Positions 1 to 64,000 of a DNA stretch of 64,000 nucleotides are shown here, piece by piece. Both the position numbers and the translations under genes were made by a program. Location: contig CAZSKU010000012.1 of NCBI GenBank assembly GCA_964607515.1, forward strand, positions 1,058-65,057. The letters run 5' to 3'. The notes beneath the pieces are model-generated. The model had not been told where the DNA came from and ran no database searches. It worked only from the letters and a program-made list of their open reading frames with translations. Each line of letters begins with the position of its first letter. Positions within the stretch are counted from its first letter, which is position 1. This stretch comes from an uncultured bacterium (GTDB lineage: Bacteria > Fermentibacterota > Fermentibacteria > Fermentibacterales > JCC-6).

Positions 1-2
1 CG

Positions 3-1235
3 GAGGGGGTTGCCTACGGCATCGAGGAGGCCCTGGCGGACGCCTTCAGGGAAGCCGCGGACATAATCCGCCGCGGCGGCTTCGCGGGCTGCAGCGCAGC
101 CGCCGTGGCATTCTGCGGCACCCACGCCTGGTTCGTCTCCACGGGAACCTGCCGGGTGATCAAGATCGAACCGGAGTCCGCCGCCGTACTGGCCATGGAC
201 GAATCCTCTGCGGCGGCATCCGGAACGGGAAGGGATCATCCGGAGTATTCCCGGAAGGTCCGGGAGCTTTCCCGCTGGCTCGGAAGCGGCAGGGAGGAAC
301 TCTCGGCGGGGCACACCCGGATCAGGCCGGACAGCCTCATTCTCGCGGCAACCCCCGGTGTGTGGATGCATATGAAGGACGGAAGCGTCTCCCGCCGGGG
401 CGTGGGAAGAAACCTCGACGCTTGGGTGGCGGGGATGGTCAGGGAAGCCCGTACCGCCTACCGCCGTCAGGGCGGAGCCGCGGCGGCGGCCTGCTGCAGC
501 ACCTCCGGAGGGGGCAGGATTCCGGTTCTGCCCTTCGTGGCTGTGGCGGCCATGGTTGTCCTCGGGGTGCTTCTTGCGGCGGGGGTCTTCGACTCTAGAA
601 GCCCTTCTGAAGAGACCGATACCTTTTTCTCCGGAGCCGATTCCACCGTCCAGGAGGTGGTGATGCCCCTGGAAACCGATTCGTCCTCCAGATTCTGGAG
701 CTACTCGCGGCTGTCGGCTCTGGCCGCCGACCCGGCCGGAGCCCCGCCGGACCTTTCCGCATACCTTCCCGTAGCCGGGGTACTGGCGGGCGGTGACTCC
801 ACCGCGTTCTCCCCGGACACCTTCGCCCTGGCCGGGAACCTGAACCCAGACCTGCAGTGGGAGAACTTCCGGCCCGGGATCTACCCCCTGGCCGGGGACA
901 CCGGGGCGGTGTTCCTGGCGGAATCCCTGAGGGAAAGGTACCCCGAACTCCCCGTAATACCGCTTTCCACGATCATCACCGTGAGGGAAGCCGAAGTGGC
1001 CGCCATGTCGCCGTGGCTGAGGAATCTGGAACCCGGCTCCGCCTCTGGGGTGGGGGTGGTGGTGGAAACCGGCAGCAGTGTCGCCGGAGGCGCTTCCTGG
1101 ATCAGGAACTACCCCGTCTTCATAAACGGGAACCGGGCCAACCAGGGGCTGGGGGGGGGCTTTCTGGGTGATTCGGTGCCGGGGATTCCGACGGGGCGGA
1201 ACGAATCCTGCTACAGGATTCTGATAATTCCCTGA
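3..1235 (+). CDS. hypothetical membrane-anchored protein, 5' end outside the window; Gly/Pro-rich C-terminal region with one predicted TM helix
   Basis: The reading frame is open from the window edge. It is in frame with ORF 105..1235 and continues upstream of the first ATG. A hydrophobic stretch (VLPFVAVAAMVVLGVLLAAGVF) is followed by a Pro/Gly/Ala-rich region. I could not recognise a family. Confidence 0.45.
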   Translation, partial: EGVAYGIEEALADAFREAADIIRRGGFAGCSAAAVAFCGTHAWFVSTGTCRVIKIEPESAAVLAMDESSAAASGTGRDHPEYSRKVRELSRWLGSGREELSAGHTRIRPDSLILAATPGVWMHMKDGSVSRRGVGRNLDAWVAGMVREARTAYRRQGGAAAAACCSTSGGGRIPVLPFVAVAAMVVLGVLLAAGVFDSRSPSEETDTFFSGADSTVQEVVMPLETDSSSRFWSYSRLSALAADPAGAPPDLSAYLPVAGVLAGGDSTAFSPDTFALAGNLNPDLQWENFRPGIYPLAGDTGAVFLAESLRERYPELPVIPLSTIITVREAEVAAMSPWLRNLEPGSASGVGVVVETGSSVAGGASWIRNYPVFINGNRANQGLGGGFLGDSVPGIPTGRNESCYRILIIP

Positions 1236-1265
1236 CCGGCCCCATACCTTTGCACTATATTCGAA

Positions 1266-1432
1266 CCGCCGCCGGCTTCGAGCCGGTGGCGGCACCCGGG
1301 CACAAGGGAACGGAGCCCGCGCGGCGAAAGCCCGCGAACCCGGTCAGGGCCGGAAGGCAGCAGCCGTAAGCGGTGTCCTTCGGGTGACGCGGCCACTCCG
1401 TTTCCGCCCGGGTGTTCCGTGTCCGGCGGGGT
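1266..1432 (+). ncRNA. ffs: signal recognition particle RNA (4.5S/SRP RNA), ends approximate
   Basis: A domain IV-like motif, CCGGTCAGGGCCGGAAGGCAGCAGCCGTAAGCGG, matches E. coli CCAGGUCAGGUCCGGAAGGAAGCAGCCAAGGCAG. It is enclosed by long complementary arms (GGGAACGGAG/CTCCGTTTCC and CACCCGGGC/GCCCGGGTG). It lies immediately upstream of dnaX, the classic ffs-dnaX-ybaB-recR arrangement. Confidence 0.55.
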
Positions 1433-1461
1433 CCTGAACCGCCCTTTCGAAGGGAGAGTCC

Positions 1462-2877
1462 ATGAGTTACCTCGTCTTCGCCCGGAAATGGCGCCCGATG
1501 ACCTTCTCTGAAGTGGCGGCCCAGGAACACATCACCGTAACCCTTCAGAACGCCATTGACACGGGACGCATCGGGCACGCCTACCTTTTCTCGGGCCCCC
1601 GGGGCGTCGGGAAGACAACCACCGCCAGGATCCTGGCGAAGGGGCTGAACTGCGAGAAAGGGCCCACCCCGAAGCCATGCCTGGAATGCTCGTCCTGTCT
1701 TCAGATCGCGGCCGGCTCCCACCTGGACGTGCTGGAGATTGACGGCGCCAGCAACCGTGGAATAGACGAGATCCGGGACCTGCGGGAGAAGGCCAGGTAC
1801 GCCGCCGCCGCCGGGGGCTTCAAGGTCTACATCATAGACGAAGTCCACATGCTCACCAAGGAGGCCTTCAACGCCCTGCTGAAGACCCTGGAGGAGCCTC
1901 CCGAAAAGGTGATTTTCATCTTCGCGACCACCGAACCCCGAAAGGTTCCCGCCACCATTCTCAGCAGGTGCCAGAGGTTCGATTTCCGCAGGATTCCCTT
2001 TCGGATCATGGCGGAGTACATATCCGGGGAAGCCTCCCGGGAGGGGATAACCATTTCGCAGGATGCCCTGGGGCTGGTGTGCAGAGCCTCTGGCGGCAGC
2101 ATGAGGGACGCCCTGTCCCTGATGGACCAGCTGGTGAGTTTCGCAGGAACCACTATTTCGGCGGAGATAGTGTCCAGACTCCTGGGGCTGGTGGAAACCG
2201 ACCTGCTGGCGGGGGTGGCGTCGGCGGTTCTTTCGTCGGACGCTCCGGCGGCCCTGGACCTCCTGGAGGAGGCGTCCAGAAGGGGATACAGCGTGGAGGA
2301 GTTCACCGAGGCCTTCTCGGGGTTCCTGAGGAACATGATGCTCGCCGCCTCCGGCGCCGGAAAAGGTATTTCCGACCTGTCCGAGAGCGAGATGGAGACC
2401 GTTCGGTCGTGCGTGGCGGGAGTTCCCGACATTGCGGTGCTCAACGTGCTTCGGGTGATGGCCGGAGCTTCAGCTCAGGTCCGGGAGGGGGCCGATCCCA
2501 GAATCACCATCGAGGGCGCCCTTCTCACGGCCGCCAGGCTTTCCAGCGTCTTTCAACTGGACGACATGCCCCGGGTTACCGTGAAAGCCGCCGTCCCGGC
2601 GGTGCCTTCGACAGGGAAGACAGCCGGAGGGGACGATCCGGTTTCAGGGATTCCCGGGGCAGCCGGGGCTGCTGCGGAACGGTCCGGGGCCGGCGCGGTT
2701 TCTCCGGAGGACTCGAAGTCCCTCGAGGACGAACCCTCTCCGGAGGAGCCCTCTCCCGCCCCCCGGGAGGATGGCGACGCCCTCAGGAAGAAGGAGAATG
2801 AAGACATCAAGGAGATAGCCGGGCTTTTCGACCTGATACCCGAACCCGGCGGAGAAGGAGCACGCGGTGAACCGTAA
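1462..2877 (+). CDS. dnaX: DNA polymerase III subunit gamma/tau
   Basis: N-terminus ARKWRPMTFSEVAAQEHITVTLQNAI...FSGPRGVGKTT with clamp-loader Walker A, a CxxC zinc module and a SRC-like motif (ILSRCQRFDF). RBS GAAGGGAGAG sits upstream. Confidence 0.95.
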   Translation: MSYLVFARKWRPMTFSEVAAQEHITVTLQNAIDTGRIGHAYLFSGPRGVGKTTTARILAKGLNCEKGPTPKPCLECSSCLQIAAGSHLDVLEIDGASNRGIDEIRDLREKARYAAAAGGFKVYIIDEVHMLTKEAFNALLKTLEEPPEKVIFIFATTEPRKVPATILSRCQRFDFRRIPFRIMAEYISGEASREGITISQDALGLVCRASGGSMRDALSLMDQLVSFAGTTISAEIVSRLLGLVETDLLAGVASAVLSSDAPAALDLLEEASRRGYSVEEFTEAFSGFLRNMMLAASGAGKGISDLSESEMETVRSCVAGVPDIAVLNVLRVMAGASAQVREGADPRITIEGALLTAARLSSVFQLDDMPRVTVKAAVPAVPSTGKTAGGDDPVSGIPGAAGAAAERSGAGAVSPEDSKSLEDEPSPEEPSPAPREDGDALRKKENEDIKEIAGLFDLIPEPGGEGARGEP

Positions 2878-3181
2878 GATGCGGGACGTGATGGCCCAGG
2901 CCCAGAAGATGCAGTCGGGGATGATGAAGGCCCAGGAGGAGCTTGCCGCAGCCACCGTGGAGGGCACTTCCGGGGGCGGGATGGTGACCGCCGTGGTGAG
3001 CGGCCAGGGGGAACTCAGGGGGGTGCGGATCTCCCCCGAGGCCGTGGACCCTTCGGACGTCGAGATGCTGGAGGATCTGATCCTCGCGGCGGTGAAGGAC
3101 GCGGTGGACAGAAGCCGGGAGCTGGCCCGGGAGAAGATGCGGGGTCTGGGGATGCCCCCGGGCCTGGGAGACCTTTTTTGA
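2867..3181 (+). CDS. ybaB: nucleoid-associated protein YbaB/EbfC
   Basis: A roughly 100-aa protein containing MAQAQKMQSGMMKAQEELAAATVEGTSGGGMVTAVVSGQGEL. It holds the conserved position between dnaX and recR. The start could be GTG 2867 or ATG 2879. Confidence 0.85.
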   Translation: MNRKMRDVMAQAQKMQSGMMKAQEELAAATVEGTSGGGMVTAVVSGQGELRGVRISPEAVDPSDVEMLEDLILAAVKDAVDRSRELAREKMRGLGMPPGLGDLF

Positions 3182-3765
3182 CCGGCTCTCCGGTTGACCG
3201 TCTGGCCGACGCTCTGGCGAAGCTCCCGGGCATCGGCAGGAAGACCGCCCTCAGGCTCGCCTTCTCCCTGGTGGACGACGGCAGGCTTTCCGAGGAACTG
3301 GCGGCGGTGCTGTCCGAGACCGCCAGAAACGTCCATGAGTGCCCTCTATGCAGAAACCTCACCCTGGATCCTGTCTGCGAGGTCTGCGGCAACGGGTCCA
3401 GGTCGAGATCCATATGCGTGGTCCACACTTCGGCGGACATGAGATCCATCGAGGACACGGGACTCTTCCGGGGGACCTACTTCGTGCTGCACGGAAGTCT
3501 CGCTCCCCTGGACGGAGTAGGCCCTGCAGAACTGGGAATCCCGGCGCTGCTGGAGAGGGTCGCCGGGGTGCAGGCCCAGGAGGTGATACTAGCCCTGGAC
3601 TCCACCACCGAGGGTGAGGCCACCTGCGCGTACATCGCCAGGGCCCTGGAAAGCCTCGGGGTGCCGGTGACCCGGCTGGCAAGGGGTCTTCCCCCGGGCG
3701 CCCTGGTGGAGTACGCCGACGCCCTGACTCTCAGCCAGGCGCTGAAGGGACGCAGCCGGGTCTGA
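3178..3765 (+). CDS. recR: recombination protein RecR
   Basis: LAKLPGIGRKTALRLAF helix-hairpin-helix, a C4 zinc finger (CPLCRNLTLDPVCEVCG) and a Toprim region. The TTG start overlaps the ybaB stop. Confidence 0.9.
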   Translation: MTGSPVDRLADALAKLPGIGRKTALRLAFSLVDDGRLSEELAAVLSETARNVHECPLCRNLTLDPVCEVCGNGSRSRSICVVHTSADMRSIEDTGLFRGTYFVLHGSLAPLDGVGPAELGIPALLERVAGVQAQEVILALDSTTEGEATCAYIARALESLGVPVTRLARGLPPGALVEYADALTLSQALKGRSRV

Positions 3766-4334
3766 TGGGCATGAACTGGCCCAACCGGCTGACCGTTGCC
3801 AGGATGATCATGGCCCCGGTCTTCATGGGCCTGTTGCTCTCCAGCCGTCCCGGTTGCAGGTACGCGGCTTTCGCTGTCTTTCTCGCGGCCAGCCTTACCG
3901 ACTTCGTGGACGGTTACCTCGCCAGGAGGCACGGCTGGGTGTCCAACCTTGGGAAGTTCCTGGACCCCCTGGCTGACAAGCTGCTGGTGAGCCTGGCCTT
4001 CATCGGCCTTTCCCAGCTGTCTCTGGTGCCCGTCTGGGCGGTGTACGCGGTGGTGGGTCGGGAACTCCTGGTCACGGGCCTGCGATCCATTGCCGCCTAC
4101 GCCGGAGTTCTCATACTCCCATCAAGGATTGGAAAACTGAAGGCGGTCATGCAGATGGTCGTTGTGCTGTTCTACCTTCTGGCTGCGGTGATGGAAACCG
4201 GCGGGGCCGGATTCCCTCCCGCCGTCATGACCGTCGGCTGGTGGGTGATGACCGGCTCGGTGGCCATTACCCTGGGTTCCGGCCTGCACTACCTCTGGGT
4301 CAACCGCCGCATCGTGGGGAGGCTCGGGCTGTGA
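3765..4334 (+). CDS. pgsA: CDP-diacylglycerol--glycerol-3-phosphate 3-phosphatidyltransferase
   Basis: CDP-alcohol phosphatidyltransferase motif DFVDGYLARRHGWVSNLGKFLDPLADK; polytopic membrane protein. Confidence 0.85.
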   Translation: MGMNWPNRLTVARMIMAPVFMGLLLSSRPGCRYAAFAVFLAASLTDFVDGYLARRHGWVSNLGKFLDPLADKLLVSLAFIGLSQLSLVPVWAVYAVVGRELLVTGLRSIAAYAGVLILPSRIGKLKAVMQMVVVLFYLLAAVMETGGAGFPPAVMTVGWWVMTGSVAITLGSGLHYLWVNRRIVGRLGL

Positions 4335-4786
4335 AAAAAGCCCTCGGGTTCGCAGGAGCCGCCCTGGCGACCTGCCTGGGCTCAGGGTACTTCCCCGTGG
4401 CGCCGGGCACCCTGGGCAGCGTCCTGGGAGCAGCCGCTTTCGCGGCGGCGGGCTCCTGGAGGGTGTATCTGCTGGCGCCGGTGACCGCCCTGGCGTGGGT
4501 CGGGTGCCGTTACGGGAGGAACGCCTGGGGGAAGGACCCTTCCCGGGTGAACGTCGACGAGTTCGCAGGCTGCTGGGTGGCATGCCTGGCGACCCCCGCT
4601 GAGTGGGGCTTCTGGGGCCTCGCATCGGCCCTGGCGTTGTTCCGGATCATGGATATTCTGAAACCGTGGCCGGTGTCGGCCCTGGACAAGGTGGACTCCC
4701 CCTGGGGGATACTCCTGGACGACCTGGCGGCGGGACTTCTGGCGGGGGCGGTCCTCCTGGCGGCGGGCAGGCTCCTGCCATGGTGA
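4331..4786 (+). CDS. pgpA: phosphatidylglycerophosphatase A
   Basis: A PgpA-like sequence (GSGYFPVAPGTLGSVLG...ILKPWPVSALDK) lies downstream of pgsA. I chose the GTG start at 4331 overlapping the pgsA stop. ORF 4241..4786 would extend it upstream. Confidence 0.7.
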   Translation: MKKALGFAGAALATCLGSGYFPVAPGTLGSVLGAAAFAAAGSWRVYLLAPVTALAWVGCRYGRNAWGKDPSRVNVDEFAGCWVACLATPAEWGFWGLASALALFRIMDILKPWPVSALDKVDSPWGILLDDLAAGLLAGAVLLAAGRLLPW

Positions 4787-5997
4787 TTCCCGCCGGAACA
4801 GTTCTGCTGGCGGTCGGGGACGAACTCCTCTCTGGACGCACCAGGGACTCGAACCTTTACGCCCTGGGAGGGATTCTGGGGCGCCGGGGCCTTCCCCTTC
4901 GGGAGGCCAGGGTTGTTCGCGACGACATAGGAGCCATCGCCGCCGCGGTAACCGGACTGCTCGCCCCCGGAACCCTTCTTGTGACCACCGGCGGGCTCGG
5001 TCCCACCCCCGACGACATGACCCTGCAGGGAGTGGCAGCCTCCCTGGGGCTTTCGATGGAGACATCCCCCGAAGCCGTGAGAATGCTGGAGGAACGGGCG
5101 TCCTCCGGGGGCGAGACCCTTCCGCCGGCCGCCCTGCGGCAGGCGGAGATACCCCGGGGAGCTACGCCGGTGAGGAACCCCGCGGGCATGGCCCCCGGGG
5201 TGGTAATCCGGGCCGGGGAATCCCTGGTGATCTGCCTGCCCGGGGTTCCCTCGGAAGCCCTGGCTCTTCTGCCGCCGTGTCTTGACGCCGCCGGGATTCC
5301 GGAGCGCAGGGGAACCGAATTCTACGCCCGGACCTGGGGAATGAGGGAGATCGACCTGTACCGGAAACTGGCCCAGCTTCACGAAGTCTTCGGCTGTTTT
5401 CCGGCGTACCTTCCCTTCCCGGGAAGGGTGGATCTGAATTTTTCCGGCGAACACGCCGAAGAGTTCAGAAGCAGGGCCGTCGAACTGCTGGGTTCCAGGG
5501 TGTACGCCCTGGAACGGGACATAACCCTGGAGGAGGTTCTCGCCCGGGAGCTTCTGTCCCGGGGGTTCACCGCCGCCGTGGCGGAGTCGTGCACCGGGGG
5601 AATGATAGCGGCGGGGCTCACGGGAGTCCCCGGCGCTTCCGCATGGTTCTCCGGGGGCGTGGCAGCCTACTCCAACCGGGCCAAGACCGGGTTGCTGGGA
5701 GTGCCGCCGGAGTTGATCCGGACCCGGGGGGCCGTAAGCCGGGAGGTCGCCCTTGCCATGGCTCGTGGAGCCTGTGCCGCCCTGGAGGCTCAGTGCGCCG
5801 TGGCGGTCACAGGGATAGCGGGCCCCTCCGGGGGATCGCCGGAGAAGCCTGTGGGAACCGTATGGATAGCCGCCTGCTCCGGCTCCGGGACCTCCGCCTC
5901 CCTCTGGAAGTTCGCCGGCGGCAGGGAATCGGTCCGAACTGCTGCTTCCTCCTGCGCCCTGGGCACTCTGCTGGATCTGATCAGGGAGGGCGGTTGA
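4780..5997 (+). CDS. cinA: competence/damage-inducible protein CinA (MocF-like N-domain plus C-terminal PncC-type NMN amidohydrolase domain)
   Basis: LLAVGDELLSGRTRDSN...VTTGGLGPTPDDMT at the N-terminal domain and AVAESCTGGMIAAGLTGVPGASAWFSGGVAAYSNRAKTGLLGV at the C-terminal domain. The ATG at 4780 overlaps the pgpA stop (ATGGTGA). Confidence 0.85.
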   Translation: MVIPAGTVLLAVGDELLSGRTRDSNLYALGGILGRRGLPLREARVVRDDIGAIAAAVTGLLAPGTLLVTTGGLGPTPDDMTLQGVAASLGLSMETSPEAVRMLEERASSGGETLPPAALRQAEIPRGATPVRNPAGMAPGVVIRAGESLVICLPGVPSEALALLPPCLDAAGIPERRGTEFYARTWGMREIDLYRKLAQLHEVFGCFPAYLPFPGRVDLNFSGEHAEEFRSRAVELLGSRVYALERDITLEEVLARELLSRGFTAAVAESCTGGMIAAGLTGVPGASAWFSGGVAAYSNRAKTGLLGVPPELIRTRGAVSREVALAMARGACAALEAQCAVAVTGIAGPSGGSPEKPVGTVWIAACSGSGTSASLWKFAGGRESVRTAASSCALGTLLDLIREGG

Positions 5998-6473
5998 GGC
6001 TCTTCGCGGCCCTTCTTCTTCCCCGGGACACCGTGGACATACTGGATCGGTGGTCCCGCGAGTGGCTCGAAGGGCGGCCAGGGGTGCGCCGGGTGTCCCG
6101 TGAGAACCTCCACCTGACCCTGAAGTTCTACGGGGAATACCCTCTCGAGAAAGCACGGCGGGAGATGGAACGGGCATGGTCGCTCCTGGGCGACGAACCC
6201 CTGCGTTTCGACCTGACCGAGACCGGATCCTTCGGCGGAAGGGTGCTCTGGGCCGGGGGCTTTTTCTCGTCCGGGGTCGGGCTTCTGGCTACGGCCCTGG
6301 GGGAGAGGAACCACAGGCCCCACGTTACCGTGGCCAGGATTTCCCGTGGAGAGCCGCCCCCTCCGCCTTCGCTCCCCTCCGGGCTTTCCGGCGGTTTTCA
6401 GGGAATGGCGCTGATGGAGAGCACTCTCGCTTCCGGGGGTTCTGTCTACCGACAGGCCACCCTCTGGAGTTGA
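5994..6473 (+). CDS. thpR: RNA 2',3'-cyclic phosphodiesterase (2H family, ThpR/LigT)
   Basis: Two H-x-T/S-x motifs (HLTLKF and HVTVAR) spaced as in the 2H phosphoesterase family. The TTG start overlaps the cinA stop. Confidence 0.7.
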
Positions 6474-6568
6474 GGGGTTGCCATGAGAACACATGTTCAC
6501 TATTCTACGGCGATGGCTGGAGCGGGGTCCCCTTTGCAGGGTCGCCTTGCGGGAAGAAAGGTGTAGCC

Positions 6569-7612
6569 ATGAGTAAACCGGAAGATTCGTCACAGGAGAG
6601 GGCGCGGGCGCTGGACGCCGCCTTCCAGCAGATTCAGAAGAAATTCGGCCAGGGCGCCATCATGCGGCTGGGAGACAACACCGCCATGAAAGTCGATGTG
6701 ATCCCCACCGGCAGCATCTCCCTTGACGCCGCGCTGGGCATCGGAGGGATTCCCCGGGGCAGGGCGATTGAGGTCTTCGGCGCCGAAAGCAGCGGCAAGA
6801 CCACCCTGGCCCTGCACATGCTCGCCCAGGCTCAGGGCGCCGGGGGGGAGGTGGCCTTCATAGACGCCGAGCACGCCCTGGACCCCGCCTACGCGGAGCG
6901 CCTCGGGCTCAACATCGACAACCTTCTGGTGGCCCAGCCGGAAACCGGTGAGCAGGCTCTGGAGATAACCGAAACCCTGGTGCGCTCCAATGCCATGGAC
7001 GCCATCGTCATAGATTCCGTGGCCGCCCTGGTTCCCAAGGCCGAGATCGAAGGGGAGATGGGCGACAGCCACGTCGGCCTTCAGGCCCGGCTGATGTCCC
7101 AGGCCCTGCGGAAGCTCACCGGAGCCGTGAGCAAGTCCCGCACCTCGGTCATCTTTATAAACCAGATCAGAATGAAGATCGGCGTGATGTTCGGCAATCC
7201 CGAGACCACCTCCGGAGGCAGGGCTCTGAAGTTCTACGCCAGCGTCCGGCTGGACGTCCGGCGGGTGGCCTCCATAAAGAACGGTGAAGATGTGGTAGGC
7301 AGCCGAACCCGGGTGAAGGTCGTGAAGAACAAGATGGCCCCGCCCTTCAAGGAGTGCGAATTCGACATCCTCCACGGCGAGGGGATATCCCGGGAGGGGG
7401 AACTCCTCGACCTGGGTCTTGAGAAGAAGGTCATCAACCGGCGGGGAACCTGGTACTCCCTGGGCGACCTTCAGCTTGGCCAGGGAAGGGATAATTCCCG
7501 GATTTTTCTGAAGGAGAACCCCGAGATCACCCTGAAACTCGAGACCGATCTCCGCACTCTTCTCGGGCTTCCCGCACAACCTGAAAAAGCCACGTCCCAG
7601 GCCGGGCAGTGA
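6569..7612 (+). CDS. recA: recombinase RecA
   Basis: Near-universal RecA sequence: [23 protein letters not shown]...[13 protein letters not shown]...[34 protein letters not shown]. Confidence 0.97.
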
Positions 7613-8208
7613 GCGCCGAGGAAGTCCTGTCCATGTCGGAGGTCCGGCGGGGCTGGGTGGCCGCGGTGCTCTCCGACGGGTCTGTGCTGATTACCTCGCA
7701 GGCCGCCGAAGCCATGGACCTAAGGCCCGGCTCTTCGGTGGACGGGGAGGTGGTGCGCCGGGAGGCCGCCCTGCTTCAGACCGCCGACGCCAGGAAGTAC
7801 GCCAACCGCTACCTGGCTCTGGCCGAGAGAAGCACCGGTCAGCTGGCGGGTAAGCTCCGGGAGCGGGGATACATGCCCGAGGTGGTAAGCGGCTGTCTGG
7901 AATGGGCCCGGGAGTACGGCCTGGTGGACGATCTCCGGTACGCCAGAGCCTTCGCCGCCGGGCGCACCCTGGGCAGGGCCGCGCTCAGGGCCAGGCTCAG
8001 GAAGAACGGTGTCCCGGAAGCGGTAGTGGCGGAGGTGACCGCGGGGGCATGCGACGCCGGGCAGACCGAGGCGCTGACGGACATCATCAGAAGGAAGTAC
8101 GGCTCCCTGAACGACAGGGAGAGGGCCATGAGAAGGGCCGCCGGCTGGCTCGCCCGGCGGGGCTACGCCCCCTCGATCATCGCCCGGGTGCTGGAGAAGG
8201 CCCTTTGA
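7609..8208 (+). CDS. recX: recombination regulator RecX
   Basis: Immediately follows recA, with its GTG overlapping the recA stop. Roughly 200-aa helical protein with a typical RecX repeat profile ([10 protein letters not shown]...[11 protein letters not shown]...). Confidence 0.8.
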
Positions 8209-8301
8209 AGAATCCGCACACCAGGTGGTTCTACACCGCGGTGGGGTGCATGGTTACCGGCGACCGGCCTCCCTCTCCGCCCCCGGGGCTTCCGGAGCCC
8301 A

Positions 8302-8732
8302 TGTTACGGGCCCTGGAGATGCCGGCGCCGGAGCCTTTTCCCGGCCGGGAATACCCCGGGGAGGGTCTCACGGGAAACAGGTGCCGCAGGATATACGGCG
8401 CCGCCTGGGAAATCCTTCGCCCAGCAGGGTTCCGAAGGCCCGGACGTTTCGAACCCTGGCCGGGGGTGCCCCTGCTGATTCCCTTCTTCCGCGGCCCCGT
8501 GGGGGCGATACCCCAGGGTTTCTCCCCGAGGGTGCCGCTCCACCTCCGTAGCCTGGCGGTGGCGGGAAAGGCGGCCGCCTCGGCGGCCCTGGGAATGAGG
8601 CTTCTGGTGGTCTGCGCCAGGGTGGAGCCCGAAGCCTGGGCGGTGATCCGCGCCGGGGGAGGCGTGGTGTGCACCCCTGCAACGCTTCCACAAGCCCTTT
8701 GCGAACTTGACTTTCCCGGGGGGTCGGAATAG
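8302..8732 (+). CDS. hypothetical Pro/Gly-rich protein (weak call)
   Basis: Open frame with GC3-rich codon usage in the 647-bp recX-rplM spacer. I found no recognisable domain. The 3' end overlaps the predicted rplM promoter. Confidence 0.2.
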
Positions 8733-8741
8733 ATTAGCCGT
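8707..8741 (+). promoter_or_regulatory. sigma70-type promoter for rplM-rpsI
   Basis: TTGACT, a 17-nt spacer, then TAGATT. It sits about 115 nt upstream of the rplM start codon. Confidence 0.5.
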
Positions 8742-8855
8742 CCCCATGCCTGAACACGCACAACCCCTCGAGGGCGGGGGCGAGTTGTTTCCATAACATC
8801 TTGATTCGTTGATTTGTAGTTGGCATAGAGAACAGCCCTTTTCGGAGGTAGTACG

Positions 8856-9284
8856 TTGAAAACCTATTCGGCCAAGGCCGGCGAGATACAGCGCAACTGG
8901 TGGCTGGTGAACGCCGACGGCCTGACCCTGGGCAGACTGTCCACCAAACTCGCCATGCTGCTTCAGGGCAAGAACAAACCGGTTTACACCCCCCATCTGG
9001 ACACCGGAGACTTCGTGGTAGTGGTGAACGCCGACAAGCTGAACATCACCGGAAGAAAGCTCGACCAGAAGCGCTACTACAGACACTCGGGCTATCCCGG
9101 AGGGCAGAAGTCCGTGCTCATGCGCGACCTCATGGAGAAGCACCCCGACCGGGTTCTCAGGCACGCAGTACAGGGGATGCTGCCGAAGAACAGGCTGGGC
9201 AGGGCCCAGCTCAAGAAACTCAAGATCTATTCGGGAGACGAGCATCCCCACGGGGCCCAGCAGCCCCAGGTGCTCGAGTTCTAG
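8856..9284 (+). CDS. rplM: 50S ribosomal protein L13
   Basis: KTYSAKAGEIQRNWWLVNADGLTLGRLSTKLAMLLQGKNKPVYTPHLDTGDFVVVVNADK. The TTG start is preceded by GGAGG. Confidence 0.95.
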   Translation: MKTYSAKAGEIQRNWWLVNADGLTLGRLSTKLAMLLQGKNKPVYTPHLDTGDFVVVVNADKLNITGRKLDQKRYYRHSGYPGGQKSVLMRDLMEKHPDRVLRHAVQGMLPKNRLGRAQLKKLKIYSGDEHPHGAQQPQVLEF

Positions 9285-9301
9285 CATCGGGAAAGGTTAG
9301 C

Positions 9302-9688
9302 ATGGATCAGCATATCGGAGTGGGTAGACGGAAGACCAGCACCGCCCGGTGCTACCTCAGAGCCGGTTCCGGAAGGATTCTCATCAACGACAGGACCCCG
9401 GGTGAGTACTTCGGCGAGCTGTCCCAGAAGGACCACGCCCTGGAACCCCTTCACGCGGTCCGGGTCATGGGTCTTTTCGACGTGGTGGTAAACGTCCGGG
9501 GCGGCGGTATCACCGGCCAGGCCGGCGCCATCAGGATGGGCATCGCCAGAGCCCTGGTGGAAGCCAATCCTGAGTACAGGCAGACCCTCAAGACCCAGGG
9601 AATGCTCCGGCGCGATCCACGCATAGTCGAGCGCAAGAAGTACGGCAAACCGAAAGCGCGCAAGAGGTTCCAGTTCTCCAAGAGGTAG
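9302..9688 (+). CDS. rpsI: 30S ribosomal protein S9
   Basis: GVGRRKTSTARCYLRAGSGRILINDR...KYGKPKARKRFQFSKR C-terminus. Confidence 0.95.
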   Translation: MDQHIGVGRRKTSTARCYLRAGSGRILINDRTPGEYFGELSQKDHALEPLHAVRVMGLFDVVVNVRGGGITGQAGAIRMGIARALVEANPEYRQTLKTQGMLRRDPRIVERKKYGKPKARKRFQFSKR

Positions 9689-9807
9689 TGTTTCAGTTCC
9701 CGCGGAGGCGGGACTAACTCACGGCGGGAATAAGCGGGCGTCCGGTGTCCAGTAATGGATTGGCGCCCGCCTCCGCCGGCGGTTTCAACCGAAAGGACGA
9801 TCGAACG

Positions 9808-10641
9808 ATGCAGATTCCCTCCATTCAGCAGATGCTGGAAGCCGGGGTTCACTTCGGCCACCAGGACAAACGCTGGAACCCCGCCATGAAGAACTACATC
9901 TTCATGTCCCGGAACGGCATACACATCATAGACCTCAAGAAGACCCAGAAGGCCCTGGAGGATGCGGTGAACCTGGTCTCCAGAACCGTAGCCCAGGGCA
10001 GGGACGTGCTCTTCGTGGCCACCAAGAAGCAGGGTCGGGAGTGCGTGGAGAGCCACGCCGAAAGGTGCGGCCAGTACTTCATGACCGAACGATGGCTCGG
10101 CGGAACCCTCACCAATTTCAAGACGGTCTTCCGCAGCATTCTCCGGCTGAATGAGCTTGAGAAAGAGGAGAAGGAGGGTTTCCCCCGGGGTCTCAAGAAG
10201 AGGGAGATTCTTCAGAAGACCCGTGAGCGGGAGAGGATCGAGAAGTACCTTCGGGGCATAAGGCACATGAAGGGTCTTCCGGGCGTTGTGATTGTGGTGG
10301 ACATCAAGAAGGAGGCCATCGCGGTACAGGAGGCCAGAAGGCTGGGCATTCCGTGCGTGGGCGTGGTGGACACCAACTGCGATCCCGGCGAGGTGGACTA
10401 CCCCATTCCCGGGAACGACGACGCGATCAAGTCCATCTCCCTGATCATCGGCGCCCTGTCGGACGCGGCCCTGCTGGGAGCCGAGGGCAGAAATCCCAGG
10501 GAGACCGGGGAGAAGCCGGAAACCGCCGCGGAAATGCCTGTTGAGGCAGCCGCCGGGAAGGTTGTTCCGGAAACCCGGACCGGGGAGCCGGCGCAGGAGC
10601 AGGCCCCTGTAACGGAACCGACCACCGAAGAGAAGGAATAG
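9808..10641 (+). CDS. rpsB: 30S ribosomal protein S2
   Basis: MLEAGVHFGHQDKRWNPAMKNYIFMSRNGIHIIDLKKT...TERWLGGTLTNFKT. The C-terminus is an acidic tail. Confidence 0.95.
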   Translation: MQIPSIQQMLEAGVHFGHQDKRWNPAMKNYIFMSRNGIHIIDLKKTQKALEDAVNLVSRTVAQGRDVLFVATKKQGRECVESHAERCGQYFMTERWLGGTLTNFKTVFRSILRLNELEKEEKEGFPRGLKKREILQKTRERERIEKYLRGIRHMKGLPGVVIVVDIKKEAIAVQEARRLGIPCVGVVDTNCDPGEVDYPIPGNDDAIKSISLIIGALSDAALLGAEGRNPRETGEKPETAAEMPVEAAAGKVVPETRTGEPAQEQAPVTEPTTEEKE

Positions 10642-10645
10642 CGTC

Positions 10646-11236
10646 ATGGATGTCAAAACGATACAGGAACTCCGCAAGGTTTCGGGCGTCGGAGTGATGG
10701 AGTGCAAGAAGGCCCTGCAGGCCACCGGCGGAAAGGTGGACGAGGCCCTCAAGCTCCTCCGTGAGCAGGGCATGCAGGTGGCCGCCAAGAAGGCCACCCG
10801 GGAGGCCAACGAGGGCCGCGTGGAATCCTACATCCATTTCAACGGGAAGATGGGCGTCCTGGTGGAGGTGAACTGCGAAACCGACTTCGTGGCCCGCACC
10901 GATGACTTCATGACCTTCTGCAAGGAACTGGCGGTGCACATCGGCGCAATGATGCCCGAGTACGTCTCCAGCGCCCACGTCCCGGCCGAGAGGCTGGAGG
11001 AGGAGAAGGGCATTCTCCTGAAGCAGCTCGAAGGTTCCGGGAAACCCCAGAACATCCTCGACAAGATAGTCGAGGGGAGGCTTGCCAAGTTCTACGGCGA
11101 GACCTGCCTTCTGGACCAGATCTGGTTCCACGACGAGACCCTCGGGACCGTTTCCGCGGTGCTGAACAGCCTTATCGGCCGGGTAGGCGAGAACATAGTC
11201 ATCAACCGCTTCTCCCGGTTCAACATAGGATCCTGA
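10646..11236 (+). CDS. tsf: elongation factor Ts (short form)
   Basis: ELRKVSGVGVMECKKALQATGGKVDEALKLLREQG UBA-like N-terminus, then a dimerisation core. Confidence 0.95.
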   Translation: MDVKTIQELRKVSGVGVMECKKALQATGGKVDEALKLLREQGMQVAAKKATREANEGRVESYIHFNGKMGVLVEVNCETDFVARTDDFMTFCKELAVHIGAMMPEYVSSAHVPAERLEEEKGILLKQLEGSGKPQNILDKIVEGRLAKFYGETCLLDQIWFHDETLGTVSAVLNSLIGRVGENIVINRFSRFNIGS

Positions 11237-11237
11237 C

Positions 11238-11957
11238 GTGGAGGAGGGCCCTCCCCACCGGGAACGGTTCCTGCTCAAGCTCAGCGGCGAAATCCTCGCC
11301 GGCGGCAGGGGACACGGAATAGATCCCGACACTGTGGTCCGCTTCGCCCGGGAACTGGCTGACCTGGCATCCCGGGGCTATCAGCCCGGAGTGGTGGCCG
11401 GGGGCGGCAACTTCCTCAGGGGCCGCGACACCACCGACACGACCCGCACCACCGCCGACTACATGGGCATGCTGGCGACGGTCATCAACTCCCTGGCCCT
11501 GTCCGACGCTGTGCTCCGGGCGGGAGGGAGGTCCACGGTGCTGGGCGCCTTCCCCTTTCCCGAGGCCGGTGTCGAGGTCTTCAGCCCCCGACGGGCGGAG
11601 CGGCTTTTCGAAGCCGGCGAAGTGGTGTTCTTCGCGGGTGGCACCGGCAACCCCCATCTCAGCACCGACACCGCGGCTGCTCTCAGGGCCGCCCAGACCC
11701 TTTGTTCCACCCTCTACAAGGGCACCAAGGTGGACGGAGTGTACGACCGCGACCCCAAAAAGCACCCCGGCGCCGTCCGGTTCGAGAGGTTGGGTTACCG
11801 GCAGGTCCTGGCCATGGACCTGGGCTTCATGGACGCCGCCGCCGTGGCAGTCTGCCGCGACGCGGGAATCAGAATCGCCGTTTTCGACCTGACCGGGCCC
11901 GGCAACCTCAGCAGCGTCCTCTCCGGCGGGCTTCCGGTCACGGTGGTGGAGGATTGA
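11238..11957 (+). CDS. pyrH: UMP kinase
   Basis: RFLLKLSGEIL...VVAGGGNFLRG...GTGNPHLSTDTAAALRAAQ...TKVDGVYDRDP. Confidence 0.95.
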   Translation: MEEGPPHRERFLLKLSGEILAGGRGHGIDPDTVVRFARELADLASRGYQPGVVAGGGNFLRGRDTTDTTRTTADYMGMLATVINSLALSDAVLRAGGRSTVLGAFPFPEAGVEVFSPRRAERLFEAGEVVFFAGGTGNPHLSTDTAAALRAAQTLCSTLYKGTKVDGVYDRDPKKHPGAVRFERLGYRQVLAMDLGFMDAAAVAVCRDAGIRIAVFDLTGPGNLSSVLSGGLPVTVVED

Positions 11958-11959
11958 TC

Positions 11960-12517
11960 ATGCAGGAGCAGATACTTTCAGAGGTCCGCGAGAAATCGTC
12001 GAAAACCGTGCAGAACACCTCCAGGGAGATGTCGGTGATCCGTACGGGCAAGGCCAGCCCCGCCCTGCTGGACAACATCCGGGTGGAGTGCTGGGGCGAC
12101 AGCCTGCCCATCAGGCAGGTGGCCGGCATCAGCGCTCCTGAACCTCGGATGATAGTGATCCAGCCGTGGGACCAGTCCACCGCGCCGGCCATCGCCAGGG
12201 CCGTGGAGGCAAGCGAACTGGGCCTCCGGGCCACCGTGGACGGGCCGGTCATCAGGATACCCGTGCCGAAGCTCTCCGAAGAGCGCCGCAGAGACCTGAC
12301 CAAACTGGTGAAGAAACTGGCCGAGGATGGGAAAACCGCCCTCAGGAATGTCCGCCGGGACGCCAACGACCAGTTGAAGAAGGCGTGCAAGGCCGGGGAG
12401 ATCACTGAGGACACCGAGAAGAAAACCCAGGACCTGGTCCAGAAGGCGGTGGACGAAGCCACGGCGGAGATAGACCGGCTTCTCAAGGCCAAGGAGAAGG
12501 AAATCCTGGAGGTCTGA
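11960..12517 (+). CDS. frr: ribosome recycling factor
   Basis: LSEVREKSSKTVQNTSREMSVIRTGKASPALLDNIRVECWGDSLPIRQVAGISAPEPRMIVIQPWD. Confidence 0.95.
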   Translation: MQEQILSEVREKSSKTVQNTSREMSVIRTGKASPALLDNIRVECWGDSLPIRQVAGISAPEPRMIVIQPWDQSTAPAIARAVEASELGLRATVDGPVIRIPVPKLSEERRRDLTKLVKKLAEDGKTALRNVRRDANDQLKKACKAGEITEDTEKKTQDLVQKAVDEATAEIDRLLKAKEKEILEV

Positions 12518-13221
12518 TGCCCGTTCCCCGCCATGTGGCCATAATCATGGACGGAAACGGCCGGTGGGCCAGAAAACGGGGGCTTCCCCGGACCGACGGC
12601 CATGCAGCCGCCGAGAGGGCTATTCACACCGCGGTGGAGTTCTGCGGCGAGACCGGAATCGAGTTTCTCACCCTCTACGCGTTCTCCACGGAAAACTGGA
12701 GCAGACCCAGGCTGGAGGTCGCCTTCCTGATGAGGCTTCTTTCCAGTTTCATCTCCAGGAACATCGACGAGCTGGACCGGAAGAGGGTCAGGCTCCGGGT
12801 TACCGGCCGGTTCGGCGACCTTCCGAAGAAGCAGCGGGATGACCTCACCGCAGCCATGAAAAGAACCTCGGACAACCCCGGGCTGACCCTGGTTCTGGCC
12901 CTGAGTTACGGAGGAAGGGCGGAGATCCGTGACGCCGTAGCTGACCTGGCGGCACGGGTAGCCCGGGGGGAGCTTTCCCCCGGGGACATCACCGAGGAAA
13001 CCATCGGTTCTCTGCTCTACAACCCGGACATTCCGGACCCCGACCTGATCATTCGAACCTCAGGGGAACAGCGGCTCAGCAACTTCCTGCTCTGGCAGTC
13101 GGCCTACAGCGAGCTGTATTTCACACCGGTTCTCTGGCCGGACTTCCGCAGGGAGCACTTCCAGTCGGCCCTCGACGACTACTCCCAGAGGGGCCGGCGC
13201 TACGGCGGGCTGACCAGTTGA
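12517..13221 (+). CDS. uppS: undecaprenyl diphosphate synthase
   Basis: PRHVAIIMDGNGRWARKRGLPRTDGH...FSTENWSRP...RTSGEQRLSNFLLWQSAYSELYF. Confidence 0.95.
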   Translation: MPVPRHVAIIMDGNGRWARKRGLPRTDGHAAAERAIHTAVEFCGETGIEFLTLYAFSTENWSRPRLEVAFLMRLLSSFISRNIDELDRKRVRLRVTGRFGDLPKKQRDDLTAAMKRTSDNPGLTLVLALSYGGRAEIRDAVADLAARVARGELSPGDITEETIGSLLYNPDIPDPDLIIRTSGEQRLSNFLLWQSAYSELYFTPVLWPDFRREHFQSALDDYSQRGRRYGGLTS

Positions 13222-14021
13222 GCCGTTTCCCGGGGCTCGGCGGCAGGCTTCTCGTGGCCATACCCGGAATCGCGATTTTCCTCTGGGTGGTCCTCTTCAC
13301 CGGCGATACACTGACTCTCGCGTTGTTTTCGCTTCTCTCGGGCCTTGCCGGATACGAGGCGGCCCGGTTGTGCCGCACTTCTCCGCCCGCATACCAGGGC
13401 CCGGCACTGGGCATTTCGTCAGCGCTGCTCACATGGCTCGTGGGTGCCGGTTCCCCTCTGGCCCTTCCCGTGATTCTGCTTCCCGGGGCGGTGTTGATTC
13501 CCGGGCGGCTTTTTCGAAGGGGTCCGGAGGATTTCCGGCGGGAGCCCATGGGAGCGCTGGGTCTCGCGGTCTTCTACGCCCTGGGTTTCGGGATTCTCGG
13601 CAGACTGGCCGTGGGACGGGAAGACAGGATCTTCGTTCTGCTGCCCCTGGTCACCTGCTGGGTCGGCGATACCCTGGCCTACCTGGCGGGATGCCGGTGG
13701 GGCCGCCACAAGATGCTTCCCAGGGTCAGCCCGGCGAAGTCATGGGAAGGATTCGCCGCAGGGGTTGCAGGCTCCGGTCTGGCGGCTGCGGCTCTGGGCT
13801 GGGGGCGCCATCCGGTGGTCCTGTTTGCCGGCATAGGGGTGGTCTGCGGTGTGACCGGGGTCCTGGGGGACCTGTTCGAGAGCGCGGTGAAACGGGATGC
13901 CGGGTTGAAGGATTCGGGCGCCCTGCTGGGGAGCCACGGCGGAGTGATGGACCGCTTCGACAGCGTGGCCGCGGCGGCGCCTGCGGCGGCAGCCCTTCTG
14001 ACGCTCCTCGGGATGCCGTGA
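13218..14021 (+). CDS. cdsA: phosphatidate cytidylyltransferase
   Basis: Polytopic membrane protein with the CdsA C-terminal signature WKSWEGFAAG...GDLFESAVKRDAGLKDSGALLGSHGGVMDRFDS. Confidence 0.85.
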   Translation: MSRFPGLGGRLLVAIPGIAIFLWVVLFTGDTLTLALFSLLSGLAGYEAARLCRTSPPAYQGPALGISSALLTWLVGAGSPLALPVILLPGAVLIPGRLFRRGPEDFRREPMGALGLAVFYALGFGILGRLAVGREDRIFVLLPLVTCWVGDTLAYLAGCRWGRHKMLPRVSPAKSWEGFAAGVAGSGLAAAALGWGRHPVVLFAGIGVVCGVTGVLGDLFESAVKRDAGLKDSGALLGSHGGVMDRFDSVAAAAPAAAALLTLLGMP

Positions 14022-14022
14022 C

Positions 14023-15135
14023 ATGGGGCGCCGGGTGGCGGTTCTGGGATCCACCGGATCCATAGGGGTTCAGGCCCTGAGGGTGATCAAGGATAGTCCT
14101 TCCCTCGAACTGCATTCGGTTTTCTGCGGATCGTCCGCCGAAGCGCTGGCCGACCAGGTCAGACGGTACCGGCCGGAACTGGCGGGCATCGCCACCCCCC
14201 CCGGGGGAACCCCTCCCGAGGGGGTGTGTTCGGGTCCCGGATGCCTCCGAAGGATGATTGAAGGCGCCGACATGGTGCTCAACGCCATCGTGGGCAGCGC
14301 CGGCCTGGAAGCCAGCCTGGCCGCCCGGGAGATGGGAATCCCCCTGGCGCTGGCCAACAAGGAGAGCCTGGTCGTCGGGGGCGACCTGTTGACGGATTAT
14401 CTGGAGAAGGGTCTGGTGATCCCCGTGGACAGCGAGCACAGCACGGTTTTCCGCTGCCTCTCGGGGGAAGCCCGGCCTCCGCTGAGAATTCTTCTCACCG
14501 CCAGCGGCGGAGCCCTCAGGGACACACCCCTGGAGGAGGTTCACAGGGCTACCGTGGAAAAGGTGCTGGCTCACCCCAACTGGCACATGGGGCCCAGGAT
14601 AACCGTTGACTCGGCATCCATGGTGAACAAGGCCTTCGAGGTGATCGAGGCCCGGAGGCTCTTTCCCGGAATTCCGGTAGGAGTGGTGGTGCATCCGGAG
14701 AGCATCGTGCACTCCATGGTGGAGACCGCCGACGGGGCCTGGAAGGGGCTCATGGGGCTGCCGGACATGAGGGTTCCCATATCGTTCGCACTCCACTGGC
14801 CCGATCTTTCCGCAGCGGCCCCGGATACCGGGGAGTCCCCGGTGGATTGGGGAACCCTGAGTTTCAGGGAGCTGGACGAGCGCCGTTATCCCGCCTTCAC
14901 CGCAGTCCTTGAGGCCTTCCGGGCCGGAGGGACGGCCCCGGCGGCGGCCAACGCCGCGGACGAGGAGGCGGTGGAAGCCTTTCTCTCCGGAAGGATTCCC
15001 TTCGGAGCCATAGCCCTGGTGATCGCCGGGGTGGTCAGTGAACACCGCCCCCGGCCGGTAACGGACCTGGAGACAATCCTCGAGGCGGACGCCGGAGCCA
15101 GGGCGGCGGCCCGGCGCATGATGGAGGTCCTGTGA
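14023..15135 (+). CDS. dxr: 1-deoxy-D-xylulose 5-phosphate reductoisomerase
   Basis: VAVLGSTGSIGVQAL...LANKESLVVGG...PVDSEHS...NWHMGPRITVDSASMVNKAFEVIEA. Confidence 0.9.
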   Translation: MGRRVAVLGSTGSIGVQALRVIKDSPSLELHSVFCGSSAEALADQVRRYRPELAGIATPPGGTPPEGVCSGPGCLRRMIEGADMVLNAIVGSAGLEASLAAREMGIPLALANKESLVVGGDLLTDYLEKGLVIPVDSEHSTVFRCLSGEARPPLRILLTASGGALRDTPLEEVHRATVEKVLAHPNWHMGPRITVDSASMVNKAFEVIEARRLFPGIPVGVVVHPESIVHSMVETADGAWKGLMGLPDMRVPISFALHWPDLSAAAPDTGESPVDWGTLSFRELDERRYPAFTAVLEAFRAGGTAPAAANAADEEAVEAFLSGRIPFGAIALVIAGVVSEHRPRPVTDLETILEADAGARAAARRMMEVL

Positions 15136-16382
15136 ACAGCGCGCTGGCGGTGGTTTTCGGCCTTGGGATCATCGTGTTTTTTCACGAACTCGGCCATTTC
15201 CTCATGGCCAAAGCCGTGGGCCTTCCCGTGGAGAGATTCTCCATGGGGTTCCCTCCGATCCTGTTCAGACTGAAGCGGGGCGGGACGGAGTACTGCATCG
15301 GAGCCGTTCCCCTGGGGGGATTCGTGAAGGTTGACCTGGGCACCTCCGGAAACCACGGTGAGGCGCCGGTCAAGGTGGCGTGGTGGAAGAGGGCCCTCGT
15401 GGTGCTTGCGGGACCGGGGATGAACCTCGTTCTTGCTTTCCTTCTTATTCTTCTGGTCCTCGGCGCCATCGGAACCCGGGTCCCCGACTCGGACCCGCTG
15501 GTGGACGACCCATACGGTGTGCCCGGTCTTCTCCGGGGCGACAGGATCGTCGCGGTGAACGACCTGCCCGTGGAGAGCTGGGAGCAGGTCTTTGAGGAGA
15601 CGCTCCGCGCCCCCGGGGGATTCTTTACGGTGGCAAGGGAAGGTTCGACAGAGCTGGAGGTTCCCTACTCCCTCACTCCCGAGTCAGCCCCGGGATTCAC
15701 CCCGCTTCTGCCCACGGTGATAGGGGAGGCCTCGGTGGGTCTTCCCGCCTACGAGGCCGGGCTAAGAACCGGAGACAGCATCATCTCCGCCGGGGGGGTA
15801 CCCCTGTCGGCTTTCAGCGACCTGCAGGCCAGGGTGGCAGGGTTCCAGGGAAGGTATCTGGAGGTGGTCTTCTCCAGGGGCGGCGCCATAGACACGATTT
15901 TCGTGGAACCCATTGACTACCAGGGCAGGAATCTGATCGGGGTCACGCCCCTCACCCGAACCCGCACCGTCACCCTGCCCCCGGGAAGGGCCCTGGCGGT
16001 GGCCGCCGCCGCGACGGCGGAAGGTGCAGGGGCCTTTTTCACGGGAATCCTGGCCCTTATCCTGAGGCCGGTTCAGCTGGTGCGCATGTCCGGCGGTCCT
16101 GTGTTCGTGGCGGAAACCCTGGGCCAGCAGGCCGCCTTCGGGCTGGCCAGGCTTCTGGAGACGGTCTCCTACCTGTCTCTGGCGATCATGGGGTTCAATC
16201 TTCTGCCGGTTCCCCTGCTGGACGGGGGGCAGTTCCTTATCCTGTTCTACGAGGGTGTCAGGGGAAGGCCCGCGTCGAAAAAACACATCCAGATCGCCCA
16301 GCAGGTGGGTTTCTTTCTGCTGCTTTTGCTTTTCGTGGCGGTGATCTGGCGGGACGTGGCCAGGGTGGTCACCAGGGTCTGA
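15132..16382 (+). CDS. rseP: RIP site-2 metalloprotease RseP (M50)
   Basis: HELGHFLMAKAVGLPVERFSMGFPP, a PDZ region, and the second metal-binding motif LAIMGFNLLPVPLLDGG. Confidence 0.9.
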   Translation: MNSALAVVFGLGIIVFFHELGHFLMAKAVGLPVERFSMGFPPILFRLKRGGTEYCIGAVPLGGFVKVDLGTSGNHGEAPVKVAWWKRALVVLAGPGMNLVLAFLLILLVLGAIGTRVPDSDPLVDDPYGVPGLLRGDRIVAVNDLPVESWEQVFEETLRAPGGFFTVAREGSTELEVPYSLTPESAPGFTPLLPTVIGEASVGLPAYEAGLRTGDSIISAGGVPLSAFSDLQARVAGFQGRYLEVVFSRGGAIDTIFVEPIDYQGRNLIGVTPLTRTRTVTLPPGRALAVAAAATAEGAGAFFTGILALILRPVQLVRMSGGPVFVAETLGQQAAFGLARLLETVSYLSLAIMGFNLLPVPLLDGGQFLILFYEGVRGRPASKKHIQIAQQVGFFLLLLLFVAVIWRDVARVVTRV

Positions 16383-16396
16383 CCGACCCGCGCGTG

Positions 16397-16744
16397 TCAG
16401 ATTCTTCCGCCGGGGGTGGCCGGAGGTTCCAGGGGGCTCTCCCCGAAGGGTGATTCCAGGAGAAGCAGCGTGTCCGAGGCGGCCCGGTAGAACAGGGTCC
16501 AGGCGGCCGGGTTGTGCCTTCCAAGCTCGGCCACCGCCCTGCCCAGGGAATCGGAGGGAGCCTCCCTGCGCAGGGGATGGCCCGGGGGAAAGGCTAGGTA
16601 CCTGGCCACCGCCCCGCCGGCATCCCTGAGCCGATCTCTCTGGTCGGGGGTCAGATCACCGCCGGACCCAGGGGAACCGCCGCATCCGGAGACGGCTATG
16701 ATCAAGGCGCCCAGGGCCGACAGCACGATTGTTGCAGCTTTCAT
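16397..16744 (-). CDS. small hypothetical lipoprotein
   Basis: Internal start MKAATIVLSALGALIIAVSGCGG gives a signal peptide with a lipobox (VSGC). The ORF-track start further upstream would lack any signal sequence. Confidence 0.4.
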   Translation of the reverse strand: MKAATIVLSALGALIIAVSGCGGSPGSGGDLTPDQRDRLRDAGGAVARYLAFPPGHPLRREAPSDSLGRAVAELGRHNPAAWTLFYRAASDTLLLLESPFGESPLEPPATPGGRI

Positions 16745-16796
16745 TCCGCCGCCACTATAGTTGTTTGTCGCGGCATTCACAATGAAGGGGGCCCTA

Positions 16797-19643
16797 ATGG
16801 CATCGAGGTTCCTGTTCGCCTTCGCGGTCGTCTTTTCGGTATCGGCTGCATCGGCAACCGGATACGGAAGGAACCGGGTGTACACCGGCGATAATCCCTG
16901 GTGGGAGCTTCATTCCAGCCGGTTCACCGTCTATTACGAAGAGGGCAACGAACAGGTTGCGGAGAGTACGGTGGTGATCGCCGAGAGAGCCATGCAGGGC
17001 CTGTCGTCCACCTTCGAGTACCTTCCTTCCCAGCCGATACCTGTGGTGGTCTATCGCTCCCCCGGCAGGTTCCGCCAGACAACCATCATCAGCGGGGAGG
17101 TCGGCGAGGGGGTCGGCGGTTTCACAGAGTTCTTCAAGGGCCGGGTGGTTGTTCCCTACGGCGGGGTCTTCAGCGAGTACCGCCACGTGCTGGAGCACGA
17201 AGTGAACCACGCCTTCGTCTACGACATGCTCTACGACAGAAGTCTGTATGGAATAGTCCGCACGAAGGCCCCCCTGTGGTCCCTGGAGGGGCTGGCCGAG
17301 TACACCTCCCAGGGGTGGGACATAGACAGCGAGTCGGAATTCCGGGACATGGTAATCGCCAACATGATCGTACCCATCCCGCAACTGTCCGCCCGGGGCG
17401 ACTACCTGGTGTACCGGGAGGGCCAGGCCGTCTATCACTTCATGGTGCAGCGATACGGCGAGGCCCGGTACATAACCTTCGTCCGGCACCTCAGGGACAA
17501 CGAGGGGCTCTCCGCGGCGATCAGGGAAGCATTCGACATGACCGTGGACCAGTTTAGCGAGAGGTTCATGGAGTGGGCCAGGGAAACCTACTGGGCCCCT
17601 GTGTCCACGGGCGAGAGCCCGTCGGACATAGGGTCCCCGGTGATTCTCGACGGACGGAACGGCAGGAAGAGGGTTGTTCTGGCGGAACCGGTCATCTCTC
17701 CCGACGGTTCCATGGCCGCCGGAGTGGAGGTGCACCGGGGAAGGTTCTCCACGGTGGTGCGTGACGCCGGCGACGGCCGGGAGATACTCCGGCCGCTCTC
17801 CGGAGGCGGACTGGTGGAATACAGCCCGTCGCCTATGTTCAGGACCGTCGCCTTCTCCCCCGGGTCCGACTCCCTGGCGGTGGCATACCAGGGGTTGTTC
17901 TCCGACGGACTGATGGTTCTGAAGATCGGCGGCGGATCCAGAAGGCTTTCCCGGGACTTCGAGCTGGTCAGGGACCCGGTGTGGAACCCCTCCGGGGGAG
18001 CGGTGGCTTTCAGCGCCCTGAATGAAGGCGTTCTGGACATCTTCCTGTGGGAGCCCGCAACCGGCCGTCTGGAGAAACTCACCCGGGGCGACAGCAGCCC
18101 CAGGGACCTCTGGTGGGGCGACCCGGGAATCCTGTTCGTGGGCGAAAGGCAAAACGGCCGGATCTACACCCTGAACTCCGTCACTCCCGGGAGCGATTCC
18201 GAGATCCTTTACGAAACCCCCTACCCGATCCAGAACCCGGTGTCCTATCCGGAGGGCGTGGTCTTCATCATGGATACCGGCTGCGGCGCCAACTTCCACC
18301 TGCTTTCCTCCGAGACCGGGGAGGTCGCCAGACTCACCGACCTCTACCGCACCCCATCTTCCCTCTCCAGGGCCTCCGGAACGGCGCTGTCACTCTTCTC
18401 GGCTTCGGACTGGAGCGGCGCCGGGCTTTTCATCACCAGGGACCTGTCCCTGCGGGAAGGCCGGTCCACGGAGTGCCCACGGGAGGGTGTGGAACCGGAT
18501 TCCTCCTACGCCCCGGTTCCCGGATTCAACCCGGAATGGCGCATATCTCCGTACGATCCGGCTCTGAGCATAGACTACGTGAGCGCTTCGGCGGGATTCG
18601 ACAGTTACGCCGGGCTGGCGGGCTACTCTCAGTTCATCTTCAGCGACGTCCTCGCAAGGCATCAGCTGGCACTTCTGATGGACCTCAACGGAGAGGTGAG
18701 CGACGTGGACGCTGGGGTTTTCTACTCCAACATCGAAAAGCCCGTCCAGTTCGGGGTTTCCCTGTATCGGCAGGCCAACAGGTACCGCTTCACCGACACC
18801 GTGACCGGCGACCGGGACTACGTAAGGGACACTGAGATAGGGGCGGGTTTGGAGTTCAGGTATCCCTTCACCAGGTCCCTGAGGGCTTCCCTGGGGACGT
18901 CCTACCGCCGGCTTGACCGGGAGGGTCTCTGGTCCACCGACATCAACCTTCGGGAGAACATCTTCAGCATCACCGGCCGGATGGTGAAGGACAACGCCCT
19001 GTGGGGTTCCACCGGACCCAGGGTGGGAAGCCGGCTGTCGCTTACCGCGGACTGGGCCCCGGGGCTTGGGGACAACGCCTCGTACACAACCCTGCAGGCG
19101 GATATGAGGAACTACACGTGGATATCCGGGCAGGTCACCCTGGCCACCAGACTCGCGGCGGGCGCCAGTTTCGGGGACGACCCCCAGAGGTTTTTCCTCG
19201 GGGGAGCGATTCCCCACAGGAGAAGCACCGGCGACGTTGAGGGGGTCGAGGACCTGTTCGGCTTCTACACCAGCTACGCCGACCTTCTCCGGGGCTTCGA
19301 CTACGTGGAGTTCAACGGTTCGAAGTACGCCCTGGGCTCCCTGGAACTCCGATTCCCGGTGGTCAATCAGCTCAGTCTCGCGGCTCCCCTGCCGGTCACC
19401 CTCACCGGTGGCCGGGGGGTGATCTTCACCGACATCGGAACCGCCGTGGACGACGTGAATGATTTCCGGGGCGCCTCCACCGGAGGCGGATACAGGCTGG
19501 AGGATCTCAAGATGGGGTTCGGCTTCGGGCTCAGGTTCAATCTCAGCTTCTTCGTCTTCCTGTGGGATTGCGCCTGGAGAACCGATCTGAACGGTGTCAG
19601 TGCCAAACCCGAGCACTACGTGACCCTCGGAGCCGAGTTCTGA
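16797..19643 (+). CDS. Omp85-family outer-membrane protein with N-terminal gluzincin-like (peptidase MA-type) domain and PD40 beta-propeller instead of POTRA repeats
   Basis: A signal peptide (MASRFLFAFAVVFSVSAASA) is followed by HEVNH (HExxH) and an EGLAEY third-ligand-like motif about 35 aa downstream. PD40-like blades follow (ISPDGSMAA, AFSPGSDSLAV, WNPSGGAVAFSA). The C-terminal roughly 330 aa is Omp85/BamA-like and ends ...RTDLNGVSAKPEHYVTLGAEF with a C-terminal Phe. It sits directly after rseP, where bamA normally lies. Confidence 0.8.
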   Translation: MASRFLFAFAVVFSVSAASATGYGRNRVYTGDNPWWELHSSRFTVYYEEGNEQVAESTVVIAERAMQGLSSTFEYLPSQPIPVVVYRSPGRFRQTTIISGEVGEGVGGFTEFFKGRVVVPYGGVFSEYRHVLEHEVNHAFVYDMLYDRSLYGIVRTKAPLWSLEGLAEYTSQGWDIDSESEFRDMVIANMIVPIPQLSARGDYLVYREGQAVYHFMVQRYGEARYITFVRHLRDNEGLSAAIREAFDMTVDQFSERFMEWARETYWAPVSTGESPSDIGSPVILDGRNGRKRVVLAEPVISPDGSMAAGVEVHRGRFSTVVRDAGDGREILRPLSGGGLVEYSPSPMFRTVAFSPGSDSLAVAYQGLFSDGLMVLKIGGGSRRLSRDFELVRDPVWNPSGGAVAFSALNEGVLDIFLWEPATGRLEKLTRGDSSPRDLWWGDPGILFVGERQNGRIYTLNSVTPGSDSEILYETPYPIQNPVSYPEGVVFIMDTGCGANFHLLSSETGEVARLTDLYRTPSSLSRASGTALSLFSASDWSGAGLFITRDLSLREGRSTECPREGVEPDSSYAPVPGFNPEWRISPYDPALSIDYVSASAGFDSYAGLAGYSQFIFSDVLARHQLALLMDLNGEVSDVDAGVFYSNIEKPVQFGVSLYRQANRYRFTDTVTGDRDYVRDTEIGAGLEFRYPFTRSLRASLGTSYRRLDREGLWSTDINLRENIFSITGRMVKDNALWGSTGPRVGSRLSLTADWAPGLGDNASYTTLQADMRNYTWISGQVTLATRLAAGASFGDDPQRFFLGGAIPHRRSTGDVEGVEDLFGFYTSYADLLRGFDYVEFNGSKYALGSLELRFPVVNQLSLAAPLPVTLTGGRGVIFTDIGTAVDDVNDFRGASTGGGYRLEDLKMGFGFGLRFNLSFFVFLWDCAWRTDLNGVSAKPEHYVTLGAEF

Positions 19644-20338
19644 TGGGAAACGAGACCCTTTGGTTCATAAGCCTTCTGCTCGCCCTGTCCGCCACGCTGA
19701 TGGTGTTCCGGTACGGGGGAAGGACGGGTCTCATCGCCCTGGTGTCTTCGGTGATCATCCTGTGCAACCTGGAGGTGATGAAGCTCACCACCTTCTTCGG
19801 CGTCACGGTGACCCTGGGAAACATCCTCTACGGAGTGATCTTCTTCGCCACAGACCTTCTGAACGAGTTCTACGGCCCTTCCGAGGCCAGGAAGGCGGTG
19901 ATCGCCGGCTTCGTTTCCATGATCGCCATGACCCTGGTGATGCAGTCGGCCCTGCTCTTCACGACTGCGCCGGACCCCTGGGCCATGGAGGTGAACCAGG
20001 CCATGGGGCTTTTGTTCGGTTTCATGCCGAGGCTCGCCGCCGCCAGCGTGGCCGCCTATCTGGTCAGCCAGTTTCATGACGTCTGGGCGTACAACCTTAT
20101 CAGAAAACGCACGAAGGGCCGGTTCCTCTGGCTCAGGAACAACGGCTCCACCATGGTGAGCCAGCTCATAGACACGGTTATCTTCTGCGGAATCGCCTTC
20201 TGGGGCGTTCTGGAGAAGAGGGTGTTCCTGGACGTATTGGTGTCAACCTACCTGATGAAGTTCATTGTGGCGGCCTTCGACACCCCGTTCATGTACCTGG
20301 GGAAGAGGATGGCCGTAAAGGGAGGTGAAAGGGATTGA
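19643..20338 (+). CDS. yhhQ: queuosine-precursor transporter (YhhQ/DUF165 family)
   Basis: Polytopic protein with the DUF165 profile (GNILYGVIFFATDLLNEFYG...FVSQFHDVWAYNLIRKRTKGRFLWLRNNGSTMVSQLIDTVIF). Its ATG overlaps the previous stop (ATGA). Confidence 0.8.
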   Translation: MGNETLWFISLLLALSATLMVFRYGGRTGLIALVSSVIILCNLEVMKLTTFFGVTVTLGNILYGVIFFATDLLNEFYGPSEARKAVIAGFVSMIAMTLVMQSALLFTTAPDPWAMEVNQAMGLLFGFMPRLAAASVAAYLVSQFHDVWAYNLIRKRTKGRFLWLRNNGSTMVSQLIDTVIFCGIAFWGVLEKRVFLDVLVSTYLMKFIVAAFDTPFMYLGKRMAVKGGERD

Positions 20339-21132
20339 ATATCCTGGGAGCCCTGATGCTCCTGGCCGCGGGGGCCTTCGCCTGGACATGCCCCGCCTGC
20401 GGATCGGAGCAGGCCGGAACCGTCTGCGCCGACTGCGGCCTGCCCGAGGTTCCCGCGGGGATGGCGTACGTTCCCGCCGCCGACGTGGTGGCGGATGGCG
20501 ATACCCTTCACGTGGGGGCCTTTTTCATCGATTCGTTCCCGGTGGTGTACCGGGACGTCCTTCCATGGCTTGGTGAGAACTGCCGGGACGGAAGGGTTCT
20601 GGCCTCGGTGATCACCGGGCAGTACAACGAGAGCGGCCACTTCCTGGCCTTCACCCCCTTCGTGGCATCTCCCTCCGGGGACTACACGGTCCCCGCGGCG
20701 GTGATGGACAGACCAGCCGCGGGATTCACATGGACCGGGGCGGACTGGTTCCTGTCCTCCCGGGGTCTCCGGCTTCCCACCCTGGCGGAACTCCACTCCG
20801 CCAGTGCTTTGGGGATCATCCAGCCTTTCAGCGCCTACAGCGAGATGCAGCTGTACTCGGCCCTTCTGGAGAGCAGCCTGGGCTCCGTGCTGGGAGCCCT
20901 TTCCCGGCAGGCAATGTTCGCCGGATTCAGCACCGCCGAGGAGAGGGTGATGTGGGAACTCACCTGTACCGGGTTCCGCGGCGATCCCCTCTCCGGTGCT
21001 CCCGGAGACGAAGGGCCTGTCGTCACCCTGTTCAAACCCCTGGAAGTGCCGGTGACAGCCGGTGCGGGAAGGGACATGGGATACTTCAACGTCGTCTTCC
21101 GGGGGGCCATCGACCTCCCGGGCTTTGAGTGA
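20335..21132 (+). CDS. secreted FGE-sulfatase (SUMF1/GldK-like) domain protein
   Basis: A signal peptide is followed by MAYVPAADVV...FFIDSFPVVYRDVLPW...WFLSSRGLRLPTLAELHSA, which matches the FGE-sulfatase fold motifs (RLPTEAEWEyAA-like). It is short at 265 aa. Confidence 0.6.
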   Translation: MNILGALMLLAAGAFAWTCPACGSEQAGTVCADCGLPEVPAGMAYVPAADVVADGDTLHVGAFFIDSFPVVYRDVLPWLGENCRDGRVLASVITGQYNESGHFLAFTPFVASPSGDYTVPAAVMDRPAAGFTWTGADWFLSSRGLRLPTLAELHSASALGIIQPFSAYSEMQLYSALLESSLGSVLGALSRQAMFAGFSTAEERVMWELTCTGFRGDPLSGAPGDEGPVVTLFKPLEVPVTAGAGRDMGYFNVVFRGAIDLPGFE

Positions 21133-21145
21133 AGGGAGCACCGCC

Positions 21146-21739
21146 TTGAGAAAACTCGTCATCGCGGCAACCCTGGCGGCCCTGGTCGCCGGGTGCGGGG
21201 GACGAACCGTCACCAGGACCGATCCCGGGACCGTCACCGACCTGAGCGGTTACTGGAACGACACCGATTCCCGGATGGTGGCCGACTCCATGGTGGCCCA
21301 GTGTCTGGCAGGAAACTGGCTTCTCTCGTCCCTTCGGGGCGAGCAGGGCAGGGGCGAGACGCCGAAACCCGTGATAGTGGTGGGAGGGGTCAGAAACCAG
21401 AGCCTGGAGCACATCAATACCGGAGTTTTCATGAGCGACATCGAGAGGGCCCTGCTGAACAGCGGCCGGGTGCTCATCGCCGCGGGAGGAGAAGCCCGGG
21501 AGGAAGTGCGGGAGGAACGTCGCGACCAGTCCATCTTCGCGTCCCCTGAAACGGCGGCGGCCTTCGGAAGGGAAGTGGGTGCCGACTTCGTGATGGTGGG
21601 GACCGTCAACTCCGTGGAGGACCAGGAAGGCGATGTCCGGGCGGTCTACTACCAGGTCAACCTGGAACTCGTGAGCGTAGAGACGGCCCTCAAGGTCTGG
21701 ATGGGCTCCACCGAGATCAAGAAGATCATCGAGTGGTGA
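21146..21739 (+). CDS. LpoB/COG3417-like lipoprotein
   Basis: The TTG start is preceded by GAAGGGAG. The lipobox is LVAGCGG. The C-domain (PKPVIVVGGVRNQSLEHINTGVFMSDIERALLNSGRV...FVMVGTVNSVEDQEGDVRAVYYQVNLELVSVETALKVW) resembles PBP-activator LpoB-type folds. Confidence 0.5.
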   Translation: MRKLVIAATLAALVAGCGGRTVTRTDPGTVTDLSGYWNDTDSRMVADSMVAQCLAGNWLLSSLRGEQGRGETPKPVIVVGGVRNQSLEHINTGVFMSDIERALLNSGRVLIAAGGEAREEVREERRDQSIFASPETAAAFGREVGADFVMVGTVNSVEDQEGDVRAVYYQVNLELVSVETALKVWMGSTEIKKIIEW

Positions 21740-23037
21740 AATTCCTTCCCGTTCCCGCACTGCTGGCGTTGACGCTGGCTTGTGCGACGGGCTACACTGG
21801 CACCGTCCGTCCCGTGGTTGACATGCTGGAGGACGAAAGGCCCGAAGCGGCCATGGAAAGGCTTCGGGAAGTCTTCCCCGATTCCACCGGGAACGACAGA
21901 CTCCTGTATCTGATGGAACTTGGGAACCTGTCCCGGTACGCCGGGCTTCTTCCGGTCTCCCGGGCCGCCCTGCTCAGGGCGGCCGCCCTGAGCGACCGGC
22001 AGCGGGGCATCCGGGTGGACCAGGAGGCGGCGTCCATGCTCACCGGCGAACTGGCCCGGGAGTTCCGCGGCGCCGACTACGAGAAGGTCTTCATCAACTA
22101 CGCCCTCGCGGCGGGTTACGCATCGGAGGGGAACCTGGAGGAGGCCCTGGTGGAGGCCCGCCGGGTGAACCAGAAGCTCCGGGAGTTCAACGTCGAGTAC
22201 GGGGAAAACCCCAACAGGTACATAGACGACGCCTTCATCAGGTACTTCATGGGAACCCTTTACGAAGCCGGGGGAGAGCTGTCCGACGCCCTGGTGAGCT
22301 ACCGGCGGGCGCTTCAGGTATACGAAGGGGACTACTCAAGGAACTATGGCGTTCCTCCGCCGGAAAGACTCAGGGCGGACCTCCTCCGGTTGTCCTTCGA
22401 GACGGGTTTTCAAAGCCTTCAGTCCGAACTGGAACTGAAATGGCCGGATACGGACTGGGAGAACACAGGTCCGGGCCGGGGATTCGGGGAACTGGTAGTG
22501 GTGCTGGAGGCCGGAAGCATCTCCAGAAGACACGAGGTGAGCCATACCGTCACCACGGAGGACCGGGTCTTCCAGATTTCCCTTCCCGCCATCCCCGACT
22601 TTCCCCGACGGCCTGTGACCGCCACGGCCTCGGCGGCCGGGCACCGGACCGGCTTTTTCCTGGTGCAGGACATGAACGCGCTGGCCAGGGCCAACCTGGA
22701 GGACCACGCAGCCCGGGACCTGGTGAGGGCCGCCGCCCGGACCCTGGTCAAGGCCGGGGTGGCGCAGCTCGGGGAGGAACTGGCGGAAAACGCCAGCGAC
22801 GATTCCCGGGTGGGCGACGTGGTGGGCCTGATCCTGAGCATCGCCGGGGCGGTGACCGACCGGGCTGACCTCAGGGCCTGGCTGACGATGCCGGCCCAGA
22901 TCCACATGGCCAGGCTGAGGGTTCCCCCGGGAACATGGCCCCTGACGGTGACCGTGAACGGAGTCTCAACCAGCCACGCTCCCGTGGAGGTGCCGGAGGG
23001 CGAAATGGTGTTCGTCTTCGTGAGGCGGAACCTGTGA
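21733..23037 (+). CDS. hypothetical lipoprotein with a TPR-like N-terminal region
   Basis: The GTG start overlaps the previous gene. The lipobox is LTLACATG. The N-terminal region is helical and TPR-like, and the C-terminal half is uncharacterised. Confidence 0.5.
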   Translation: MVKFLPVPALLALTLACATGYTGTVRPVVDMLEDERPEAAMERLREVFPDSTGNDRLLYLMELGNLSRYAGLLPVSRAALLRAAALSDRQRGIRVDQEAASMLTGELAREFRGADYEKVFINYALAAGYASEGNLEEALVEARRVNQKLREFNVEYGENPNRYIDDAFIRYFMGTLYEAGGELSDALVSYRRALQVYEGDYSRNYGVPPPERLRADLLRLSFETGFQSLQSELELKWPDTDWENTGPGRGFGELVVVLEAGSISRRHEVSHTVTTEDRVFQISLPAIPDFPRRPVTATASAAGHRTGFFLVQDMNALARANLEDHAARDLVRAAARTLVKAGVAQLGEELAENASDDSRVGDVVGLILSIAGAVTDRADLRAWLTMPAQIHMARLRVPPGTWPLTVTVNGVSTSHAPVEVPEGEMVFVFVRRNL

Positions 23038-23696
23038 CGGTTCCAGAGGGCATCCCCGGCAGGATAGATCATACGGTTCTCCGCCCTGACGCCGCTTTCG
23101 GCGACATCCGCCGGTATTGCGAAGAGGCGATGGAGTACGGGTTCCGCTCGGTATGCGTGAACCCGTGCAGGGTGGCCCTGGCGTACTCCATTCTGGGCCG
23201 CGGCGCCCCCAAGGTTTGCTCCGTGGCGGGTTTTCCCCTGGGTTCAGGCCCCGCCACTCCCCGGGAGGCCGGCATCGCGGCGGAACAGGGGGCCGGTGAG
23301 ATAGACGCGGTTCTGCCGGTGGGACTTCTCAGGGACGGAGACGCGGCAGGTGTCCTGGGGCTGCTGAAGGATGTGGTCTCCGCCGCCGGAGTTCCGGTGA
23401 AGATCATTCTGGAGACGTGTCTGCTCACCCTTGAGGAGAAACTTCTGGCGTGCCGCCTGGCGGTGGATGCCGGGGCCTTCTGCGTCAAAACCTCCACGGG
23501 ATTCGGTGCGGGAGGCGCGACCGTGGAGGATGTAACCCTTATTCGCAGGACGGTGGGACCGGGTATTCAGGTGAAAGCCTCGGGCGGAATCAGGACCCCG
23601 GAGACCCTTCGGGCGATGCTGGACGCGGGCGCCACCATCATAGGCACCAGCTCCGGGGTGGAGATACTGAAAAAGATGAGGCGGCCGGAGGGGTGA
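23034..23696 (+). CDS. deoC: deoxyribose-phosphate aldolase
   Basis: IDHTVLRPDA...VCVNPCRV...VAGFPLGS...AGEIDAVLPVG...CVKTSTGFGAGGATVEDVTLIRRTVG...VKASGGIRT (active-site Lys region). Confidence 0.9.
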   Translation: MTVPEGIPGRIDHTVLRPDAAFGDIRRYCEEAMEYGFRSVCVNPCRVALAYSILGRGAPKVCSVAGFPLGSGPATPREAGIAAEQGAGEIDAVLPVGLLRDGDAAGVLGLLKDVVSAAGVPVKIILETCLLTLEEKLLACRLAVDAGAFCVKTSTGFGAGGATVEDVTLIRRTVGPGIQVKASGGIRTPETLRAMLDAGATIIGTSSGVEILKKMRRPEG

Positions 23697-23735
23697 CCGG
23701 CCGCCTGCCTGCCCCGGTTCCGAGGGGCTTCCGGT

Positions 23736-23766
23736 CCGGAATGGGGAGGGGATCCATTCCTTTTCA
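23736..23766 (+). terminator. putative rho-independent terminator after deoC
   Basis: Stem GGAATGG / CCATTCC with a 9-nt loop, followed by TTTTC. It lies about 40 nt after the deoC stop. Confidence 0.4.
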
Positions 23767-23832
23767 TTCAAGACCCTTTTTTCACCCCGATGGGTGACGG
23801 AACCGGAACCGAAACAAATGCGAAATACAAGA

Positions 23833-23857
23833 AGCAAGAAGGTTGCCAAAAATGACT
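23833..23857 (+). repeat. direct repeat copy 1 (AGCAAGAAGGTTGCCAAAAATGACT), containing the start codon of a 100-aa ORF
   Basis: 23 of 25 nt are shared with copy 2 at 24153..24175. Both copies end in ATG ACT (Met-Thr). Confidence 0.4.
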
Positions 23858-24152
23858 TCTTCCCCTGACGCAGCGCTTCCAATGAATGGAACGGGCGGCC
23901 GTTTCACAGGCCGCCCGCTGTTCCGGGCCGCATGGGTTGCGGGGTTCATACTCCCCTGGGCCTGTCAGGGAGGGGATCAGACCGGCCTCGCCAGGAGTAT
24001 GATGGTCGGCAGCGCCGTCCCCGTTAGGATCAGCATCAGCCATCTCTTCAGCCCGGGTTTATACATCGCAGCTCCCTTCACGGAGGACTCTGCATTGGCT
24101 CCAACGACACAACCGATACAACGCGGTGCACAACCAACACACCTTGTGAAGT

Positions 24153-24175
24153 AGCAAGAAGGGTGCCAAATGACT
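24153..24175 (+). repeat. direct repeat copy 2 (AGCAAGAAGGGTGCCAAATGACT), containing the uvrD start codon
   Basis: See copy 1 at 23833..23857. Confidence 0.4.
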
Positions 24176-26305
24176 GAACCGCATCTCAATCCGGAACAGA
24201 GGGAAGCGGTGGAGTACGACGAGGGGCACCTTCTGGTGCTGGCGGGGGCAGGGAGCGGCAAAACCAGGGTGCTGACCTCGAAAATCATCCATCTTCTTAA
24301 GACAGGCGCGGCGAAACCGGGCAATGTTCTGGCGATGACCTTTACCAACAAGGCTGCCGCGGAAATGGGCGGCAGGGTGGCTTCCATGCTGGACGGAAAC
24401 CGCCTTCCCAGGATGGGGACATTCCATTCGGTGTGCCTCTGGATGCTCCGCAGGGAAGCTTCACGCCTGGGACTGAAGGACTGTTTCACCATATACGACA
24501 GGGACGACCAGAAGAGCATGGTCAGGAAGATACTCAGGGGTCTTGGCCAGCCACCGGGTGTCACCGTTTCGGCGGCGCTGTCATGGATATCGGCGGTGAA
24601 GAGCGACGACGGCGAAGGTGCGCCTGCCGCGGAAGGGGCCGGCAACCCCTGGCGGGAAACCCTGGAAAGGGTTTACCAGGCGTACCGGCGGGGCATGGAG
24701 GAAAACGGGGCTCTGGACTTCGACGATCTATTGACATATGCACGAAGGGCATTATGTCAAAATGCTGACATAGGGAATTACTACCGCTCCAGATTCACCC
24801 GGATCCTGGTGGACGAGTACCAGGACACCAACCTGGTTCAGCACCGGATACTCCGGGCCCTTGCGGGTGAGGACTCAAGGGTCACCGTGGTGGGTGACGA
24901 CGATCAGGCCATCTACGGGTGGAGGGGTGCGAGGGTTTCCAACATCCTGGAGTTTCCCGCGGACTTCCCTGGAACCAGGATAATCCGCCTGGAGACCAAC
25001 TACCGGTCCACCGGCAGTATTCTGCGGGCGGCGGGAACCCTGGTGGCCCGCAACACCTCCAGGCACGGCAAGACGCTGAGACCGGTGAACGAGGAGGGTG
25101 AGCCGGTTGCGGTGATTCCCGCGGCCACCCCGACCCATGAAGCCCGGTGGATAGTGGACTCGGCGGCGGAGTTCCGGTCCGACGGGGTCCCCCTGGAAAG
25201 GATGGCGGTCCTGTACAGGACCAACGCCCAGTCCCGGGAGTTGGAGGCCGCCTGCCGGCTCGGGGACGTCAGGTACGAGGTGGTGGGGGCCCAGCGATTC
25301 TTCGAGCGGGAGGAGATCAAGGACCTTGTGAGCTACCTCAGGGTGGTTGTGAATCCCGGGGACGGGGAGAGCCTTTCCCGGATCATCAACAAGCCCGCCA
25401 GGGGAGTCGGGGAGAAGAGCGCGGCAAGCTTTTTCCAGCAAGCCCGTTTGCGTGGACTGGACTACCTCTCCGCGCTGGCCTCCGCCACGAAGCTGCCCGG
25501 AGTGCACCCCCGGGGGGCCGCCGCCCTGGAACGTCTGGGGGAGACCCTGGGAAGGGCTGCGGAGATGGTCTCCCGGGGGGACCCGGCCGGGGAGATAGCG
25601 GACTTGGTTCTCCTGGAGACGGGGCTGGCGGAGCAGTACGGCTCCGGAGAGGTCACGGACCAGGCCAGGCTGGAGAACCTGGAGGAGTTTCGAAGATTCG
25701 CCGCCCAGTACGATATCGAGAGGCCGCGGGGAGGGTTGACGGGATTCCTCATGGAACAGAGCCTCATGACCACCCAGGATTCCTACAGCGGCCAGGGACT
25801 CGCCCTGATGACACTCCACTGCGCCAAGGGGCTGGAATTCGACGTGGTCTTCATCGCCGGCCTGGAGGAGGGGCTGCTGCCCCACATCCGCAGAGGGGAG
25901 AGGGGTCCGGCGGACCTGGAGGAGGAGAGGAGGCTTCTCTACGTGGGAATGACCCGGGCCAGAAAGCGCCTGTTCCTCACCACCTGCGCCTCCAGGGCCG
26001 GCCGGGGAGGCTACTGGGGCGGCCCGTCCCGGTTTCTGGCCGAGATCGCTCCTGCACTTCCCCCCCGGGACGCCCACTCCGCCTCGCTGCCCCCCGAACC
26101 CCCCCGGGAGGAGAGCTTCCGCCGGGGCGAGATCATCGGGCATCCCAGGTACGGCAGGGGAATGGTCCTCTCGGCCCGGCGCCGGAGCGGCGAGTGGGAA
26201 CTCACCATCGATTTCGGCTTCGACGAACCGAAGACCATCCTCACGGGCTATGTTCCGATTCAAAGGTATGGGGACGGAGTAAACAAAGTCAACAAACAAT
26301 GGTAA
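24170..26305 (+). CDS. uvrD: ATP-dependent DNA helicase UvrD/PcrA
   Basis: LNPEQREAVEYDEGHLLVLAGAGSGKTRVLTSKIIHLL (motif I), VDEYQDTN (motif II), and the helicase motifs III-VI in order. Confidence 0.95.
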   Translation: MTEPHLNPEQREAVEYDEGHLLVLAGAGSGKTRVLTSKIIHLLKTGAAKPGNVLAMTFTNKAAAEMGGRVASMLDGNRLPRMGTFHSVCLWMLRREASRLGLKDCFTIYDRDDQKSMVRKILRGLGQPPGVTVSAALSWISAVKSDDGEGAPAAEGAGNPWRETLERVYQAYRRGMEENGALDFDDLLTYARRALCQNADIGNYYRSRFTRILVDEYQDTNLVQHRILRALAGEDSRVTVVGDDDQAIYGWRGARVSNILEFPADFPGTRIIRLETNYRSTGSILRAAGTLVARNTSRHGKTLRPVNEEGEPVAVIPAATPTHEARWIVDSAAEFRSDGVPLERMAVLYRTNAQSRELEAACRLGDVRYEVVGAQRFFEREEIKDLVSYLRVVVNPGDGESLSRIINKPARGVGEKSAASFFQQARLRGLDYLSALASATKLPGVHPRGAAALERLGETLGRAAEMVSRGDPAGEIADLVLLETGLAEQYGSGEVTDQARLENLEEFRRFAAQYDIERPRGGLTGFLMEQSLMTTQDSYSGQGLALMTLHCAKGLEFDVVFIAGLEEGLLPHIRRGERGPADLEEERRLLYVGMTRARKRLFLTTCASRAGRGGYWGGPSRFLAEIAPALPPRDAHSASLPPEPPREESFRRGEIIGHPRYGRGMVLSARRRSGEWELTIDFGFDEPKTILTGYVPIQRYGDGVNKVNKQW

Positions 26306-26313
26306 ACCGCTGT

Positions 26314-27132
26314 ATGGCAAAAATATGGAGTTCGGATGAACTGCGGGTCGAATGCAGAAGGGTCAGAGCGCTGATTCTGAAAATGATCCACGGGGCAGGC
26401 AGCGGTCATCCCGGGGGAAGCCTCTCCTGCGTGGAAATCCTGGTGGTGCTCTACAGGATGATCCTCCACCACGACCCGGACAATCCTTCCATGGAGGACA
26501 GGGACAGGTTCGTCCTCTCTAAGGGCCATGGAGCTCCGGCCCTGTACGCTGTCCTGGCCCGTTGCGGATACTTACCGGAAGAAGAGCTGGCAACCCTGCG
26601 AAAAGTCGGTTCCAGGCTGCAGGGACACCCGCACATGCAGAGCCTCAGGGGCCTCGACAGCTCCACCGGCAGCCTGGGCCACGGGCTCTCCATCGCCGTT
26701 GGAATGGCTCTCGGGCTTCGACTGAAGGACAATCCGGCAGGAGTGTACTGCCTTCTGGGCGACGGCGAACTTCAGGAGGGCAGCGTCTGGGAGGCCGCCA
26801 TGTCGGCGCCCGCCCTGGGACTGAACAACCTGTGCGCGTTGGTGGACAACAACAGGGTTCAGCTGGACGGTCCGACCGCGGAGGTGATGCCGGTGGATCC
26901 CCTGGAGGAGAAATGGAGCGCCTTCGGCTGGGAGGTGCTGCGGTGTCCGGGACACGACGTGGATGCCCTGATCACCGCTCTGAAAGGGGAAGCCGCCCGG
27001 CCCAGGGTGATAATCGCCGATACCGTCAAGGGCCGGGGTGTCTCTTTCATGGAGGGAGACAGCCTTTGGCACGGCAGGGCTCCCGATGAAGGGGAGCTGA
27101 AAAAGGCGCTCCGGGAGGTGGAATCTGGCTGA
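26314..27132 (+). CDS. transketolase, N-terminal (TPP-binding) subunit
   Basis: GSGHPGGSLSCVEILVVLY...SKGHGAPALYAVLA...GSLGHGLSIAVGMAL...LLGDGELQEGSVWEAAM. Confidence 0.9.
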   Translation: MAKIWSSDELRVECRRVRALILKMIHGAGSGHPGGSLSCVEILVVLYRMILHHDPDNPSMEDRDRFVLSKGHGAPALYAVLARCGYLPEEELATLRKVGSRLQGHPHMQSLRGLDSSTGSLGHGLSIAVGMALGLRLKDNPAGVYCLLGDGELQEGSVWEAAMSAPALGLNNLCALVDNNRVQLDGPTAEVMPVDPLEEKWSAFGWEVLRCPGHDVDALITALKGEAARPRVIIADTVKGRGVSFMEGDSLWHGRAPDEGELKKALREVESG

Positions 27133-28072
27133 TGGCGCCCTCAGGGCCACCAGGGAGGGCTACCTGGAAGGGCTTCTTGAAGCCGGAGAGAGGGACCGCA
27201 GGGTGGTCGTCCTCGATGGCGACGTGGGAAGGTCCCTGGGAACCGGCGCTTTCCGGGACCGTTTTCCCGAAAGGTACAGGAACCTGGGCATCGCCGAACA
27301 GAACATCGCCGGTTGCGCCGCCGGACTGGCACTGGAGGGCTTCATCCCATTCTACAGCACCTATGGCGTGTTCGCCGTAGGAAGGGCTCTGGACCAGATC
27401 AGAACGTCAATCTGCAACATGAACCTGCGGGTGAGGATAGGAGGCGCCCACGGGGGGACCAGCGTGGGCCCCGACGGCGGAACCCATCAGGCCCTGGAGG
27501 ACATCGCCCAGACCAGAAGCCTGCCCGGCATGACCGTGCTGGTCCCCGCCGATGCGGGACAGACCAGGGAGGCGGTTCTGGCCTCTCTGGGCATTCCGGG
27601 GCCGGTGTACCTGAGATTCGGGAGAAACCCGGTGCCCGCGGTTTACCGGGAATCGGTCCCGGTGGCCGCCGGCAGGGGCAACCTTCTTAGGAAGGGAAGA
27701 GACCTTTTGATAGTGGCTTGCGGTGCCATGGTCGCCCATGCACTGGACGCCGCGGTGCTTCTGTCCGGAAAGGGCCTTTCGGTCTCGGTGATTGACATGG
27801 TGTCCGTAAAGCCGCTGGACGGGGAACTTATTCTAAAGGCGGCCGGTGGGGCCGCGGGGGTGGTCACCGCCGAAGACCATCAAACCGCCGGAGGGTTGGG
27901 CGGAGCGGTGGCGGAGTTCCTGGGGGAGCACCTGCCCAGGCCGATGAGAATCCTCGGGGTGCCGGGACGCTTCGGGGAGAGCGGAACCCCGGAGGAACTG
28001 AGGGGCCTCTTCGGCCTTACCGCGGAGGGAATCGCGGCTGCGGCCATTGACTTGGCGGGGTGGCGGGAATAG
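27132..28072 (+). CDS. transketolase, C-terminal subunit (apparent +1/-2 frame discontinuity within the first codons)
   Basis: The conserved N-terminus (GALRATREGYLEGLLEAGERDRRVVVLDGDVG) reads in the frame of ORF 27203 upstream to 27134 with no in-frame canonical start. The ATG at 27132, overlapping the N-subunit stop, is one base out of frame. Adding one G to ATGGCGCC (giving ATGGGCGCC) would restore MGALRAT. The rest of the gene (IAEQNIAGCAAGLALEG...RFGESGTPEEL) is intact. Confidence 0.7.
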
Positions 28073-28136
28073 GATGCAAACTGCTGGAAATCGGCAAATT
28101 CCACTCTCGGTTTTATCCTGAAAGGAAGTGGTATTC

Positions 28137-29054
28137 ATGGCAAGAATACTGATCTGCGATCCGGTGTCCGAGGATGCCCTGGATGTGATCCGCAGGGCCG
28201 GGCACGAAGTAGTGGTAAAGACCGGAATGGACCAGGACACCCTCATCCAGACCGCCCCCGGATTCGACGCCATGGTGGTGAGAAGCGCCACCAAGGTCAG
28301 GGTCCCGGTTCTGGACGCCGCCAGGAATTCCCTGAAGCTGGTGGTCAGGGGGGGAGTGGGGGTCGACAGCATCGACGTGGACCATGCACAGACCCTCGGA
28401 ATCGCCGTGAAGAACACTCCGGCCGCCAGTTCGGTGGCAGTGGCTGAACTGGCCCTGGGCCACATGCTGGCCTGCTGCCGTGGAATTCCCGGAGCCGACA
28501 GGACCATGAAAGACGGCGTCTGGGACAAGAAATCCTTCAGCAAGGGGCTCGAACTCTACAATTCCACTCTCGGTCTGGTAGGATTCGGCAGAATCGCCAG
28601 GGAAGTCGCCAAGCGGGCCGACGCGTTCGGCATGAAGGTCATTTTCTACGATCCCTACGCCGGAGAATCTCCCTCCATCGCAGCACGCAAGGTAGACCTG
28701 GACACTCTCTGCCGGGAATCGGACTTCATCAGCCTGCACGTCCCCTACACCGGGGAAACCGCCCACATCCTCGACGCAGCCAGATTCGCCATGATGAAGA
28801 AGGGCGTTGTTATCGTGAACTGCGGCCGGGGCGGCACCATTGACGAGGTTGCCCTTCAGGCGGCCCTGGAGGAGGGAAGGGTTCATTCCGCGGCTCTGGA
28901 CGTTTTCGAGACCGAGCCGCTCACCGGTGCTGACAGCTCCCTGATCAAGAACCCCAGGGTGGTTGCCAGCCCCCACATGGGCGCCGGTACCCTGGGGGCG
29001 ACGGACAGGATCGGAGTCGAGGTTGCGGACATCATCGTGGACTATTTCAAGTAG
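28137..29054 (+). CDS. serA: D-isomer-specific 2-hydroxyacid dehydrogenase (short D-3-phosphoglycerate dehydrogenase-like)
   Basis: GLVGFGRIAREVAKRADAFGMKV NAD-binding motif. Catalytic R, E and H lie in ...VVIVNCGRGGTIDE...SPHMGAGT. Confidence 0.8.
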   Translation: MARILICDPVSEDALDVIRRAGHEVVVKTGMDQDTLIQTAPGFDAMVVRSATKVRVPVLDAARNSLKLVVRGGVGVDSIDVDHAQTLGIAVKNTPAASSVAVAELALGHMLACCRGIPGADRTMKDGVWDKKSFSKGLELYNSTLGLVGFGRIAREVAKRADAFGMKVIFYDPYAGESPSIAARKVDLDTLCRESDFISLHVPYTGETAHILDAARFAMMKKGVVIVNCGRGGTIDEVALQAALEEGRVHSAALDVFETEPLTGADSSLIKNPRVVASPHMGAGTLGATDRIGVEVADIIVDYFK

Positions 29055-29077
29055 GCAACACTGCGAAAGGCGGGCCG

Positions 29078-30364
29078 ATGACAAGGACAACGCCCCTGCT
29101 TCTCCTGTTCCTGGCCGCTCTTGCTGCGGCCCAGACCGGAGAGACCCAGCCACCCCCCGCGGACTCCGGGGTCGTCGAGTCGGCCGCGGAACCCTTACCG
29201 GCGGAACCCGAACCGGTTCCCGCGGCTGAGATCGCCCCCCCGGGGGGAATACTGGTGACGGACTACCCGGACGACGCCGGCGACAGGCTCATGGTCTGTT
29301 TCGAGCCGGGCGCCGAAGCCGGCGATCCCGACCTCTTTGCGGCGTACCAGGTTTTCAGGAGACCCCTCGGGGCGCCTGACTCGGCCTGGGCCATGGTTAA
29401 CATGATCCCGGTGGGCGAGGGAACCAGCTTCATAGACGGCTTCGACCCGGACTTCCCCGTGGAGGAGGGTGCGCAGTACGAGTACCGGGTTGACGCACTC
29501 TACCTGGATCAGACCGTGGTTGCGGGGGAGGCCATTGCCGCCCAGGAGGTCGCATCCGGCCAGTGGTTCCACACCGGCAAAGTCAGGGTGCTGGTCGCCT
29601 GCGCCATATTCCTCGGCCTCATCTTCTACTTCTTCTCCCGGGCCAAGACCGGCGCCAGCATGTACCTTCGGCCGATCGCCGGCATCGAGGCCATTGACGA
29701 GGCCATCGGGCGGGCCACGGAAATGGGCAAGCCCATTCTTTACGTCCCGGGGCTTTCCTACATCGAAGACGTGGCAACCATCGCCAGTCTGACCATCCTG
29801 GGAAGGGTGGCCAGGAAGGTGGCGGAGTACCAGACTCCCCTGTGCGTACCCAACACGGACCCCATAGTCTTCACCGTGGCGGAGGAGGCGGTGAAGCAGG
29901 CGTACCTGGAGGCCGGCCGCCCCGACTCCTACGACCCTGACAGCGTGTTCTTCCTGACCCAGAGCCAGTTCGCCTTCGTGGCGGGGGTGAACGGGATCAT
30001 GATGCGCCAGAAGCCCGCCACCAACTTCTACCTGGGCATGTTCTGGGCTGAGAGCCTGATTCTTGCCGAGACGGGGTCCCTCTCCGGGGCGATCCAGATA
30101 GCCGGCACCGACGCGGTCACCCAGCTTCCCTTCTTCATCACCACCTGCGACTACACCCTGATCGGCGAGGAACTCTACGCCGCCAGCGCCTACCTCAGCC
30201 GGGAGCCCATGCAGATGGGCTCCATCAAGGGACTGGACGCGTGCAAGGCGATACTGATGGTCTTCATCACACTGGGCATCATTCTCGCCCTTGTGGATGT
30301 GGCTGCGGAAACCCAAACCCTGGCGTGGCTCAAAGACCTGGTAACGTCTCAGGTGATGGACTAG
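29078..30364 (+). CDS. uncharacterised membrane protein A1: signal peptide, Ig-like extracytoplasmic domain, TM, conserved ~180-aa core, C-terminal TM
   Basis: MTRTTPLLLLFLAALAAAQT signal peptide. An extracytoplasmic domain contains DGFDPDFP...YEYRVD. TM helix VLVACAIFLGLIFYFF. Conserved core YLRPIAGIEAIDEAIGRATEMGKPILYVPG...FFITTCDYTLIGEELYAASAYL. No family recognised. First gene of the coupled operon. Confidence 0.6.
   Translation: MTRTTPLLLLFLAALAAAQTGETQPPPADSGVVESAAEPLPAEPEPVPAAEIAPPGGILVTDYPDDAGDRLMVCFEPGAEAGDPDLFAAYQVFRRPLGAPDSAWAMVNMIPVGEGTSFIDGFDPDFPVEEGAQYEYRVDALYLDQTVVAGEAIAAQEVASGQWFHTGKVRVLVACAIFLGLIFYFFSRAKTGASMYLRPIAGIEAIDEAIGRATEMGKPILYVPGLSYIEDVATIASLTILGRVARKVAEYQTPLCVPNTDPIVFTVAEEAVKQAYLEAGRPDSYDPDSVFFLTQSQFAFVAGVNGIMMRQKPATNFYLGMFWAESLILAETGSLSGAIQIAGTDAVTQLPFFITTCDYTLIGEELYAASAYLSREPMQMGSIKGLDACKAILMVFITLGIILALVDVAAETQTLAWLKDLVTSQVMD
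29668..30196 (+). repeat. near-identical duplicated segment, copy 1 (inside A1); perfect-identity core about 29768..30195
   Basis: By direct comparison it matches 39258..39784. About 428 bp are 100% identical, with few-mismatch flanks. The coding sequence on either side is divergent. Confidence 0.8.
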
Positions 30365-30386
30365 CCCACCGGAAGGAGCTTGAGCA

Positions 30387-31031
30387 GTGAAGAGAGCTGT
30401 TCCCCTCATGATAGTCCTGGTGGGCGGAGTACTGATGATTATCCAGTACTTCATTCCCCACCGGATATCCCAGGATATTTTCGACAACTACACCATCTGG
30501 ATCCCCATCATAGGAGCCTTCGCCCTGGTTCTGGGCGTTGGCAGCCTCACCAGGCTTCACGGCCACCGGGTGAGGAACCGGGCTCCCAACTGGCCCTACA
30601 GCCTGGCGGTGATCGTTCCGATCTACCTCATGCCCATATTCGCCCTGCTCCTTCCGACCTCGGTCGGAGGCGGCATGGAAGCCCCCAGCGTATTCAACTT
30701 CGCCTTCATGCACATACAGGTTCCCATCCAGTCCACCATGTTCAGCCTCTTGGCCTTCTACATCGCCAGCGCCGCTTTCCGGGCCTTCCGGGCCAAGAGC
30801 CTTCTAGCCACGGTGCTGCTGCTCACGGCGGTGATAGTGATGATGGGGCAGGTTCCCATCGGCGAGCTTCTGGGAAGCTGGTTCCCGAAGCTGGGCCTCT
30901 GGATAATCGACTTCCCCAACAACGCCGCCAAGAGGGCCATCGGTCTCGGGGTGGGATTCGGCATTCTGGCCACCCAGCTCAAGATCATTTTCGGCGTCGA
31001 GCGTAATTGGCTCGGCGGCGCCGGTGATTAG
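30387..31031 (+). CDS. uncharacterised polytopic membrane protein B (about 5-6 TM)
   Basis: The GTG start is preceded by GGAAGGAG. Multiple hydrophobic helices. No family recognised. Confidence 0.55.
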   Translation: MKRAVPLMIVLVGGVLMIIQYFIPHRISQDIFDNYTIWIPIIGAFALVLGVGSLTRLHGHRVRNRAPNWPYSLAVIVPIYLMPIFALLLPTSVGGGMEAPSVFNFAFMHIQVPIQSTMFSLLAFYIASAAFRAFRAKSLLATVLLLTAVIVMMGQVPIGELLGSWFPKLGLWIIDFPNNAAKRAIGLGVGFGILATQLKIIFGVERNWLGGAGD

Positions 31032-31042
31032 GGGGTGAAGAC

Positions 31043-32044
31043 ATGAAGGAAAACATCTGGAGCAGAATGCTCAACCTGGACAGGCGATGGATCTTCCTCT
31101 TCATAGGGGTCGTCTGCATCGTTCCGTTCTTCATTCCCTTCGGGCTGCCGCTGATACCCACCCAGCACGTCATTTCCATTTTCGACTACATCGAGGGGCT
31201 CGGCCCCGAGAACGCCATCTTCGTGAGTTTCGACTTCGACCCGGGCACGGACCCGGAGAACATGCCCATGGCGGTGGCCGTCACCAGGCACGCCTTCGCC
31301 AGGCATATCCCTGTGTTCTTCACCGCCAACGCCCCGCTGGCGCAGGGAATGCTGGAGTCGGGATTCGCCTACGTGACCAATCCTCACAGCGAAGACTACT
31401 TCCACGTGGTGACCTGGCCCGAGTGGGCCCCCTACCGGGAGATGGGCATCACCGAAAGGGACCAGCTGGAGGCCGCCTGGGAGGCTGACGGGAACGTGCT
31501 TCCTGCGAATGCCGCCGGATGGGTGTTCGAAGGACGTGATTTCGCCAAGCTGGGCTACCTCCCCTACTTCAGCCTCGTGATCCTGGGCATGACCTCCTCC
31601 ATCGCAGCCCAGTACCCGGAGGACATGAGCGGCAACCCCTTGGCGGAGATGCCCATGCTTCAGGAGCACAAGAGCCTCAGGGAAGTGGACCTTGCCACGA
31701 CCTTCGCCGGAAGCGCCGCCTGCATGTGGTGGGTCACCTACGCCCGTGAAAAGATCGGCCTTCCGGTGGCCTTCGGGGTCACTGCGGTCAGCGCCACCGA
31801 CTACACCATCTACATCCAGTCGGGCCAGCTGGTGGGCCAGATGGGCGGACTGCGGGGCGCCGCGGAGTACGAGGTTCTCCTGCAGCAGAAAGGCTACTTC
31901 GAGCAACCCGACAGAGCCTTCATCGGAATGGACGTCCAGAACGCGGCGCACCTGCTGATCTTCTTCTTCATCGTGCTTGGCAACATCGCCTACTTCGCCG
32001 GGGGTTTCCATAAAAAGGGCGCACTGCTGAAGGGAAGGAGGTAG
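31043..32044 (+). CDS. uncharacterised membrane-anchored protein C (N- and C-terminal TM helices flanking a soluble domain)
   Basis: RBS GGGGGTGAAG. N-terminal helix WIFLFIGVVCIVPFFIPFGLPLI and C-terminal helix LLIFFFIVLGNIAYFAGGF. Lies 11 bp after B. Confidence 0.55.
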   Translation: MKENIWSRMLNLDRRWIFLFIGVVCIVPFFIPFGLPLIPTQHVISIFDYIEGLGPENAIFVSFDFDPGTDPENMPMAVAVTRHAFARHIPVFFTANAPLAQGMLESGFAYVTNPHSEDYFHVVTWPEWAPYREMGITERDQLEAAWEADGNVLPANAAGWVFEGRDFAKLGYLPYFSLVILGMTSSIAAQYPEDMSGNPLAEMPMLQEHKSLREVDLATTFAGSAACMWWVTYAREKIGLPVAFGVTAVSATDYTIYIQSGQLVGQMGGLRGAAEYEVLLQQKGYFEQPDRAFIGMDVQNAAHLLIFFFIVLGNIAYFAGGFHKKGALLKGRR

Positions 32045-32047
32045 ACC

Positions 32048-32677
32048 GTGTACGAAACCATCGGAATCTGGGTAGCGGCCATCTTCACCCTGGCCATGTA
32101 CTCCTTCCTTTACAAGGAGAACCCCCTGTACCGCCTCGGTGAGCATCTGGTAGTCGGCATATCAACAGGGTACTTCATCGTTCTCACCTACACCCAGGTG
32201 TTGAAACCCAGGCTCATAGACGCCATCGCCCTGGAGAACCAGTGGATCCTGGTGATTCCGGCCCTGCTGGGTCTTCTGTACGTCACCCGGTTTTTCCCCA
32301 AGATCGCCTGGCTCTCCCGGTACCCCATGGCCTTCATCATGGGCACAAGCATGGGCGTGGGCTTCCCGCTGTCCATGAAGGCCAGCGTCCTGAGGCAGCT
32401 GGAAGCCACGATTCTGCCGTTGTACCAGGCGGGGATGCCCTGGCAGATCCTGGCGGGCAACATCATCCTGGTGTTCGGAACCCTGGCGGCTCTGATCTAC
32501 TTCTTCTTCAGCAAGCCCCACAGGGGTCTTTTCTTCGGAACCGGGTCCAAGATCGGGATCTGGGTCATCATGATCGGATTCGGAGCCACCTTCGGCTTCA
32601 CCGTCATGGGCCGGATCAGCCTGTTGATCGGAAGGGTGCAGTTCCTTCTGAAGGACTGGCTGGGTGTGATCAACTGA
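32048..32677 (+). CDS. uncharacterised polytopic membrane protein D (about 5-6 TM)
   Basis: The GTG start is 3 nt after the stop of C. Similar size and topology to B. Confidence 0.55.
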   Translation: MYETIGIWVAAIFTLAMYSFLYKENPLYRLGEHLVVGISTGYFIVLTYTQVLKPRLIDAIALENQWILVIPALLGLLYVTRFFPKIAWLSRYPMAFIMGTSMGVGFPLSMKASVLRQLEATILPLYQAGMPWQILAGNIILVFGTLAALIYFFFSKPHRGLFFGTGSKIGIWVIMIGFGATFGFTVMGRISLLIGRVQFLLKDWLGVIN

Positions 32678-32750
32678 CGGGAACGCCCCCGGTCCTTCCC
32701 GGGCCGGGGGCGCCCATCCTTCCAGAGTGTTCCGGGAGAGGGAGGCTGGC

Positions 32751-35498
32751 ATGAACGGCCTGATCCTGGTAACGGACATCGGAAGCACCACCACAAAGGC
32801 TCTTCTGCTGGATACCGCCGGGGGAATACTCACCCCGGTGGAGAGTTGCGAGGAGCCCACCACCGTGGAAAAACCCCACGAAGACGTGGCCGTCGGTCTG
32901 TTCCGGGCGGTGGACGGCTTGTCCCGCCTGTCCGGAGTGCAGCTGAGGGATGGCGGCCGGTTCCTGGTGCCGTTTTACGCCACCAGTTCAGCGGGAGGCG
33001 GTCTGCAGATACTGGTGATCGCCCTGGCATCCCGTGACACCGGAACAGTGGCAAGGGCGGTGACCTGCGGGGCCGGAGGGGTGGTGCTGGACGCTTTCAA
33101 CATCGACGATGATACCCCAAGAGTGGAGAAGATTCAGAGGATGGCGGGCCTCTCCCCCGACCTGGTGGTGCTGGCGGGAGGGTACGAGGACGGGGCCCTG
33201 GCCGCGGTGGTGAACATGGCCCAGTTGCTTGCCCAGGCAAGCCCCAAACCGAAATACCGGGCAGGAACCCTTCCGGTGGTGTTCTGCGGAAACTCGAAGG
33301 CGGGGGAGTTCGTCAGGGAAGCCCTCGGGGCTGGTTTCAGGCTTTACTGCACGGAGAACATCAGGCCCTCGGGGCTGGAACTCAATCTCAGACCCGCCGT
33401 ACAGATGGTCCAAAGACTCTTCATGGACCACGTGATGCAGATGGCGCCGGGCTACAGTTCCATAGCCGGAGCCGTGTCGGCTCCGATTGTCCCCACACCC
33501 TCGGGCGTGGAACGGATACTTTCCCTGTGGTGCCGGGAGACCGGCAAGTGTGCTCTGCTTGCGGATATGGGCGGGGCCACCACGGACGTGTTCACCGCGG
33601 TCGCCGGGGGGGTCGCGCGAACCGTGAGCGCCAACATCGGGATGAGTTACAGCCTGTCAAACATCCTCAGGGAGGCCGGTCTTCCGGGGATCATGAGGCA
33701 CCTGCCCGGGGTGGATCCTTCACCGGTGCGGGACCGGATACTGGAGAAGACCCTGTTTCCAACCCGGCCCCCCGGCGACGACTTCGGGCTTCGGGTGGAA
33801 CACTCCTGCGCCGCGGAAGGCATGGCCCTGGCCTGCCGGCAGCACCTGGAGTTCTCCTACCGACGGGCCAGGGTGGGTTTTCTCGATCGGCTCAAGCTTC
33901 TTGGAAGGTGCAAGTTCGATCAGAGGTTCAGAACCCTGGACGAGAAGGAAGGCTTCAGCCTGAGCGACTTCGGAACCCTGATCGGAGCCGGCGGCGTCCT
34001 GGCCCACGCCCCAGGGCGTAGGGCCGCCTGGATACTCGCCCAGGGATTCTTTCCCCGGGGAGTCACCACCCTGATGGTGGACAGCCCTTTTCACAGCCCC
34101 CACATGGGTGTGCTCAGCAGCTCCTTTCCCGAGATGGCCCTGGGCTACTACCGCAGCCACTGCCTGAAATCGGTCTGCCGGGTGGTCACCCCGACAGGCT
34201 CCCTCCGGCCTGGCAGGCCGGGGATCGGAGTAAGGGGCCCCCACGTCGAGACGATGGTCCTGGGCGGCGACTTCCTGTACCTGGAGGACGGGAAGGGAAC
34301 GTCCGCCGGAAACTGGCGGGAGACCGAGAGCATTCCGATGCTGGTTGACTGCAGGACGAACCCCGATCAGACACTTCCCGTGGATTTCGACAAGAGGCCG
34401 GCGGAGGTGCTCCCGGTGCCCGCCGCCCGTGAACGACAGGCGAGGTTCTCCGAGCCGGGAGAAATCCTGCACACCTTCTCCCTGCCCTATCCGGGAGAGA
34501 TACTGGTGGGCGCCGGAGATACCGTGGAGCCCGGAACCCTCCTGGGAAGGAACCCTCTCAGCCCTCCAATGGTCTACTTCCTGGACGTCAGGACATCGGG
34601 GGGCTATGACGACGCCACTCCCACCGGGGAAATCCTGGACGGGGTGCTGGTGGCTCCGGGAGACGTTGTGAACCCGGGAAAGCAGGTGTTCCGCAGGATT
34701 GTCAGGCACGGCCTCACCCGGGAGGTACACGAGTTGAAAAGCCCCGTCCGGGGCTTGGTGACCGGTATCGTCCCCCCCGGGCTTGTCTGCCTCAGGGAGA
34801 TACAGGACTACGACGGCAAGCCCCACGTGGTGGATGTGGCGGGACCCCTGGGGATAAAGCCAGGGCACATCCACAGATTCCTGAAGGTGAAGAAGGGCGA
34901 TTTCGTGCTTCAGGGGCAGGCTCTGGCGGCGGGGGAAAGGTTTCCGATGGTAAAGAGCCCGTCCGCTGGCACCATCACAGAGGTGGACAGGGAGTCGGGC
35001 ACCGTGACCGTGCACTACAGAACGGTTCCCGTGGACATGCGATCGCCCATCCACGGGGTTGTGTCGGGGGTTGTTCCGGAGCACTCCGTGACCCTGTCCT
35101 TCCGGGGAACAGTGATGGAGGGGGTGCTGGGGCTGGGAAGGGACACCTACGGCGTCTTCTCCACGGAGCCGGCCCCTGGAGCCCTGGTTCTCAGGATGGG
35201 AACGATGACTCCGGAGGATCTGAGGCGGGCCGTGGACTGCGGCGCGGCGGCGGTGGTATCTGCGGGGATTTCAGGGGAACTGGTGTCCGGCTACCTGGGG
35301 GAGGATCCCGGGGTGATACTCACCGGGGGCGAGGACCTCCCTGTATCCCTGATGGCCGTGTGCGGCGCGGGCTTGAGAAGGTTTTCCGGGGATATATGGA
35401 GGACTCTGGAGGGGCTGCCCGGCCGCCGGGGCGCTCTGTTCACAACCACCAGGATAAGGGCCGGGGTGGAGAGACCCAGGCTTTTCATGGAGGAATGA
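32751..35498 (+). CDS. large ASKHA-superfamily ATPase (GlmL/MutL/EutA-like N-terminal half) fused to a ~450-aa C-terminal region with repeated barrel-sandwich-hybrid-like hairpins
   Basis: The ATG is preceded by GGGAGG. LVTDIGSTTTKALLLD (phosphate-1) and LLADMGGATTDVFTAV (phosphate-2) are typical of GlmL-type actin-fold ATPases. The C-terminus has repeated GDxVxPGxxL-type motifs (GDTVEPGTLLG, GDVVNPGKQVF, KKGDFVLQGQAL). Confidence 0.65.
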   Translation: MNGLILVTDIGSTTTKALLLDTAGGILTPVESCEEPTTVEKPHEDVAVGLFRAVDGLSRLSGVQLRDGGRFLVPFYATSSAGGGLQILVIALASRDTGTVARAVTCGAGGVVLDAFNIDDDTPRVEKIQRMAGLSPDLVVLAGGYEDGALAAVVNMAQLLAQASPKPKYRAGTLPVVFCGNSKAGEFVREALGAGFRLYCTENIRPSGLELNLRPAVQMVQRLFMDHVMQMAPGYSSIAGAVSAPIVPTPSGVERILSLWCRETGKCALLADMGGATTDVFTAVAGGVARTVSANIGMSYSLSNILREAGLPGIMRHLPGVDPSPVRDRILEKTLFPTRPPGDDFGLRVEHSCAAEGMALACRQHLEFSYRRARVGFLDRLKLLGRCKFDQRFRTLDEKEGFSLSDFGTLIGAGGVLAHAPGRRAAWILAQGFFPRGVTTLMVDSPFHSPHMGVLSSSFPEMALGYYRSHCLKSVCRVVTPTGSLRPGRPGIGVRGPHVETMVLGGDFLYLEDGKGTSAGNWRETESIPMLVDCRTNPDQTLPVDFDKRPAEVLPVPAARERQARFSEPGEILHTFSLPYPGEILVGAGDTVEPGTLLGRNPLSPPMVYFLDVRTSGGYDDATPTGEILDGVLVAPGDVVNPGKQVFRRIVRHGLTREVHELKSPVRGLVTGIVPPGLVCLREIQDYDGKPHVVDVAGPLGIKPGHIHRFLKVKKGDFVLQGQALAAGERFPMVKSPSAGTITEVDRESGTVTVHYRTVPVDMRSPIHGVVSGVVPEHSVTLSFRGTVMEGVLGLGRDTYGVFSTEPAPGALVLRMGTMTPEDLRRAVDCGAAAVVSAGISGELVSGYLGEDPGVILTGGEDLPVSLMAVCGAGLRRFSGDIWRTLEGLPGRRGALFTTTRIRAGVERPRLFMEE

Positions 35499-35815
35499 TG
35501 AATCCAGAGGAGCTGATGGGTTGTTTTCCCGGAGTAGTCCTGGACTCCGGAAACCATGTTCTTTTCCGTGGATTGCGGATAGGCTCGCTGGAAACATCCG
35601 GCGGAACAGTTATCTTCAGGCTTCTGGTCCACCGGCTGGATTACGGGCCGCTGCTTTCGGAGTACCCCTTCCTGATTCCGTCCACTGAAGGCTTTGTAGA
35701 AGTGCTGCTGGGGGATACGCCCGGTGAGGAGGTTGTGTCGGCCCTGCTGGAGTGCATCAGGAGCTCCGTGGACCGTGCCGCCGAAACATCGGGAGAGAGT
35801 ATAATTGCGCAGTGA
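35495..35815 (+). CDS. small hypothetical protein (possibly roadblock/LC7-like), translationally coupled to the ATPase
   Basis: ATGA overlap with the upstream stop. 106 aa. The roadblock-like assignment is tentative. Confidence 0.4.
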
Positions 35816-35841
35816 AACCCGAAACCGCAGGGAGGTTTGAC

Positions 35842-35994
35842 ATGTGGGTTTGCCAGGCGTGCGGGTGGGTCTACGATCCCGCTCAGGGTGACCCGGACGG
35901 AGGAATCGCTCCGGGGACGGCGTTCGAGGATATCCCCGACGACTGGGTGTGCCCGGTCTGCGGCGTTGGCAAGGACATGTTCGAGAAGGAATGA
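35842..35994 (+). CDS. rubredoxin
   Basis: [12 protein letters not shown]...[16 protein letters not shown]: two CxxCG knuckles. RBS GGAGG. 50 aa. Confidence 0.85.
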
Positions 35995-36260
35995 GGATTC
36001 CAGTGAAAGAAACCATCGTTGCCATACTGGTATCCCACAGGAACCAGGCCGCTGTCAATGTTCAGAAGGTGCTGACCGGCTGGGGCTGCATGATCAAGAC
36101 AAGGCTCGGGATACACGAGGGCACCATGGAGGACTGCTCCGAGAGGGGGCTCATCATCCTGAGCCTGACAGGAGAGGAAGAGAAGAAAGAGGAACTGGTC
36201 AGGAAGCTCAACGCCCTGAGCGACGTAACCGCCAAGAGGGTGGACCTGGCGCTTGACTGA
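35991..36260 (+). CDS. small ACT-like protein (TM1266/TIGR03959-like)
   Basis: ATGA overlap with rubredoxin. [34 protein letters not shown]...[27 protein letters not shown] resembles TM1266-type ACT-fold proteins. Confidence 0.4.
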
Positions 36261-37035
36261 CCGGCTCGCCGGCGTTCTCGAGGATGTCTATTCCCGATGG
36301 AATCGCCGGGAGTTCGTGCATCCCGATCCTCTGGAGTTCCTCTACCCCTACGATGACCTCCCCGACCGGGAGATTGCCGGACTGGTGGCCTCGGGGCTGG
36401 CCTACGGCAGGGTGGCACAGATCCTCGGAAGCGTTGGCGCGGTGCTGGAAGCCCTGGGGACATCGCCTTCCTCTCTGCCCGAGAACCGGCTGGAAGGAAT
36501 ACTCGCCGGATTCAGACACCGGTTCACCCCGGACTCGGACCTGGTCCGGGCGATCCGCGGCGCCCTTCGCATTCAGAGGGAACACGGATCCCTCGGCGGA
36601 TTCGTCGCCCGGGCGGCCACGGAAGGCGGAATTCTGGAAGCCCAGCGGAGGCTCGTCGCCGGGATTCTCGGCGACGGGCCGCCCTCGAGCCTCCTCTCCT
36701 GCCCCACCCGGGGAAGCTGCTGCAAAAGGCTGAACCTCTGGTTCAGATGGATGGTCAGAAGTGATTCGGTGGATCCCGGGGGATGGGCAGGCATCCAGGC
36801 TTCCGAGCTGCTTGTTCCCCTGGACACCCACATGTGGAAGATCGGCAGAAGGCTGGGCTTCACCGGCCGGAACAGCCCGGACCTGAGGGCGGCCATGGAA
36901 ATCACCCGGGGTTTCGGAAGGGTGAATCCGGGAGATCCGGTGAAGTACGATTTCGCCCTGACAAGGTTCGGAATCAGGTCCGATCTCACCCTGGAATCGC
37001 TGTTCTCGGAGCTTGACCCGCCGGAAGGGTTATAG
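36253..37035 (+). CDS. TIGR02757/DUF2400-family protein (HhH-GPD-like)
   Basis: TTG start with an 8-nt overlap onto the upstream gene. Profile LEFLYPYDDLPDREIAGLVASGLAYGRVAQI...LVPLDTHMWKIGRRLG. Confidence 0.55.
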   Translation: MTDRLAGVLEDVYSRWNRREFVHPDPLEFLYPYDDLPDREIAGLVASGLAYGRVAQILGSVGAVLEALGTSPSSLPENRLEGILAGFRHRFTPDSDLVRAIRGALRIQREHGSLGGFVARAATEGGILEAQRRLVAGILGDGPPSSLLSCPTRGSCCKRLNLWFRWMVRSDSVDPGGWAGIQASELLVPLDTHMWKIGRRLGFTGRNSPDLRAAMEITRGFGRVNPGDPVKYDFALTRFGIRSDLTLESLFSELDPPEGL

Positions 37036-37053
37036 TAAATTCGCACCTCGTGT

Positions 37054-37129
<76 letters not shown>

Positions 37130-37142
37130 ACCCCCTTTCACC

Positions 37143-37532
37143 ATGAAGTACGATCCCAACGCCGTCACGATTCAGCCCATGGGCGCCGGAGGCCCCGGAG
37201 GCCAGCACCAGAACCGCAGCTTCACCGGGGTCACCCTGATTTTCAGCATATCCGACAGCGGGCTCCCCGAGGAAGTGGCCCAGCGGCTTCGGGAAGCCGC
37301 AGGATCCCGGCTGAACCAGCGTGACGAGATAATCATCCAGGCCAGGGAACACAGGAGTTTCGAACAGAATCTCAGGGCCGCCAGGAAAAGGCTGGAGAGG
37401 CTTCTGGACCGGGCAGGCCGGGCTCCGGCGGTCAGGATTCCCACCAGCCCGTCCAAGGCGTCACGGGAAAGAAGACTGCAGGAAAAGCGCCTTCGCGGGG
37501 AAATCAAGAAAAGGCGAACCGAAGATTTCTAG
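37143..37532 (+). CDS. arfB: alternative ribosome-rescue factor ArfB (peptidyl-tRNA hydrolase, RF1-type GGQ domain)
   Basis: GPGGQHQNRSFTGVTL GGQ motif, plus a basic C-terminal tail (KRLQEKRLRGEIKKRR). Confidence 0.8.
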   Translation: MKYDPNAVTIQPMGAGGPGGQHQNRSFTGVTLIFSISDSGLPEEVAQRLREAAGSRLNQRDEIIIQAREHRSFEQNLRAARKRLERLLDRAGRAPAVRIPTSPSKASRERRLQEKRLRGEIKKRRTEDF

Positions 37533-38710
37533 GGTTCTATGACAAGGTAAGGGGCGTCTTCCTGGAGCTGCACGACCCTCCCTATGACCGCTGAGGCGGT
37601 ATCCCCCCCCTGGTGAAGACGGTCCAGGGCCTCGCCGGCCTGATCGGGGCGTACGGCAGCCAGAAGACCCCCGGAAGTCTGTGCGTCGAACAGGAGTTTG
37701 ACCAGGTCCGGATCCAGACCCTCGGTCATGGAGACGTTTTCCCCCACGTACTTCCTGTTGTTGCCCGAGCCGCCGGGGAAGAAGTCCCTGGCGAACTTCC
37801 TTCCCCCCGGGAACAGCGGGACGCTGTCGGCGTTGAAGGAAAACCCCACCCCTCCGCTTCGTGCCATTATCAGGGCGTGCCCCAGCAGCCCGAATCCCGT
37901 GATGTCTGTCATGGCGCTGACATCCAGCTCCCTGAGAATCCGGGAAGCGTAAAGGTTCAGCCTCTCCATGGAAGCCACAACCGGACGGAACAGAGAATGG
38001 GGAAGGGCGGAAGCCTTGTTGGCGGTGGTCAGCACACCGGAGCCGAGAGGCTTGGTGATTACCAGAAGGTCTCCCGGACGGGCCATGGAATTCCGAAGGG
38101 CCTTTCCCGGATCTATCACCCCGGTGACGCTGAGGCCGAATACCACCTGATCCTGTTCCATGGTGTGTCCGCCCACCAGGACGACTCCAGCCTCAACCAT
38201 CTTCTCGCAGGCGCCGGACAGGATCTGCTCCACGATATCGGAATCCAGAACATTGCCCGGAAAACACAGGAGGTTCATGGCTGTCAGGGCGTCGCCGCCC
38301 ATGGCCCAGACGTCGGACATGCTGTTGGCGGCGGCGATCCTGCCGAACTCGAGCGGGCTCGGAACTATCGGCTGGAAGAAGTCCACGGTCTGCACCAGTG
38401 CCTTGTCCGGCGTCAGCAGATAGACCCCTGCGTCATCCATGGACTCCATGCCCACGATGAGATTCTGCGACCGGATCCTTGGGAGCCTCTCAAGAATCCC
38501 CGACAACCTGCCGGGGGACATCTTGCCGGCTCAACCGGCGCATGCGGCGTAGTCCATCAGATTGATGGAAGGCTTCGCCATCGCCCCAGCCTTTCCCAGA
38601 ACATCCTTCTCGCAGTACACCTGTTCCCCCAGGAGTTCATGGAACTTCCTGCATGCGACGCAGTCGCCGTGGCGTTCGCACTCCATGGGACAGGGGCAGT
38701 TGATGTTCAT
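37529..38710 (-). CDS. selD: selenide, water dikinase SelD with in-frame UGA (Sec) codon and a Cys-rich N-terminal extension
   Basis: ORF 37529..38521 carries SelD motifs (LVGMESMDDAGVY...GGHTMEQ...MTDITGFGLLGH). In-frame upstream the reading continues MAKPSINLMDYAACAG-TGA(38531..38533)-AGKMSPGRL, so the TGA sits at the position of the catalytic Cys/Sec. The frame stays open to the ATG at 38710 (MNINCPCPMECERHGDCVAC...), preceded by AAAGGGGA. Translation from 38581 is an alternative start. Confidence 0.75.
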
Positions 38711-38737
38711 TCATCCCCTTTCAATCGGGATTACTGT

Positions 38738-38766
38738 ATTATACCAGGCCTGGTGTGCTTCTCCAA
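38738..38766 (-). promoter_or_regulatory. candidate sigma70 promoter for selD (-35 TTGGAG, 17-nt spacer, -10 TATAAT)
   Basis: Read on the minus strand: TTGGAGaagcacaccaggcctggTATAAT. It lies about 25 nt upstream of the 38710 ATG. Confidence 0.4.
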
Positions 38767-38796
38767 TTCCGGGGACGGTCGCGAAAGGGCGGTCAC

Positions 38797-39951
38797 ATGG
38801 TTCACCTGCTCATGCCGGGGGTACTCTGCCTGATGGTTCCGGAAATAGCGTCGGTAACCGATGTTCCCAACGACGCCGGCGAATTGCTGATGGTGGAGGT
38901 GTCGTTTCCCTCAGGGGTCGAGGAGGTCGGCGGTTTCCTCCTCTGGCGCACACCCGCCGACCTGGACGCCTGGGAGCTGGTGATGGTGGAGGCTCTCCCG
39001 CTGGAGTCCAACCTGCTGATGGACGGTTTCGATCCGGACTATCCCCTGGTTCCCGGAACCCGGTACCTGTACCGTCCCGGATTGATCACCCTTCAGGGGG
39101 ACACCCTCCCCGGCCCGGTCTTCACTGGCGCCGAAGCTCCCTCGGGGTCATGGTTCAACACCGGCGAGACGCCCACCCTGGCGGCCTGCCTGATTTTCAT
39201 GGCGCTGATCTTCTACTACTTCCAGAGAGCCCTCAAGGGCGCGGAGTTCTACCTCCGGCCGATCGCCGGCATCGAGGCCATTGACGAAGCCATCGGACGG
39301 GCCACGGAAATGGGCAAGCCCATTCTTTACGTCCCGGGGCTTTCCACCATAGACGACGTGGCAACCATCGCCAGTCTGACCATCCTGGGAAGGGTGGCCA
39401 GGAAGGTGGCGGAGTACCAGACTCCCCTGTGCGTACCCAACACGGACCCCATAGTCTTCACCGTGGCGGAGGAGGCGGTGAAGCAGGCGTACCTGGAGGC
39501 CGGCCGCCCCGACTCCTACGACCCTGACAGCGTGTTCTTCCTGACCCAGAGCCAGTTCGCCTTCGTGGCGGGGGTGAACGGGATCATGATGCGCCAGAAG
39601 CCCGCCACCAACTTCTACCTGGGCATGTTCTGGGCTGAGAGCCTGATTCTTGCCGAGACGGGGTCCCTCTCCGGGGCGATCCAGATAGCCGGCACCGACG
39701 CGGTCACCCAGCTTCCCTTCTTCATCACCACCTGCGACTACACCCTGATCGGCGAGGAACTCTACGCCGCCAGCGCCTACCTGGGGCGGGAGCCCAGGCA
39801 GATGGGGGGTATAAAAAGCCTTGACGCATGCAAGGTCATCATCATGACCCTTATAGTTTTGGGAGTAATCGCATTCCTGGCGGATTTCCTGGCCGGAACG
39901 GATTTCCTTCCGCGGATCAGGGGCTGGATCACCACCCCCGAGGGCTTCTGA
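38797..39951 (+). CDS. uncharacterised membrane protein A2, orphan paralog of A1
   Basis: Same architecture as A1: N-terminal hydrophobic leader, Ig-like domain with DGFDPDYP, a TM helix, a core essentially identical to A1, and a divergent C-terminal TM tail. RBS GCGAAAGGGCGG resembles the A1 RBS GCGAAAGGCGGG. Confidence 0.6.
   Translation: MVHLLMPGVLCLMVPEIASVTDVPNDAGELLMVEVSFPSGVEEVGGFLLWRTPADLDAWELVMVEALPLESNLLMDGFDPDYPLVPGTRYLYRPGLITLQGDTLPGPVFTGAEAPSGSWFNTGETPTLAACLIFMALIFYYFQRALKGAEFYLRPIAGIEAIDEAIGRATEMGKPILYVPGLSTIDDVATIASLTILGRVARKVAEYQTPLCVPNTDPIVFTVAEEAVKQAYLEAGRPDSYDPDSVFFLTQSQFAFVAGVNGIMMRQKPATNFYLGMFWAESLILAETGSLSGAIQIAGTDAVTQLPFFITTCDYTLIGEELYAASAYLGREPRQMGGIKSLDACKVIIMTLIVLGVIAFLADFLAGTDFLPRIRGWITTPEGF
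39258..39784 (+). repeat. near-identical duplicated segment, copy 2 (inside A2)
   Basis: See copy 1 at 29668..30196. Confidence 0.8.
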
Positions 39952-39964
39952 CAAGCGGGCAGAA

Positions 39965-40423
39965 ATGACGATAAGGTTCATGCGGCCCGAAGACCACAGG
40001 CAGCTGGTGGAACTTTGGAGCGGTTCACCGGGCAATGCGGTCACCCGCGCGGATTCGTACGAGGAGTTCTCCGAGTTTCTGGCGAGGAACGGCGAGTTCT
40101 GCTTCACCGCAGTGGACAGGGCAGGAGACGGGATCCTGCATGCTGCCGGGAGCGTCATGGCCGGAAGCGACGGCAGAAGGGGATACGTGTACCATCTGGC
40201 CGTGAGAGAGGATCTTCGGGGAAGAGGGCTGGGAGGCAGGCTCATGCGGAGCGTGGAGGAGGCGCTGAAGCGCTCGGGGCTCGAGAAGATCCACCTCTTC
40301 ATCTACCGCGACAACCCGGCGGTGGCCTTCTACGAGAAAATGGAATGGCATGTGCGCCATGACATTCTGGTGATGAGCCGGGTGCTGGAAGGTCCCGGAC
40401 AGGATCGGAACAAAGGAAGATGA
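39965..40423 (+). CDS. GNAT family N-acetyltransferase
   Basis: YHLAVREDLRGRGLGGRLMRSVEEALK acetyl-CoA-binding motif (R/Q-x-x-G-x-G/A). Confidence 0.8.
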   Translation: MTIRFMRPEDHRQLVELWSGSPGNAVTRADSYEEFSEFLARNGEFCFTAVDRAGDGILHAAGSVMAGSDGRRGYVYHLAVREDLRGRGLGGRLMRSVEEALKRSGLEKIHLFIYRDNPAVAFYEKMEWHVRHDILVMSRVLEGPGQDRNKGR

Positions 40424-40490
40424 TGCCTTCCCTCGGTTGACAAATGCGCGCTCTTGTTATAGCATCACAATTCCAAGGAAGGAGGGTTCC

Positions 40491-41048
40491 GTGAACAAGG
40501 TTTTATTGGTCCTCATGGTCGTCTCTCTGGCCGGTGCCGAGGTTCTCCAGTACGACGACGGCACTCCCGCCCAGCATACCTTCGAAGGGATCTGGCGGGG
40601 AGTGTCCTTCGACGTGCAGGACTTCAACCCCGATGCAACGGGTTTCCTGCTTCAGCAGGTGGAGTACTGGTTCTTCGACTCCGGTTCCCCCGCCTGGGAC
40701 ACGGCCGAGTTCTGGGCCGAGGTTTTCAGCGGCGGGATCGGCGGGCCCGAGGCCATGTACGTGGTTGAGCAGCTTACCGCGGTGCACTACGCCCCGGTAT
40801 ACCTCAACCTGGGTGGCGGAGTGCCCGTACCCCAGGGCTTCTGGTGCGTAGCCAGCAGCCAGCTCAGCACCAACGGTTCGCCCTCATTGATGGGCGACGC
40901 AGCGGCAGGCTCCGGCAGGAGCTTTTACTCCAACGACCTCTCGAACTGGACCCCCTGGGCCGCCGGTGATTACATCATCAGGGCCCACGGGGAGTACTCG
41001 TACTCCCTAGACGCCCGCAGCTGGGCGCAGATCAAGAACCTGCCGTAG
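40491..41048 (+). CDS. secreted hypothetical protein
   Basis: The GTG start is preceded by AAGGAAGGAGGG. Signal peptide VNKVLLVLMVVSLAGA. No family recognised. Confidence 0.5.
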   Translation: MNKVLLVLMVVSLAGAEVLQYDDGTPAQHTFEGIWRGVSFDVQDFNPDATGFLLQQVEYWFFDSGSPAWDTAEFWAEVFSGGIGGPEAMYVVEQLTAVHYAPVYLNLGGGVPVPQGFWCVASSQLSTNGSPSLMGDAAAGSGRSFYSNDLSNWTPWAAGDYIIRAHGEYSYSLDARSWAQIKNLP

Positions 41049-41493
41049 CTTTTGTTTCGTCGCGGGGCTGGATGAGACCCATCTTGTCCAGCCTCGCGAT
41101 GACCGCCTTCTCGGATCGGCCTGTTATCCCCGCCAGGGTCGCGGTGTCGGTGTTCTTCCTGAATTCCTTTTCCAGTTCCATGTCGTCTTCGGGCGACCAT
41201 TTTGAAAAAGCCCTGGGGTGCAGTGCCCTGACCTCATCCACCCCCTCGTCCCCCCGGCGCATCACCAGGTTTTCCACCGCGTCAAAAGCCTCGTTGAGGG
41301 CGTTCCTGAATGCTGTTACACCCTCCTCGAAGAGAATCACCCTGCTCTGGGTGAAGCTGTCGGCTTCGGTGCGCCGGCTTTCCGTTATGGAGATGTAATA
41401 CCTTCCGTTGACAGCCTGCCTGGCGTCCACGAAATAGGTCGTCTTGCCGCAGGCGACCCTGGCCTCATGAATTTTCGCCCTTTCCGGAACCAT
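41032..41493 (-). CDS. PUR-alpha-like nucleic-acid-binding protein (DUF3276 family)
   Basis: KTTYFVDARQAVNGRYYISITESRR...SRVILFEEGVTAFRNAL matches the bacterial PUR repeat. Confidence 0.55.
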   Translation of the reverse strand: MVPERAKIHEARVACGKTTYFVDARQAVNGRYYISITESRRTEADSFTQSRVILFEEGVTAFRNALNEAFDAVENLVMRRGDEGVDEVRALHPRAFSKWSPEDDMELEKEFRKNTDTATLAGITGRSEKAVIARLDKMGLIQPRDETKATAGS

Positions 41494-41588
41494 TTTTCAC
41501 GCCTCCCTTCTTCCGACGATACCTCTCAATCCATGCTACGGCCCGTTCCGGGGAATTTTCAAGGGTATATTTCTTCCCTGGAGGCGCA

Positions 41589-43400
41589 ATGAACCCGTAC
41601 ATGTTTCCCGTCAGCGGCCGTGAGATGAGGGCTCTGGGATGGAACCGGCCGGACGTGCTGCTGGTGACCGGCGATGCCTTCGTCGATCATCCGTCCTTCG
41701 GGGTGGCGGTGATCGCCAGGGTACTCCAGGGGGCCGGTTACCGGGTGGCGGTTCTGGCACAGCCTGATCCCGATGATCCGGGGGTGTTCCTGGAACTGGG
41801 AATTCCCAGGCTGTTCGCGGGGATCACCCCGGGGAACATGGACAGCATGGTGAACCACTACACAAGCCTCAACCGGATCAGGTCCGACGACTCATACACC
41901 CCGGGGGGTCTGCCCGGAAGAAGGCCCGACCGAGCCGAACTGAAGTACGCCAACTCCCTTCAGAGGGTGATGAAGGGGGTTCCCTTGGTGCTGGGGGGGC
42001 TGGGCCCCTCGACCCGGCGGGTGAGCCACTACGACTTCTGGAGTGATCGGGTGCGAAAGAGCGTTCTTCTGGACTCCAAGGCGGATATACTGGTATACGG
42101 TATGGCGGAAAAGACGGTACTGGAAGTGGCCCGCCGGTTGGATTCCGGTGAAAAACTCGCAGGAATCCGGGGAACTTGCTGGTTCGCGTCCAGTGCAGAC
42201 CCCATGCCCGGGGACGTGGAGTTGCCTTCCCACGAGGACGCGGCTTCCTCGCCGGAAGCTTTTCTTCGAATGACCAGGCTTCTGGAGGAGAACCAGAATC
42301 CATGGAACGCCGCCAGACTCCTGCAGCGGTCGGACACAAGAACCCTGGTGGTGGAACCGCCCGCCTTTCCTCTCACCGGCGAGGAACTGGACGCGGTCTA
42401 CGCCCTGCCGTTCACCGGAATGCCCCATCCATCAACCGGCGGAGACATTCCAGCCTGGCGGATGATCCGGCACTCCATAACTGTCGTGAGGGGATGCCCG
42501 GGGGGGTGCACCTTCTGCGCCCTGGGATTCCACCAGGGCAGATTCGTCACCTCGAGGAGCGGAGAATCGGTGCTGAATGAAGCCCGGAGGCTTGTCGACC
42601 AGAACCCCGGCGGTCTGGTGGTCAGCGACCTGGGAGGCCCGACCGCCAACGTGTACGGCCTCGGTTGCGGCAACCCGGAAGCCATGCGGGCGTGCCGGCG
42701 CCCTTCATGCCTGTATCCCGATATTTGCAGGTGGTTCGACACCGACCACTCCCGCTACGTGCGGCTGCTCGGAGAGGTGTCGGATCTGCCCGGGGTGACC
42801 CGGGTGCTGGTGTCCAGCGGTGTGAGACACGACCTGGCACTCCGGGATCCCGCTTTCATGAAAGTCCTGGTGGAGAGGCACGTTCCGGGGCATCTGAAGA
42901 TTGCTCCCGAGCACACCGAGGACGATGTCCTGAAACTGATGCGCAAGCCCGGAGGCGAACTGTGGTCCCGGTTCTGCCGGGAGTTCCGATCCCTGTCCGC
43001 CGCGGCAGGGAAGGAGCAGTACCTGCTTCCCTACATAATAGCGGCCTTTCCTGGATGCACCATGGAACACATGACCCGGTGCCGAGGAAAGCTCGCGGCG
43101 ACCGGCGCCCTGCCCAGGCAGGTGCAGGTTTTTCTTCCCACCCCCATGACCGTGGCGGCGGCCATGTACTGCACCGGGCTCGACTACTTCACCGGGGAAC
43201 CCCTGAGGGTTCCCAGAAGGCCGTCGGAGAAATCGGCCCAGAAGGAGGCTGTGCTGGGGGTCAGTTCCAGCGCAGGGCCGCGAACACCCCGAGGGCGCAG
43301 TGAAAACCGACATCCGAAGCCAGACGGACCCCGATCCCGATCCGCCGGAAACGGATCAGCGAGACAGCCCGGAAAAGCCCCTCCGCTGCGAAAACAGTGA
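41589..43400 (+). CDS. ygiQ: YgiQ-family radical SAM protein (UPF0313)
   Basis: N-terminus GREMRALGWNRPDVLLVTGDAFVDHPSFGVAVIARVL. Radical-SAM cysteine cluster GCPGGCTFCA. Basic low-complexity C-terminal tail. Confidence 0.85.
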   Translation: MNPYMFPVSGREMRALGWNRPDVLLVTGDAFVDHPSFGVAVIARVLQGAGYRVAVLAQPDPDDPGVFLELGIPRLFAGITPGNMDSMVNHYTSLNRIRSDDSYTPGGLPGRRPDRAELKYANSLQRVMKGVPLVLGGLGPSTRRVSHYDFWSDRVRKSVLLDSKADILVYGMAEKTVLEVARRLDSGEKLAGIRGTCWFASSADPMPGDVELPSHEDAASSPEAFLRMTRLLEENQNPWNAARLLQRSDTRTLVVEPPAFPLTGEELDAVYALPFTGMPHPSTGGDIPAWRMIRHSITVVRGCPGGCTFCALGFHQGRFVTSRSGESVLNEARRLVDQNPGGLVVSDLGGPTANVYGLGCGNPEAMRACRRPSCLYPDICRWFDTDHSRYVRLLGEVSDLPGVTRVLVSSGVRHDLALRDPAFMKVLVERHVPGHLKIAPEHTEDDVLKLMRKPGGELWSRFCREFRSLSAAAGKEQYLLPYIIAAFPGCTMEHMTRCRGKLAATGALPRQVQVFLPTPMTVAAAMYCTGLDYFTGEPLRVPRRPSEKSAQKEAVLGVSSSAGPRTPRGRSENRHPKPDGPRSRSAGNGSARQPGKAPPLRKQ

Positions 43401-43635
43401 AGAAAAGCATCGCCCGGGGATTGTTGGGCGGATCCTGAAGTTCTCCGGAGCGCAGCACCGCCGACGCGTCCCTGGTGAGGCCGCAGAGAAGGCAGGGCTG
43501 TCCGGTCAGGGCCAGTTGCCTGCAGACCGTTAGTTCCGGGCACATTCCGGATATGGCCGGCGCCGCCAGGGGCACCAGAAGGCAGTATGCCAGAAGCCCG
43601 GCGACGGTGGCGTTGAAGATCGAGTAGACTCTCAG
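43261..43635 (-). CDS. DUF2752 domain membrane protein (start codon unresolved)
   Basis: TVAGLLAYCLLVPLAAP TM helix, then CPELTVCRQLALTGQPCLLCGLTRD (CPxCGxTRA-like). There is no ATG, GTG or TTG in frame upstream of the TM helix. The start may be non-canonical, or there is a frameshift relative to DUF4190. Confidence 0.45.
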   Translation of the reverse strand: MRVYSIFNATVAGLLAYCLLVPLAAPAISGMCPELTVCRQLALTGQPCLLCGLTRDASAVLRSGELQDPPNNPRAMLFFTVFAAEGLFRAVSLIRFRRIGIGVRLASDVGFHCALGVFAALRWN

Positions 43636-43892
43636 TATTTCAGCAGCCCCGAAGTAAGGTCTCCCGCGGCGAATATCAGCGTGTAACCGGCGATGAACAG
43701 GATCGCCAGTCCGTTCAGGATGATCCCCGCCATGGCGACGCCGGTGGGCTGGTCGTTCTCCCTCTTCCTGTTGTAGCTCACCAGACCCAGCACCAGCCCG
43801 AGTATCGCCGGGGCCAGGGCCAGCCAGCTGCAGCACGGAATGAACCCCAGGATCGCCGAGACCACACCTATGATCAGTGATGCCACGTCCAT
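43632..43892 (-). CDS. DUF4190 small membrane protein
   Basis: MDVASLIIGVVSAILGFIPCC... two TM helices. RBS GAAAGGGGTGGGGA. Confidence 0.65.
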   Translation of the reverse strand: MDVASLIIGVVSAILGFIPCCSWLALAPAILGLVLGLVSYNRKRENDQPTGVAMAGIILNGLAILFIAGYTLIFAAGDLTSGLLKY

Positions 43893-43908
43893 TCCCCACC
43901 CCTTTCCA

Positions 43909-46791
43909 TCAGAGCTTTTCGGTGTTCGGAACTCCGATTTCGACCAGTTTTCTTCTGTCTGCGGCTACGCAGACTACCGCCCCTCGGGATTCCCTCGCCA
44001 CGACTTTCGAGGCCCGTCGAAGGGAATCGGCATCCACCTCCAGAAGCCTTTTCCAGACCTTTCCGTGATACTCCCTGTCCATTCCGGTGAAGAACGAAGC
44101 CGTTGCGGTCAACGGGGCCCGGGCGGGCCTCACCAGGGGATCGACCCTCTGGAGGGTCGAGAACACGGCTCCCCGGACGGTTTTCTCGTCCAGATCCAGA
44201 TGCTTCTCCGGGTCGCCCAGTATTTCAAGCGCGGCCGACATGCTCTCAATCGGCGACGGGTCGCGGTAGGTGCTGAAGGCCAGCAGGCCGGGGCTTGCCC
44301 AGGATGAAACCCCGTAGGCTCCGATTCTCCCACGGATCCTGTTCCACAACGGACCGTTTCCCAGAATGGTCATCAATACCAGAAGGGGTTCGAACAGGGG
44401 GTCGGAGGGCTCCCTTCCCGGAAAGGCTCCGGCCAGGGAGGCGACCTCCGAGTCGGTGATGATCCCCCGGTAGCCCGGCCGTACCGCTCTCGGGAAGGAT
44501 GCCGGTGAGAAGGGACGCCGGGTTCCGGGAAGTCTGTCCAGGAAGCTTGTGACCGTCTGGAGCGCCTCTTCGGGCCCGGTCCAGGCCAGGGCCACCGGGG
44601 CCTCCAGTCTCAGCCGGTCCCATATCTCCATGAGCCTGCGGGAGAGAACCGAGGGTTTTCCGGCGGCGAGCCTGCAGGTAGTCCGGGCCATGGGCATCCC
44701 CTTCAGCAGCCGTACCACCTCCATGCCGTTCCGGAGTTCCGACATGGCCTCGAGCCCGGCGAACCCGCCGGCGCTCTCCACGAACCTGGCCCTGATCCCG
44801 CTCTCCACCTCCCTGCCCAGTTCCGCCACCCGGGCAACATCATCCAGGGCAGGAGAGAGAATCCGGGCTGCCAGCAGGCTCAGAAGTCCGGAAAGGTCGC
44901 CCTCAAGGCACGATACGTTGAAGGATACCACCGGGATTGCCGTTCCCGGGGATGCCAGGGGTTCATAGACCGCAACTCCCGCGGCGATGCCTCCGGAGCA
45001 CGCCGTTTCCCGGCGGGAGACCTCCTGGTAGGACATACCCCCGGCTCCGGTTCCCGTTACGGTCTCCACCGCAAGCTGCGCCAGGGGCATATCGCCGGGG
45101 GAGAGGCCGCCGACTCCCAGGGAGAGGTTAAGATGGCACACCCCGTTGGTGAAACCAGGCACCGTTATCAGATGTACCCCCGGGGCCCTCTCCTCACGGC
45201 TGTACTCGAGGAACGAGGGTTCCCGGGGAATGTCCCTGATGCAAAGCGATGGAAGCGACGCCGCCGCCTCGGGAGTATCGGGGGTTTCCTGGCGGGTCTT
45301 CAGGGATATCGACTGAAGCCTCAGAGATTCCAGACCGCCCGGGTCCAGTCTCTCCCCCTCCCTCTCCGCGGCTTTCTCCCTTCTCCTGCCGAGCCTTCGG
45401 AAATGGGCGGGATCGGGGTAGAAGACCGCGTCCACCCGTCCATCGTTGTCCAGCAGATAGCGCCGGATCATCCCTTCCATGCAGCGGGGATCCCGGTCCA
45501 GCATCGTGTGGAGACGGGCCAGATGGCTCTCCTCTTCCAATTCGTCCAGCGGATTCCTGCCGTGGGTCCAGGCCTTGGCGGCGGCGCCGAGGATACCGTG
45601 GGCCCACCTCTGGCTTATCCGGCGCAGGAGCAGCTCCTTCCTGTGAAGGAAGCCCCTGGTGTCCTCTGGATTCAACCCTTCTGCGCACCGCCTGAGGGTC
45701 TGATCCACCAGTCGGAAGACATCTTCCGATCTCTCCCGCTCCACCCCCCTGAGCCCCGTGGTGAAAGTGGGTCTGGCTATGTCGCAGTCGTAACCGGAGG
45801 GACCGAGACCCGTTCCCAGACCGCTTCCCACCAGGGCGTCCTTAAGGGGGGCGGCGTCGCCCTCCAGAAGCACGTCGTCCAGCAGGGACACGGCCAGCGA
45901 CTCCACGGGGTCATCGCCCCGGTCCATCAGCCATGCTCTGAGCACCGTGCACCCGGCTTTCCTTGAGCCCGGTACCGGAAACTCCCCTCTGACGGGTCCG
46001 ACGAACCCTGGCTCCGTGATAATCTCGGCAGAGGAGGGGGTCGGTTGGAACCCCCGGAGCCTTTCCCCGAGGAACCCGGTCACCTCGTCCCCCGGGATAT
46101 CCGCCATGACCAGGAGACAGCAGTTGCCCGGGTGATAGTGCCTTTCATGGAAATTCACGAAGGCTTCGTAGGTCAGCCCGGGAATCCGGTCCGGTTCTCC
46201 CCCGGAGCAGTGTCCGTAGGTGGTGCCTGGAAAAAGAAGGGCCCTCAACCTTCTTTCCAGGTAGTCGTCGGGATCCGAGTACGCCCCGCGCATTTCGTTG
46301 TAGACAACCCCCATCCTGGCTGTCCGGCCGTCCTCCAGGAAGTCCAGCCGGTGCCCTTCCTGAAGGAAAGAAGACCGTTCCAGAAGGGGGTGGAACACCG
46401 CGTCCATGTAGACGTCAACCAGGTTGAAGAAATCCCTGGTGATGAGACTGGCGCAGGGGTACACCGTCCTGTCGTCGTAGGTCACGGCGTTGATATAGGT
46501 GGCCATGCTGGTCTTCACGAGTTCCATGAAAGGGTCCTTCAACGGGAACCTGGCGGACCCGCACAGAACGCAGTGCTCCAGGATGTGCGGTACTCCGGTG
46601 CTGTCTTCGGGCGGAGTTCTGAAAACCGCGGCGAAAAGTTTCTCGCGGTCTCCCGGGCATCTGAAGAATGCCAGTTCCGCCCCCGAAGGTTCATGGACCG
46701 CCCGGATCGCATCGCTGCGGATGCCGGGCATGAAGCGTCGCTCCAGGAGCCGGAAGCCTCCCGCCAGGCTGATGTCCCTTTCGCTTGTCAT
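43909..46791 (-). CDS. M16C-family zinc peptidase (presequence-protease-like)
   Basis: Inverted zinc motif HILEHCVLCGS (HxxEH) near the N-terminus, plus the ~960-aa four-domain size typical of PreP/M16C. Confidence 0.85.
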   Translation of the reverse strand: MTSERDISLAGGFRLLERRFMPGIRSDAIRAVHEPSGAELAFFRCPGDREKLFAAVFRTPPEDSTGVPHILEHCVLCGSARFPLKDPFMELVKTSMATYINAVTYDDRTVYPCASLITRDFFNLVDVYMDAVFHPLLERSSFLQEGHRLDFLEDGRTARMGVVYNEMRGAYSDPDDYLERRLRALLFPGTTYGHCSGGEPDRIPGLTYEAFVNFHERHYHPGNCCLLVMADIPGDEVTGFLGERLRGFQPTPSSAEIITEPGFVGPVRGEFPVPGSRKAGCTVLRAWLMDRGDDPVESLAVSLLDDVLLEGDAAPLKDALVGSGLGTGLGPSGYDCDIARPTFTTGLRGVERERSEDVFRLVDQTLRRCAEGLNPEDTRGFLHRKELLLRRISQRWAHGILGAAAKAWTHGRNPLDELEEESHLARLHTMLDRDPRCMEGMIRRYLLDNDGRVDAVFYPDPAHFRRLGRRREKAAEREGERLDPGGLESLRLQSISLKTRQETPDTPEAAASLPSLCIRDIPREPSFLEYSREERAPGVHLITVPGFTNGVCHLNLSLGVGGLSPGDMPLAQLAVETVTGTGAGGMSYQEVSRRETACSGGIAAGVAVYEPLASPGTAIPVVSFNVSCLEGDLSGLLSLLAARILSPALDDVARVAELGREVESGIRARFVESAGGFAGLEAMSELRNGMEVVRLLKGMPMARTTCRLAAGKPSVLSRRLMEIWDRLRLEAPVALAWTGPEEALQTVTSFLDRLPGTRRPFSPASFPRAVRPGYRGIITDSEVASLAGAFPGREPSDPLFEPLLVLMTILGNGPLWNRIRGRIGAYGVSSWASPGLLAFSTYRDPSPIESMSAALEILGDPEKHLDLDEKTVRGAVFSTLQRVDPLVRPARAPLTATASFFTGMDREYHGKVWKRLLEVDADSLRRASKVVARESRGAVVCVAADRRKLVEIGVPNTEKL

Positions 46792-46895
46792 GGTGCGGCC
46801 TTTCCGGTTCTATGGCGAACGGTGAATATAGCCCGGGCGCCTTCGGGGTGGATAAGGGGCCCGTCAGGAATTAGATTGGCGCCAGGATCAGCGAA

Positions 46896-47708
46896 ATGAA
46901 AACGAAACACATTGCAGTGTCCGCCTCTCTCAGAAAAGCCGGTAAAACAATGCTGGCCCAGGGGCTAATCCGTCGCGCCTCCTCTTCCGGTCTGGTGTGC
47001 GGATATGTGAAGCTGAGGCGGAGGATGAACTCCCGGCCGGAGGTGTATCCCGGTCCAGGCACGTCCGGTTCGGACACCCACCGCTGTTCCGTGCCGGGGG
47101 CATCCTTCACCGCCCTGGTGGAGTATGGATCGCCGGATCAACTGGACGACCTCTTTCCCGAGTGGCTTCAGCGGTGCGATCTTGTGGTGTGGGAAACCAA
47201 CAGCGCGGTGGAACTCCTGGACCCCGATGTACTGGTTTTCATTGATATGGAAGGCACAGGATCCGGAAAGAATCCCGAGCTGGCCCTCCGTGCCGATCTC
47301 GTGGTGGAGGCCCCCCTCACGGAGGAACCCGGGGCGGTCCTGTGCGACCTCGTGCTGGAGCTGGCAGGCTTTCCGGGAATCAGGGCCGTTTCCACCGGCT
47401 TCAAATGCTGGCTGCGCACCGCCCGGGGACCGGTCCTGGGAACGGGCATAGCCCGGCTTCTCGGCCACATCGCCGAGTCCGGCAGCATCAGCTCGGGCTC
47501 CCGGCTGGCGGGGATATCGTACCGGAGGGCGTGGACGCTGCTCTCCCGGGCCGAAGCCAATCTCGGAGCCCGGCTGGTGACCAGAACCAGGGGAGGCAGG
47601 GACAGCGGCGGCAGCAGGTTGACCCTTCTGGCGCAGCGGCTGATCAAAGATTTCAAGATCCTGGAGGAGACCCTCCAGAAGACCCGAATGGATGTGGAGG
47701 AGAAGTGA
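46896..47708 (+). CDS. MobB-like domain (degenerate P-loop) fused to ModE-type winged-helix HTH; probable regulatory/accessory protein of the Moco operon
   Basis: N-terminus HIAVSASLRKAGKTMLAQGLIRR resembles the MobB GSGKTTL region. C-terminus GIARLLGHIAESGSISSGSRLAGISYRRAWTLLSRAEANLGARLVTRTRGG...LT matches the ModE N-terminal HTH. Confidence 0.55.
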   Translation: MKTKHIAVSASLRKAGKTMLAQGLIRRASSSGLVCGYVKLRRRMNSRPEVYPGPGTSGSDTHRCSVPGASFTALVEYGSPDQLDDLFPEWLQRCDLVVWETNSAVELLDPDVLVFIDMEGTGSGKNPELALRADLVVEAPLTEEPGAVLCDLVLELAGFPGIRAVSTGFKCWLRTARGPVLGTGIARLLGHIAESGSISSGSRLAGISYRRAWTLLSRAEANLGARLVTRTRGGRDSGGSRLTLLAQRLIKDFKILEETLQKTRMDVEEK

Positions 47709-48913
47709 TTTCCTTTGAAAAGGCCCTCGAAACGGTGCTTGCCCGGTCACTGAACCCGGGCCGTGAAGAGGTGGAGCTTTCCGCGGCGGTGGGAAGGGTG
47801 CTGGCGGAGGATGTCATCTCGGACATCGCCATGCCTCCCTTCGACAGGAGCGCCGTGGACGGTTTCGCTCTGACAGGCGAAGGAACGGCATTCCTACTGG
47901 CGGAAGAGATTGCCGCGGGACCCGGGACTCCTCCGCCGCTTGCGCCCGGCACCGCGGCGCCCATCATGACCGGAGCTCCGGTTCCGGAAGGGGCCGACCG
48001 GGTTGTCATGCGCGAGGACACGGCTGTCGCGGGGAACAGAATGACGGTGAACAGGCCGGTTCTTAGGGGGGCCAACGTTTGCCGGCGGGGCGAGGATATG
48101 CGGGAGGGCGGCATGGTCCGGGCTTCCGGAGATCCTGTCACCCCCGCCGCAGCCGGTGTCTGCGCCATGGCCGGAAGGACGTCCCTGCGGGTGTATCGCA
48201 GGCCGTCGGTGGCGTTGATCACGACCGGCGACGAGGTCATCGAGCCTGCCATGGTTCCCGGCCCCGGTCAGGTCCGCAACGCCAATGCGGTCCTGGGTGT
48301 CTCCGCCCTGTCCGCAGCAGGGTTCGGTTCCCTTCGCGCCATCCATTCCAACGACTCTCCCGCAGCGCTGCGGAATGCGGTGGAGGATGCCCTCGGCAGC
48401 GCCGACCTGTTGCTGGCCGCTGGAGGGGTCTCTCTGGGCTCCCGGGATTTCGTTCCCGTCGTGATGGAAGAAGCCGGTTTCGAGTTTCTTTTCAGGGAGG
48501 TGGCCCAGAAGCCCGGCAAACCCCTCTGCTTCGCGATCACAGCGGAAAAGGCCTTCTTCGGTCTTCCCGGGAATCCCGTCAGCGTTCTTGTGGCCCTGGA
48601 GGAGTTCGTCATTCCGTATCTGAGGAAATCCTCGGGTTTTGCCCATTTCATTAAGACGACCTATCGGGGGGTCCTTACCGACAACGTCAGGTGCAGGCCC
48701 GGCAGGTCCAACATCTTCAGGGCGGTGTGCCGCCCGGGTCCGGACGGCTTTCTTGTAACCGTCCCGGAAAGCCACGGTTCCGGCGACCTGATGAGCGCCG
48801 CCGGGGCCAACTGCCTGGTCCGGTTTCCGGCGGATTCCACCGGGGCGGCCGCCGGGGACCCGGTTCGTTTTTCCTTTATGTCGTCGGTCTTCGGGGAGTC
48901 GGTTTTCTCGTGA
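47705..48913 (+). CDS. moeA: molybdopterin molybdotransferase
   Basis: MoeA fold motifs: ISDIAMPPFDRSAVDGFAL, ITTGDEV, GGVSLGSRDF, FGLPGNPVS. GTGA overlap with the upstream gene. Confidence 0.9.
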   Translation: MISFEKALETVLARSLNPGREEVELSAAVGRVLAEDVISDIAMPPFDRSAVDGFALTGEGTAFLLAEEIAAGPGTPPPLAPGTAAPIMTGAPVPEGADRVVMREDTAVAGNRMTVNRPVLRGANVCRRGEDMREGGMVRASGDPVTPAAAGVCAMAGRTSLRVYRRPSVALITTGDEVIEPAMVPGPGQVRNANAVLGVSALSAAGFGSLRAIHSNDSPAALRNAVEDALGSADLLLAAGGVSLGSRDFVPVVMEEAGFEFLFREVAQKPGKPLCFAITAEKAFFGLPGNPVSVLVALEEFVIPYLRKSSGFAHFIKTTYRGVLTDNVRCRPGRSNIFRAVCRPGPDGFLVTVPESHGSGDLMSAAGANCLVRFPADSTGAAAGDPVRFSFMSSVFGESVFS

Positions 48914-49839
48914 CATCGGCGGTCCGGAGGCAACCCGACTACCTGCGCCTCTCGGTCACGGATCGGTGCAACCTCCGGTGCATCTACTGCATGCCTCCGG
49001 GGGGAGTGCCCGAGGTGGCCCACGGCGACCTTCTGACCCTCGAGCAGACGGCCCGGCTGGTATGGACCATTCATGGGGTGCTGGGGCTCAGGAAGGTAAG
49101 GATCACCGGCGGAGAGCCCCTGGTGAGGAAGGGTGTGGCCGGCCTGATTTCCATCCTTCCCCGGGACCCGGAGATTGCCATGACCACCAACGGCATGCTG
49201 TTGTGCGAACGTGTCGAGGAGCTGGCTGTGAACGGGCTTTCCCGGGTCAACGTGAGCCTCGACAGTCTCAGGGACGACGTCCTGAGGATGATCACCCGGC
49301 GGGAAGCCAGTCTGGAGGCCGTTGAAAGGGGGATACGGTGCGCCCAGAGGGCGGGGCTCGCACCGGTGAAGGTGAATTGCGTGGTCCTGAGGGGTATAAA
49401 CGACGGCGAGCTGGCCCGGATGGTGGAATGGGGGGCCCGGATGGGGGTCCACGTGAGGTTCATCGAACACATGCCCCTGGCGGAGGGCGACCCGGTTCGG
49501 GAAACCGTGTTCCGGGATGAGATAGCCGAACTGGCGGGGGGAGGCTTTCCGGAGGGAGTGTCAGGCACCGAGGAGACCTGGACGAGGGGGGACGGATTGA
49601 GTTTTGGCGTTATCTCCCCCGTCTCGGGAAACCTCTGCAGGGAGTGCCGGAGGGTTAGGCTCACCGCCCAGGGGGTTTTCATGCCATGTCTTTCAGGCGT
49701 CGGGAAGGTTGACCTGAAGCCTCTGGTCCTATCCGGCGCCGGGCGGGAGGAAATCGAAAGGGCGGTGACTGAGGCGGTGAACAGGAAGCCTGAGCGGGGG
49801 GACTGCCGATCCCTGCCCATGTGGAGCATAGGAGGATGA
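48910..49839 (+). CDS. moaA: GTP 3',8-cyclase
   Basis: LRLSVTDRCNLRCIYCMP radical-SAM cluster, plus C-terminal cysteines CRECRRVRLTAQGVFMPC. Confidence 0.92.
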   Translation: MTSAVRRQPDYLRLSVTDRCNLRCIYCMPPGGVPEVAHGDLLTLEQTARLVWTIHGVLGLRKVRITGGEPLVRKGVAGLISILPRDPEIAMTTNGMLLCERVEELAVNGLSRVNVSLDSLRDDVLRMITRREASLEAVERGIRCAQRAGLAPVKVNCVVLRGINDGELARMVEWGARMGVHVRFIEHMPLAEGDPVRETVFRDEIAELAGGGFPEGVSGTEETWTRGDGLSFGVISPVSGNLCRECRRVRLTAQGVFMPCLSGVGKVDLKPLVLSGAGREEIERAVTEAVNRKPERGDCRSLPMWSIGG

Positions 49840-50312
49840 CCATGCCGGAGAACGGGCTTCATTTCGACGATTCGGGCAGACCCAGAATGGTGGACGTGAC
49901 AGGGAAGGGGGTTACCGCCCGAACCGCGTCGGCCCGGGGTGAGATTATTCTGGGGCGGGCGGCGATGGAGGCCCTCGGGGCTCCCACGAAAGGGCCGGTG
50001 GAAACGACCGCGGCCATCGCAGGCATACAGGCCGCCAAGAGAACCTGGGAACTCATTCCCCTCTGCCATCCCCTTCCTCTGGACAAGGTCGACGTCCGTT
50101 TTCAGATTGAGGCTGATTCACTGGTATGCACATGCTCGGTGAAGGGTGAAGCCAGGACCGGCTACGAGATGGAAGCCCTCACCGGAGTTACCGTGGCGCT
50201 TCTCACCGTGTACGACATGCTGAAAGCCGTGGACCGGGATATGGTTATCATGGGTGTGAGGCTGGTTTCGAAGACCGGCGGGAAGAGCGGAGACTGGAGG
50301 CGCTCCGAATGA
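49836..50312 (+). CDS. moaC: cyclic pyranopterin monophosphate synthase
   Basis: MVDVTGKGVTARTA...IPLCHPLPLDKVDV...TGVTVALLTVYDMLKA. RBS AGGAGG. Confidence 0.92.
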   Translation: MTMPENGLHFDDSGRPRMVDVTGKGVTARTASARGEIILGRAAMEALGAPTKGPVETTAAIAGIQAAKRTWELIPLCHPLPLDKVDVRFQIEADSLVCTCSVKGEARTGYEMEALTGVTVALLTVYDMLKAVDRDMVIMGVRLVSKTGGKSGDWRRSE

Positions 50313-50803
50313 GTCCGTCCGGAACCTCCTTTTCGGTGCTTACCGTGAGTGATTCCTGTTCGGCGGGGGAGAGGGAAGACCTGAGCGGTCCCGAAATAGT
50401 CCGCATTCTTTCCTGTGCAGGGTACTCTCCGGTGGAGCTGGCGGTGGTTCCCGACGGCATCGAGCCCGTATCCGAAGCCCTGTCCAGGCTGTGCAAAGAC
50501 GCATCCCTGGTGCTCACCACCGGCGGCACGGGTTTCTCCCCCAGGGACTTCACCCCCGAAGCCACCGCGTCGGTTTGTGAACGGCTGGTCCCTGGAATAC
50601 CCGAAATGCTTCGGGCCAGGTCAGCCATGAAGACTCCCGCCGCCTGGCTGGGGCGCGGATGCGCCGGGATCAGGGGCGAAACCCTGGTGGTCAACCTGCC
50701 GGGAAGCGTGAAGGCCGTCGGAGAGTGTCTCGAGTTCCTGCTTCCCCTGCTTCCCCACGCCCTGGAAATCCTCCGGGGCATGGCCGGACGCTGCGGGGGC
50801 TGA
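50309..50803 (+). CDS. mog: molybdopterin adenylyltransferase (MogA/MoaB family)
   Basis: LVLTTGGTGFSPRDFTPEAT...GIRGETLVVNLPGS. Confidence 0.85.
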   Translation: MSPSGTSFSVLTVSDSCSAGEREDLSGPEIVRILSCAGYSPVELAVVPDGIEPVSEALSRLCKDASLVLTTGGTGFSPRDFTPEATASVCERLVPGIPEMLRARSAMKTPAAWLGRGCAGIRGETLVVNLPGSVKAVGECLEFLLPLLPHALEILRGMAGRCGG

Positions 50804-50871
50804 GAGCTTGTCTTTCATCGTCACAGATTTTATGTATTTGAACAGACGGTCAGTGATGATGGAGGCAGGCA

Positions 50872-53058
50872 TTGGCTTTTCTACCGGTCGCTACCCTTCG
50901 AATACTGCTGATTCTGGGAGTTCACAGGATATCCAACCAGTGGATGGAACTGGTGGTGACCGACGACTGCTCCCGGGGCTGTCCGGGATCGGTCATGTCC
51001 CTGGTGGACCTGACATCCGGGATAGACCTGGTAACCCCGGGGCAGGAATTCTCCGCGGTAACGCTGGGCGATTGCAGACCCATGCCTGGAGAAGTGTACT
51101 TCACGGATTCCACAGCGGTCTTCGTATCCCCTGGCATTTCAGGGCCGTCGGGGAACGTGCCGGTTTCGGTCAGCATCTCTTACACCCTTGTGGAAAGAGA
51201 TCTGGAGATCGTCTACCGCCTGCAGTTCCTGCAGGACGTGGAATTGACGGAACCTCTGGAGGCCGTCTTCGGCATTCGAGGCTGGGAGCAGGTTTTCATC
51301 GAGAACCAGACCGGTCCGGACGACTCCTTCCCCCTTGACGGCAGCACGGGATTCCAGCGATTCAGCGGAAGCCAGATCGTCCGGCTGTCCGGAGGAACGA
51401 AACCCGGGACGATGTTCCTCTTTCCCATCGTGCCCAAGGGGATATTCCGGATAGAAGACTCCGGATGTCCGGAGATCGGCCTCCTCTTCTTCGACACCGA
51501 CCTTCCCAGGGAGAACTGCCAGGGGCCGGTCCTTCACTCGCTTGTGCCCGGCGGCGAGTCCAGGGAGTACTTCGCGAAGATCATCCTCGACCCCGGGTTC
51601 CGGCCCGTCTTCGTGGGGAATCACCCGGACGGGTACGAGCGAACCGCCTCCTGGATGATGGACGAACTCCCGTTCATCCATCCTGAGCAGGGCTACATCT
51701 GGGGATATTCCGAGACGCCGGACGGTCCCGAACCGGTCTCCGCGTCCATGATCAGGCTTCTCGAGGAGCATCCGGGGCTGAAGATGGACTGGCTGATCCT
51801 TCCCGACGCTATTCTCACACCCAACCGCGACTCAGCCTGGGCGGAACCCGGCTGGGAATGGAGCTGGTCCCACTGGCACTGTACCTGGCGCATCTGCACC
51901 GAGGCCCCCGCGGAATACGTGCAGTGGCTCCGGAACATTCAGAGCCACGTGTACCCGTGGTCCGAAAGGATCACCATGGGGTGCCACGGATACCACCACA
52001 CACCCAATGCCGATTCATCCTTCGGGGAGTTCCACGAGTTCATAACCTACGAGCCCTGGGAGCACCAGGAGAGGCTGTCCATGGCCATGGCGGACATCGC
52101 CGCGATGGGGCTGGATACGAACATGGTGAACGTGATCCGATTCCCCGGCCACAGAACTTCCCTCAGCGGGTTGTGGTCGGTGATAGATCACGGATTCGTC
52201 TTCTACTGCAACGGCTTCAGACCCTACGACTGCTTCGCCGGGGAGCAGTTCTGGAACCAGTGGATAACAATGTTCCAGACTCCCCGGGGTAGAATATGGG
52301 GTTCGAACACCGTCTGGTGGGCCGACATGGGGCAGTCCTACCTGTACGATTTCCTCAGTGTCGTAATGGATCGGGGGAAGTTCGGTCTGCTTGGAACGCA
52401 CCCGATCGGCATGCTGGCTGGAGGAGAGGACCCCGAGGCCTACCACAGGATAGACAGCGTCCTGACGTCCCTGGAGGAGGACTACCCCCATTTCGGCTGG
52501 CTGCTGCCCATCGAGTATGGATCACATCTCGAGGCCTGCTACAACATATCCGTCCGGGGTGTCCGCAACCACGGCGGAATCCTGAGAATGGCGCTCGACG
52601 GCGAAATCCCACAAGGTCTCACCTTCTGTGCCCTCCTCGATCCGCGGGACGTGGTGGAACTGGTCACCCTGGACGGTCTACCGCTGGACTGGGAGGTGAG
52701 GGACGGATGCCGGCTCTTCGCAGTGTCGAACCGGCGGGATCCCGGAGAGCATCTTCTGGAGATCCGGCTGAATCCGGAGAGGTTCGACAATCCCGATTAC
52801 TCGGCTGCATCGCTGATCTCCGTGAATCCCTCTTTATCCGGGAATCTCCGGATCGGAGTGCTCGGCGGACCGCCGTCGGAACCGGTGCCCGTCAGGGTTT
52901 TCGATCTGGCGGGAAGGATGGTGTTCAGCGGCGACGTGGACATGAGTTCCGGAAGGGCTTCCATTCGGGTCCCGGGAGGCCTTCCCTCCGGGGTTTACGC
53001 GGTCAGGGCGGTCATAGCCGGCAGCCCCTGCTCCGCGGAGGCGGTGCTGCTGCGCTGA
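50872..53058 (+). CDS. secreted protein with C-terminal T9SS-type sorting domain (Por_Secre_tail-like); catalytic region possibly polysaccharide deacetylase/glycoside-hydrolase-like
   Basis: N-terminal hydrophobic leader. The last ~80 aa (VNPSLSGNLRIGV...VRVFDLAGRMVFSGDVDMSSGRASIRVPGGLPSGVYAVRAVIAGSPCSAEAVLLR) match the T9SS CTD profile. The body carries His-rich motifs (CHGYHHTPNAD). Confidence 0.6.
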   Translation: MAFLPVATLRILLILGVHRISNQWMELVVTDDCSRGCPGSVMSLVDLTSGIDLVTPGQEFSAVTLGDCRPMPGEVYFTDSTAVFVSPGISGPSGNVPVSVSISYTLVERDLEIVYRLQFLQDVELTEPLEAVFGIRGWEQVFIENQTGPDDSFPLDGSTGFQRFSGSQIVRLSGGTKPGTMFLFPIVPKGIFRIEDSGCPEIGLLFFDTDLPRENCQGPVLHSLVPGGESREYFAKIILDPGFRPVFVGNHPDGYERTASWMMDELPFIHPEQGYIWGYSETPDGPEPVSASMIRLLEEHPGLKMDWLILPDAILTPNRDSAWAEPGWEWSWSHWHCTWRICTEAPAEYVQWLRNIQSHVYPWSERITMGCHGYHHTPNADSSFGEFHEFITYEPWEHQERLSMAMADIAAMGLDTNMVNVIRFPGHRTSLSGLWSVIDHGFVFYCNGFRPYDCFAGEQFWNQWITMFQTPRGRIWGSNTVWWADMGQSYLYDFLSVVMDRGKFGLLGTHPIGMLAGGEDPEAYHRIDSVLTSLEEDYPHFGWLLPIEYGSHLEACYNISVRGVRNHGGILRMALDGEIPQGLTFCALLDPRDVVELVTLDGLPLDWEVRDGCRLFAVSNRRDPGEHLLEIRLNPERFDNPDYSAASLISVNPSLSGNLRIGVLGGPPSEPVPVRVFDLAGRMVFSGDVDMSSGRASIRVPGGLPSGVYAVRAVIAGSPCSAEAVLLR

Positions 53059-55749
53059 TCAGTCCCGGCTGCCGTTTATCTCCTTCCACACCTCCACCAG
53101 CCCCTCCTCCCCGGGTTCCTGGCTCCAGCGCCTGTTCACGAAAAGGTTCACCATCCTGTTGTTGGATGAGGTGGTCTGAGCCTCTATCCGTCTGGCTCCC
53201 CAGTCCCTGGCTATCTTCTCGCAGAAGTCCGTGAGGATTCCCCCGAGGCCCATGTTCTGCCAGGGGTCGCCCACCAGAACCGCGTACTCGGCGGTTTCCA
53301 TTCCCGGATCCGCCACCAGCCTTCCCACTCCGAGGAGCTTTCTGGCGCCGTCGTGTTCCAGCTCCGCCACGATTGCCAGTTCCCTGTCATAGTCTATGTA
53401 GCAGTGTCTGACAGCCGCCTCGTGGGTTGCCCAGTGGTAGAAGAACCTGAACCTGGAGTAGATGGATTCCCGGGAGCAGGAGCCCAGCAGCTCCAGCCAC
53501 ATGGGTTCGTCCTCCGGGCGGATCGGCCGCAGGAGCACCCGGGTGCCGTCCTTCATGACCGCGGTTTCCACGAACTCTTCCGGATAGGGCCGCAGCGCCA
53601 GGTGACCGAAGGGTTTTCCGGGTACTGCGCCGGGGTCCACCAGTGCCCTGGCGTCCAGGGCAAGAGCGCCGTTTTCATCGACCAGCAGCGGGTTGATGTC
53701 CATCTCCCTGATCGCCGGGTTGTCGCTGGCGATGTAGGAGAGCCTCATCACGGTGGTGACAAGGGCGTCCATGTCCACCCCGGGCCTTCCCCGGTAGCCC
53801 TTCAGCAGAGGCAGTATTCGAAGCTGCTCCAGCATCCGCATCACCAGGGTCTCGTTCAGCGGCGGGAACCCCAGGGCCCTGTCTTCAAGGATCTCCGCGT
53901 TGACCCCCCCGGCTCCCAGCATGATCACCGAACCGAACACCGGATCCCGCTTGAAGCCCGCTATCATCTCCACACCCTGGAAGACGTTGGCCATCTTCTG
54001 CACCGTAACCCCCCGGATAAGCGCTCCCGGCTTCCATTCCGCAGCCCTCTTCACGATCCTGTCGAAAGCCGTCCTCACCTGAAGGTGGTCTTCGAGGTTC
54101 AGCTCCACGCCGCCCGCCTCGGATTTGTGCGTGATGTCCGGGGAATCGAGCTTCAGCACCACCGGGTATCCCGTTTTCTCCGCGGCGGCCACCGCATCGT
54201 CAGGCCCCTTCGCAGGCACCGGCAGGGTGGAGGAAATCCCGTAGAACTCGAGGATACGCTTGGAGTCGGTCTCCGATAGCATTTTCGTGTTCTGCGCGGG
54301 AAGACCGTCGAGGAAAGCTGAAGCTTTGCCGCGGCCTTCCGAAAGATCGAGCCTGATGTCCCGGGGAGTCTGGTGAAGGGATTCTAGGTTGCGGGAATAA
54401 CTCACCAGAGTCATGAAAGCTTCGACGGCCTGTTCAGGGGTGTCGTAGACCGGAATACCGCACTCAGCAAGTATCCTGGCTCCCTCCCTGACCGTCTCTC
54501 CCCCCATCCAGGCCGCCAGAACGGGCTTCCTTGAGCTTTCCGAGAGCTTGCCAATGGATTTAGCGACACCGTCGGGTTTTGTCATGGCCTGGGGTGTAAG
54601 GATCACCAGCAGCGCGTCCACCCCCTTGTCCGCCAGAACCAGAGAGGATGCCTTCTCATAGCGCTTCGTGTTGGCGTCACCCAGGATGTCCACCGGGTTC
54701 CCGCCGGACCAGAAGCCCGGAAGGCACTCGTCCAGTGCGGACACGGTCTCTCCGGACAACTCCGCAAGCGACCCGTTTCCCGCCATGAGCGCGTCCACCG
54801 CCATCACACCGGGACCTCCGGCATTGGACACTATTCCCAGCCTTGGTCCCTTTGGAATCCTCTTTCGCCCGATGAGTTCGGCGCATCCGAATATTCCGCC
54901 CACGTTAAGCACCCGGGCCATGCCCGCCCGGGAGAAGGCCGCGTCGTACACCGAATCCTCCGAGACCATGGCCCCCGTATGGGAAGCGGCCACGGCGGCG
55001 GATCTGGGAAAACGGCCCGCCTTGTACACGATGATGGGTTTTGTTCTGGCGAACGCCCTGGAGGCGGTCATGAACCTTCTGGCCCTGGTCACCGATTCCA
55101 CGTAGAGGATTATGGATTCGGTGGACTCGTCTTCGCCGAAGTAGTCAATCAGGTCGGCGAAATCAACATCCAGGGCATTTCCCACCGAGACGAAGGCCGA
55201 GAAGCCGATTTTTTCCTGCCTGGCCCAGTCCAGCACCGAGGTGCACAGTGCGCCGGACTGGCTGATGAAGGCCACGCTTCCCTTTTCAGGCATGGCGGGG
55301 GCGAAGCTGGCGTTGAGGTTCGCCGAAGGGACTATGACCCCCAGGCAGTTGGGCCCAAGCACCCTCATCTCAGGATTGTCCCTGAGTATGCCCTCCAGGT
55401 TCCGCTGCATGGCAGCCCCTTCGGGCCCTGATTCCCCGAAGCCGGCGGACATGATGATGACGCCTCTGACGCCGGCCGCGGCACACTCCCTCAGGATGCC
55501 CTCCACCTCGCCCGCCGGGGAACACACCGTCACCAGGTCGGGAGTTCTGGGAAGGGACCCGATGGATGGGTAGCATGGAACCCCCAGGACCGCTTCGCTG
55601 CCGGGATTCACAGGGTACACCACACCCCGGAAGGCGCTCCCCACCAGGTTCCTCAAAACCCTCCCCCCGACGCTGTTGGGGTTGATGGTGACTCCGGTGA
55701 TGGCGATTCTCGTGGGTTTCAGAATGCTGTCCAGACCGTGAACGTTCAT
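53059..55749 (-). CDS. Pat/YfiQ-like protein acetyltransferase (NDP-forming acyl-CoA synthetase alpha/beta domains fused to C-terminal GNAT)
   Basis: CoA-binding and ligase-CoA domains, an ATP-grasp region, and a C-terminal GNAT (VGRLVADPGMETAEYAVLVGDPWQNMGLGG). I chose the internal start MNVHGLD, which has GGAGG 9 nt upstream. Confidence 0.8.
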   Translation of the reverse strand: MNVHGLDSILKPTRIAITGVTINPNSVGGRVLRNLVGSAFRGVVYPVNPGSEAVLGVPCYPSIGSLPRTPDLVTVCSPAGEVEGILRECAAAGVRGVIIMSAGFGESGPEGAAMQRNLEGILRDNPEMRVLGPNCLGVIVPSANLNASFAPAMPEKGSVAFISQSGALCTSVLDWARQEKIGFSAFVSVGNALDVDFADLIDYFGEDESTESIILYVESVTRARRFMTASRAFARTKPIIVYKAGRFPRSAAVAASHTGAMVSEDSVYDAAFSRAGMARVLNVGGIFGCAELIGRKRIPKGPRLGIVSNAGGPGVMAVDALMAGNGSLAELSGETVSALDECLPGFWSGGNPVDILGDANTKRYEKASSLVLADKGVDALLVILTPQAMTKPDGVAKSIGKLSESSRKPVLAAWMGGETVREGARILAECGIPVYDTPEQAVEAFMTLVSYSRNLESLHQTPRDIRLDLSEGRGKASAFLDGLPAQNTKMLSETDSKRILEFYGISSTLPVPAKGPDDAVAAAEKTGYPVVLKLDSPDITHKSEAGGVELNLEDHLQVRTAFDRIVKRAAEWKPGALIRGVTVQKMANVFQGVEMIAGFKRDPVFGSVIMLGAGGVNAEILEDRALGFPPLNETLVMRMLEQLRILPLLKGYRGRPGVDMDALVTTVMRLSYIASDNPAIREMDINPLLVDENGALALDARALVDPGAVPGKPFGHLALRPYPEEFVETAVMKDGTRVLLRPIRPEDEPMWLELLGSCSRESIYSRFRFFYHWATHEAAVRHCYIDYDRELAIVAELEHDGARKLLGVGRLVADPGMETAEYAVLVGDPWQNMGLGGILTDFCEKIARDWGARRIEAQTTSSNNRMVNLFVNRRWSQEPGEEGLVEVWKEINGSRD

Positions 55750-55892
55750 GCTTGATGCCTCCGGTGGAGCGGAACTATTCCGATTAAGGGAATACACTGG
55801 TTCCTTTGCCGGAAATATGTTCACACCTGTTGCCCGGGGAGGTATGTCATCTGAAACGGAACATTGCATCGAGCCGGGAGTCCGCCCCCAAG

Positions 55893-56717
55893 ATGCTGCT
55901 CCTGTTGGCTGCCGCGGTATGGGGGCTGGCCTTCACCGCACAGAGGGCCGGAATGGAGCACATGGGTCCCCTGGCGTTCAACGGATTGCGGTTCCTGCTG
56001 GGCTCCCTGGTGCTGATTCCGTTCTTCCGGTCGGGAGTGACCCGGAGGATTCTTCGACCCTCCCTTGCCGCGGGCCTCCTGCTGTTTTGCGGCGCCTCAC
56101 TTCAACAGTGGGGAATAGTTCACACCACCGCCTCCAGGGCGGGATTCATAACAGGGCTGTACATCGTGTTCGTGCCACTGATAGGAGCCCTCCAAGGCGA
56201 CCGCGAGCCCGCGACCGCGTGGGCGGGATTCTGGGTGTCTCTCGCGGGGCTTTACCTTCTGAGTTTCAGGGGGGGGTTCGGAGCGGTGAATCCGGGCGAT
56301 GTGCTGGTCCTTTTGGGGGCATTGGCCTGGGCCTTTCACGTCCGCCTCATCGGATCCCTGGCGGGTTCCCATCCGCCGGGAAGCCTTGCCCTCTGCCAGT
56401 TCGCCGTGTGCGGCCTTCTCAGTCTCCTTTCGGCGGTGGCGGCGGGAGAGTCGTTCCGGGGCGTCCCGCGGACCCTGCTTCCCCTGGGCTACAGTGGATT
56501 TTTGTCGGTGGGCCTTGCCTTCACCCTCCAGGTGTTCGGCCAGAAACGGGTCAGACCTTCAGCCGCCGGCTCCATCATGGCTCTGGAGTCGGTCTTCGCC
56601 GCCCTGGGAGGGTGGCTGGTGCTGGGGGAATCGTTCACCTCCGTCGAGGCAGCCGGGTGCTTCCTGATGTTCTCTGGAACCCTTCTGGCTGCGGGAGGTT
56701 CGGGCTCCCCTCATTGA
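55893..56717 (+). CDS. DMT-superfamily (EamA-like) transporter
   Basis: About 10 TM helices with the two-EamA-repeat pattern. Confidence 0.75.
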   Translation: MLLLLAAAVWGLAFTAQRAGMEHMGPLAFNGLRFLLGSLVLIPFFRSGVTRRILRPSLAAGLLLFCGASLQQWGIVHTTASRAGFITGLYIVFVPLIGALQGDREPATAWAGFWVSLAGLYLLSFRGGFGAVNPGDVLVLLGALAWAFHVRLIGSLAGSHPPGSLALCQFAVCGLLSLLSAVAAGESFRGVPRTLLPLGYSGFLSVGLAFTLQVFGQKRVRPSAAGSIMALESVFAALGGWLVLGESFTSVEAAGCFLMFSGTLLAAGGSGSPH

Positions 56718-56769
56718 CCGCGGCCCCCTGCACTCTTATTCATGCTCGAAGCGCCGGGAGGCCTGATAG

Positions 56770-57846
56770 TTGAAACTGCTCTGCACCGCCGATCTTCACC
56801 TGGGAAGAAGCATACCCCTTCCAGAGGATGTTTCCCAGGATGCCCATGGTCCTTCCAGGGCTTGGCGGCTCATCTGCGACATTGCGGTGGACGAGAGGGT
56901 GGATGCCCTGCTAATAGCCGGGGACGCCATAGATTCGGAGAAGAGTTACGCCGAGGGCATGGCGGTATTCCGGAACGGTCTCAGAAGGCTCCAGACTGCG
57001 GGCGTCCCGGTGATCCTGACCGCCGGCAACCATGACTGGAACCTCCTGGCCGAGGCAGCCATGGGCTTTCCCGGGGTTGTTCCCCTTGGTCTCTCCGGAC
57101 GCTGGGAAACCCATTCGCTTGGCGACGTGACAATCCTGGGATGGTCCTTTCCCGGAAGACATCACAGGGAGTCGCCCATGACGGGCTTCCCGGATATCCT
57201 TCCGGAAAAGACGGTCGGCCTTCTCCACTGCGACCTGGACTCCGGGGGCGGTCTCTACGCGCCGGTTAGGACCGGTGAGCTGGAGTCCAGGCCCGTAGCC
57301 AAATGGGTGCTCGGCCACATGCACTCCCCTCTGGACACGGACAGGCTTTTCTACCCCGGTTCGCCGCTGGGTCTCAACGCCGGGGAGACCGGGCCGAGAA
57401 GCGTGGTGATGCTGGACACCGATATGATGAGCTGCCGAAGGATTCCCATGGCGGTGCTGGAGTGGAAGCTGGTTTCCATCACCGAAGACGACCTTCTGGA
57501 TCCCGAAGAGCGGATTTCCTCCGCGGTGGAGCGGGTTCTCGGCGCCGAGGCGGGATCCGTGCTCACGGGATTCAGGGTTCTTTTCCAGGGAAGAACCGCC
57601 AGAAGCAGGGATTTCAGGAAGGCCGCAGCCTCCCTGGACAACGCCGCTTTTCCCGGCTTTTTTATCCAGCAGGCCATTGATGAGACGAAACCTCTGCTGG
57701 ATATCGCGGCTCTGGCGGAGGGAAAGAAGATGAGTTCGCTGTTGGCGGCGGAGGTGCTGGCCATGGATCCCCGGAGTGAGGACTACTCCGTGGGTGTAGA
57801 ACTGCTGGAGGAACTCCTGGAGCGGGAGCGGGGATTTGAGGATTAG
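56770..57846 (+). CDS. sbcD: metallophosphoesterase, SbcD/Mre11-like DNA repair exonuclease
   Basis: LCTADLHLGR...IAGDAID...TAGNHD...GHMH calcineurin-like motifs. Confidence 0.75.
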   Translation: MKLLCTADLHLGRSIPLPEDVSQDAHGPSRAWRLICDIAVDERVDALLIAGDAIDSEKSYAEGMAVFRNGLRRLQTAGVPVILTAGNHDWNLLAEAAMGFPGVVPLGLSGRWETHSLGDVTILGWSFPGRHHRESPMTGFPDILPEKTVGLLHCDLDSGGGLYAPVRTGELESRPVAKWVLGHMHSPLDTDRLFYPGSPLGLNAGETGPRSVVMLDTDMMSCRRIPMAVLEWKLVSITEDDLLDPEERISSAVERVLGAEAGSVLTGFRVLFQGRTARSRDFRKAAASLDNAAFPGFFIQQAIDETKPLLDIAALAEGKKMSSLLAAEVLAMDPRSEDYSVGVELLEELLERERGFED

Positions 57847-60800
57847 GAGCCTGCGGATCGTCACAATGCCCGGGTTCCCTTTGAACGGGCCCGTGCTCGA
57901 GGATCTGAGCCAGGGCATGAACGTGGTGATCGGGGCCAACGGGGCAGGGAAAACCACCCTGGCCCTGGCGGTGAGGTGGCTGCTGTGGCCTGCTACGGCT
58001 GGCAGGGGCGCGCCTCGCGTGGTTTCCGCCCAGACCTACGACAACATTCCCCTGGAGATCAACCAGAGCCACCGGGAAGGCCAGGACAAGTTGAAGCTTC
58101 CTCCCGACAGCCATGCCGACTGCTTCACCATAACCGCTGACGACCTGTTCGACGGGGGAACGGCATCCTTTGCAGACAGAGTGAAGCAGGCCATCACCGG
58201 GCAGGTCTCGGTGGACTCCCTGTACCGGAAAGAGGATGGTTCCCGGGCTCTGGAGACCGAACTGGCGGGATTCCGCAAGGACTACGAGAACAGAGCTCGG
58301 GAGATCGAGGGGAAACACGGGCTTATCTCCCGGCTGCCGGAGCTGCGCGAGAAACTGACCGAGGGTAGAAAGGCGGAGCAGAGGCTGGTTCTCCTCAGGG
58401 AAGCCCTGGAGTTGCGGGAGATAGATGTCCGGCTGGCATCCATGAAGGGAATGGAGAACACCGCGCCCACAGACCTGGGAAATGCCCAGAGGCTCAGGAA
58501 AGAGATCAACGCCCTCAAGGCCGGCATTGCCGAACTGGATCGGCAGTCGGAGAAATGTCTGCAGAATATCGAGGAGACGGGTCTGAACGAGGTGCCCGAC
58601 ACTCTGGGCGAGATCAGGGCGCTGCTTGAAAATGTCAAGGCGTCGGCCCGGAAGAAGAGTGATCTGGAGGAGAGCCTCGCCGGGCTCCTTCGAGTCCTGG
58701 AGGGGGTACCCGACAATGCCGGGCTGGAGGATCTGGACAAAGTCCTCTCCTCGGTGCTGGAACACGAGAAGATTCTTGAGAGGATACGGGAACTCGGAAG
58801 CCGGAAGGCGGCACTTGAGGAAACCCTCGGGGATGTCCGGGTGGAGGAGTTGGAAAGGGGGAGAAGCCTCCTGATCCGATGGCTGACCCAGAGGGAGCAC
58901 AGGGATCTGATTATTCCGGCGGGGCTTCTCACGGTGGCGGTTCTTCTGCTGCTGGGAGGCGACACGCGCCTGGCCGTCCTGGCCCTGGTCCTGTTTGCAT
59001 GGTCTTTGCTGGCCCCGGTGGTGCAGATGAAGCTGCTCCAGGGGAAATACCGGAAGACAGGGCTGCAGGAGCCGTCGTTCTGGGCAGGCAGGGATGTGAT
59101 CGGTTTGGTGAGAGCCTTGGAGACAACGATGGGCGATCATCGGTCTCTTGTGGAAACCGGCAGGGATATGGCCCGGCTGCAGGAGGAGGCCGACGACCTT
59201 CGGCAGCGCAGTCTGGGAATCCGCGAGAAGACGGGGGTGAACTCGGCCTTGGGCATGGAGATGCTGGTGGACAGGATGAAACGGTCCGGCGAGGTGGACG
59301 TCCTGAAGGGCAGGCTCGAGAAGGTGGACGCCGGGCTGAGGGACGACCTCCTGAGGCTGGGGGAGCTGCTCGGTGCATGGAATGTTCCGCCTCCCGACAG
59401 TGTCCAGCAGGCGGCGGGAGGCGTTGAGGCGCTGGAGGAGAGAGTCCGGATCTACATTCAGGAGGAGTCATCCCTTAAAAGCCTTCGCAGGGAGGCTGAA
59501 GCATCCCGCAGGAGACTTGCCGACCTGGAGGTCGAAATGGGAGGGATATTCTCCAGGAACGGCTTGGAGACAGGGGATTTCGACTCGCTGAAGGAGAGGG
59601 ACGGAAAGCTCAATTCCTATCTTTACCTGGTCCAGAGGCGAGACTCGATGAAAAAACATGGTGAAGGCGTCCTGTGTCCGCCGGAATCCCTGGAGGAGGA
59701 GATTCGAGCGGCGGAGGAAATGGCGGCCACCTTGGACGATACCCGGGAGAAAGTCACCCTGGCCATGGACGCCGAGAGGAAAATGGTGCAATCGGTGGAA
59801 CTGGTGGATATCCTTTCCCGGATTGCACAGGCGGAGCGCAAGCTTGAGGCCAGGAACGCCGCCAACCGGAGAGTTCGAATACGCAACAGACTTCTTGACG
59901 CTGTGAAGAGGAAGTACCAGGTGGAAATCCAGCCGCCGGTGGTGAACCGGGCGTCGAGTCTGCTATCCCGTTTCACCGGGAACCGCTACAGCTTGAACCC
60001 GGTAGGGCTGGAAGACGAGGACATCTCGGCACTGGACTCGGAAACCGGAGCGGCGCTGCCCCTGGAGCACCTTTCCCGGGGAACCAGAATGCAGCTTCTG
60101 CTGGCCCTGAAAATCGCTTTCGCCGAACTGGTTGAGGCCGGTGACAGGCTTCCGATTATTCTCGACGAAGTGCTGGCGAATTCTGACCTGGAACGGTTCA
60201 GGGAGGTAACCCTGGCCATGGTGGAACTGGTTCGCCAGGGCAGGCAGATCTTCTATCTCACATGCCAGGAGCCCGACGCATCCCTGATTCGGCAGGTCTT
60301 CAAGGAGTCCGGAGATATTGCGGTGAAGGTCATCCGTATAGACCGCGCAAGCCCCGGGGCATGGCCCGACTACACGGGGCTGATAGAGAGCGTCCCCCAG
60401 CCCGGCGGGCTCTCCTACGACCGGTACGTCCGGCTGCTGGAACCGCCGGGTGTCGTACGGGGGATGAGTCCCGGCGGGATTCATCCCGCCTGGGTTCTCC
60501 ACCGTACGGATACCCTGCACAGGCTTCTCATGGCCGGGCTGAACAGCCTGGGTAAAGCCTTTGCCTCCGGCACTTCCGTTCTGGACGCAAAAGAAGCCCG
60601 GGAACTGGAACAGGCCAGACTGGTTGCGGAGAGGGTTCTTTCCCTTTATACCCGGGGGAGGCCTGAACCATTGACCAGGAAGACCCTGGAGGAATCACCC
60701 GTGGGACGATCCAGACTTCTGGACGATGTGTGGTCCCTTTCCGCGAGAGTCGGGCATCACCCGGCGAGGCTTCTGGAGGAACTCAGGCAGAAGGGGGTGC

Positions 60801-61015
60801 CCGGTTTTCGCTCCGCTCTCGTGGACGAGTTCGAGGAATTCCTTCAGGCACATGGGTATTTGTGCCGGGAACAGCCTATTTCCAGGGAGGAAGCCCGGCT
60901 TCATGTTCTGGAATCGGCTGAGGGGGATCCGGAGCGTGTCCGGACGATCTTCGAGAGGTTGTGGGATTCACTGGAAAGTTCCGGCAGACCAGGGAGTCGT
61001 GGGTTGCAGGCATGA
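57836..61015 (+). CDS. sbcC: SbcC/Rad50-like AAA ATPase (YhaN-like) with central hydrophobic hairpin
   Basis: N-terminal Walker A (VVIGANGAGKTTL), long coiled coil, C-terminal signature and Walker B (LSRGTRMQLLLALKIAF...ILDEVLANSD). Two hydrophobic segments (LIIPAGLLTVAVLLLLGG and LAVLALVLFAWSLLAPVV) lie mid-protein. Confidence 0.75.
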   Translation: MRIRSLRIVTMPGFPLNGPVLEDLSQGMNVVIGANGAGKTTLALAVRWLLWPATAGRGAPRVVSAQTYDNIPLEINQSHREGQDKLKLPPDSHADCFTITADDLFDGGTASFADRVKQAITGQVSVDSLYRKEDGSRALETELAGFRKDYENRAREIEGKHGLISRLPELREKLTEGRKAEQRLVLLREALELREIDVRLASMKGMENTAPTDLGNAQRLRKEINALKAGIAELDRQSEKCLQNIEETGLNEVPDTLGEIRALLENVKASARKKSDLEESLAGLLRVLEGVPDNAGLEDLDKVLSSVLEHEKILERIRELGSRKAALEETLGDVRVEELERGRSLLIRWLTQREHRDLIIPAGLLTVAVLLLLGGDTRLAVLALVLFAWSLLAPVVQMKLLQGKYRKTGLQEPSFWAGRDVIGLVRALETTMGDHRSLVETGRDMARLQEEADDLRQRSLGIREKTGVNSALGMEMLVDRMKRSGEVDVLKGRLEKVDAGLRDDLLRLGELLGAWNVPPPDSVQQAAGGVEALEERVRIYIQEESSLKSLRREAEASRRRLADLEVEMGGIFSRNGLETGDFDSLKERDGKLNSYLYLVQRRDSMKKHGEGVLCPPESLEEEIRAAEEMAATLDDTREKVTLAMDAERKMVQSVELVDILSRIAQAERKLEARNAANRRVRIRNRLLDAVKRKYQVEIQPPVVNRASSLLSRFTGNRYSLNPVGLEDEDISALDSETGAALPLEHLSRGTRMQLLLALKIAFAELVEAGDRLPIILDEVLANSDLERFREVTLAMVELVRQGRQIFYLTCQEPDASLIRQVFKESGDIAVKVIRIDRASPGAWPDYTGLIESVPQPGGLSYDRYVRLLEPPGVVRGMSPGGIHPAWVLHRTDTLHRLLMAGLNSLGKAFASGTSVLDAKEARELEQARLVAERVLSLYTRGRPEPLTRKTLEESPVGRSRLLDDVWSLSARVGHHPARLLEELRQKGVPGFRSALVDEFEEFLQAHGYLCREQPISREEARLHVLESAEGDPERVRTIFERLWDSLESSGRPGSRGLQA

Positions 61016-61111
61016 ACCGGCTGCGACTCATCGTGCCTGCGATTGCCCGGGGCGCGCCTCTTTAGCCCAGTATCGGCGCCTGTTGGGGTCTCAACCGCTG
61101 CAACCTCGACT

Positions 61112-61139
61112 TTGCTTTTCCGGAGGCCATTGGTTATAA
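61112..61139 (+). promoter_or_regulatory. candidate sigma70 promoter (-35 TTGCTT, 16-nt spacer, -10 TTATAA) for the YEYQAD-repeat gene
   Basis: Sequence motif only. Confidence 0.3.
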
Positions 61140-61195
61140 GGGGATTCCATAAGCAGTACTCCGGAGTCGTAGGAAGGCCTGCATTGGTAAAAGCA

Positions 61196-61558
61196 ATGAA
61201 AAACAACAGATTACGTAAGTTAGTTGACTTTGTTTACTCCGTCCCCCTGCTGTTCTTAGCGGGGCTGGCCCAGGCCGGAAACGTCTTCGTCACCGAATAC
61301 GAGTATCAGGCGGATCTGACGGTGCTGCCCGTGGAGTACGAGTATCAGGCCGACCTCAACGTTCTGGTGGTGGACTACGAGTACCAGGCCGACGGCGAGG
61401 ACGGGCTCTGGTACTACTGCGACTACGAGTACCAGGCCGATGTCCTGGTGTACTTCTGCGAGTACGAGTACCAGGCGGATCTGAAGGTACTGTTCGTGGA
61501 ATACGAGTACCAGGCGGGCTGGAACTGCGGCCATCCCTGGCAGGAAAGGCTCCACTGA
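61196..61558 (+). CDS. secreted tandem-repeat protein (six YEYQAD-containing repeats)
   Basis: Signal peptide MKNNRLRKLVDFVYSVPLLFLAGLAQA. Six 13-14-aa repeats of the form (V/T)EYEYQAD(L)xVLxV. The ORF-track start at 61043 is unlikely because it carries no signal peptide. Confidence 0.6.
   Translation: MKNNRLRKLVDFVYSVPLLFLAGLAQAGNVFVTEYEYQADLTVLPVEYEYQADLNVLVVDYEYQADGEDGLWYYCDYEYQADVLVYFCEYEYQADLKVLFVEYEYQAGWNCGHPWQERLH
61293..61520 (+). repeat. in-frame tandem DNA repeats (~39-42 bp units, GAATACGAGTA(T/C)CAGGC(G/C)GA...)
   Basis: Direct reading shows six imperfect units, all coding. Confidence 0.7.
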
Positions 61559-61559
61559 C

Positions 61560-62201
61560 TTGAACCGCGGGGAGCCCTTCGAGTACTCCGGCCTTTCGGA
61601 AAGGGCGGAGGAGCTGCTGGGCAGCCAGGAGGGTCCGGGGCTCGACTTCAAGGAATCGGTAGGAGCCCTGTCGGCTGACGATCTGGTGGCCTTCGCCAAC
61701 ACCGAGGCCGGCGGAGTGATCCTTCTCGGGGTCAGAGAACTCCGGGACTCCAGAGGAATGCAGGCTGCCGAGGTTGTCGGCTGCGAGGTCGGGGACAAGG
61801 CCAAGCTGAATATCCTGGGTAAGGCCGAGAGCTGCGTACCCCCGGTGGAAGTATGGGTGATCCTGGAGAACGGCGATGGCGGGAAGCCATTCTACCGTGT
61901 GGAGATTCCCCCCGGCCGGAACCGGCCATACTGCACCAGCGGCGGCACTTACAAGATCCGGGGAGACGCAAGGAACGAGGCCCTCACTCCGGACAAGCTT
62001 CTCTCCCTGTTCCTTGAGACCGAGAACGCCAGGTTCGTCAACCGTTTCAGGGAGGCGGCATCGGACCTGGAGGAGGGGCTGCTGGAAATCAAGCGCAAAC
62101 TCCTCAGCGAGATGGGAGACATCTACCGCCAGGTGGACAGCCTGAGGGCAGGGCTGGAGCGGGGAGGGTATTCTACTCCCCCGGGGGTTGACAAAAAGTA
62201 A
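61560..62201 (+). CDS. AlbA_2 (Schlafen-type) putative DNA-binding domain protein
   Basis: LDFKESVGALSADDLVAFANTEAGGVILLGV...YRVEIPPG...YKIRGDARNEALTPD matches the AlbA_2 profile. Confidence 0.55.
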   Translation: MNRGEPFEYSGLSERAEELLGSQEGPGLDFKESVGALSADDLVAFANTEAGGVILLGVRELRDSRGMQAAEVVGCEVGDKAKLNILGKAESCVPPVEVWVILENGDGGKPFYRVEIPPGRNRPYCTSGGTYKIRGDARNEALTPDKLLSLFLETENARFVNRFREAASDLEEGLLEIKRKLLSEMGDIYRQVDSLRAGLERGGYSTPPGVDKK

Positions 62202-62222
62202 AACAGATATATCATTGTGGCA
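62187..62222 (+). promoter_or_regulatory. candidate promoter (TTGACA, 17 nt, ATCATT) and AT-rich leader for the DUF4097-DUF2089 operon
   Basis: A perfect -35 hexamer overlaps the end of the AlbA_2 gene. The -10 is weak. Confidence 0.3.
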
Positions 62223-62259
62223 ATTCCACTATACCACATAGATGAAAGGAATTGCCAAA

Positions 62260-63165
62260 ATGAACGAAGAGAGAATGAAAGTCCTTGAGATGGTGGCCGA
62301 CGGCACCATTTCCGCGGAAGATGCCGCAAAGCTTCTGGACGCCCTGAACGACGGTGGTTCCAGAACCATGTTCCGCCCCCCTCTCACGCCAAAGCATCCC
62401 CGGCATGAGCGTCCGTTCCACGGGATCTTCCATGTGATGGGCGGCGTCATGGGCGACGTGATGAAGGAGATGAGGTCGGGTCTGCTACGGGAAGAGGTTC
62501 CCGATGACGCCGTCGAGACCGACTGTCTGGACGAGAAGCTTCCTGACGGGACGGCGTTGGTGGTCAGGAGCGTCGGCGGACTCATAGGCGGCGGAGGCGA
62601 AAGCGTTACGGTAACCCGGAGCGCCGGGGGCAATCTGGTTGTAAAAGCTCCTGAGGGCGGAAAGCTGAAGGTCTCCAGGGGTGAGAAGGAGATCAGCATC
62701 TACATCGCAGAGGGCGAAACCCTTCTGGAAATCCCCGATAATGCGGAGTCTCTGAACGTGAGAATCAAGGGCGGCGGCATCTCCGCCTCCGATCTGCCCT
62801 GTCCCTTCAAGGCCTCCACCATGGGCGGCTCGGTGAGTGTTGCCAGGCCTTCCACACACTTCTCGGTGAAAACCATGGGCGGGAATCTGGACCTGACCAT
62901 GGACGACCGGTGGAGCGGATCCTCCAAGGCGAAGACCATGGGGGGCGGAGTCACGGTGGTCCTGTTGAAAGGTTTCAAAGGCAAGGTAGACGCATCAACC
63001 ATGGGGGGAACCGTTGAAGCCTCCGGAGTCACCGTCCTGGAGGACAGATCGTCCAACGGATCGTCCCGGAAGACCGTCTCTGCCGGAGATCAGGAGAGCG
63101 ACTCCCTGCTGGTGGTGAAAACCATGGGCGGCGGTGTAGTGATCCGGGCGGGCGGAGATGTGTAA
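62260..63165 (+). CDS. DUF4097 (putative adhesin/beta-helix) protein with N-terminal SHOCT-like helix
   Basis: MNEERMKVLEMVADGTISAEDAAKLLDAL, then repeated xTMGGxVxV units (five or more). Confidence 0.65.
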   Translation: MNEERMKVLEMVADGTISAEDAAKLLDALNDGGSRTMFRPPLTPKHPRHERPFHGIFHVMGGVMGDVMKEMRSGLLREEVPDDAVETDCLDEKLPDGTALVVRSVGGLIGGGGESVTVTRSAGGNLVVKAPEGGKLKVSRGEKEISIYIAEGETLLEIPDNAESLNVRIKGGGISASDLPCPFKASTMGGSVSVARPSTHFSVKTMGGNLDLTMDDRWSGSSKAKTMGGGVTVVLLKGFKGKVDASTMGGTVEASGVTVLEDRSSNGSSRKTVSAGDQESDSLLVVKTMGGGVVIRAGGDV

Positions 63166-63529
63166 CACTCCCGCGCCCACCAACTGTCCTTCCTGTGGTG
63201 AGGGTCTGACGGTGGTAAGACTGGAGTGCCCGAAATGCGGAACCCAGGTTTCCGGGAAGTACAGGCTCTGTCCGATCTGTTCGCTTACCGGCGAGGGCAG
63301 GAAGCTGTTCAACCTGTTCCTGGAATACAGGGGGAACCTGAAGGCCGTTCAGAGAAGCCTCGGAGTCTCCTACCCCACCGCCCGGGCCAGGGTGGAGGAG
63401 CTGTTCCGGGAGCTGAGCGGCGGCGAGAGACACCCCATGGATGTGCTGGACGATCTTCACAGCGGAGAGATCGGTGTGGAAGAGGCGCTGGAACTCCTGA
63501 AGGGGGTTTCGGCACAGCGGGAAGGGTGA
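63158..63529 (+). CDS. DUF2089 zinc-ribbon/HTH protein
   Basis: CPSCGEGLTVVRLECPKCGTQVSGKY...CPIC zinc ribbon, then GNLKAVQRSLGVSYPTARARVEEL HTH. 8-nt overlap with the upstream gene. Confidence 0.7.
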   Translation: MCNTPAPTNCPSCGEGLTVVRLECPKCGTQVSGKYRLCPICSLTGEGRKLFNLFLEYRGNLKAVQRSLGVSYPTARARVEELFRELSGGERHPMDVLDDLHSGEIGVEEALELLKGVSAQREG

Positions 63530-63537
63530 CGTACGTC

Positions 63538-64000
63538 ATGAAGAGCGGGCTGCTTCTCGGGATGACTCTGTTTCTGTGGGCATCGTGTTCAATGACCCTG
63601 GGTGACGATCTTCTGGAGGAACGTCATGAAAGCCGCCTCCTCAGGGAAGGAGCGCGGCTCTCCATCGGCAATCTTAACGGAGACGTCACCATCATGCCCT
63701 GGGACGGCGACCAGGTGTCGGTTACCATGTCCATCTACGGCAGCGCCTCCCGGGGGATTCCCGAGGGATTCTCCGTGGAGACCGCCTTCACCGAATCATC
63801 GCTGACATACCAGGTAAGGTATCCTTCGGGGGTGATCAACATGTCGGTGAAATTCATGATACTGGTTCCCGAGGGGCTCTCCCTTCAGACCGAGGTCGAG
63901 ACCAGCAACGGAAACATCTCCGTGGAGGGACCCCATACCGTCGCCCTGGAAACCGCCAACGGAAACATCTCCGTGGAGGGAGCCGTCGGCGGCGAGGGAG
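63538..64000 (+). CDS. DUF4097-like lipoprotein, 3' end outside the window
   Basis: MKSGLLLGMTLFLWASCS signal/lipobox. Repeated SNGNISVEG units. The frame is open to the window edge. Confidence 0.5.
   Translation, partial: MKSGLLLGMTLFLWASCSMTLGDDLLEERHESRLLREGARLSIGNLNGDVTIMPWDGDQVSVTMSIYGSASRGIPEGFSVETAFTESSLTYQVRYPSGVINMSVKFMILVPEGLSLQTEVETSNGNISVEGPHTVALETANGNISVEGAVGGEG

Follow-up and report, generated by a model that had tools for sequence, protein, structure and literature searches.

A WD40-like Omp85 protein with a predicted periplasmic metallopeptidase module downstream of rseP in Fermentibacterota

The gene that follows rseP in the 64,000-nucleotide stretch of Fermentibacterota DNA analyzed here (the window) encodes a member of the WD40-like Omp85 subfamily; we assign it there because its architecture matches and its homologs occur in the taxa of that subfamily. 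The 948-residue product begins with a signal peptide, followed by a gluzincin peptidase domain and a six-bladed TolB-like propeller; a disordered linker then leads into the fifth and last part, a 16-stranded Omp85 barrel. With moderate confidence, we read the protein as an outer-membrane-anchored, periplasm-facing metallopeptidase that likely serves in envelope quality control or processing; its periplasmic topology, active proteolysis, and class of substrate are what we infer in this reading, whereas the identities of the domains, the conserved catalytic motif, the lack of POTRA, the spread of the family, and the synteny are shown. The propeller-peptidase Omp85 architecture itself is already catalogued and is not a new kind of protein; the gene framed in the preliminary description as an oddity of the bamA locus belongs to a widespread subfamily catalogued in 2014.

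The start codon (ATG at 16797) is preceded by a Shine-Dalgarno-like run, GAAGGGGG, and by reading of the sequence the N-terminus, MASRFLFAFAVVFSVSAASA|TG, is a signal of the signal-peptidase-I type. Full-length homologs in Fermentibacterota share 43–93% identity with the protein, and its AlphaFold model has a pLDDT of 84.3 and a pTM of 0.82. The four-part anatomy proposed in the preliminary description (signal peptide, HExxH...EGLAEY module, PD40-type blades, and an Omp85 barrel ending in Phe) is borne out, save that the barrel, put there at ~330 residues, measures ~358. The coordinates of these parts and of the neighboring genes are collected in Table 1.

Table 1. Positions, in the window, of the gene, its parts and motifs, and the neighboring genes.
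Feature	Position	Strand	Basis or remark
rseP (Peptidase_M50 + PDZ)	15132..16382	+	Pfam; upstream neighbor
115-aa lipoprotein-like ORF (…IIAVSGC…), divergent from the target gene	16397..16744	-	Translation; no Pfam match
Whole gene, WD40-like (propeller-peptidase) Omp85	16797..19643	+	ORF, full-length homologs, AlphaFold model
Signal peptide, aa 1-21 (...SAASA|TG), without lipobox Cys	16797..16859	+	Sequence; low-pLDDT helix aa 1-22 in model
Gluzincin-type metallopeptidase domain, aa ~22-280	16860..17636	+	
GGFTE motif, aa 107-111	17115..17129	+	G107, G108, T110, E111 invariant in 71 sequences
HEVNH, aa 134-138: two predicted zinc ligands and catalytic Glu	17196..17210	+	71/71 invariant; in model helix 125-146
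EGLAEY, aa 164-169	17286..17303	+	E164, G165, A167, E168 invariant; in model helix 160-172
TolB-like beta-propeller, aa 283-548, ~25 strands/~6 blades	17643..18440	+	NCBIfam, profile, Foldseek, DSSP
Disordered linker, aa 549-590, without POTRA	18441..18566	+	pLDDT <50 at aa 563-575; no POTRA Pfam match
16-stranded Omp85 barrel, aa 591-948, end ...TLGAEF	18567..19643	+	PF01103, DSSP, Foldseek
Loop-6 RGF (LRGF aa 831-834; RGF 832-834)	19290..19298	+	R832, G833 invariant; between model strands 11 and 12
FTDIG (FxDxG-type), aa 877-881	19425..19439	+	D879 invariant; F877, G881 in >=90% of sequences
yhhQ/Vut_1 transporter	19643..20338	+	Pfam; its ATG overlaps the target TGA (TGATG)
Conserved downstream block: ~260-aa protein, LpoB-like lipoprotein, TPR protein	20335..23037	+	Pfam

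The Peptidase_MA_2 profile (PF13485) matches residues 74–260 of the window protein with an E-value of 8.5e-6 and about 26 bits (26.1), under the gathering cut-off of 32.4, and it matches three homologs above that cut-off (39.5, 39.3, and 36.2 bits). The pattern that marks gluzincins, HExxH with a downstream Glu, is present as H134, E135, H138, and E164, all four invariant in the 71 aligned homologs (28–93% identity); judged from the sequence, E164 is the putative third zinc ligand. Across the family, 81 of 83 ORFs, drawn from 80 species in at least 10 phyla, carry the HExxH and EGxAE pair with EGxAE 26–30 residues after HExxH, and the HExxH is therefore not a chance motif. In comparison with gluzincin peptidases, the HExxH-to-Glu spacing of the window protein is 25 residues. 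The AlphaFold model has a thermolysin-like fold that places the two motifs on an active-site helix and a Glu helix. The gluzincin/peptidase-MA-like module originally read from the letters is supported by this motif invariance.

A profile search of the domain against solved structures returned nothing meaningful, and fold comparison alone gave relatives, the structural neighbors being M1 aminopeptidases and M9 collagenases. Identity to the gluzincins (M9 collagenases, M1 aminopeptidases, and thermolysin) is only 7–16%; the Peptidase_M1 Pfam model matches neither the window protein nor its homologs, and M9 gives just one marginal Pfam match, in a homolog. M1 aminopeptidases carry a GxMEN exopeptidase motif, whereas the window family has GGFTE, a possible substrate-binding edge strand found in the form GG[FVLN]TE in 57 of the 83 ORFs. 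A peptidase-domain profile, run at E≤1e-30, retrieved 1,289 representative clusters; in all of the best 150 of these 1,289 the domain is N-terminal, mostly in proteins of 900–1,190 residues, a mark of tight fusion.

The propeller is identified by an NCBIfam TolB propeller model (E = 4e-4 in the window protein), by the family profile, which matches TolB PDB chains at E = 1e-26, and by TolB matches in a Foldseek search of the AlphaFold model; homologs carry PF07676 together with PF01103, and their propellers also match Tricorn_N and Tricorn_2nd in Pfam. The PD40 blades proposed earlier therefore stand as a TolB-like propeller, although Pfam PD40 itself goes undetected in the window protein. The six-bladed PD40 fold is common to the window family and to propellers of the TolB and tricorn types. 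TolB as a whole is a different protein: the TIGR02800 score is 19.4 bits against a cut-off of 343, with the propeller part alone matching, the N-terminal TolA-binding alpha/beta domain of TolB is absent, and, unlike in TolB, the propeller is covalently joined to a peptidase and a barrel. The lack of POTRA repeats noted at the outset also holds, the POTRA profiles (PF07244, PF08479, PF08478) giving no match at E≤1 in the 948 residues and the segment that joins propeller to barrel in the model being only ~40 residues long and disordered. Rich in Pro and Glu, the linker varies from 33 to 183 residues across homologs and is conserved in neither length nor sequence.

The Omp85 profile PF01103 matches residues 648–927 over its gathering score (E = 8.5e-16), DSSP counts 16 barrel strands in the AlphaFold model, and Foldseek aligns the barrels of BamA and TamA to it at E = 1e-10. 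Both members of the Omp85 hallmark pair, the loop-6 (V/L)RG(F/Y) and its FxDxG partner, are present. With this barrel and no POTRA, the suggestion of a non-canonical Omp85 paralog named the right class.

Heinz and Lithgow (2014; PMC4104836) recognized the POTRA-less Omp85 subfamilies noNterm and WD40-like, and defined the latter by a barrel combined with a TolB propeller and aminopeptidase-like parts. Their Table S3 gives ~100 proteins with a BamA/TamA barrel match, a TolB match (2w8b/2ivz), and no POTRA, the "aminopeptidase" matches being to 1z5h, 4kxd, 4ar1/4ar9, and 3qnf (PMC4104836). The same PDB families were recovered independently by our fold searches with the window protein, in which an aminopeptidase/collagenase-like N-terminal domain precedes a TolB-like propeller and then a barrel, again with no POTRA. 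The taxa overlap as well, with Ignavibacteria, Bacteroidota, and relatives of Caldithrix and Cloacimonas common to both sets; a homolog with 26% identity over residues 1–948 occurs in a metagenome-assembled genome of Ignavibacterium album, a species in the 2014 list. Compared with the listed proteins, the Fermentibacterota branch shows a degenerate PD40 signature and a short linker, and its genes keep a constant place downstream of rseP. Counted as GTDB species loci, relatives number at least 333, and as representative clusters ~1,300; most belong to phyla of the FCB group, and in cluster look-ups they are named just "hypothetical protein" or "BamA/TamA family". The subfamily was still called uncharacterised in a 2024 paper, and our literature search for a functional study of the peptidase-propeller-Omp85 architecture found none.

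Upstream of the gene, Pfam confirms the order uppS-cdsA-dxr-rseP, and the gene is linked to rseP in every Fermentibacterota locus examined as well as in loci of Eisenbacteria. The gene order first described (the gene after rseP, no skp or lpxD downstream by Pfam, and yhhQ next) is correct except that the minus-strand 115-aa lipoprotein-like ORF intervenes after rseP. Fermentibacterota loci carry homologs of this ORF in the same place (E = 2e-49 to 1e-9); we rejected it as a conserved partner of the family, the small ORF at the equivalent position in locus L007 being unrelated and none being present in L092. On the downstream side, yhhQ follows only in some lineages, being absent from Aegiribacteria and Sabulitectum loci, and is therefore not part of the system but a lineage-specific insertion. 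The block of ~260-aa, LpoB-like, and TPR proteins lies downstream in all eight of the eight Fermentibacterota loci.

In two Eisenbacteria-like loci, L071 and L092, rseP is followed by a POTRA-Omp85 gene (tamA-like), by tamB, and then directly, on the same strand, by the family gene. The Fermentibacterota locus lacks the tamA-like/tamB pair, and a jackhmmer search of 87 loci with the L071 TamB returned L071 only, the L092 case being found later; TamB adjacency being limited to these two loci, a family-wide linkage to TamB was rejected. The rseP/tamAB synteny is confined to Fermentibacterota and Eisenbacteria, and loci of Zixibacteria, Ignavibacteria, and Bacteroidota have other neighbors, for example aroA. 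In 12 loci, all of one paralogous subclade, the gene directly after the family gene encodes a BamB-like PQQ propeller. The position of the target gene next to rseP probably reflects the rseP/tamA-like/tamB/family-gene cluster seen in Eisenbacteria.

In the mechanism that we favor, Sec would export the protein, and the C-terminal 16-stranded barrel, with its aromatic beta-signal, would insert into the outer membrane, leaving the two-domain module tethered on the periplasmic side by the flexible linker of variable length. The module would consist of the gluzincin zinc peptidase (HExxH + Glu), predicted to be catalytically competent, and the six-bladed TolB-like propeller, which most likely binds or selects unfolded polypeptides for the peptidase, as in enzymes of the tricorn, prolyl-oligopeptidase, and DPP-IV types. 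The barrel would fix this activity to the inner face of that membrane and, given that its Omp85 loop-6 lock has been conserved, might serve as a docking site for beta-strand substrates as well. The likely role would be to process envelope proteins, or to control their quality by proteolysis, in connection with outer-membrane biogenesis, a link to which rseP adjacency, the tamA-like/tamB cluster, and the BamB-like gene in 12 loci all point.

The functional model that we prefer is BepA, the E. coli M48 metalloprotease with TPRs that works with BAM on stalled outer-membrane proteins. Like the protein proposed here, it joins a periplasmic zinc protease to a protein-binding repeat domain at the outer membrane; it differs in being M48 rather than MA_2/M9-like, in having TPRs rather than a propeller, and in being soluble and peripheral rather than fused to a barrel. 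A more specific proposal, possible but doubtful, is that in the Fermentibacterota/Eisenbacteria lineage the protein is the third member of an ancestral rseP/tamA-like/tamB/X envelope-biogenesis cluster and a self-anchored, BepA-like proteolytic quality-control arm of BAM/TAM, in which the barrel seam would take up stalled beta-barrel substrates through strand augmentation and pass them to the propeller-gated zincin. The periplasmic placement of the enzyme module draws on PlpD, which also carries an enzyme N-terminal to an Omp85 barrel, reuses the Omp85 scaffold for periplasmic enzymology, and has had its enzyme domain shown to be periplasmic (PMC11116518); by analogy, the module of the window protein would lie on the same side. 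PlpD itself combines a patatin lipase with one POTRA, whereas the window protein has a zincin, a propeller, and no POTRA, and the patatin Pfam model has no match in it.

The subfamily joins an invariant zincin site to a conserved Omp85 barrel and comprises over 1,000 sequence clusters in the FCB superphylum. To our knowledge, all characterised Omp85s insert or translocate other proteins, with the exception of the recently re-interpreted PlpD. If the subfamily does act as a barrel-anchored quality-control protease, it would constitute a new functional class of the Omp85 superfamily and would explain how outer-membrane assembly is policed in bacteria without the proteobacterial BAM accessory set; for the window, the value is mostly clarification, an "odd bamA" having become a catalogued paralog.

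Family member L092 has HQxxH (HQMVH) in place of HExxH and lacks GGFTE, with the remaining architecture retained, so that catalysis is dispensable in at least some lineages and the core role may be one of binding or scaffolding. The propeller and zincin fold would then form a periplasmic platform to which TAM/BAM partners, Pal-like lipoproteins, or proteins linked to peptidoglycan bind, with proteolysis secondary or absent. The family gene directly 3' of tamB in two genomes and the BamB-like gene in the paralogous subclade are consistent with such a platform, and one resembling a BamA-BamB fusion was proposed by Heinz and Lithgow (PMC4104836). We nevertheless consider it rather unlikely: conservation of HExxH and Glu in nearly every ORF and in every aligned homolog is the pattern expected of purifying selection on catalysis, and the window protein has all the motifs.

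The enzyme might instead trim oligopeptides, imported or periplasmic, to feed a fermenter that depends on amino acids, the barrel being a mere anchor. Its M1 and M9 structural neighbors, the known design of propeller-gated oligopeptidases, and the description of Fermentibacter genomes as reliant on external amino acids and proteases would all suit such a nutritional oligopeptidase. However, conservation of the barrel (RGF, FxDxG, and numerous further invariant residues) matches that of the enzyme, which is unexpected of a passive anchor, and the neighbors are envelope-biogenesis genes rather than peptide transporters; we therefore regard a nutritional role as unlikely.

The surface-exposed protease suggested in the preliminary description, its N-terminal module exported via or with its own barrel in a type-V-like manner, is very unlikely. 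The order enzyme-linker-barrel does recall the original type Vd model, and a long Pro/Glu-rich linker could span the pore. But Omp85 N-terminal domains have never been seen beyond the periplasm, the enzyme of the type Vd prototype PlpD included (PMC11116518). Moreover, a folded propeller and peptidase of ~530 residues would have to unfold without ATP, and the linker that would span the pore is unconserved.

The protein resembles BamA in its 16-stranded barrel, loop-6 RGF, FxDxG, C-terminal aromatic residue, and rseP-adjacent locus, but BamA has five POTRA where the window protein has none, and skp and lpxD are missing downstream. TamA has three POTRA, which bind TamB, and an adjacent tamB; the window protein lacks the former and Fermentibacterota loci the latter. 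A phmmer search with the target, run on the ORFs of all six frames of the window, matched only the target itself; Pfam showed no Omp85 in the remaining large ORFs, and ~10 kb beyond each window end (~84 kb in total) held no further one. A search seeded with the Eisenbacteria POTRA-Omp85 gave matches that, among the 120 listed, were almost all Eisenbacteria-like, with no identifiable Fermentibacterota protein; two distant POTRA-Omp85 matches, P0234 and P0241, were not assignable to Fermentibacterota.

That the protein is a divergent BamA, filling the bamA slot of Fermentibacterota as an essential beta-barrel insertase with propeller and peptidase in place of POTRA, is highly improbable despite its phylum-wide position directly after rseP, its retained Omp85 hallmarks, and the lack of another Omp85 in the ~84 kb read, since the BamA equivalog TIGR03303 scores 26.4 bits against a cut-off of 297.15, with the barrel part alone matching, and POTRA5, the BamD-binding domain in known BAM complexes, is missing. 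The family gene coexists with a POTRA-Omp85 (and TamB) in L071 and L092 and does not replace it there, which makes the earlier idea of a divergent BAM component in the place of BamA unlikely; BamA is likewise present in every diderm surveyed in 2014, cultured hosts of WD40-like Omp85s included (PMC4104836). That Fermentibacterota have no other Omp85 is likewise highly improbable, and the best explanation is that it is a paralog and not the cell's BamA. Its own C-terminal beta-signal, finally, points to the window protein being a client of BAM.

The gene beside rseP encodes, as one ORF, a member of the WD40-like Omp85 subfamily that is neither BamA nor TamA. A Shine-Dalgarno-like GAAGGGGG lies 5' of its ATG, and its N-terminus, MASRFLFAFAVVFSVSAASA with TG after the predicted cut, reads from the sequence as a cleavable signal peptide. 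Pfam matches cover Omp85 and, below the cut-off, Peptidase_MA_2; NCBIfam gave weak partial matches only, including a TolB propeller model (E 4e-4) and the BamA model (26 bits against a cut-off of 297). We modeled the protein with AlphaFold2 using an input alignment of 71 sequences (pLDDT 84.3, pTM 0.82). In strand count and position of the LRGF loop, the predicted barrel has the Omp85 layout. Foldseek comparison of the model with the PDB returned BamA barrel, TamA barrel and TolB matches, and the family profile matched TolB chains at E 1e-26. No POTRA domain was matched in Pfam at E ≤ 1, the modeled barrel being preceded by a disordered stretch, and neither skp nor lpxD is among the neighbors in the window. 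The preliminary description, which reported an Omp85 protein lacking POTRA repeats between rseP and yhhQ, is thus confirmed by the ORF, the Pfam and NCBIfam matches and the model.

Coordinates of the propeller-peptidase Omp85 protein, its parts and other loci (nt, nucleotides of the window or of the named locus; aa, residues of the target)
Feature	Position	Strand	Basis or remark
Target gene, 948 aa	nt 16797-19643	+	
Alpha/beta domain	aa ~25-280		AlphaFold2 model
Peptidase_MA_2 match	aa 74-260		Pfam, E 8.5e-6; 26 bits, cut-off 32.4
HEVNH	aa 134-138		in helix 125-146 of model
E164 of EGLAEY	aa 164		in helix 160-172 of model
Propeller, about 25 beta-strands, six blades	aa 283-548		AlphaFold2 model
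Disordered stretch	aa 549-590		AlphaFold2 model
Barrel, sixteen long strands	aa 591-946		AlphaFold2 model
Omp85 (PF01103) match	aa 648-927		Pfam, E 8.5e-16, over threshold
LRGF in long loop between strands 11 and 12	aa 831-834		AlphaFold2 model
115-aa lipoprotein-like ORF	nt 16397-16744	-	lipobox VSGC
Three-gene block 3' of target	nt 20335-23037	+	
DUF6754 paralog	nt 29078-30364	+	E ~1e-115
923-aa protein	nt 32727-35498	+	N-terminal PF13941 "MutL" domain; weak RnfC_N match
DUF6754 paralog	nt 38755-39951	+	E ~1e-115
728-aa ORF	nt 50872-53058	+	no Pfam match
936-aa protein	nt 53059-55869	-	ADP-forming acyl-CoA synthetase-like region; C-terminal GNAT domain
tamA-like/tamB cluster, L071	nt 1930-13093		genes on same strand
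tamA-like/tamB cluster, L092	nt 8617-19036		genes on same strand
Eisenbacteria-like family member, L092	nt 16067-19036		
FFGWDF subclade example, L054	nt 5833-7050		
FFGWDF subclade example, L064	nt 13827-14732		
TamB-like and POTRA-Omp85 genes, L095	nt 1765-10697		metagenomic contig

Heinz & Lithgow (2014) divided the Omp85/TpsB superfamily into ten subfamilies, "WD40-like" among them, and their Table S3 gives for about 100 WD40-like proteins a BamA or TamA barrel match, a TolB match and a "best aminopeptidase hit" (F3 1z5h, APN 4kxd, collagenase 4ar1/4ar9, ERAP1 3qnf; PMC4104836). Hosts in their list include Cytophaga hutchinsonii, Rhodothermus marinus, Myxococcus and Vibrio vulnificus. We obtained the same structural neighbors for the target. 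Their text considers a BamA-BamB-like fusion for the propeller but leaves the peptidase undiscussed (PMC4104836). The subfamily was still uncharacterised in 2024 (Hanson et al., PMC11116518), and our literature search found no functional study of the propeller-peptidase Omp85 architecture. The family merits further work, but to the 2014 catalogue the locus adds only a count of how widely the catalytic motif is conserved, the clustering with rseP and tamAB, and a variant whose peptidase is probably dead.

Across 71 full-length homologs (28-93% identity), the peptidase motif residues H134, E135, H138, E164, G165, A167 and E168 are invariant, as are G107, G108, T110 and E111 of GGFTE, Y206 and Y220, and R832, G833 and D879 of the barrel; the propeller-barrel linker is between 33 and 183 residues long. 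Of 83 family ORFs (80 GTDB species), 81 have HExxH and, 26-30 residues further on, EGxAE. The Eisenbacteria-like member at locus L092 is probably a catalytically dead pseudo-peptidase, judging from its sequence, because HQMVH replaces HExxH and GGFTE is lost; EGLAEY is retained.

Homologs that share this set of Pfam domains (PF13485, PD40/Tricorn propeller, PF01103) fill a search of the database, with 43-93% identity to the target in Fermentibacteria and Aegiribacteria and about 30% in Eisenbacteria and Zixibacteria. An ortholog with 86% identity lies on a 519-kb contig of the Fermentibacterota assembly GCA_040364315.1. Scanning a single genome for each GTDB species turned up at least 333 family loci. 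The matches listed include Sabulitectum, Zixibacteria, Ignavibacteria, Kapaibacteria, Bacteroidota, Calditrichota, Marinimicrobia, KSB1, WOR-3, Fibrobacterota and Eisenbacteria; the closest among them is Sabulitectum (56-57% identity), a member of Candidatus Fermentibacterota, which places the window in that phylum. At E ≤ 1e-30, the peptidase-domain profile by itself reached 1,289 representative clusters. Among the best 150 of these, no copy of the domain begins more than about 80 residues from the N-terminus, hardly any more than 55, and the proteins are mostly 900-1,190 aa; the domain is therefore essentially specific to the propeller-Omp85 fusion. Some genomes carry two family paralogs, at times no more than about 4 kb apart (L070 and L081 in Eisenbacteria; also L057 and L084 in one Zixibacteria MAG).

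Upstream of the target lie rpsI, rpsB, pyrH, frr, uppS, cdsA, dxr and rseP, and downstream Vut_1/yhhQ, whose ATG overlaps the target stop codon, then genes for an unknown protein, an LpoB-like lipoprotein, a TPR protein, DeoC and UvrD. All eight Fermentibacterota loci that we examined share the order rseP, small minus-strand ORF, family gene, unknown protein, LpoB-like protein, TPR protein, DeoC and UvrD; yhhQ occurs in only some of them, and L009 has an extra minus-strand TPR-protein gene between rseP and the family gene. In the window the small ORF, divergent from the target, separates it from rseP; this ORF and the overlap of the yhhQ ATG are two details that the preliminary description lacked. 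The ORF keeps its position across Fermentibacterota, belongs to no Pfam family and bears no relation to the small ORF that L007 has there. The three-gene block 3' of the target recurs at each of the Fermentibacterota loci examined and may form an envelope module; it encodes the unknown protein (~260 aa, with an N-terminal CxxC...CxxC motif and an Aegiribacteria homolog with a faint FGE-sulfatase match), the LpoB-like lipoprotein and the TPR protein (434 aa).

Linkage to rseP extends to the Eisenbacteria-like loci L007 and L075. In L071 and L092, the latter on a 4.16-Mb contig, the order is rseP, POTRA(x3)+Omp85 (~655-706 aa), TamB (~1,360 aa), family gene and UvrD; hence canonical POTRA-Omp85 and propeller-Omp85 proteins coexist in one cluster. 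This order suggests a conserved envelope-biogenesis cluster, and the Fermentibacterota locus looks like that cluster minus its tamA-like/tamB pair. Neighbors differ in other phyla, for example aroA upstream in 8 loci. A paralogous subclade ending in FFGWDF (Ignavibacteria, Bacteroidota, Calditrichota; loci L048-L083) has a BamB-like PQQ_2 propeller gene directly 3' in 12 loci and a PEGA-domain protein gene in 13.

The invariant HExxH...E motif, together with the gluzincin fold, points to an active zinc peptidase, and the most likely function of this putative enzyme is envelope-protein quality control or processing, because the barrel is strongly conserved, the context is rseP/tamA-like/tamB and the neighbor in the paralogous subclade is BamB-like. 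Tricorn, prolyl oligopeptidase and DPP-IV are propeller-gated peptidases; by analogy, the TolB-like propeller would most likely select or deliver unfolded substrates to the peptidase. The rival of a non-catalytic scaffold would suit the L092 variant and has to be weighed against the invariant motif; that of a nutritional oligopeptidase has to be weighed against the envelope context. The target stands as the non-canonical Omp85 paralog first proposed, but the other two suggestions made with it fared worse. Surface display of a protease anchored by its own barrel is unlikely, since N-terminal Omp85 domains are as a rule periplasmic and the patatin-Omp85 protein PlpD likewise keeps its enzyme domain in the periplasm (Hanson et al. 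2024, PMC11116518), from which we infer a periplasmic N-terminal module here. A divergent BAM component substituting for BamA, as the bamA-like position had suggested, is likewise unlikely given the low BamA score and the coexistence with POTRA-Omp85 in L071 and L092. BamA was reported in every surveyed diderm (PMC4104836), and a canonical BamA is likely in this genome because Fermentibacter has been described, from its genomes, as an archetypal lipopolysaccharide-bearing diderm (PMC5030696). The window and about 20 kb of flanking sequence hold no second Omp85 gene, and a protein search seeded with an Eisenbacteria POTRA-Omp85 reached no protein identifiable as coming from Fermentibacterota among the matches listed. 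Conservation of the C-terminal aromatic signature suggests that the target is itself a BAM client.

On L095, a 2,079-aa TamB-like protein (DUF748, TamB_N, TamB) is directly followed by an overlapping gene for an 898-aa POTRA-Omp85. Elsewhere in the window, about 9 kb separates the two DUF6754 paralogs, the 728-aa ORF is also called as a gene on the related contigs L088 and L089, and the 936-aa protein has the same layout as Pat-type protein acetyltransferases.

Follow-up and report, generated by a model that had tools for sequence, protein, structure and literature searches.

A fixed-order four-gene membrane cassette from mostly uncultured bacterial phyla, often located beside a GlmL-type ASKHA ATPase

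Results

A closely packed gene array in a Fermentibacterota genome

The stretch of DNA analysed in the current work (named "the window") comprises 64,000 nt of a Fermentibacterota (JCC-6) genome and contains, at positions 29078-37035, nine closely packed open reading frames on the same strand (Table 1). The coordinates of these genes as reported by a first-pass annotation were all reproduced, as were the distances separating them, being 22, 11, 3, 73, -4, 26, -4 and -8 nt from A1 through I. An alternative start codon of gene E is found (GTG, position 32727); the GGAGG box located immediately 5' of the ATG at the tabulated start supports the product length considered here.

Table 1. Genes of the array and the additional A gene located 3' to it (positions are those of the window).
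Gene	Product	Position	Strand	Pfam match
A1	DUF6754 subunit	29078-30364	+	
B	~6-TM membrane subunit, 214 aa	30387-31031	+	
C	Bitopic subunit	31043-32044	+	
D	Polytopic membrane subunit, 209 aa	32048-32677	+	
E	Fused EN-EC ATPase, 915 aa	32751-35498	+	
F	106 aa, no family	35495-35815	+	
G	Rubredoxin	35842-35994	+	
H	CPF_0552/TM1266-like ACT protein	35991-36260	+	
I	DUF2400/TIGR02757	36253-37035	+	
A2	Orphan second DUF6754 subunit	38755-39951	+	382 bits

Pfam/NCBIfam profile scans confirmed the domains previously assigned to A1, the GlmL-type ATPase, the rubredoxin, the TM1266-like protein and the DUF2400 protein. For the distal genes, the NCBIfam scores exceeded the respective cut-offs, with 99.1 bits against 90 for G (rubredoxin), 103.7 against 85 for H (CPF_0552) and 169.6 against 139 for I (TIGR02757), while no Pfam or NCBIfam family was matched by F.

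The same-strand run reaches back to position 24170, with a 2-hydroxyacid dehydrogenase, a split transketolase and a UvrD-type helicase preceding A1, and therefore tight spacing by itself does not define a unit. Terminator-like sites within the A1-I array are not commoner than in shuffled sequence, which is compatible with co-transcription of the array while falling short of proving it. No riboswitch or other cis-RNA was detected upstream.

Genes A to D are inherited as a cassette

A-B-C-D represents a strictly colinear four-gene cassette. Among 80 genome loci, which come from at least 10 phyla, essentially all retain its order and strand, an intact cassette being present in essentially every locus of sufficient length. 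Its hosts belong to Fermentibacteria, Cloacimonadota, WOR-3, Zixibacteria, Ignavibacteria, Eisenbacteria, Latescibacterota, Armatimonadota, Nitrospirota, Planctomycetota, Poribacteria and Dormibacterota, and the C family comprises ~5,200 representatives at 50% identity. Between phyla, identity amounts to 58-65% for the core of A (~60% for its cytoplasmic core when Fermentibacteria are compared with Planctomycetota) and to 35-52% for B, C and D.

The first-pass annotation could not place A-D in any characterised family or complex, and its proposal withstood the two checks that it had named, on known transporter or secretion families and on conserved co-occurrence: searches of Pfam, NCBIfam, PADLOC and the PDB sequences gave no family match for B, C or D, A corresponds to DUF6754, and co-occurrence of A-D is strongly kept across phyla in the 80 loci. 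Sequence-profile searches of the PDB with A, B, C, D, EC and full-length E (see below for EC) retrieved no relatives, A, B, C and D showed no detectable homology to one another or to EC, and no further conserved small ORFs flank the cassette in related loci. A-D are four mutually unrelated membrane proteins inherited as a fixed-order cassette across many phyla, and because of this joint inheritance it is almost certain that they form a single complex in the inner membrane.

Genes F to I accompany the cassette in Fermentibacteria only

The first-pass annotation had treated the nine genes as a single system. That A to I would form one functional, operon-encoded system is in keeping with their tight or overlapping spacing, with terminator signals not above chance and with the identical A-I array of a close relative (locus L090); however, the genes upstream of A1 are equally tightly spaced and yet encode ordinary metabolic enzymes, and outside the window F-I were found beside the cassette only in the Fermentibacteria loci L014-L016 and L090, where in L014 and L016 they directly follow D with no E in between. 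F, H and I are missing from the other ~70 loci. The comparative data have already largely refuted the nine-gene system, which we consider very improbable, and F, the rubredoxin, the ACT protein and the DUF2400 protein are bystanders outside the conserved module, ABCD being the invariant unit.

The cassette occurs in a housekeeping, chromosomal context, with nothing on plasmids or phages; A1 was absent from phage and plasmid records, and PADLOC defence models gave no matches with A1, B, C, D, E, F, H or I. The 121 nearest neighbours scanned, none of which is a metabolic gene pointing to a substrate, hit 147 Pfam families, with a maximum of 6 hits for each family, always within a single lineage, and a link with one-carbon metabolism was rejected on these grounds. 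Individual lineages carry the cassette between gcvTHP and lplA, beside MTHFR and MetH or, for Ignavibacteria, beside MetK and AhcY.

Features and predicted topology of the A, B, C and D proteins

A1 matches DUF6754 (PF20539) over its full length (388 bits; Pfam cut-off 27, which also applies to the A2 score of Table 1), and comprises, in this order, a cleavable signal peptide, a linker rich in Pro, a periplasmic Fn3 domain and a TM helix, followed by a highly conserved alpha/beta core in the cytoplasm (about residues 195-375) and a second TM helix at the C-terminus. The core displays enzyme-like conservation with invariant polar residues. The single Fn3 domain of A1 lies near the membrane in the AF2 model; some A homologues bear Fn3 arrays of up to ~700 aa. 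The cores of A1 and A2 share 96.8% amino-acid and 92.6% nucleotide identity, as compared with 41% for the periplasmic N-terminal region, and an orphan A gene is found at the equivalent relative position in L013, L014, L015 and L090. Judged from these sequences, A2 is probably an alternative A subunit sharing with A1 the same B-C-D set.

Both B and D are polytopic membrane proteins, as previously reported. B, always located between A and C in related loci, is 45-49% identical between phyla and contains the invariant motifs FSLLAFYIASAAYRAFRA and PNxAAKR...G..LKIIxGxER; D, which always comes after C, is characterised by FSFLYKDNPFYKFAEH, YFFFSKEHKG and GFGASFGYTVMARISLLIGR. A possible paralogy of these two proteins, raised in the first-pass annotation, was rejected, with profile-profile alignment (hhalign) yielding a probability of 1.2%. 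No internal repeats were found in B or D, and member-wise Pfam scans of 25 B and 25 D homologues produced scattered hydrophobic noise only, with no transporter family.

C is anchored in the membrane at both ends, in agreement with its earlier description, with both termini being cytoplasmic and a ~250-aa Rossmann-like alpha/beta domain being periplasmic. A 50-aa insertion in this domain is specific to Fermentibacteria, and other lineages hold CARDB-like or HEAT-like inserts at the same loop, the CARDB-like repeats fitting an extracytoplasmic location. The C model shows a generic Rossmann-like fold only, with weak best fold matches (Z <=10.5) that include periplasmic sugar-binding proteins. Pfam/NCBIfam scans recognised no cofactor-binding motif in A-D. 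Based on AF2 models and charge distribution, the ABCD complex would comprise ~16 TM helices, with the variable Fn3 arm of A and the binding-protein-like C domain, including its insertion hot-spot, on the periplasmic side and the very strongly conserved A core on the cytoplasmic side.

Such an arrangement, in which variable periplasmic domains are paired with a conserved cytoplasmic domain, could be that of a signalling receptor complex whose Fn3 and alpha/beta sensors report to the A core as output domain, and histidine kinases or response regulators do adjoin a few loci. These regulators are, however, lineage-specific (at most 4 of the 121 nearest neighbours), no recognisable signalling output domain was found in Pfam/NCBIfam scans, and two additional polytopic subunits are atypical of receptors, so that a receptor function is regarded as quite improbable.

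Gene E encodes a fused GlmL-type ASKHA ATPase module

Residues 5-467 of E match the MutL/GlmL family PF13941 end to end (246.1 bits; Pfam cut-off 27), and are followed by an extension of roughly 450 aa. The ASKHA motifs TDIGSTTTK (phosphate-1; pattern DxGSTxxK), ADMGGATTD (phosphate-2; DxGGxTTD) and GAGGVLAHA (adenosine; GxGG) are conserved in at least 90% of 76 family members. E remains below the NCBIfam cut-offs of NF040745 (133.9 vs 475 bits), NF040744 (132.1 vs 600) and TIGR01319 (86.4 vs 204), and so does the stand-alone EN protein of L006. The MutL/GlmL family includes ATP-dependent conformational chaperones of glutamate mutase, which have been described as reactivating (PMC4682846). No B12 mutase or B12-binding gene is located beside E in the window or among the recurrent neighbours in ~160 related loci. 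The ATPase is, as had been proposed, a genuine GlmL-type ASKHA protein; its catalytic motifs are intact, and no B12 mutase lies nearby.

Its giant size is the result of a lineage-specific gene fusion, other phyla having individual genes for the two parts, namely EN (~600 aa, GlmL/MutL-like) and EC (~375 aa, with barrel-sandwich domains), and the extension of E aligns with the separate EC genes. In this extension, barrel-sandwich-hybrid domains are combined with an alpha/beta domain whose invariant motif is T(Q/T)IRAGVxRP, and the KOW-like tail present in stand-alone EC proteins is missing. RnfC_N and Biotin_lipoyl matches, both sub-threshold, were obtained for 14 of 19 EC members; that of RnfC_N (best E-value 1.5e-5, under the gathering score) involves the N-terminal barrel-sandwich domain only. 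In many loci EN and EC are accompanied by two small membrane proteins, S1 and S2, of which F was tested as a counterpart and rejected.

The ATPase module is a frequent and separable neighbour of the cassette

The E module adjoins ABCD in 30 of the 80 cassette-anchored loci, representing at least 8 phyla, and is found upstream, downstream and divergent relative to the cassette; if genes were placed at random in a genome of a few Mb, E would be expected beside ABCD in less than 1% of cases. Conversely, of the 21 E-anchored loci that include 5 kb or more on each side, only 5 carry ABCD, and fused E genes also occur with no cassette within 10 kb, because of which E may have its own function together with S1 and S2. 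The system is thus not built around the ATPase, as originally suggested, ABCD being invariant and E a separable neighbour.

Two to four paralogous cassettes can occur in one genome. In at least 15 loci, a single EN-EC pair is followed by two or three tandem paralogous cassettes in which the N-termini of the A proteins are very unequal in length, and one MAG carries a three-cassette array with E (L088) in addition to a solitary cassette on a different contig (L079).

This stoichiometry, with one E for one to three tandem cassettes, some cassettes far from E and some E genes with no cassette nearby, is unlike that of a fixed subunit, and could reflect a division of labour in which ABCD would be an ATP-independent complex, i.e. 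an ion-coupled transporter or membrane enzyme, and the E module a trans-acting assembly or repair chaperone, possibly for other clients too. By analogy, GlmL, EutA and DdrA reactivate enzymes rather than powering them, and the A core, with its enzyme-like conservation and invariant polar residues, might contain a catalytic or cofactor site. Considering, however, that no cofactor-binding motif was recognised in A-D, that E scores under the GlmL equivalog cut-offs and carries extra domains absent from reactivases, and that S1 and S2 accompany it in many loci as membrane partners of its own, a chaperone of this kind is seen as doubtful.

The first-pass annotation had favoured a transenvelope or membrane-remodelling machine. 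ABCD would then be a mechanical device for envelope maintenance, which relays ATP hydrolysis by E through the membrane to the Fn3 arm and the C domain, the target of their motion being the cell wall, the outer membrane or a surface structure, with no solute being moved. The combination of an ASKHA ATPase with bitopic or polytopic partners is a recognised theme, known from MreBCD, PilMNO and FtsA; the hosts are mostly diderm phyla, the genomic context is of the housekeeping type, and the longest Fn3 arrays could cross the periplasm. Nevertheless, the A protein in the window possesses one Fn3 domain only, close to the membrane, no conserved outer-membrane or peptidoglycan-binding component is located beside the cassette, and two to four paralogous cassettes in one genome, differing in their periplasmic parts, are unusual for a single-copy housekeeping machine. 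We consider a purely mechanical role unlikely, and a transporter-like module agrees somewhat better with the tandem paralogous cassettes and the variability of their periplasmic parts.

Discussion

The ABCD genes probably encode a widespread and previously undescribed membrane machine, often located beside an unusual actin-fold ATPase, and the literature on DUF6754/PF20539, PF13941 and the GlmL and EutA ASKHA proteins yielded nothing on an ABCD-E system. The reading preferred here, to which a probability of roughly 35% is assigned, is that ABCD represents a multi-subunit transporter or mechanotransducer of the inner membrane, of a novel kind and energised or serviced by the ASKHA ATPase module. 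B and D would make up the membrane path, C, together with the Fn3 arm of A, would capture or touch a periplasmic ligand, and the cytoplasmic core of A would act as the conserved coupling or catalytic element. The ASKHA module (EN and EC, fused as E in the window) would dock on the cytoplasmic face, probably via its barrel-sandwich domains, and its ATP-driven closure would drive or reset the complex. A single E module might serve several cassettes, and A1 and A2, with their near-identical cores, would probably share one B-C-D set.

A bolder formulation, which we hold to be rather unlikely, is that ABCD and EN/EC constitute an unrecognised class of primary-active machine (transporter or mechanotransducer), powered by an ASKHA ATPase rather than by a P-loop, P-type or rotary ATPase, made entirely of protein families that lack characterised relatives, and widely distributed among FCB, PVC, Nitrospirota, Armatimonadota and related phyla, most of them uncultured. 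If it is true that the GlmL-like ATPase energises ABCD, ATP would be coupled to a membrane complex in a novel manner, and the many GlmL/MutL-family proteins lacking a B12 mutase partner would be given a first function. ABCD comprises thousands of sequence clusters and is very strongly conserved, yet it is 'hypothetical' in all annotations, and it points to a basic membrane function, shared by a large portion of uncultured bacteria, that is absent from current models of envelope and transport. The present analysis delimits the module A-D, the accessory module S1, S2, EN and EC, and probably interchangeable A subunits.

Comparison with known systems

Among known systems, E resembles the GlmL/MutL, EutA and DdrA reactivases in that its N-terminal 467 residues match PF13941 and keep the nucleotide motifs. 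It differs from GlmL/MutL reactivases in being twice as long or paired with a ~375-aa barrel-sandwich/KOW protein and two small membrane proteins, and in having a membrane cassette as recurrent neighbour, with no B12 mutase close by in the window or the ~160 related loci.

MreB-MreC-MreD, PilM-PilN-PilO and FtsA likewise involve an actin-fold ATPase gene beside genes for bitopic and polytopic membrane proteins; these show no sequence relationship to ABCD-E, and E belongs to the GlmL branch, which is not known to polymerise.

Rnf/Nqr complexes share with ABCD-E a pair of ~200-aa 6-TM subunits, a bitopic subunit with a periplasmic domain and possibly a peripheral cytoplasmic subunit with an N-terminal barrel-sandwich-hybrid domain, with which the sub-threshold RnfC_N/NqrA_N matches of EC are consistent. 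However, no matches to RnfA/E-NqrD/E, RnfD/NqrB or RnfG/NqrC were obtained in ABCD, no Fe-S, flavin or NADH motifs were recognised, and RnfA/E and NqrD/E are paralogues whereas B and D are not.

With ABC-type importers the likeness is architectural only, and consists of two dissimilar ~6-TM subunits (B and D), a tethered periplasmic alpha/beta domain with a fold weakly similar to that of sugar-binding proteins (C), a cytoplasmic engine and several paralogous operons per genome. Pfam/NCBIfam scans of A-E detected neither an ABC ATPase or Walker motifs nor an ABC permease family. Subunit A, a fourth subunit with its own cytoplasmic domain, has no counterpart in these importers, and whereas their engine is of the P-loop type, the candidate ATPase E is of the actin/Hsp70 fold.

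Gene array in the window

The nine consecutive open reading frames that the first-pass annotation had described on the + strand, A1 and B to I (29078-37035), were all reproduced in the window with their coordinates and spacings, and Pfam and NCBIfam scans returned the same domain calls (see Table); B, C, D and F had no match in Pfam or NCBIfam. A GGAGG box located just 5' of the ATG at 32751 favours the 915-aa form of E, the ASKHA ATPase. The closest named homologues belong to Candidatus Fermentibacteria (Hyd24-12), these being Sabulitectum, Aegiribacteria and Fermentibacter. Terminator-like sites within the array were present at the level expected by chance, and the tight same-strand run reaches upstream of A1, to 24170, taking in genes for a 2-hydroxyacid dehydrogenase, a split transketolase and a UvrD-type helicase, so that packing alone cannot delimit the functional unit. 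The protein-coding run is ended by a tRNA-Phe(GAA) gene, which begins 19 nt past the stop codon of I.

Elsewhere in the window, the pairing of a Peptidase_MA_2-like domain with an Omp85 barrel is unusual, the acyl-CoA synthetase-GNAT fusion has the architecture of a Pat-like protein acetyltransferase, and the RecA reading frame carries ~140 additional N-terminal residues, which may represent a mis-called start or a true extension.

Table. Coordinates and assignments of features in the window
Feature	Position	Strand	Assignment
SRP RNA	1308-1406	+	Small SRP RNA, 76.8 bits
RecA	6176-7612	+	RecA domain from residue 144
Omp85 protein	16761-19643	+	960 aa; weak N-terminal Peptidase_MA_2 (zinc-peptidase-like, under Pfam cut-off), C-terminal Omp85-family barrel
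A1	29078-30364	+	DUF6754
E	32751-35498	+	MutL/GlmL PF13941 over residues 5-467, then ~450-aa extension
G		+	Rubredoxin
H		+	CPF_0552/TM1266-like protein
I		+	DUF2400/TIGR02757
tRNA-Phe(GAA)	37054-37129	+	tRNA
A2	38755-39951	+	Orphan DUF6754 gene, 1.7 kb downstream of I
Acyl-CoA synthetase fusion	53059-55869	-	936 aa; ADP-forming acyl-CoA synthetase domains, C-terminal GNAT acetyltransferase

Conservation of the ABCD cassette

With protein C as anchor, a genome scan matched more than 593 species genomes, and in essentially all adequately long loci among the best 80, homologues of the membrane-protein genes A, B, C and D (the ABCD cassette) were found in fixed order on one strand. Neighbourhood conservation, which the first-pass annotation had named among its checks, is therefore borne out across phyla in these 80 loci. 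The hosts are Fermentibacteria, Cloacimonadota, WOR-3, Stahlbacteria, Zixibacteria, Ignavibacteria, Calditrichota, Latescibacterota, Eisenbacteria, Armatimonadota, Nitrospirota, Planctomycetota (Scalindua), Poribacteria and Dormibacterota. Across phyla, the cytoplasmic core of A shares 58-65% identity with the window protein, B 45-49%, C 35-41% and D 44-52%. The C family comprises 5,207 representatives at 50% identity and a DUF6754 homologue search gave at least 8,000 candidates, all source annotations of homologues being 'hypothetical', 'DUF6754' or 'fibronectin type III domain-containing'.

The genes nearest to the cassette are a mixed set with housekeeping functions: the 121 neighbouring proteins hit 147 Pfam families, and no family recurs beyond one lineage. 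Related loci revealed no extra small conserved ORF flanking the cassette, and searches of the cassette for plasmid or phage matches and for a defence-system signature found none. Fixed order, heterogeneous neighbours and the lack of plasmid, phage or defence matches argue that ABCD is an autonomous, vertically inherited four-subunit module.

Among the loci analysed, detectable homologues of F, H and I lie beside the cassette in Fermentibacteria only (L014-L016 and L090), and in L014 and L016 these homologues directly follow D without E, while the close relative L090 reproduces the entire A-I array together with A2. F, G, H and I are lineage-specific neighbours outside the conserved system, and the earlier proposal that all nine genes constitute a single system is very improbable.

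Subunit anatomy and duplicated A genes

In the predicted model of C, which is confident (pLDDT 90), a TM helix at either end brackets a three-layer alpha/beta domain of ~250 aa, in agreement with the bitopic, doubly anchored protein annotated previously. As both basic termini would be cytoplasmic, the alpha/beta domain is placed in the periplasm, a location supported by the long CARDB-like, HEAT-like or helical loop insertions of homologues. One surface loop is an insertion hot-spot; depending on the lineage, it has taken up a HEAT-repeat array, long helical segments or CARDB-like repeats amounting to ~530 aa (C-family proteins P0381, P0480, P0444, P0431, P0490, P0504); the 50-aa insert of Fermentibacteria occupies the same loop.

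B and D are polytopic, with approximately six TM helices each and strong family-specific motifs; no Pfam or PDB relatives and no internal repeats were found. Their suggested paralogy was not upheld by direct comparison, and comparison of families separates A, B, C and D into four mutually unrelated ones.

Between I and the orphan gene A2 lie a tRNA-Phe gene, an ArfB-like gene and selD. The cores of A1 and A2 are 96.8% (aa) and 92.6% (nt) identical, with almost all differences synonymous, against 41% identity in the periplasmic Fn3 region. An orphan A occupies the same relative position in L013, L014, L015 and L090; within-genome cores are closer to each other than between-genome orthologues in the window and L014, and not so in L013 and L090. 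The near-identical cores suggest concerted evolution or very strong constraint, and fit A1 and A2 being alternative A subunits that must both match a single B-C-D set, with gene conversion from time to time. Entire cassettes are duplicated in other phyla, and the N-terminus of A may be nearly absent there or extend to ~700 aa of Fn3-like repeats. A further case of surplus A subunits is a Cloacimonadota locus (L019, 6630-9287) with two tandem DUF6754 genes in an A-A-B-C-D arrangement, followed by a second full cassette.

The ATPase module and its linkage to the cassette

Outside Fermentibacteria, E is represented by two adjoining genes: EN (~600 aa), with a MutL/GlmL match over its full length (E = 4e-131), and EC (~375 aa), with two to three barrel-sandwich-hybrid domains, an alpha/beta domain in which T(Q/T)IRAGVxRP is invariant, and a KOW-like tail, which is missing from the window E. 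Two small membrane proteins, both lacking from the window, often precede EN-EC: S1 (~150 aa, two TM helices and, by eye, a PH-like domain; family search without any match) and S2 (~127 aa, a hydrophobic hairpin and basic tail). In L106, L107, L112 and L114 the module is duplicated as S1-EN-EC-S2-EN-EC (e.g. L112, 7442-14727), so that S1 and S2 each seem to go with a separate EN-EC pair; in many of these cases the 10-kb surroundings contain no ABCD cassette.

Of the best 80 cassette-anchored loci, 30, from at least eight phyla, have the E module no further than 10 kb from the cassette, which is far above random placement; it is located upstream, downstream (Fermentibacteria) or divergently, and two or three cassettes in tandem often follow a single EN-EC pair. 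In one Zixibacteria MAG, E shares a contig with three cassettes (L088), and another cassette stands alone on a different contig (L079). The distance varies among Fermentibacteria: E adjoins the cassette in the window and L090, lies 4-6 kb away in L010 and L012, and is not present in the 10-kb flank in L013-L016. The reverse, EC-anchored scan yielded more than 528 loci, and ABCD was present in 5 of the 21 having at least 5 kb on each flank. The link is not obligatory at gene-neighbourhood level. Of the proposed system 'built around' a giant ATPase, what stands is the recurrent partnership, and what falls is the giant form as a general feature and E as a constant neighbour.

In one lineage (L006, L022, L023, L027, L061, L065; e.g. 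L006, 1-16000), a 12-gene S1-S2-EN-EC-ABCD-ABCD module lies on the same strand between gcvT-H-PA-PB and lplA, thereby splitting the glycine-cleavage and lipoate-protein ligase genes, normally a functional unit.

Interpretation

The comparison shows ABCD to be an inner-membrane module of four subunits, conserved and made up of uncharacterised protein families, and the GlmL-like ASKHA ATPase module is its sole recurrent partner. A cytoplasmic domain under very strong conservation, polytopic subunits of two dissimilar kinds (B and D), periplasmic parts and several paralogous copies per genome together most resemble a transporter or mechanotransducer, and our tentative reading (probability roughly 0.35) is a complex of either type with E as energiser or servicing chaperone. 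The cytoplasmic domain would be its engine; the variable periplasmic arm and the alpha/beta domain of C, which is tethered in the periplasm and has one loop prone to insertions, would contact a ligand. A mechanical machine acting on the envelope and an ATP-independent complex serviced by E in trans are both rather unlikely, and the odds for a receptor complex are lower still. As to substrate, neither a riboswitch nor a coherent metabolic neighbourhood was found around the cassette. The literature searched made no mention of DUF6754, PF20539 or PF13941.

E and GlmL have the PF13941 match in common, and ASKHA nucleotide motifs are kept across 76 E-family members, whereas E scores far under the NCBIfam GlmL cut-offs and has no B12 mutase nearby in any locus examined; E is a GlmL-branch ASKHA protein of novel type. 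ABCD lies outside every characterised family tested and is for that reason rated categorically new, although the complex, once its structure is solved, may yet prove distantly related to one of the known classes of transporter.

Follow-up and report, generated by a model that had tools for sequence, protein, structure and literature searches.

Recurrent gene conversion probably homogenises the core of two old DUF6754 membrane-protein paralogs in an uncultured Fermentibacterota lineage

Two DUF6754 membrane-protein genes of an uncultured bacterium, A1 and A2, share an internal block of 428 bp at 100% nucleotide identity, although the parts of the genes on either side of it diverged long ago. 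We conclude that recurrent gene conversion between these ancient paralogs probably explains the block, both in the lineage of the analysed DNA (the window, a stretch of 64,000 nucleotides; its lineage is called W below) and in a sister species represented by L002, a 361-kb JGI contig. Our findings thus support the gene conversion proposed by a sequence-only reading of the window, and indicate that it has recurred in at least two lineages. The 428-bp identity is a statement about assembled sequence, since all sequences used here are metagenome assemblies, most or all of them apparently from short reads.

Results

A1 (428 aa) and A2 (384 aa) match the DUF6754 profile PF20539 with 388 and 382 bits, against a gathering score of 27 bits, and cover nearly the whole of its 257 positions. 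A1 consists of a signal peptide, a Pro/Glu/Ala-rich linker, an FN3-like ectodomain, a first transmembrane segment (TM1, residues 169-187 in a TM scan), a Rossmann-like core, a second segment (TM2, residues 391-409) and a short tail; the exact protein is also present in the Logan contig L001. A2 has a short signal peptide followed by an FN3-like ectodomain, TM1, core, TM2 and tail. Its longest open reading frame opens at a GTG at 38755, and the database protein P0001 (384 aa) sets the start at 38797. These are the only two copies in the window and both are full-length genes. A1 is the first gene of a four-gene membrane module; A2 is a solo copy that lacks downstream partner genes (Table 1).

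The ectodomain of A2 (residues 16-105) was modelled by AF2 with a pLDDT of 80-90, and a Foldseek search with this model returned titin and other FnIII domains (probability 1.0, target TM up to ~0.7), so that an FN3 beta-sandwich fold is predicted for it. A Pfam profile search gave no fn3 match in A1 or A2. Some database homologues carry the name "fibronectin type III domain-containing protein". As to the function of DUF6754, NCBIfam, PADLOC and PDB sequences returned no matches, and we found no paper that mentions the family.

Table 1. Features of the window (positions counted from its first nucleotide)
Feature	Position	Strand	Basis or remark
RecR	3178..3765		profile match
RecA	6176..7612	+	Pfam PF00154, E=1.7e-136
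RecX	7609..8208		profile match
A1, DUF6754 gene, 428 aa	29078..30364	+	ORF and GC3; PF20539, E=1.6e-116
Near-identical edge tract, A1 (~104 bp)	29664..29767	+	immediately 5' of block
Identical block, A1 copy	29768..30195	+	A1 residues 231-373
36-bp patch within block	29836..29871	+	window A1 = A2 sequence, PLCVPNTDPIVF
u214, polytopic membrane protein, module partner 1	30387..31031	+	TM scan
u333, TM segments at N- and C-terminus, module partner 2	31043..32044	+	TM scan and neighbourhood survey
u209, polytopic membrane protein, module partner 3	32048..32677	+	TM scan and neighbourhood survey
GlmL/MutL-like protein, 923 aa, actin-like ATPase fold	32727..35498	+	PF13941
A2, DUF6754 gene, 384 aa	38797..39951	+	ATG start 38797; PF20539, E=1.5e-114
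Near-identical edge tract, A2	39251..39354	+	pairwise alignment with A1 edge
Identical block, A2 copy	39355..39782	+	A2 residues 187-329

Realignment of the two genes (29568-30296 with 39158-39884) confirmed the perfect core with a few edge mismatches that had first drawn attention to the locus. The block occupies alignment columns 201-628, its two copies lie at a constant offset of 9587 with no indels, and the first mismatch on its 3' side falls at 30196. A repeat search of the whole window found no third copy. The A2 copy is reproduced by an independent contig, L004, with a single private SNP at 39777. Between A1 and A2, dS is 0 across the 103 synonymous sites of the block and ranges from 1.2 to >2 in the flanks, where synonymous sites are saturated. 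Outside the block and its edge, nucleotide identity drops to about 40-65%, and the two proteins share 32% of their residues across the ectodomain and 45% across the tail, close to the initial estimate of roughly 30-40%. In relatives whose paralogs are unconverted, the block region is 81-85% identical, with longest exact runs of only 19-32 nt, and none of 10,000 codon-column shuffles of the window pair reached 428; chance is therefore excluded as the source of the run.

The edge tract on the 5' side of the block is interrupted by mismatches at 29668, 29701 and 29710 and ends in a cluster of four (29759, 29760, 29764 and 29767), where A1 reads TAC ATC GAA (S-Y-I-E-D) and A2 reads ACC ATA GAC (S-T-I-D-D). 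Across this tract dS amounts to 0.165 in the window and 0.57 in L002, against 1.2-2.6 for unconverted genomes, and its content varies among strain contigs. It is probably an older or shorter conversion tract.

Comparison of orthologous loci, which the sequence-only reading had suggested as a check, revealed the mosaic expected of conversion: in the flanks sequences cluster by paralog, and in the core they cluster by genome. In distance matrices from five genomes, the ectodomain, TM1 and tail of each A1 are nearer to the A1 of other genomes than to the A2 of their own, and since the flanks group by paralog type the duplication must be old and predate speciation. The block groups by genome, not by paralog type. 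In L002, a second species whose evidence comes from one population (two assemblies), A1 equals A2 across exactly the same 428 bp. Between W and L002 the block differs by 8.4% with a dS of 0.44, which equals the difference in their flanks and is at the orthologue level; in its most robust sub-segment, 26 of 324 positions differ. We thus find the marks of concerted evolution, with paralogs grouping together within the tract, orthologues grouping together outside it, homogenised synonymous sites and donor-type footprints.

A long exact block occurs in only 2 of the about 20 Fermentibacterota lineages that have both copies. Elsewhere in the phylum, an 81-nt exact run between the paralogs of L010 (P=0.004) and the raised third-position identity of L019 and L012 may represent decaying or partial tracts. 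Gene order in the window is the same as in four other assemblies (L002, L003, L005 and L012), and among JGI metagenome contigs no relative of the window exceeded 81% identity.

Could the identity instead result from selection on the nucleotide sequence, such as an embedded RNA, a binding site or codon-level constraint? No other part of the protein is as conserved as the block, whose GC3 of 91% exceeds the 73-83% of its flanks. However, the same region is saturated between the paralogs of L003 and L005 (dS ~1.5, with a dN of 0.05-0.07), so that the block carries no nucleotide-level constraint, and the dS of 0.44 between W and L002 likewise speaks against such selection. No Rfam family reached its gathering score in the block or anywhere in A1 and A2. 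The free synonymous sites of L003 and L005, together with this lack of an Rfam match, rule out a nucleotide-level functional element and make this explanation extremely improbable.

The paralog-specific states retained in the block bear on how often conversion took place. At alignment columns 260 and 290 the state is A2-type in both W and L002, and at columns 291, 309, 315 and 342 it is A1-type in both, while at columns 300-301 both copies are A1-type in W and A2-type in L002. Judged from these alignment columns, multiple conversion events in both directions, resolved oppositely in the two lineages, are supported. One recent long conversion per lineage, without ongoing homogenisation, would account for the rarity of the long exact block and, if the donor was the same in both lineages, would also yield an orthologue-level distance between the genomes. 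We nevertheless consider such one-off events unlikely, given the mosaic common to both genomes with one site pair resolved oppositely, the intermediate and unequal decay of the edge (dS 0.165 in the window versus 0.57 in L002), the different tract content of different strains, and zero differences within both lineages despite 26-36 fixed differences between them. The tract ends are identical in W and L002. This is expected if inherited mismatch clusters set the ends, but it would also fit two similarly collapsed assemblies.

Strain contigs of the W lineage show where such a collapse could have acted. Within the block, a 36-bp patch of the window's A1 has the A2 sequence, and the A1 contigs of sister strains, L160 and L161, have an A1-type patch, SLIVPNRDPIVY, with 11 nt differences from the window. 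L160 is 99.83% identical to the window across 10.6 kb (16 mismatches and two single-base gaps); 11 of its base differences fall within the patch, and at 11/11 of these the window's A1 equals its A2. The segments beside the patch, 68 bp and 324 bp long, are the same in all six lineage contigs except for the private SNP in L004. At three marker groups, each of the four A1-context contigs of the lineage combines A1-type and A2-type states differently. The perfect 428 bp could stem from a very recent conversion or from an assembler's bubble collapse of 68+36+324 bp, and the patch in the window's A1 either marks the most recent conversion from A2 to A1 or is a collapsed bubble.

An assembly chimera from a collapsed repeat had been named from the start as the alternative to gene conversion. 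In its wholesale form, the assembler would have threaded both genes through one core, and the second core would be left in a separate, orphan contig. The window itself evidently comes from a metagenome assembly, and in L085 the left half of A2 is joined to the right half of A1 with the switch inside the shared tract, so mis-joins, or real crossovers, demonstrably happen at this repeat. In a screen for hybrids, L085 was the one clear case among 96 typed genes (the signals in L096 and L113 are too weak for a call). A wholesale chimera, however, would require that several independent assemblies each switched twice at exact k-mers. Assemblers kept apart the copies of unconverted relatives, with their exact runs of 19-32 nt. 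In addition, both junctions of each copy occur in independent contigs (L001, L160 and L161 for A1; L004 for A2), gene order is intact relative to the four other assemblies, and the donor-state mosaic is common to W and L002. In both contexts, the 68-bp and 324-bp segments are concordant among the six independent lineage contigs, which would have exposed a hidden difference in these segments. Synteny and the independent contigs thus make a wholesale chimera very unlikely, and what stands of the collapsed-repeat alternative is a limited form, confined to the patch at 29836-29871.

In this limited form the true copies are near-identical (68 + 324 bp exact), and a patch of the window's A1 that is really A1-type was replaced by the A2 allele through bulge removal; conversion would remain the biological cause of the identical segments on either side. 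The A1-type patch of L160 and L161 sits in an A1 context that is otherwise 99.5-99.8% identical. At k=55 no true bubble would exist other than the patch, which has 68 identical bp on its left and 324 on its right, and the SNPs of the boundary cluster and edge are tied to the divergent flank on the left. This matches the window exactly: its 1-1-2 marker pattern is the one expected from a k=55 assembly that collapses the patch alone. The Logan contigs (k=31) L001 and L161 are alternating mosaics such as random bubble choice would give, and the four marker combinations could also be produced by random bubble removal between near-identical repeats. On the other side, P0242, an A1 protein of the L002 lineage with an A2-type patch, is recorded on two contigs, and the A2 allele of the patch is found in three A1-context assemblies (W, L001 and L002), whereas its A1 allele is found in no A2-context contig. 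The largest k in the standard JGI metaSPAdes workflow is 127; if that workflow applied here, it would link the patch to the cluster 69-112 nt away and no bubble would arise. We therefore keep the collapse of the patch as a tentative but serious possibility.

The modular system with a swappable ectodomain that the sequence-only reading had envisaged did not hold up. Ectodomains and tails follow their own orthologues, and the exchanged part is the conserved core. Silent cassettes, a recombinase and a reverse transcriptase are absent nearby; a Pfam scan of the 49 larger ORFs of the window detected no recombinase, reverse transcriptase or mobile-element gene. Given vertical descent, the absence of cassettes and the lack of a recombinase among these ORFs, we rejected ectodomain swapping and a cassette system.

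The module headed by A1 comprises DUF6754 and three unannotated membrane proteins, and occurs in one to three tandem copies in Fermentibacterota, Zixibacteria, Ignavibacteria, Cloacimonadota and WOR-3. Among 163 assessable cases, 134 have u214 after DUF6754; the u214 product has no match in Pfam, NCBIfam or PADLOC. A GlmL/MutL-like gene lies near the module in 30 of the 61 loci of at least 18 kb, and the C-terminal part of the GlmL/MutL-like protein gave weak, sub-threshold matches to the barrel-sandwich-hybrid families RnfC_N and NQRA_N. The PADLOC models of anti-phage defence matched none of A1, u214, u333, u209, the GlmL-like protein and u203. Two further candidate relationships were rejected: u214 and u203 show no similarity that would make them a second paralogous pair downstream, and internal homology among the four module proteins reached hhalign probabilities of at most 2.6%. 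The window is a housekeeping region.

Discussion

In the mechanism that we propose, very strong purifying selection acts on the core protein sequence of A1 and A2, and because of this conservation the two genes would retain enough DNA similarity in the core for homologous recombination. RecA-type recombination would repeatedly copy the core between the genes, non-reciprocally and in both directions, and the copying would erase synonymous differences so that the cores evolve in concert. Tracts would end where homology is lost, at the paralog-specific codon cluster on the left and at the start of the paralog-specific TM2 and tail on the right, and ectodomains and tails would diverge independently because tracts stop where homology collapses. 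The enzymatic route may be a RecA/RecFOR-type repair of breaks or gaps, with the RecA, RecX and RecR of the window as the presumed machinery, and the boundaries may be set by heteroduplex rejection and/or by selection on paralog-specific residues.

The partner genes could influence where such homogenisation is tolerated. Paralog cores share 50-67% amino-acid identity in phyla whose DUF6754 copies each come with separate partners, and 77-88% where one copy is solo (Fermentibacterota and some Cloacimonadota). One common set of partners (u214, u333 and u209) may make homogenisation harmless or favourable. A possible, if doubtful, extension is that homogenisation is kept by selection and is no passive by-product, with two alternative FN3 "heads" docking via the same cytoplasmic/membrane core onto one u214/u333/u209 set, in an uncharacterised four-gene machine common among FCB-group phyla that would have one engine and two receptors. 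If true, conversion would keep the cores in step with their partners in lineages with a solo copy, and the design would be stabilised by concerted evolution.

Among the closest parallels are the tufA and tufB genes, for which Abdulkarim and Hughes reportedly described in 1996 concerted evolution by RecA-dependent gene conversion. In Salmonella and other bacteria these are also dispersed paralogs on one chromosome, with homogenised synonymous sites and bidirectional, non-reciprocal exchange. In contrast, tuf is homogenised over the whole gene and its proteins are functionally equivalent, whereas only the central third to 40% of A1 and A2 is affected and their N-terminal ectodomains and C-terminal tails are old, diverged and paralog-specific. 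A1 and A2 are direct repeats 9.6 kb apart, while the tuf genes are inverted repeats hundreds of kb apart. The tracts are a few hundred nucleotides long in both systems: tuf conversion walks ~500 nt on average and aborts at the ends of homology, and the A1/A2 tract falls within the range measured for tuf (Paulsson et al., 2017; PMC5485169).

Long-lasting, recurrent concerted evolution has been described in prokaryotes, and most of the genes concerned encode products that belong to the same complexes or pathways (Wang and Chen, 2018; PMC6053082). As in the 26 genes presented there, DUF6754 paralogs are closer within a genome than orthologues are, and recurrently so across lineages; the DUF6754 pattern differs in being segmental and sporadic (two lineages clear, three partial) and in concerning an uncharacterised family. 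By analogy, the trend towards complexes and pathways, as stated there, fits a DUF6754 core that needs to work with its module partners.

Intragenomic conversion also keeps rRNA operons identical, but these repeats are non-coding and multi-copy and are homogenised along the whole operon. In Neisseria pilE/pilS and Borrelia vlsE, silent cassettes without promoters supply new versions of the variable, surface-exposed part, which creates diversity. The DUF6754 genes resemble these systems in that a surface-protein gene is converted with a homologous copy and conserved segments guide recombination. They differ in that A1 and A2 exchange a conserved cytoplasmic core, erase diversity, are both complete genes and leave their ectodomains unexchanged.

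Gene conversion is a well-known process and DUF6754 is a new gene family for such homogenisation; because the mechanism is textbook, A1 and A2 add a case and not a principle. They exemplify, in an uncultured phylum, naturally occurring segmental concerted evolution that is confined to a core while surface-exposed parts diverge, and they draw attention to a conserved, unstudied four-gene membrane module. For metagenomics they are a caution that near-identical internal repeats can lead to mosaic or hybrid contigs (L085, L001 and L161) and can distort paralog phylogenies and dN/dS estimates. Finally, W and L002 have a GC3 of 91% and 86% in the block, with flanks at 73-87%, which is no more than suggestive of GC-biased conversion.

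The two paralogs and their shared block

A1 and A2, two membrane-protein genes 9.6 kb apart, both match Pfam DUF6754 over their full length (E about 1e-115), and their closest homologues bear names from Candidatus Fermentibacterota (Aegiribacteria, Sabulitectum, Fermentibacteraceae). Alignment of window 29568-30296 against 39158-39884 showed that the sequence-only reading had described the locus accurately: the genes share a 428-bp block without mismatch or indel, in frame in both ORFs, and outside this core the proteins are 32% (ectodomain) and 45% (tail) identical. A repeat search found no third copy of the block in the window. Upstream lies a near-identical edge tract of about 104 bp, with A1/A2 mismatches at 29668, 29701 and 29710 and a cluster of four at 29759, 29760, 29764 and 29767; the first mismatch downstream is at 30196. 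Paralog-specific codons sit at both block ends: A1 S-Y-I-E-D (TAC ATC GAA) against A2 S-T-I-D-D (ACC ATA GAC) on the left, and A1 L-S-R (CTC AGC) against A2 L-G-R (CTG GGG) on the right, followed by diverged TM2 and tail.

AlphaFold2 gave its lowest confidence in part of the most conserved protein stretch (A2 residues 187-329, window 39355-39782): pLDDT was about 35 in the first model, and the second gave core residues 160-220 values of 39-50. Folding of this region may require partner proteins or the membrane.

Positions of the features discussed, in window coordinates
Feature	Position	Details
SRP RNA	1308-1406	bacterial small type, Rfam RF00169, 76.8 bits
RecA	6176-7612	longest ORF, 478 aa
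A1	29078-30364	428 aa, ORF
Four-gene module	29078-32677	A1-u214-u333-u209
Edge tract	29664-29767	about 104 bp
Block, A1 copy	29768-30195	428 bp
Patch in A1 block	29836-29871	36 bp
GlmL/MutL-like protein	32727-35498	923 aa
tRNA-Phe(GAA)	37054-37129
ArfB-like protein	37095-37532	longest ORF
A2	ATG at 38797	384 aa, start set by database protein P0001
Block, A2 copy	39355-39782	428 bp
Small repeat ORF	61043-61558	repeats at 61295-61515

Probable recurrent gene conversion within the core

Syntenic loci include L002 and L003 (JGI contigs of 361 and 259 kb), L005, L012 and others, and the codon alignment took in 20 genes of 10 genomes. Ectodomain, TM1 and tail place each A1 with other A1s and each A2 with other A2s, and A1/A2 dS there is saturated (1.2 to above 2), which places the duplication long before these genomes. 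Within the block the grouping is reversed: the two copies in the window's genome (W) are identical to each other, as are the two in L002, and in both genomes the identity covers exactly 428 bp and occupies the same place in the gene. Between W and L002 the block differs by 8.4% (dS 0.44; 34 synonymous and 2 non-synonymous differences), the same divergence as in their flanks. Such a pattern classically marks concerted evolution through gene conversion; it is real and beyond chance, and the mechanism is ordinary and already known. The tract size fits that of tuf conversion, which was measured to walk roughly 500 nt on average and stops where homology runs out (PMC5485169).

In L003 and L005 the paralogs have a dS of about 1.5 and a dN of 0.05-0.07 over the same region, where the protein is strongly constrained and the DNA is free. 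These dS values exclude nucleotide-level selection on the block. Recombination can act there because protein conservation preserves enough similarity.

The blocks are mosaic. Scored at sites that separate A1-type from A2-type in unconverted genomes, both W and L002 are A2-type at alignment columns 260 and 290 and A1-type at 291, 309, 315 and 342. At columns 300-301, W is A1-type in both copies and L002 is A2-type in both, and these opposite states require that distinct events ran in contrary directions once the two lineages had diverged. The recent gene conversion first proposed is supported, and extends to a recurrent, bidirectional process that acted in at least two lineages. Other Fermentibacterota lineages show tracts in the same core that are partial or decaying: exact runs measure 81 nt in L010 (shuffle P=0.004; copies at 4963 and 10361) and 62 nt in L019 (10337 and 17325), and third-position identity reaches 73% in L019 and 64% in L012 (749 and 10346), against a baseline of 42-55%.

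Since the mismatch clusters at the block ends are inherited, the same tract ends are expected in W and L002, whether the tract is limited by heteroduplex rejection or by selection on paralog-specific residues. The block has a GC3 of 91% in W and 86% in L002; the flanks have 73-87%, and unconverted relatives with comparable base composition have 74-84% across the block. These values may hint at GC-biased conversion.

Assembly artefact or strain variation

The identity could also have come from an assembly chimera at a collapsed repeat. A wholesale chimera is unlikely: the window's gene order recurs in four other assemblies, A1 with A1 flanks was recovered in the independent contigs L001, L160 and L161, A2 with A2 flanks was recovered in L004, which carries a private SNP at 39777 within the block, and the paralogs of other genomes, with exact runs of at most 19-81 nt, stayed separate in their assemblies. 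For the 36-bp patch, collapse is a plausible rival. L160, a 10.6-kb contig assembled by SPAdes from a different sample, matches window 28230-38878 at 99.83% identity, and 11 of its differences from the window fall in the patch, where L160 has the A1-type SLIVPNRDPIVY and both window copies have PLCVPNTDPIVF. L160 (849-2135) and L161 (332-1618) are strain-level contigs of the window's own lineage. L161 and L001 are Logan contigs, and the A2-type edge bases of L001 are at 29701 and 29710. The strain contigs add three combinations of A1- and A2-type markers in or beside the block.

Marker types in four A1 contigs (1, A1-type; 2, A2-type)
Contig	Edge SNPs	Cluster	Patch
W	1	1	2
L001	2	1	2
L160	1	1	1
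L161	1	2	1

Two explanations fit these combinations: segregation of short conversion tracts among strains with at least 99.5% identity, or an assembler's removal of "bubbles" between two near-identical repeats. With k=55 only the patch forms a true bubble, and with k=31 all three marker groups do. Against collapse, two contigs encode the recorded A1 protein of the L002 lineage, which has the A2-type patch, and the largest k in JGI's usual workflow, 127, would tie the patch to the cluster. Segments 29768-29835 and 29872-30195 are invariant across four A1-context and two A2-context contigs, the sole exception being L004's private SNP, and the chance of missing a hidden A1/A2 difference there is only about 3% per site. 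Between W and L002 the 324-bp segment has 26 differing sites, against none between the two copies of either genome. The identity of both segments is robust, holding under conversion or bubble removal alike; the perfect 428 bp is provisional at the patch.

One 3.8-kb contig from activated sludge (L085, 1-3757; coverage 2.4) represents a third lineage of the W/L002 clade, about 9% from each. Its order is selD (minus strand), an A2-type N-terminal half, an A1-type core and tail, u214 and u333, with the switch within the edge tract near L085 position 1932 (window 29663/39250). This sole clear hybrid among 96 typed genes is either a reciprocal A1/A2 crossover product, as a tandem-duplication junction or a 9.6-kb circle that was excised, or a mis-join that the assembler made at the repeat.

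A conserved four-gene module

The window is ordinary chromosome (63% G+C) encoding rpsB, tsf, uppS, dxr, rseP, a BamA-like protein, RecA, RecX, RecR and UvrD. Downstream of A1 lie u214, u333 and u209, membrane-protein genes without family assignment, and then the GlmL/MutL-like protein. The order DUF6754-u214-u333-u209 is a conserved module among 161 fetched loci, with all three partners downstream in 134 of the 163 assessable DUF6754 genes; relatedness among the four proteins was not detectable. The module is found in one to three tandem copies (loci L025-L084) in Fermentibacterota, Zixibacteria, Ignavibacteria, Cloacimonadota, WOR-3 and others, and two or three complete modules stand in tandem in Zixibacteria, Ignavibacteria and others. 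Solo DUF6754 copies (n=28) were confined to Fermentibacterota-type loci and two Cloacimonadota loci, and A2 is the solo copy in every Fermentibacterota locus with both genes.

The block had also been taken to indicate a modular system with a swappable ectodomain. The comparison points the other way, as descent is vertical for the variable parts and it is the conserved part that moves. More plausibly, the two genes would encode alternative subunits, each bearing FN3 and working with the same partner proteins, in which case a homogenised common core would be harmless or advantageous. Core identity between paralogs is 50-67% if every copy is accompanied by partners of its own and 77-88% if one of them is solo, which is consistent with shared partners, although differing duplication ages could produce the same contrast. 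Concerted evolution of genes from shared complexes is noted in an earlier paper (PMC6053082). The main value of the locus lies in its neat segmental pattern, its lesson for assemblies and the unstudied four-gene module.

The N-terminal region of the GlmL/MutL-like protein belongs to PF13941 (actin-like ATPase), and its C-terminal part has weak, sub-threshold matches to the barrel-sandwich-hybrid families RnfC_N and NQRA_N. Of the 61 loci spanning 18 kb or more, 30 carry a homologue within 10 kb of the module, other phyla included, and this proximity suggests a functional link.

Other features of the window

The tRNA-Phe(GAA) gene overlaps the start of the longest ArfB-like ORF, so the true arfB start must lie further downstream; the L002 orthologue is called at 129 aa. 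In the RecA ORF the RecA domain begins at residue 144, reflecting either an over-extended start codon or an N-terminal extension. In the small repeat ORF a 13-16-aa unit based on the motif (D/E)YEYQAD occurs five or six times, at a DNA period of 39/48 nt.
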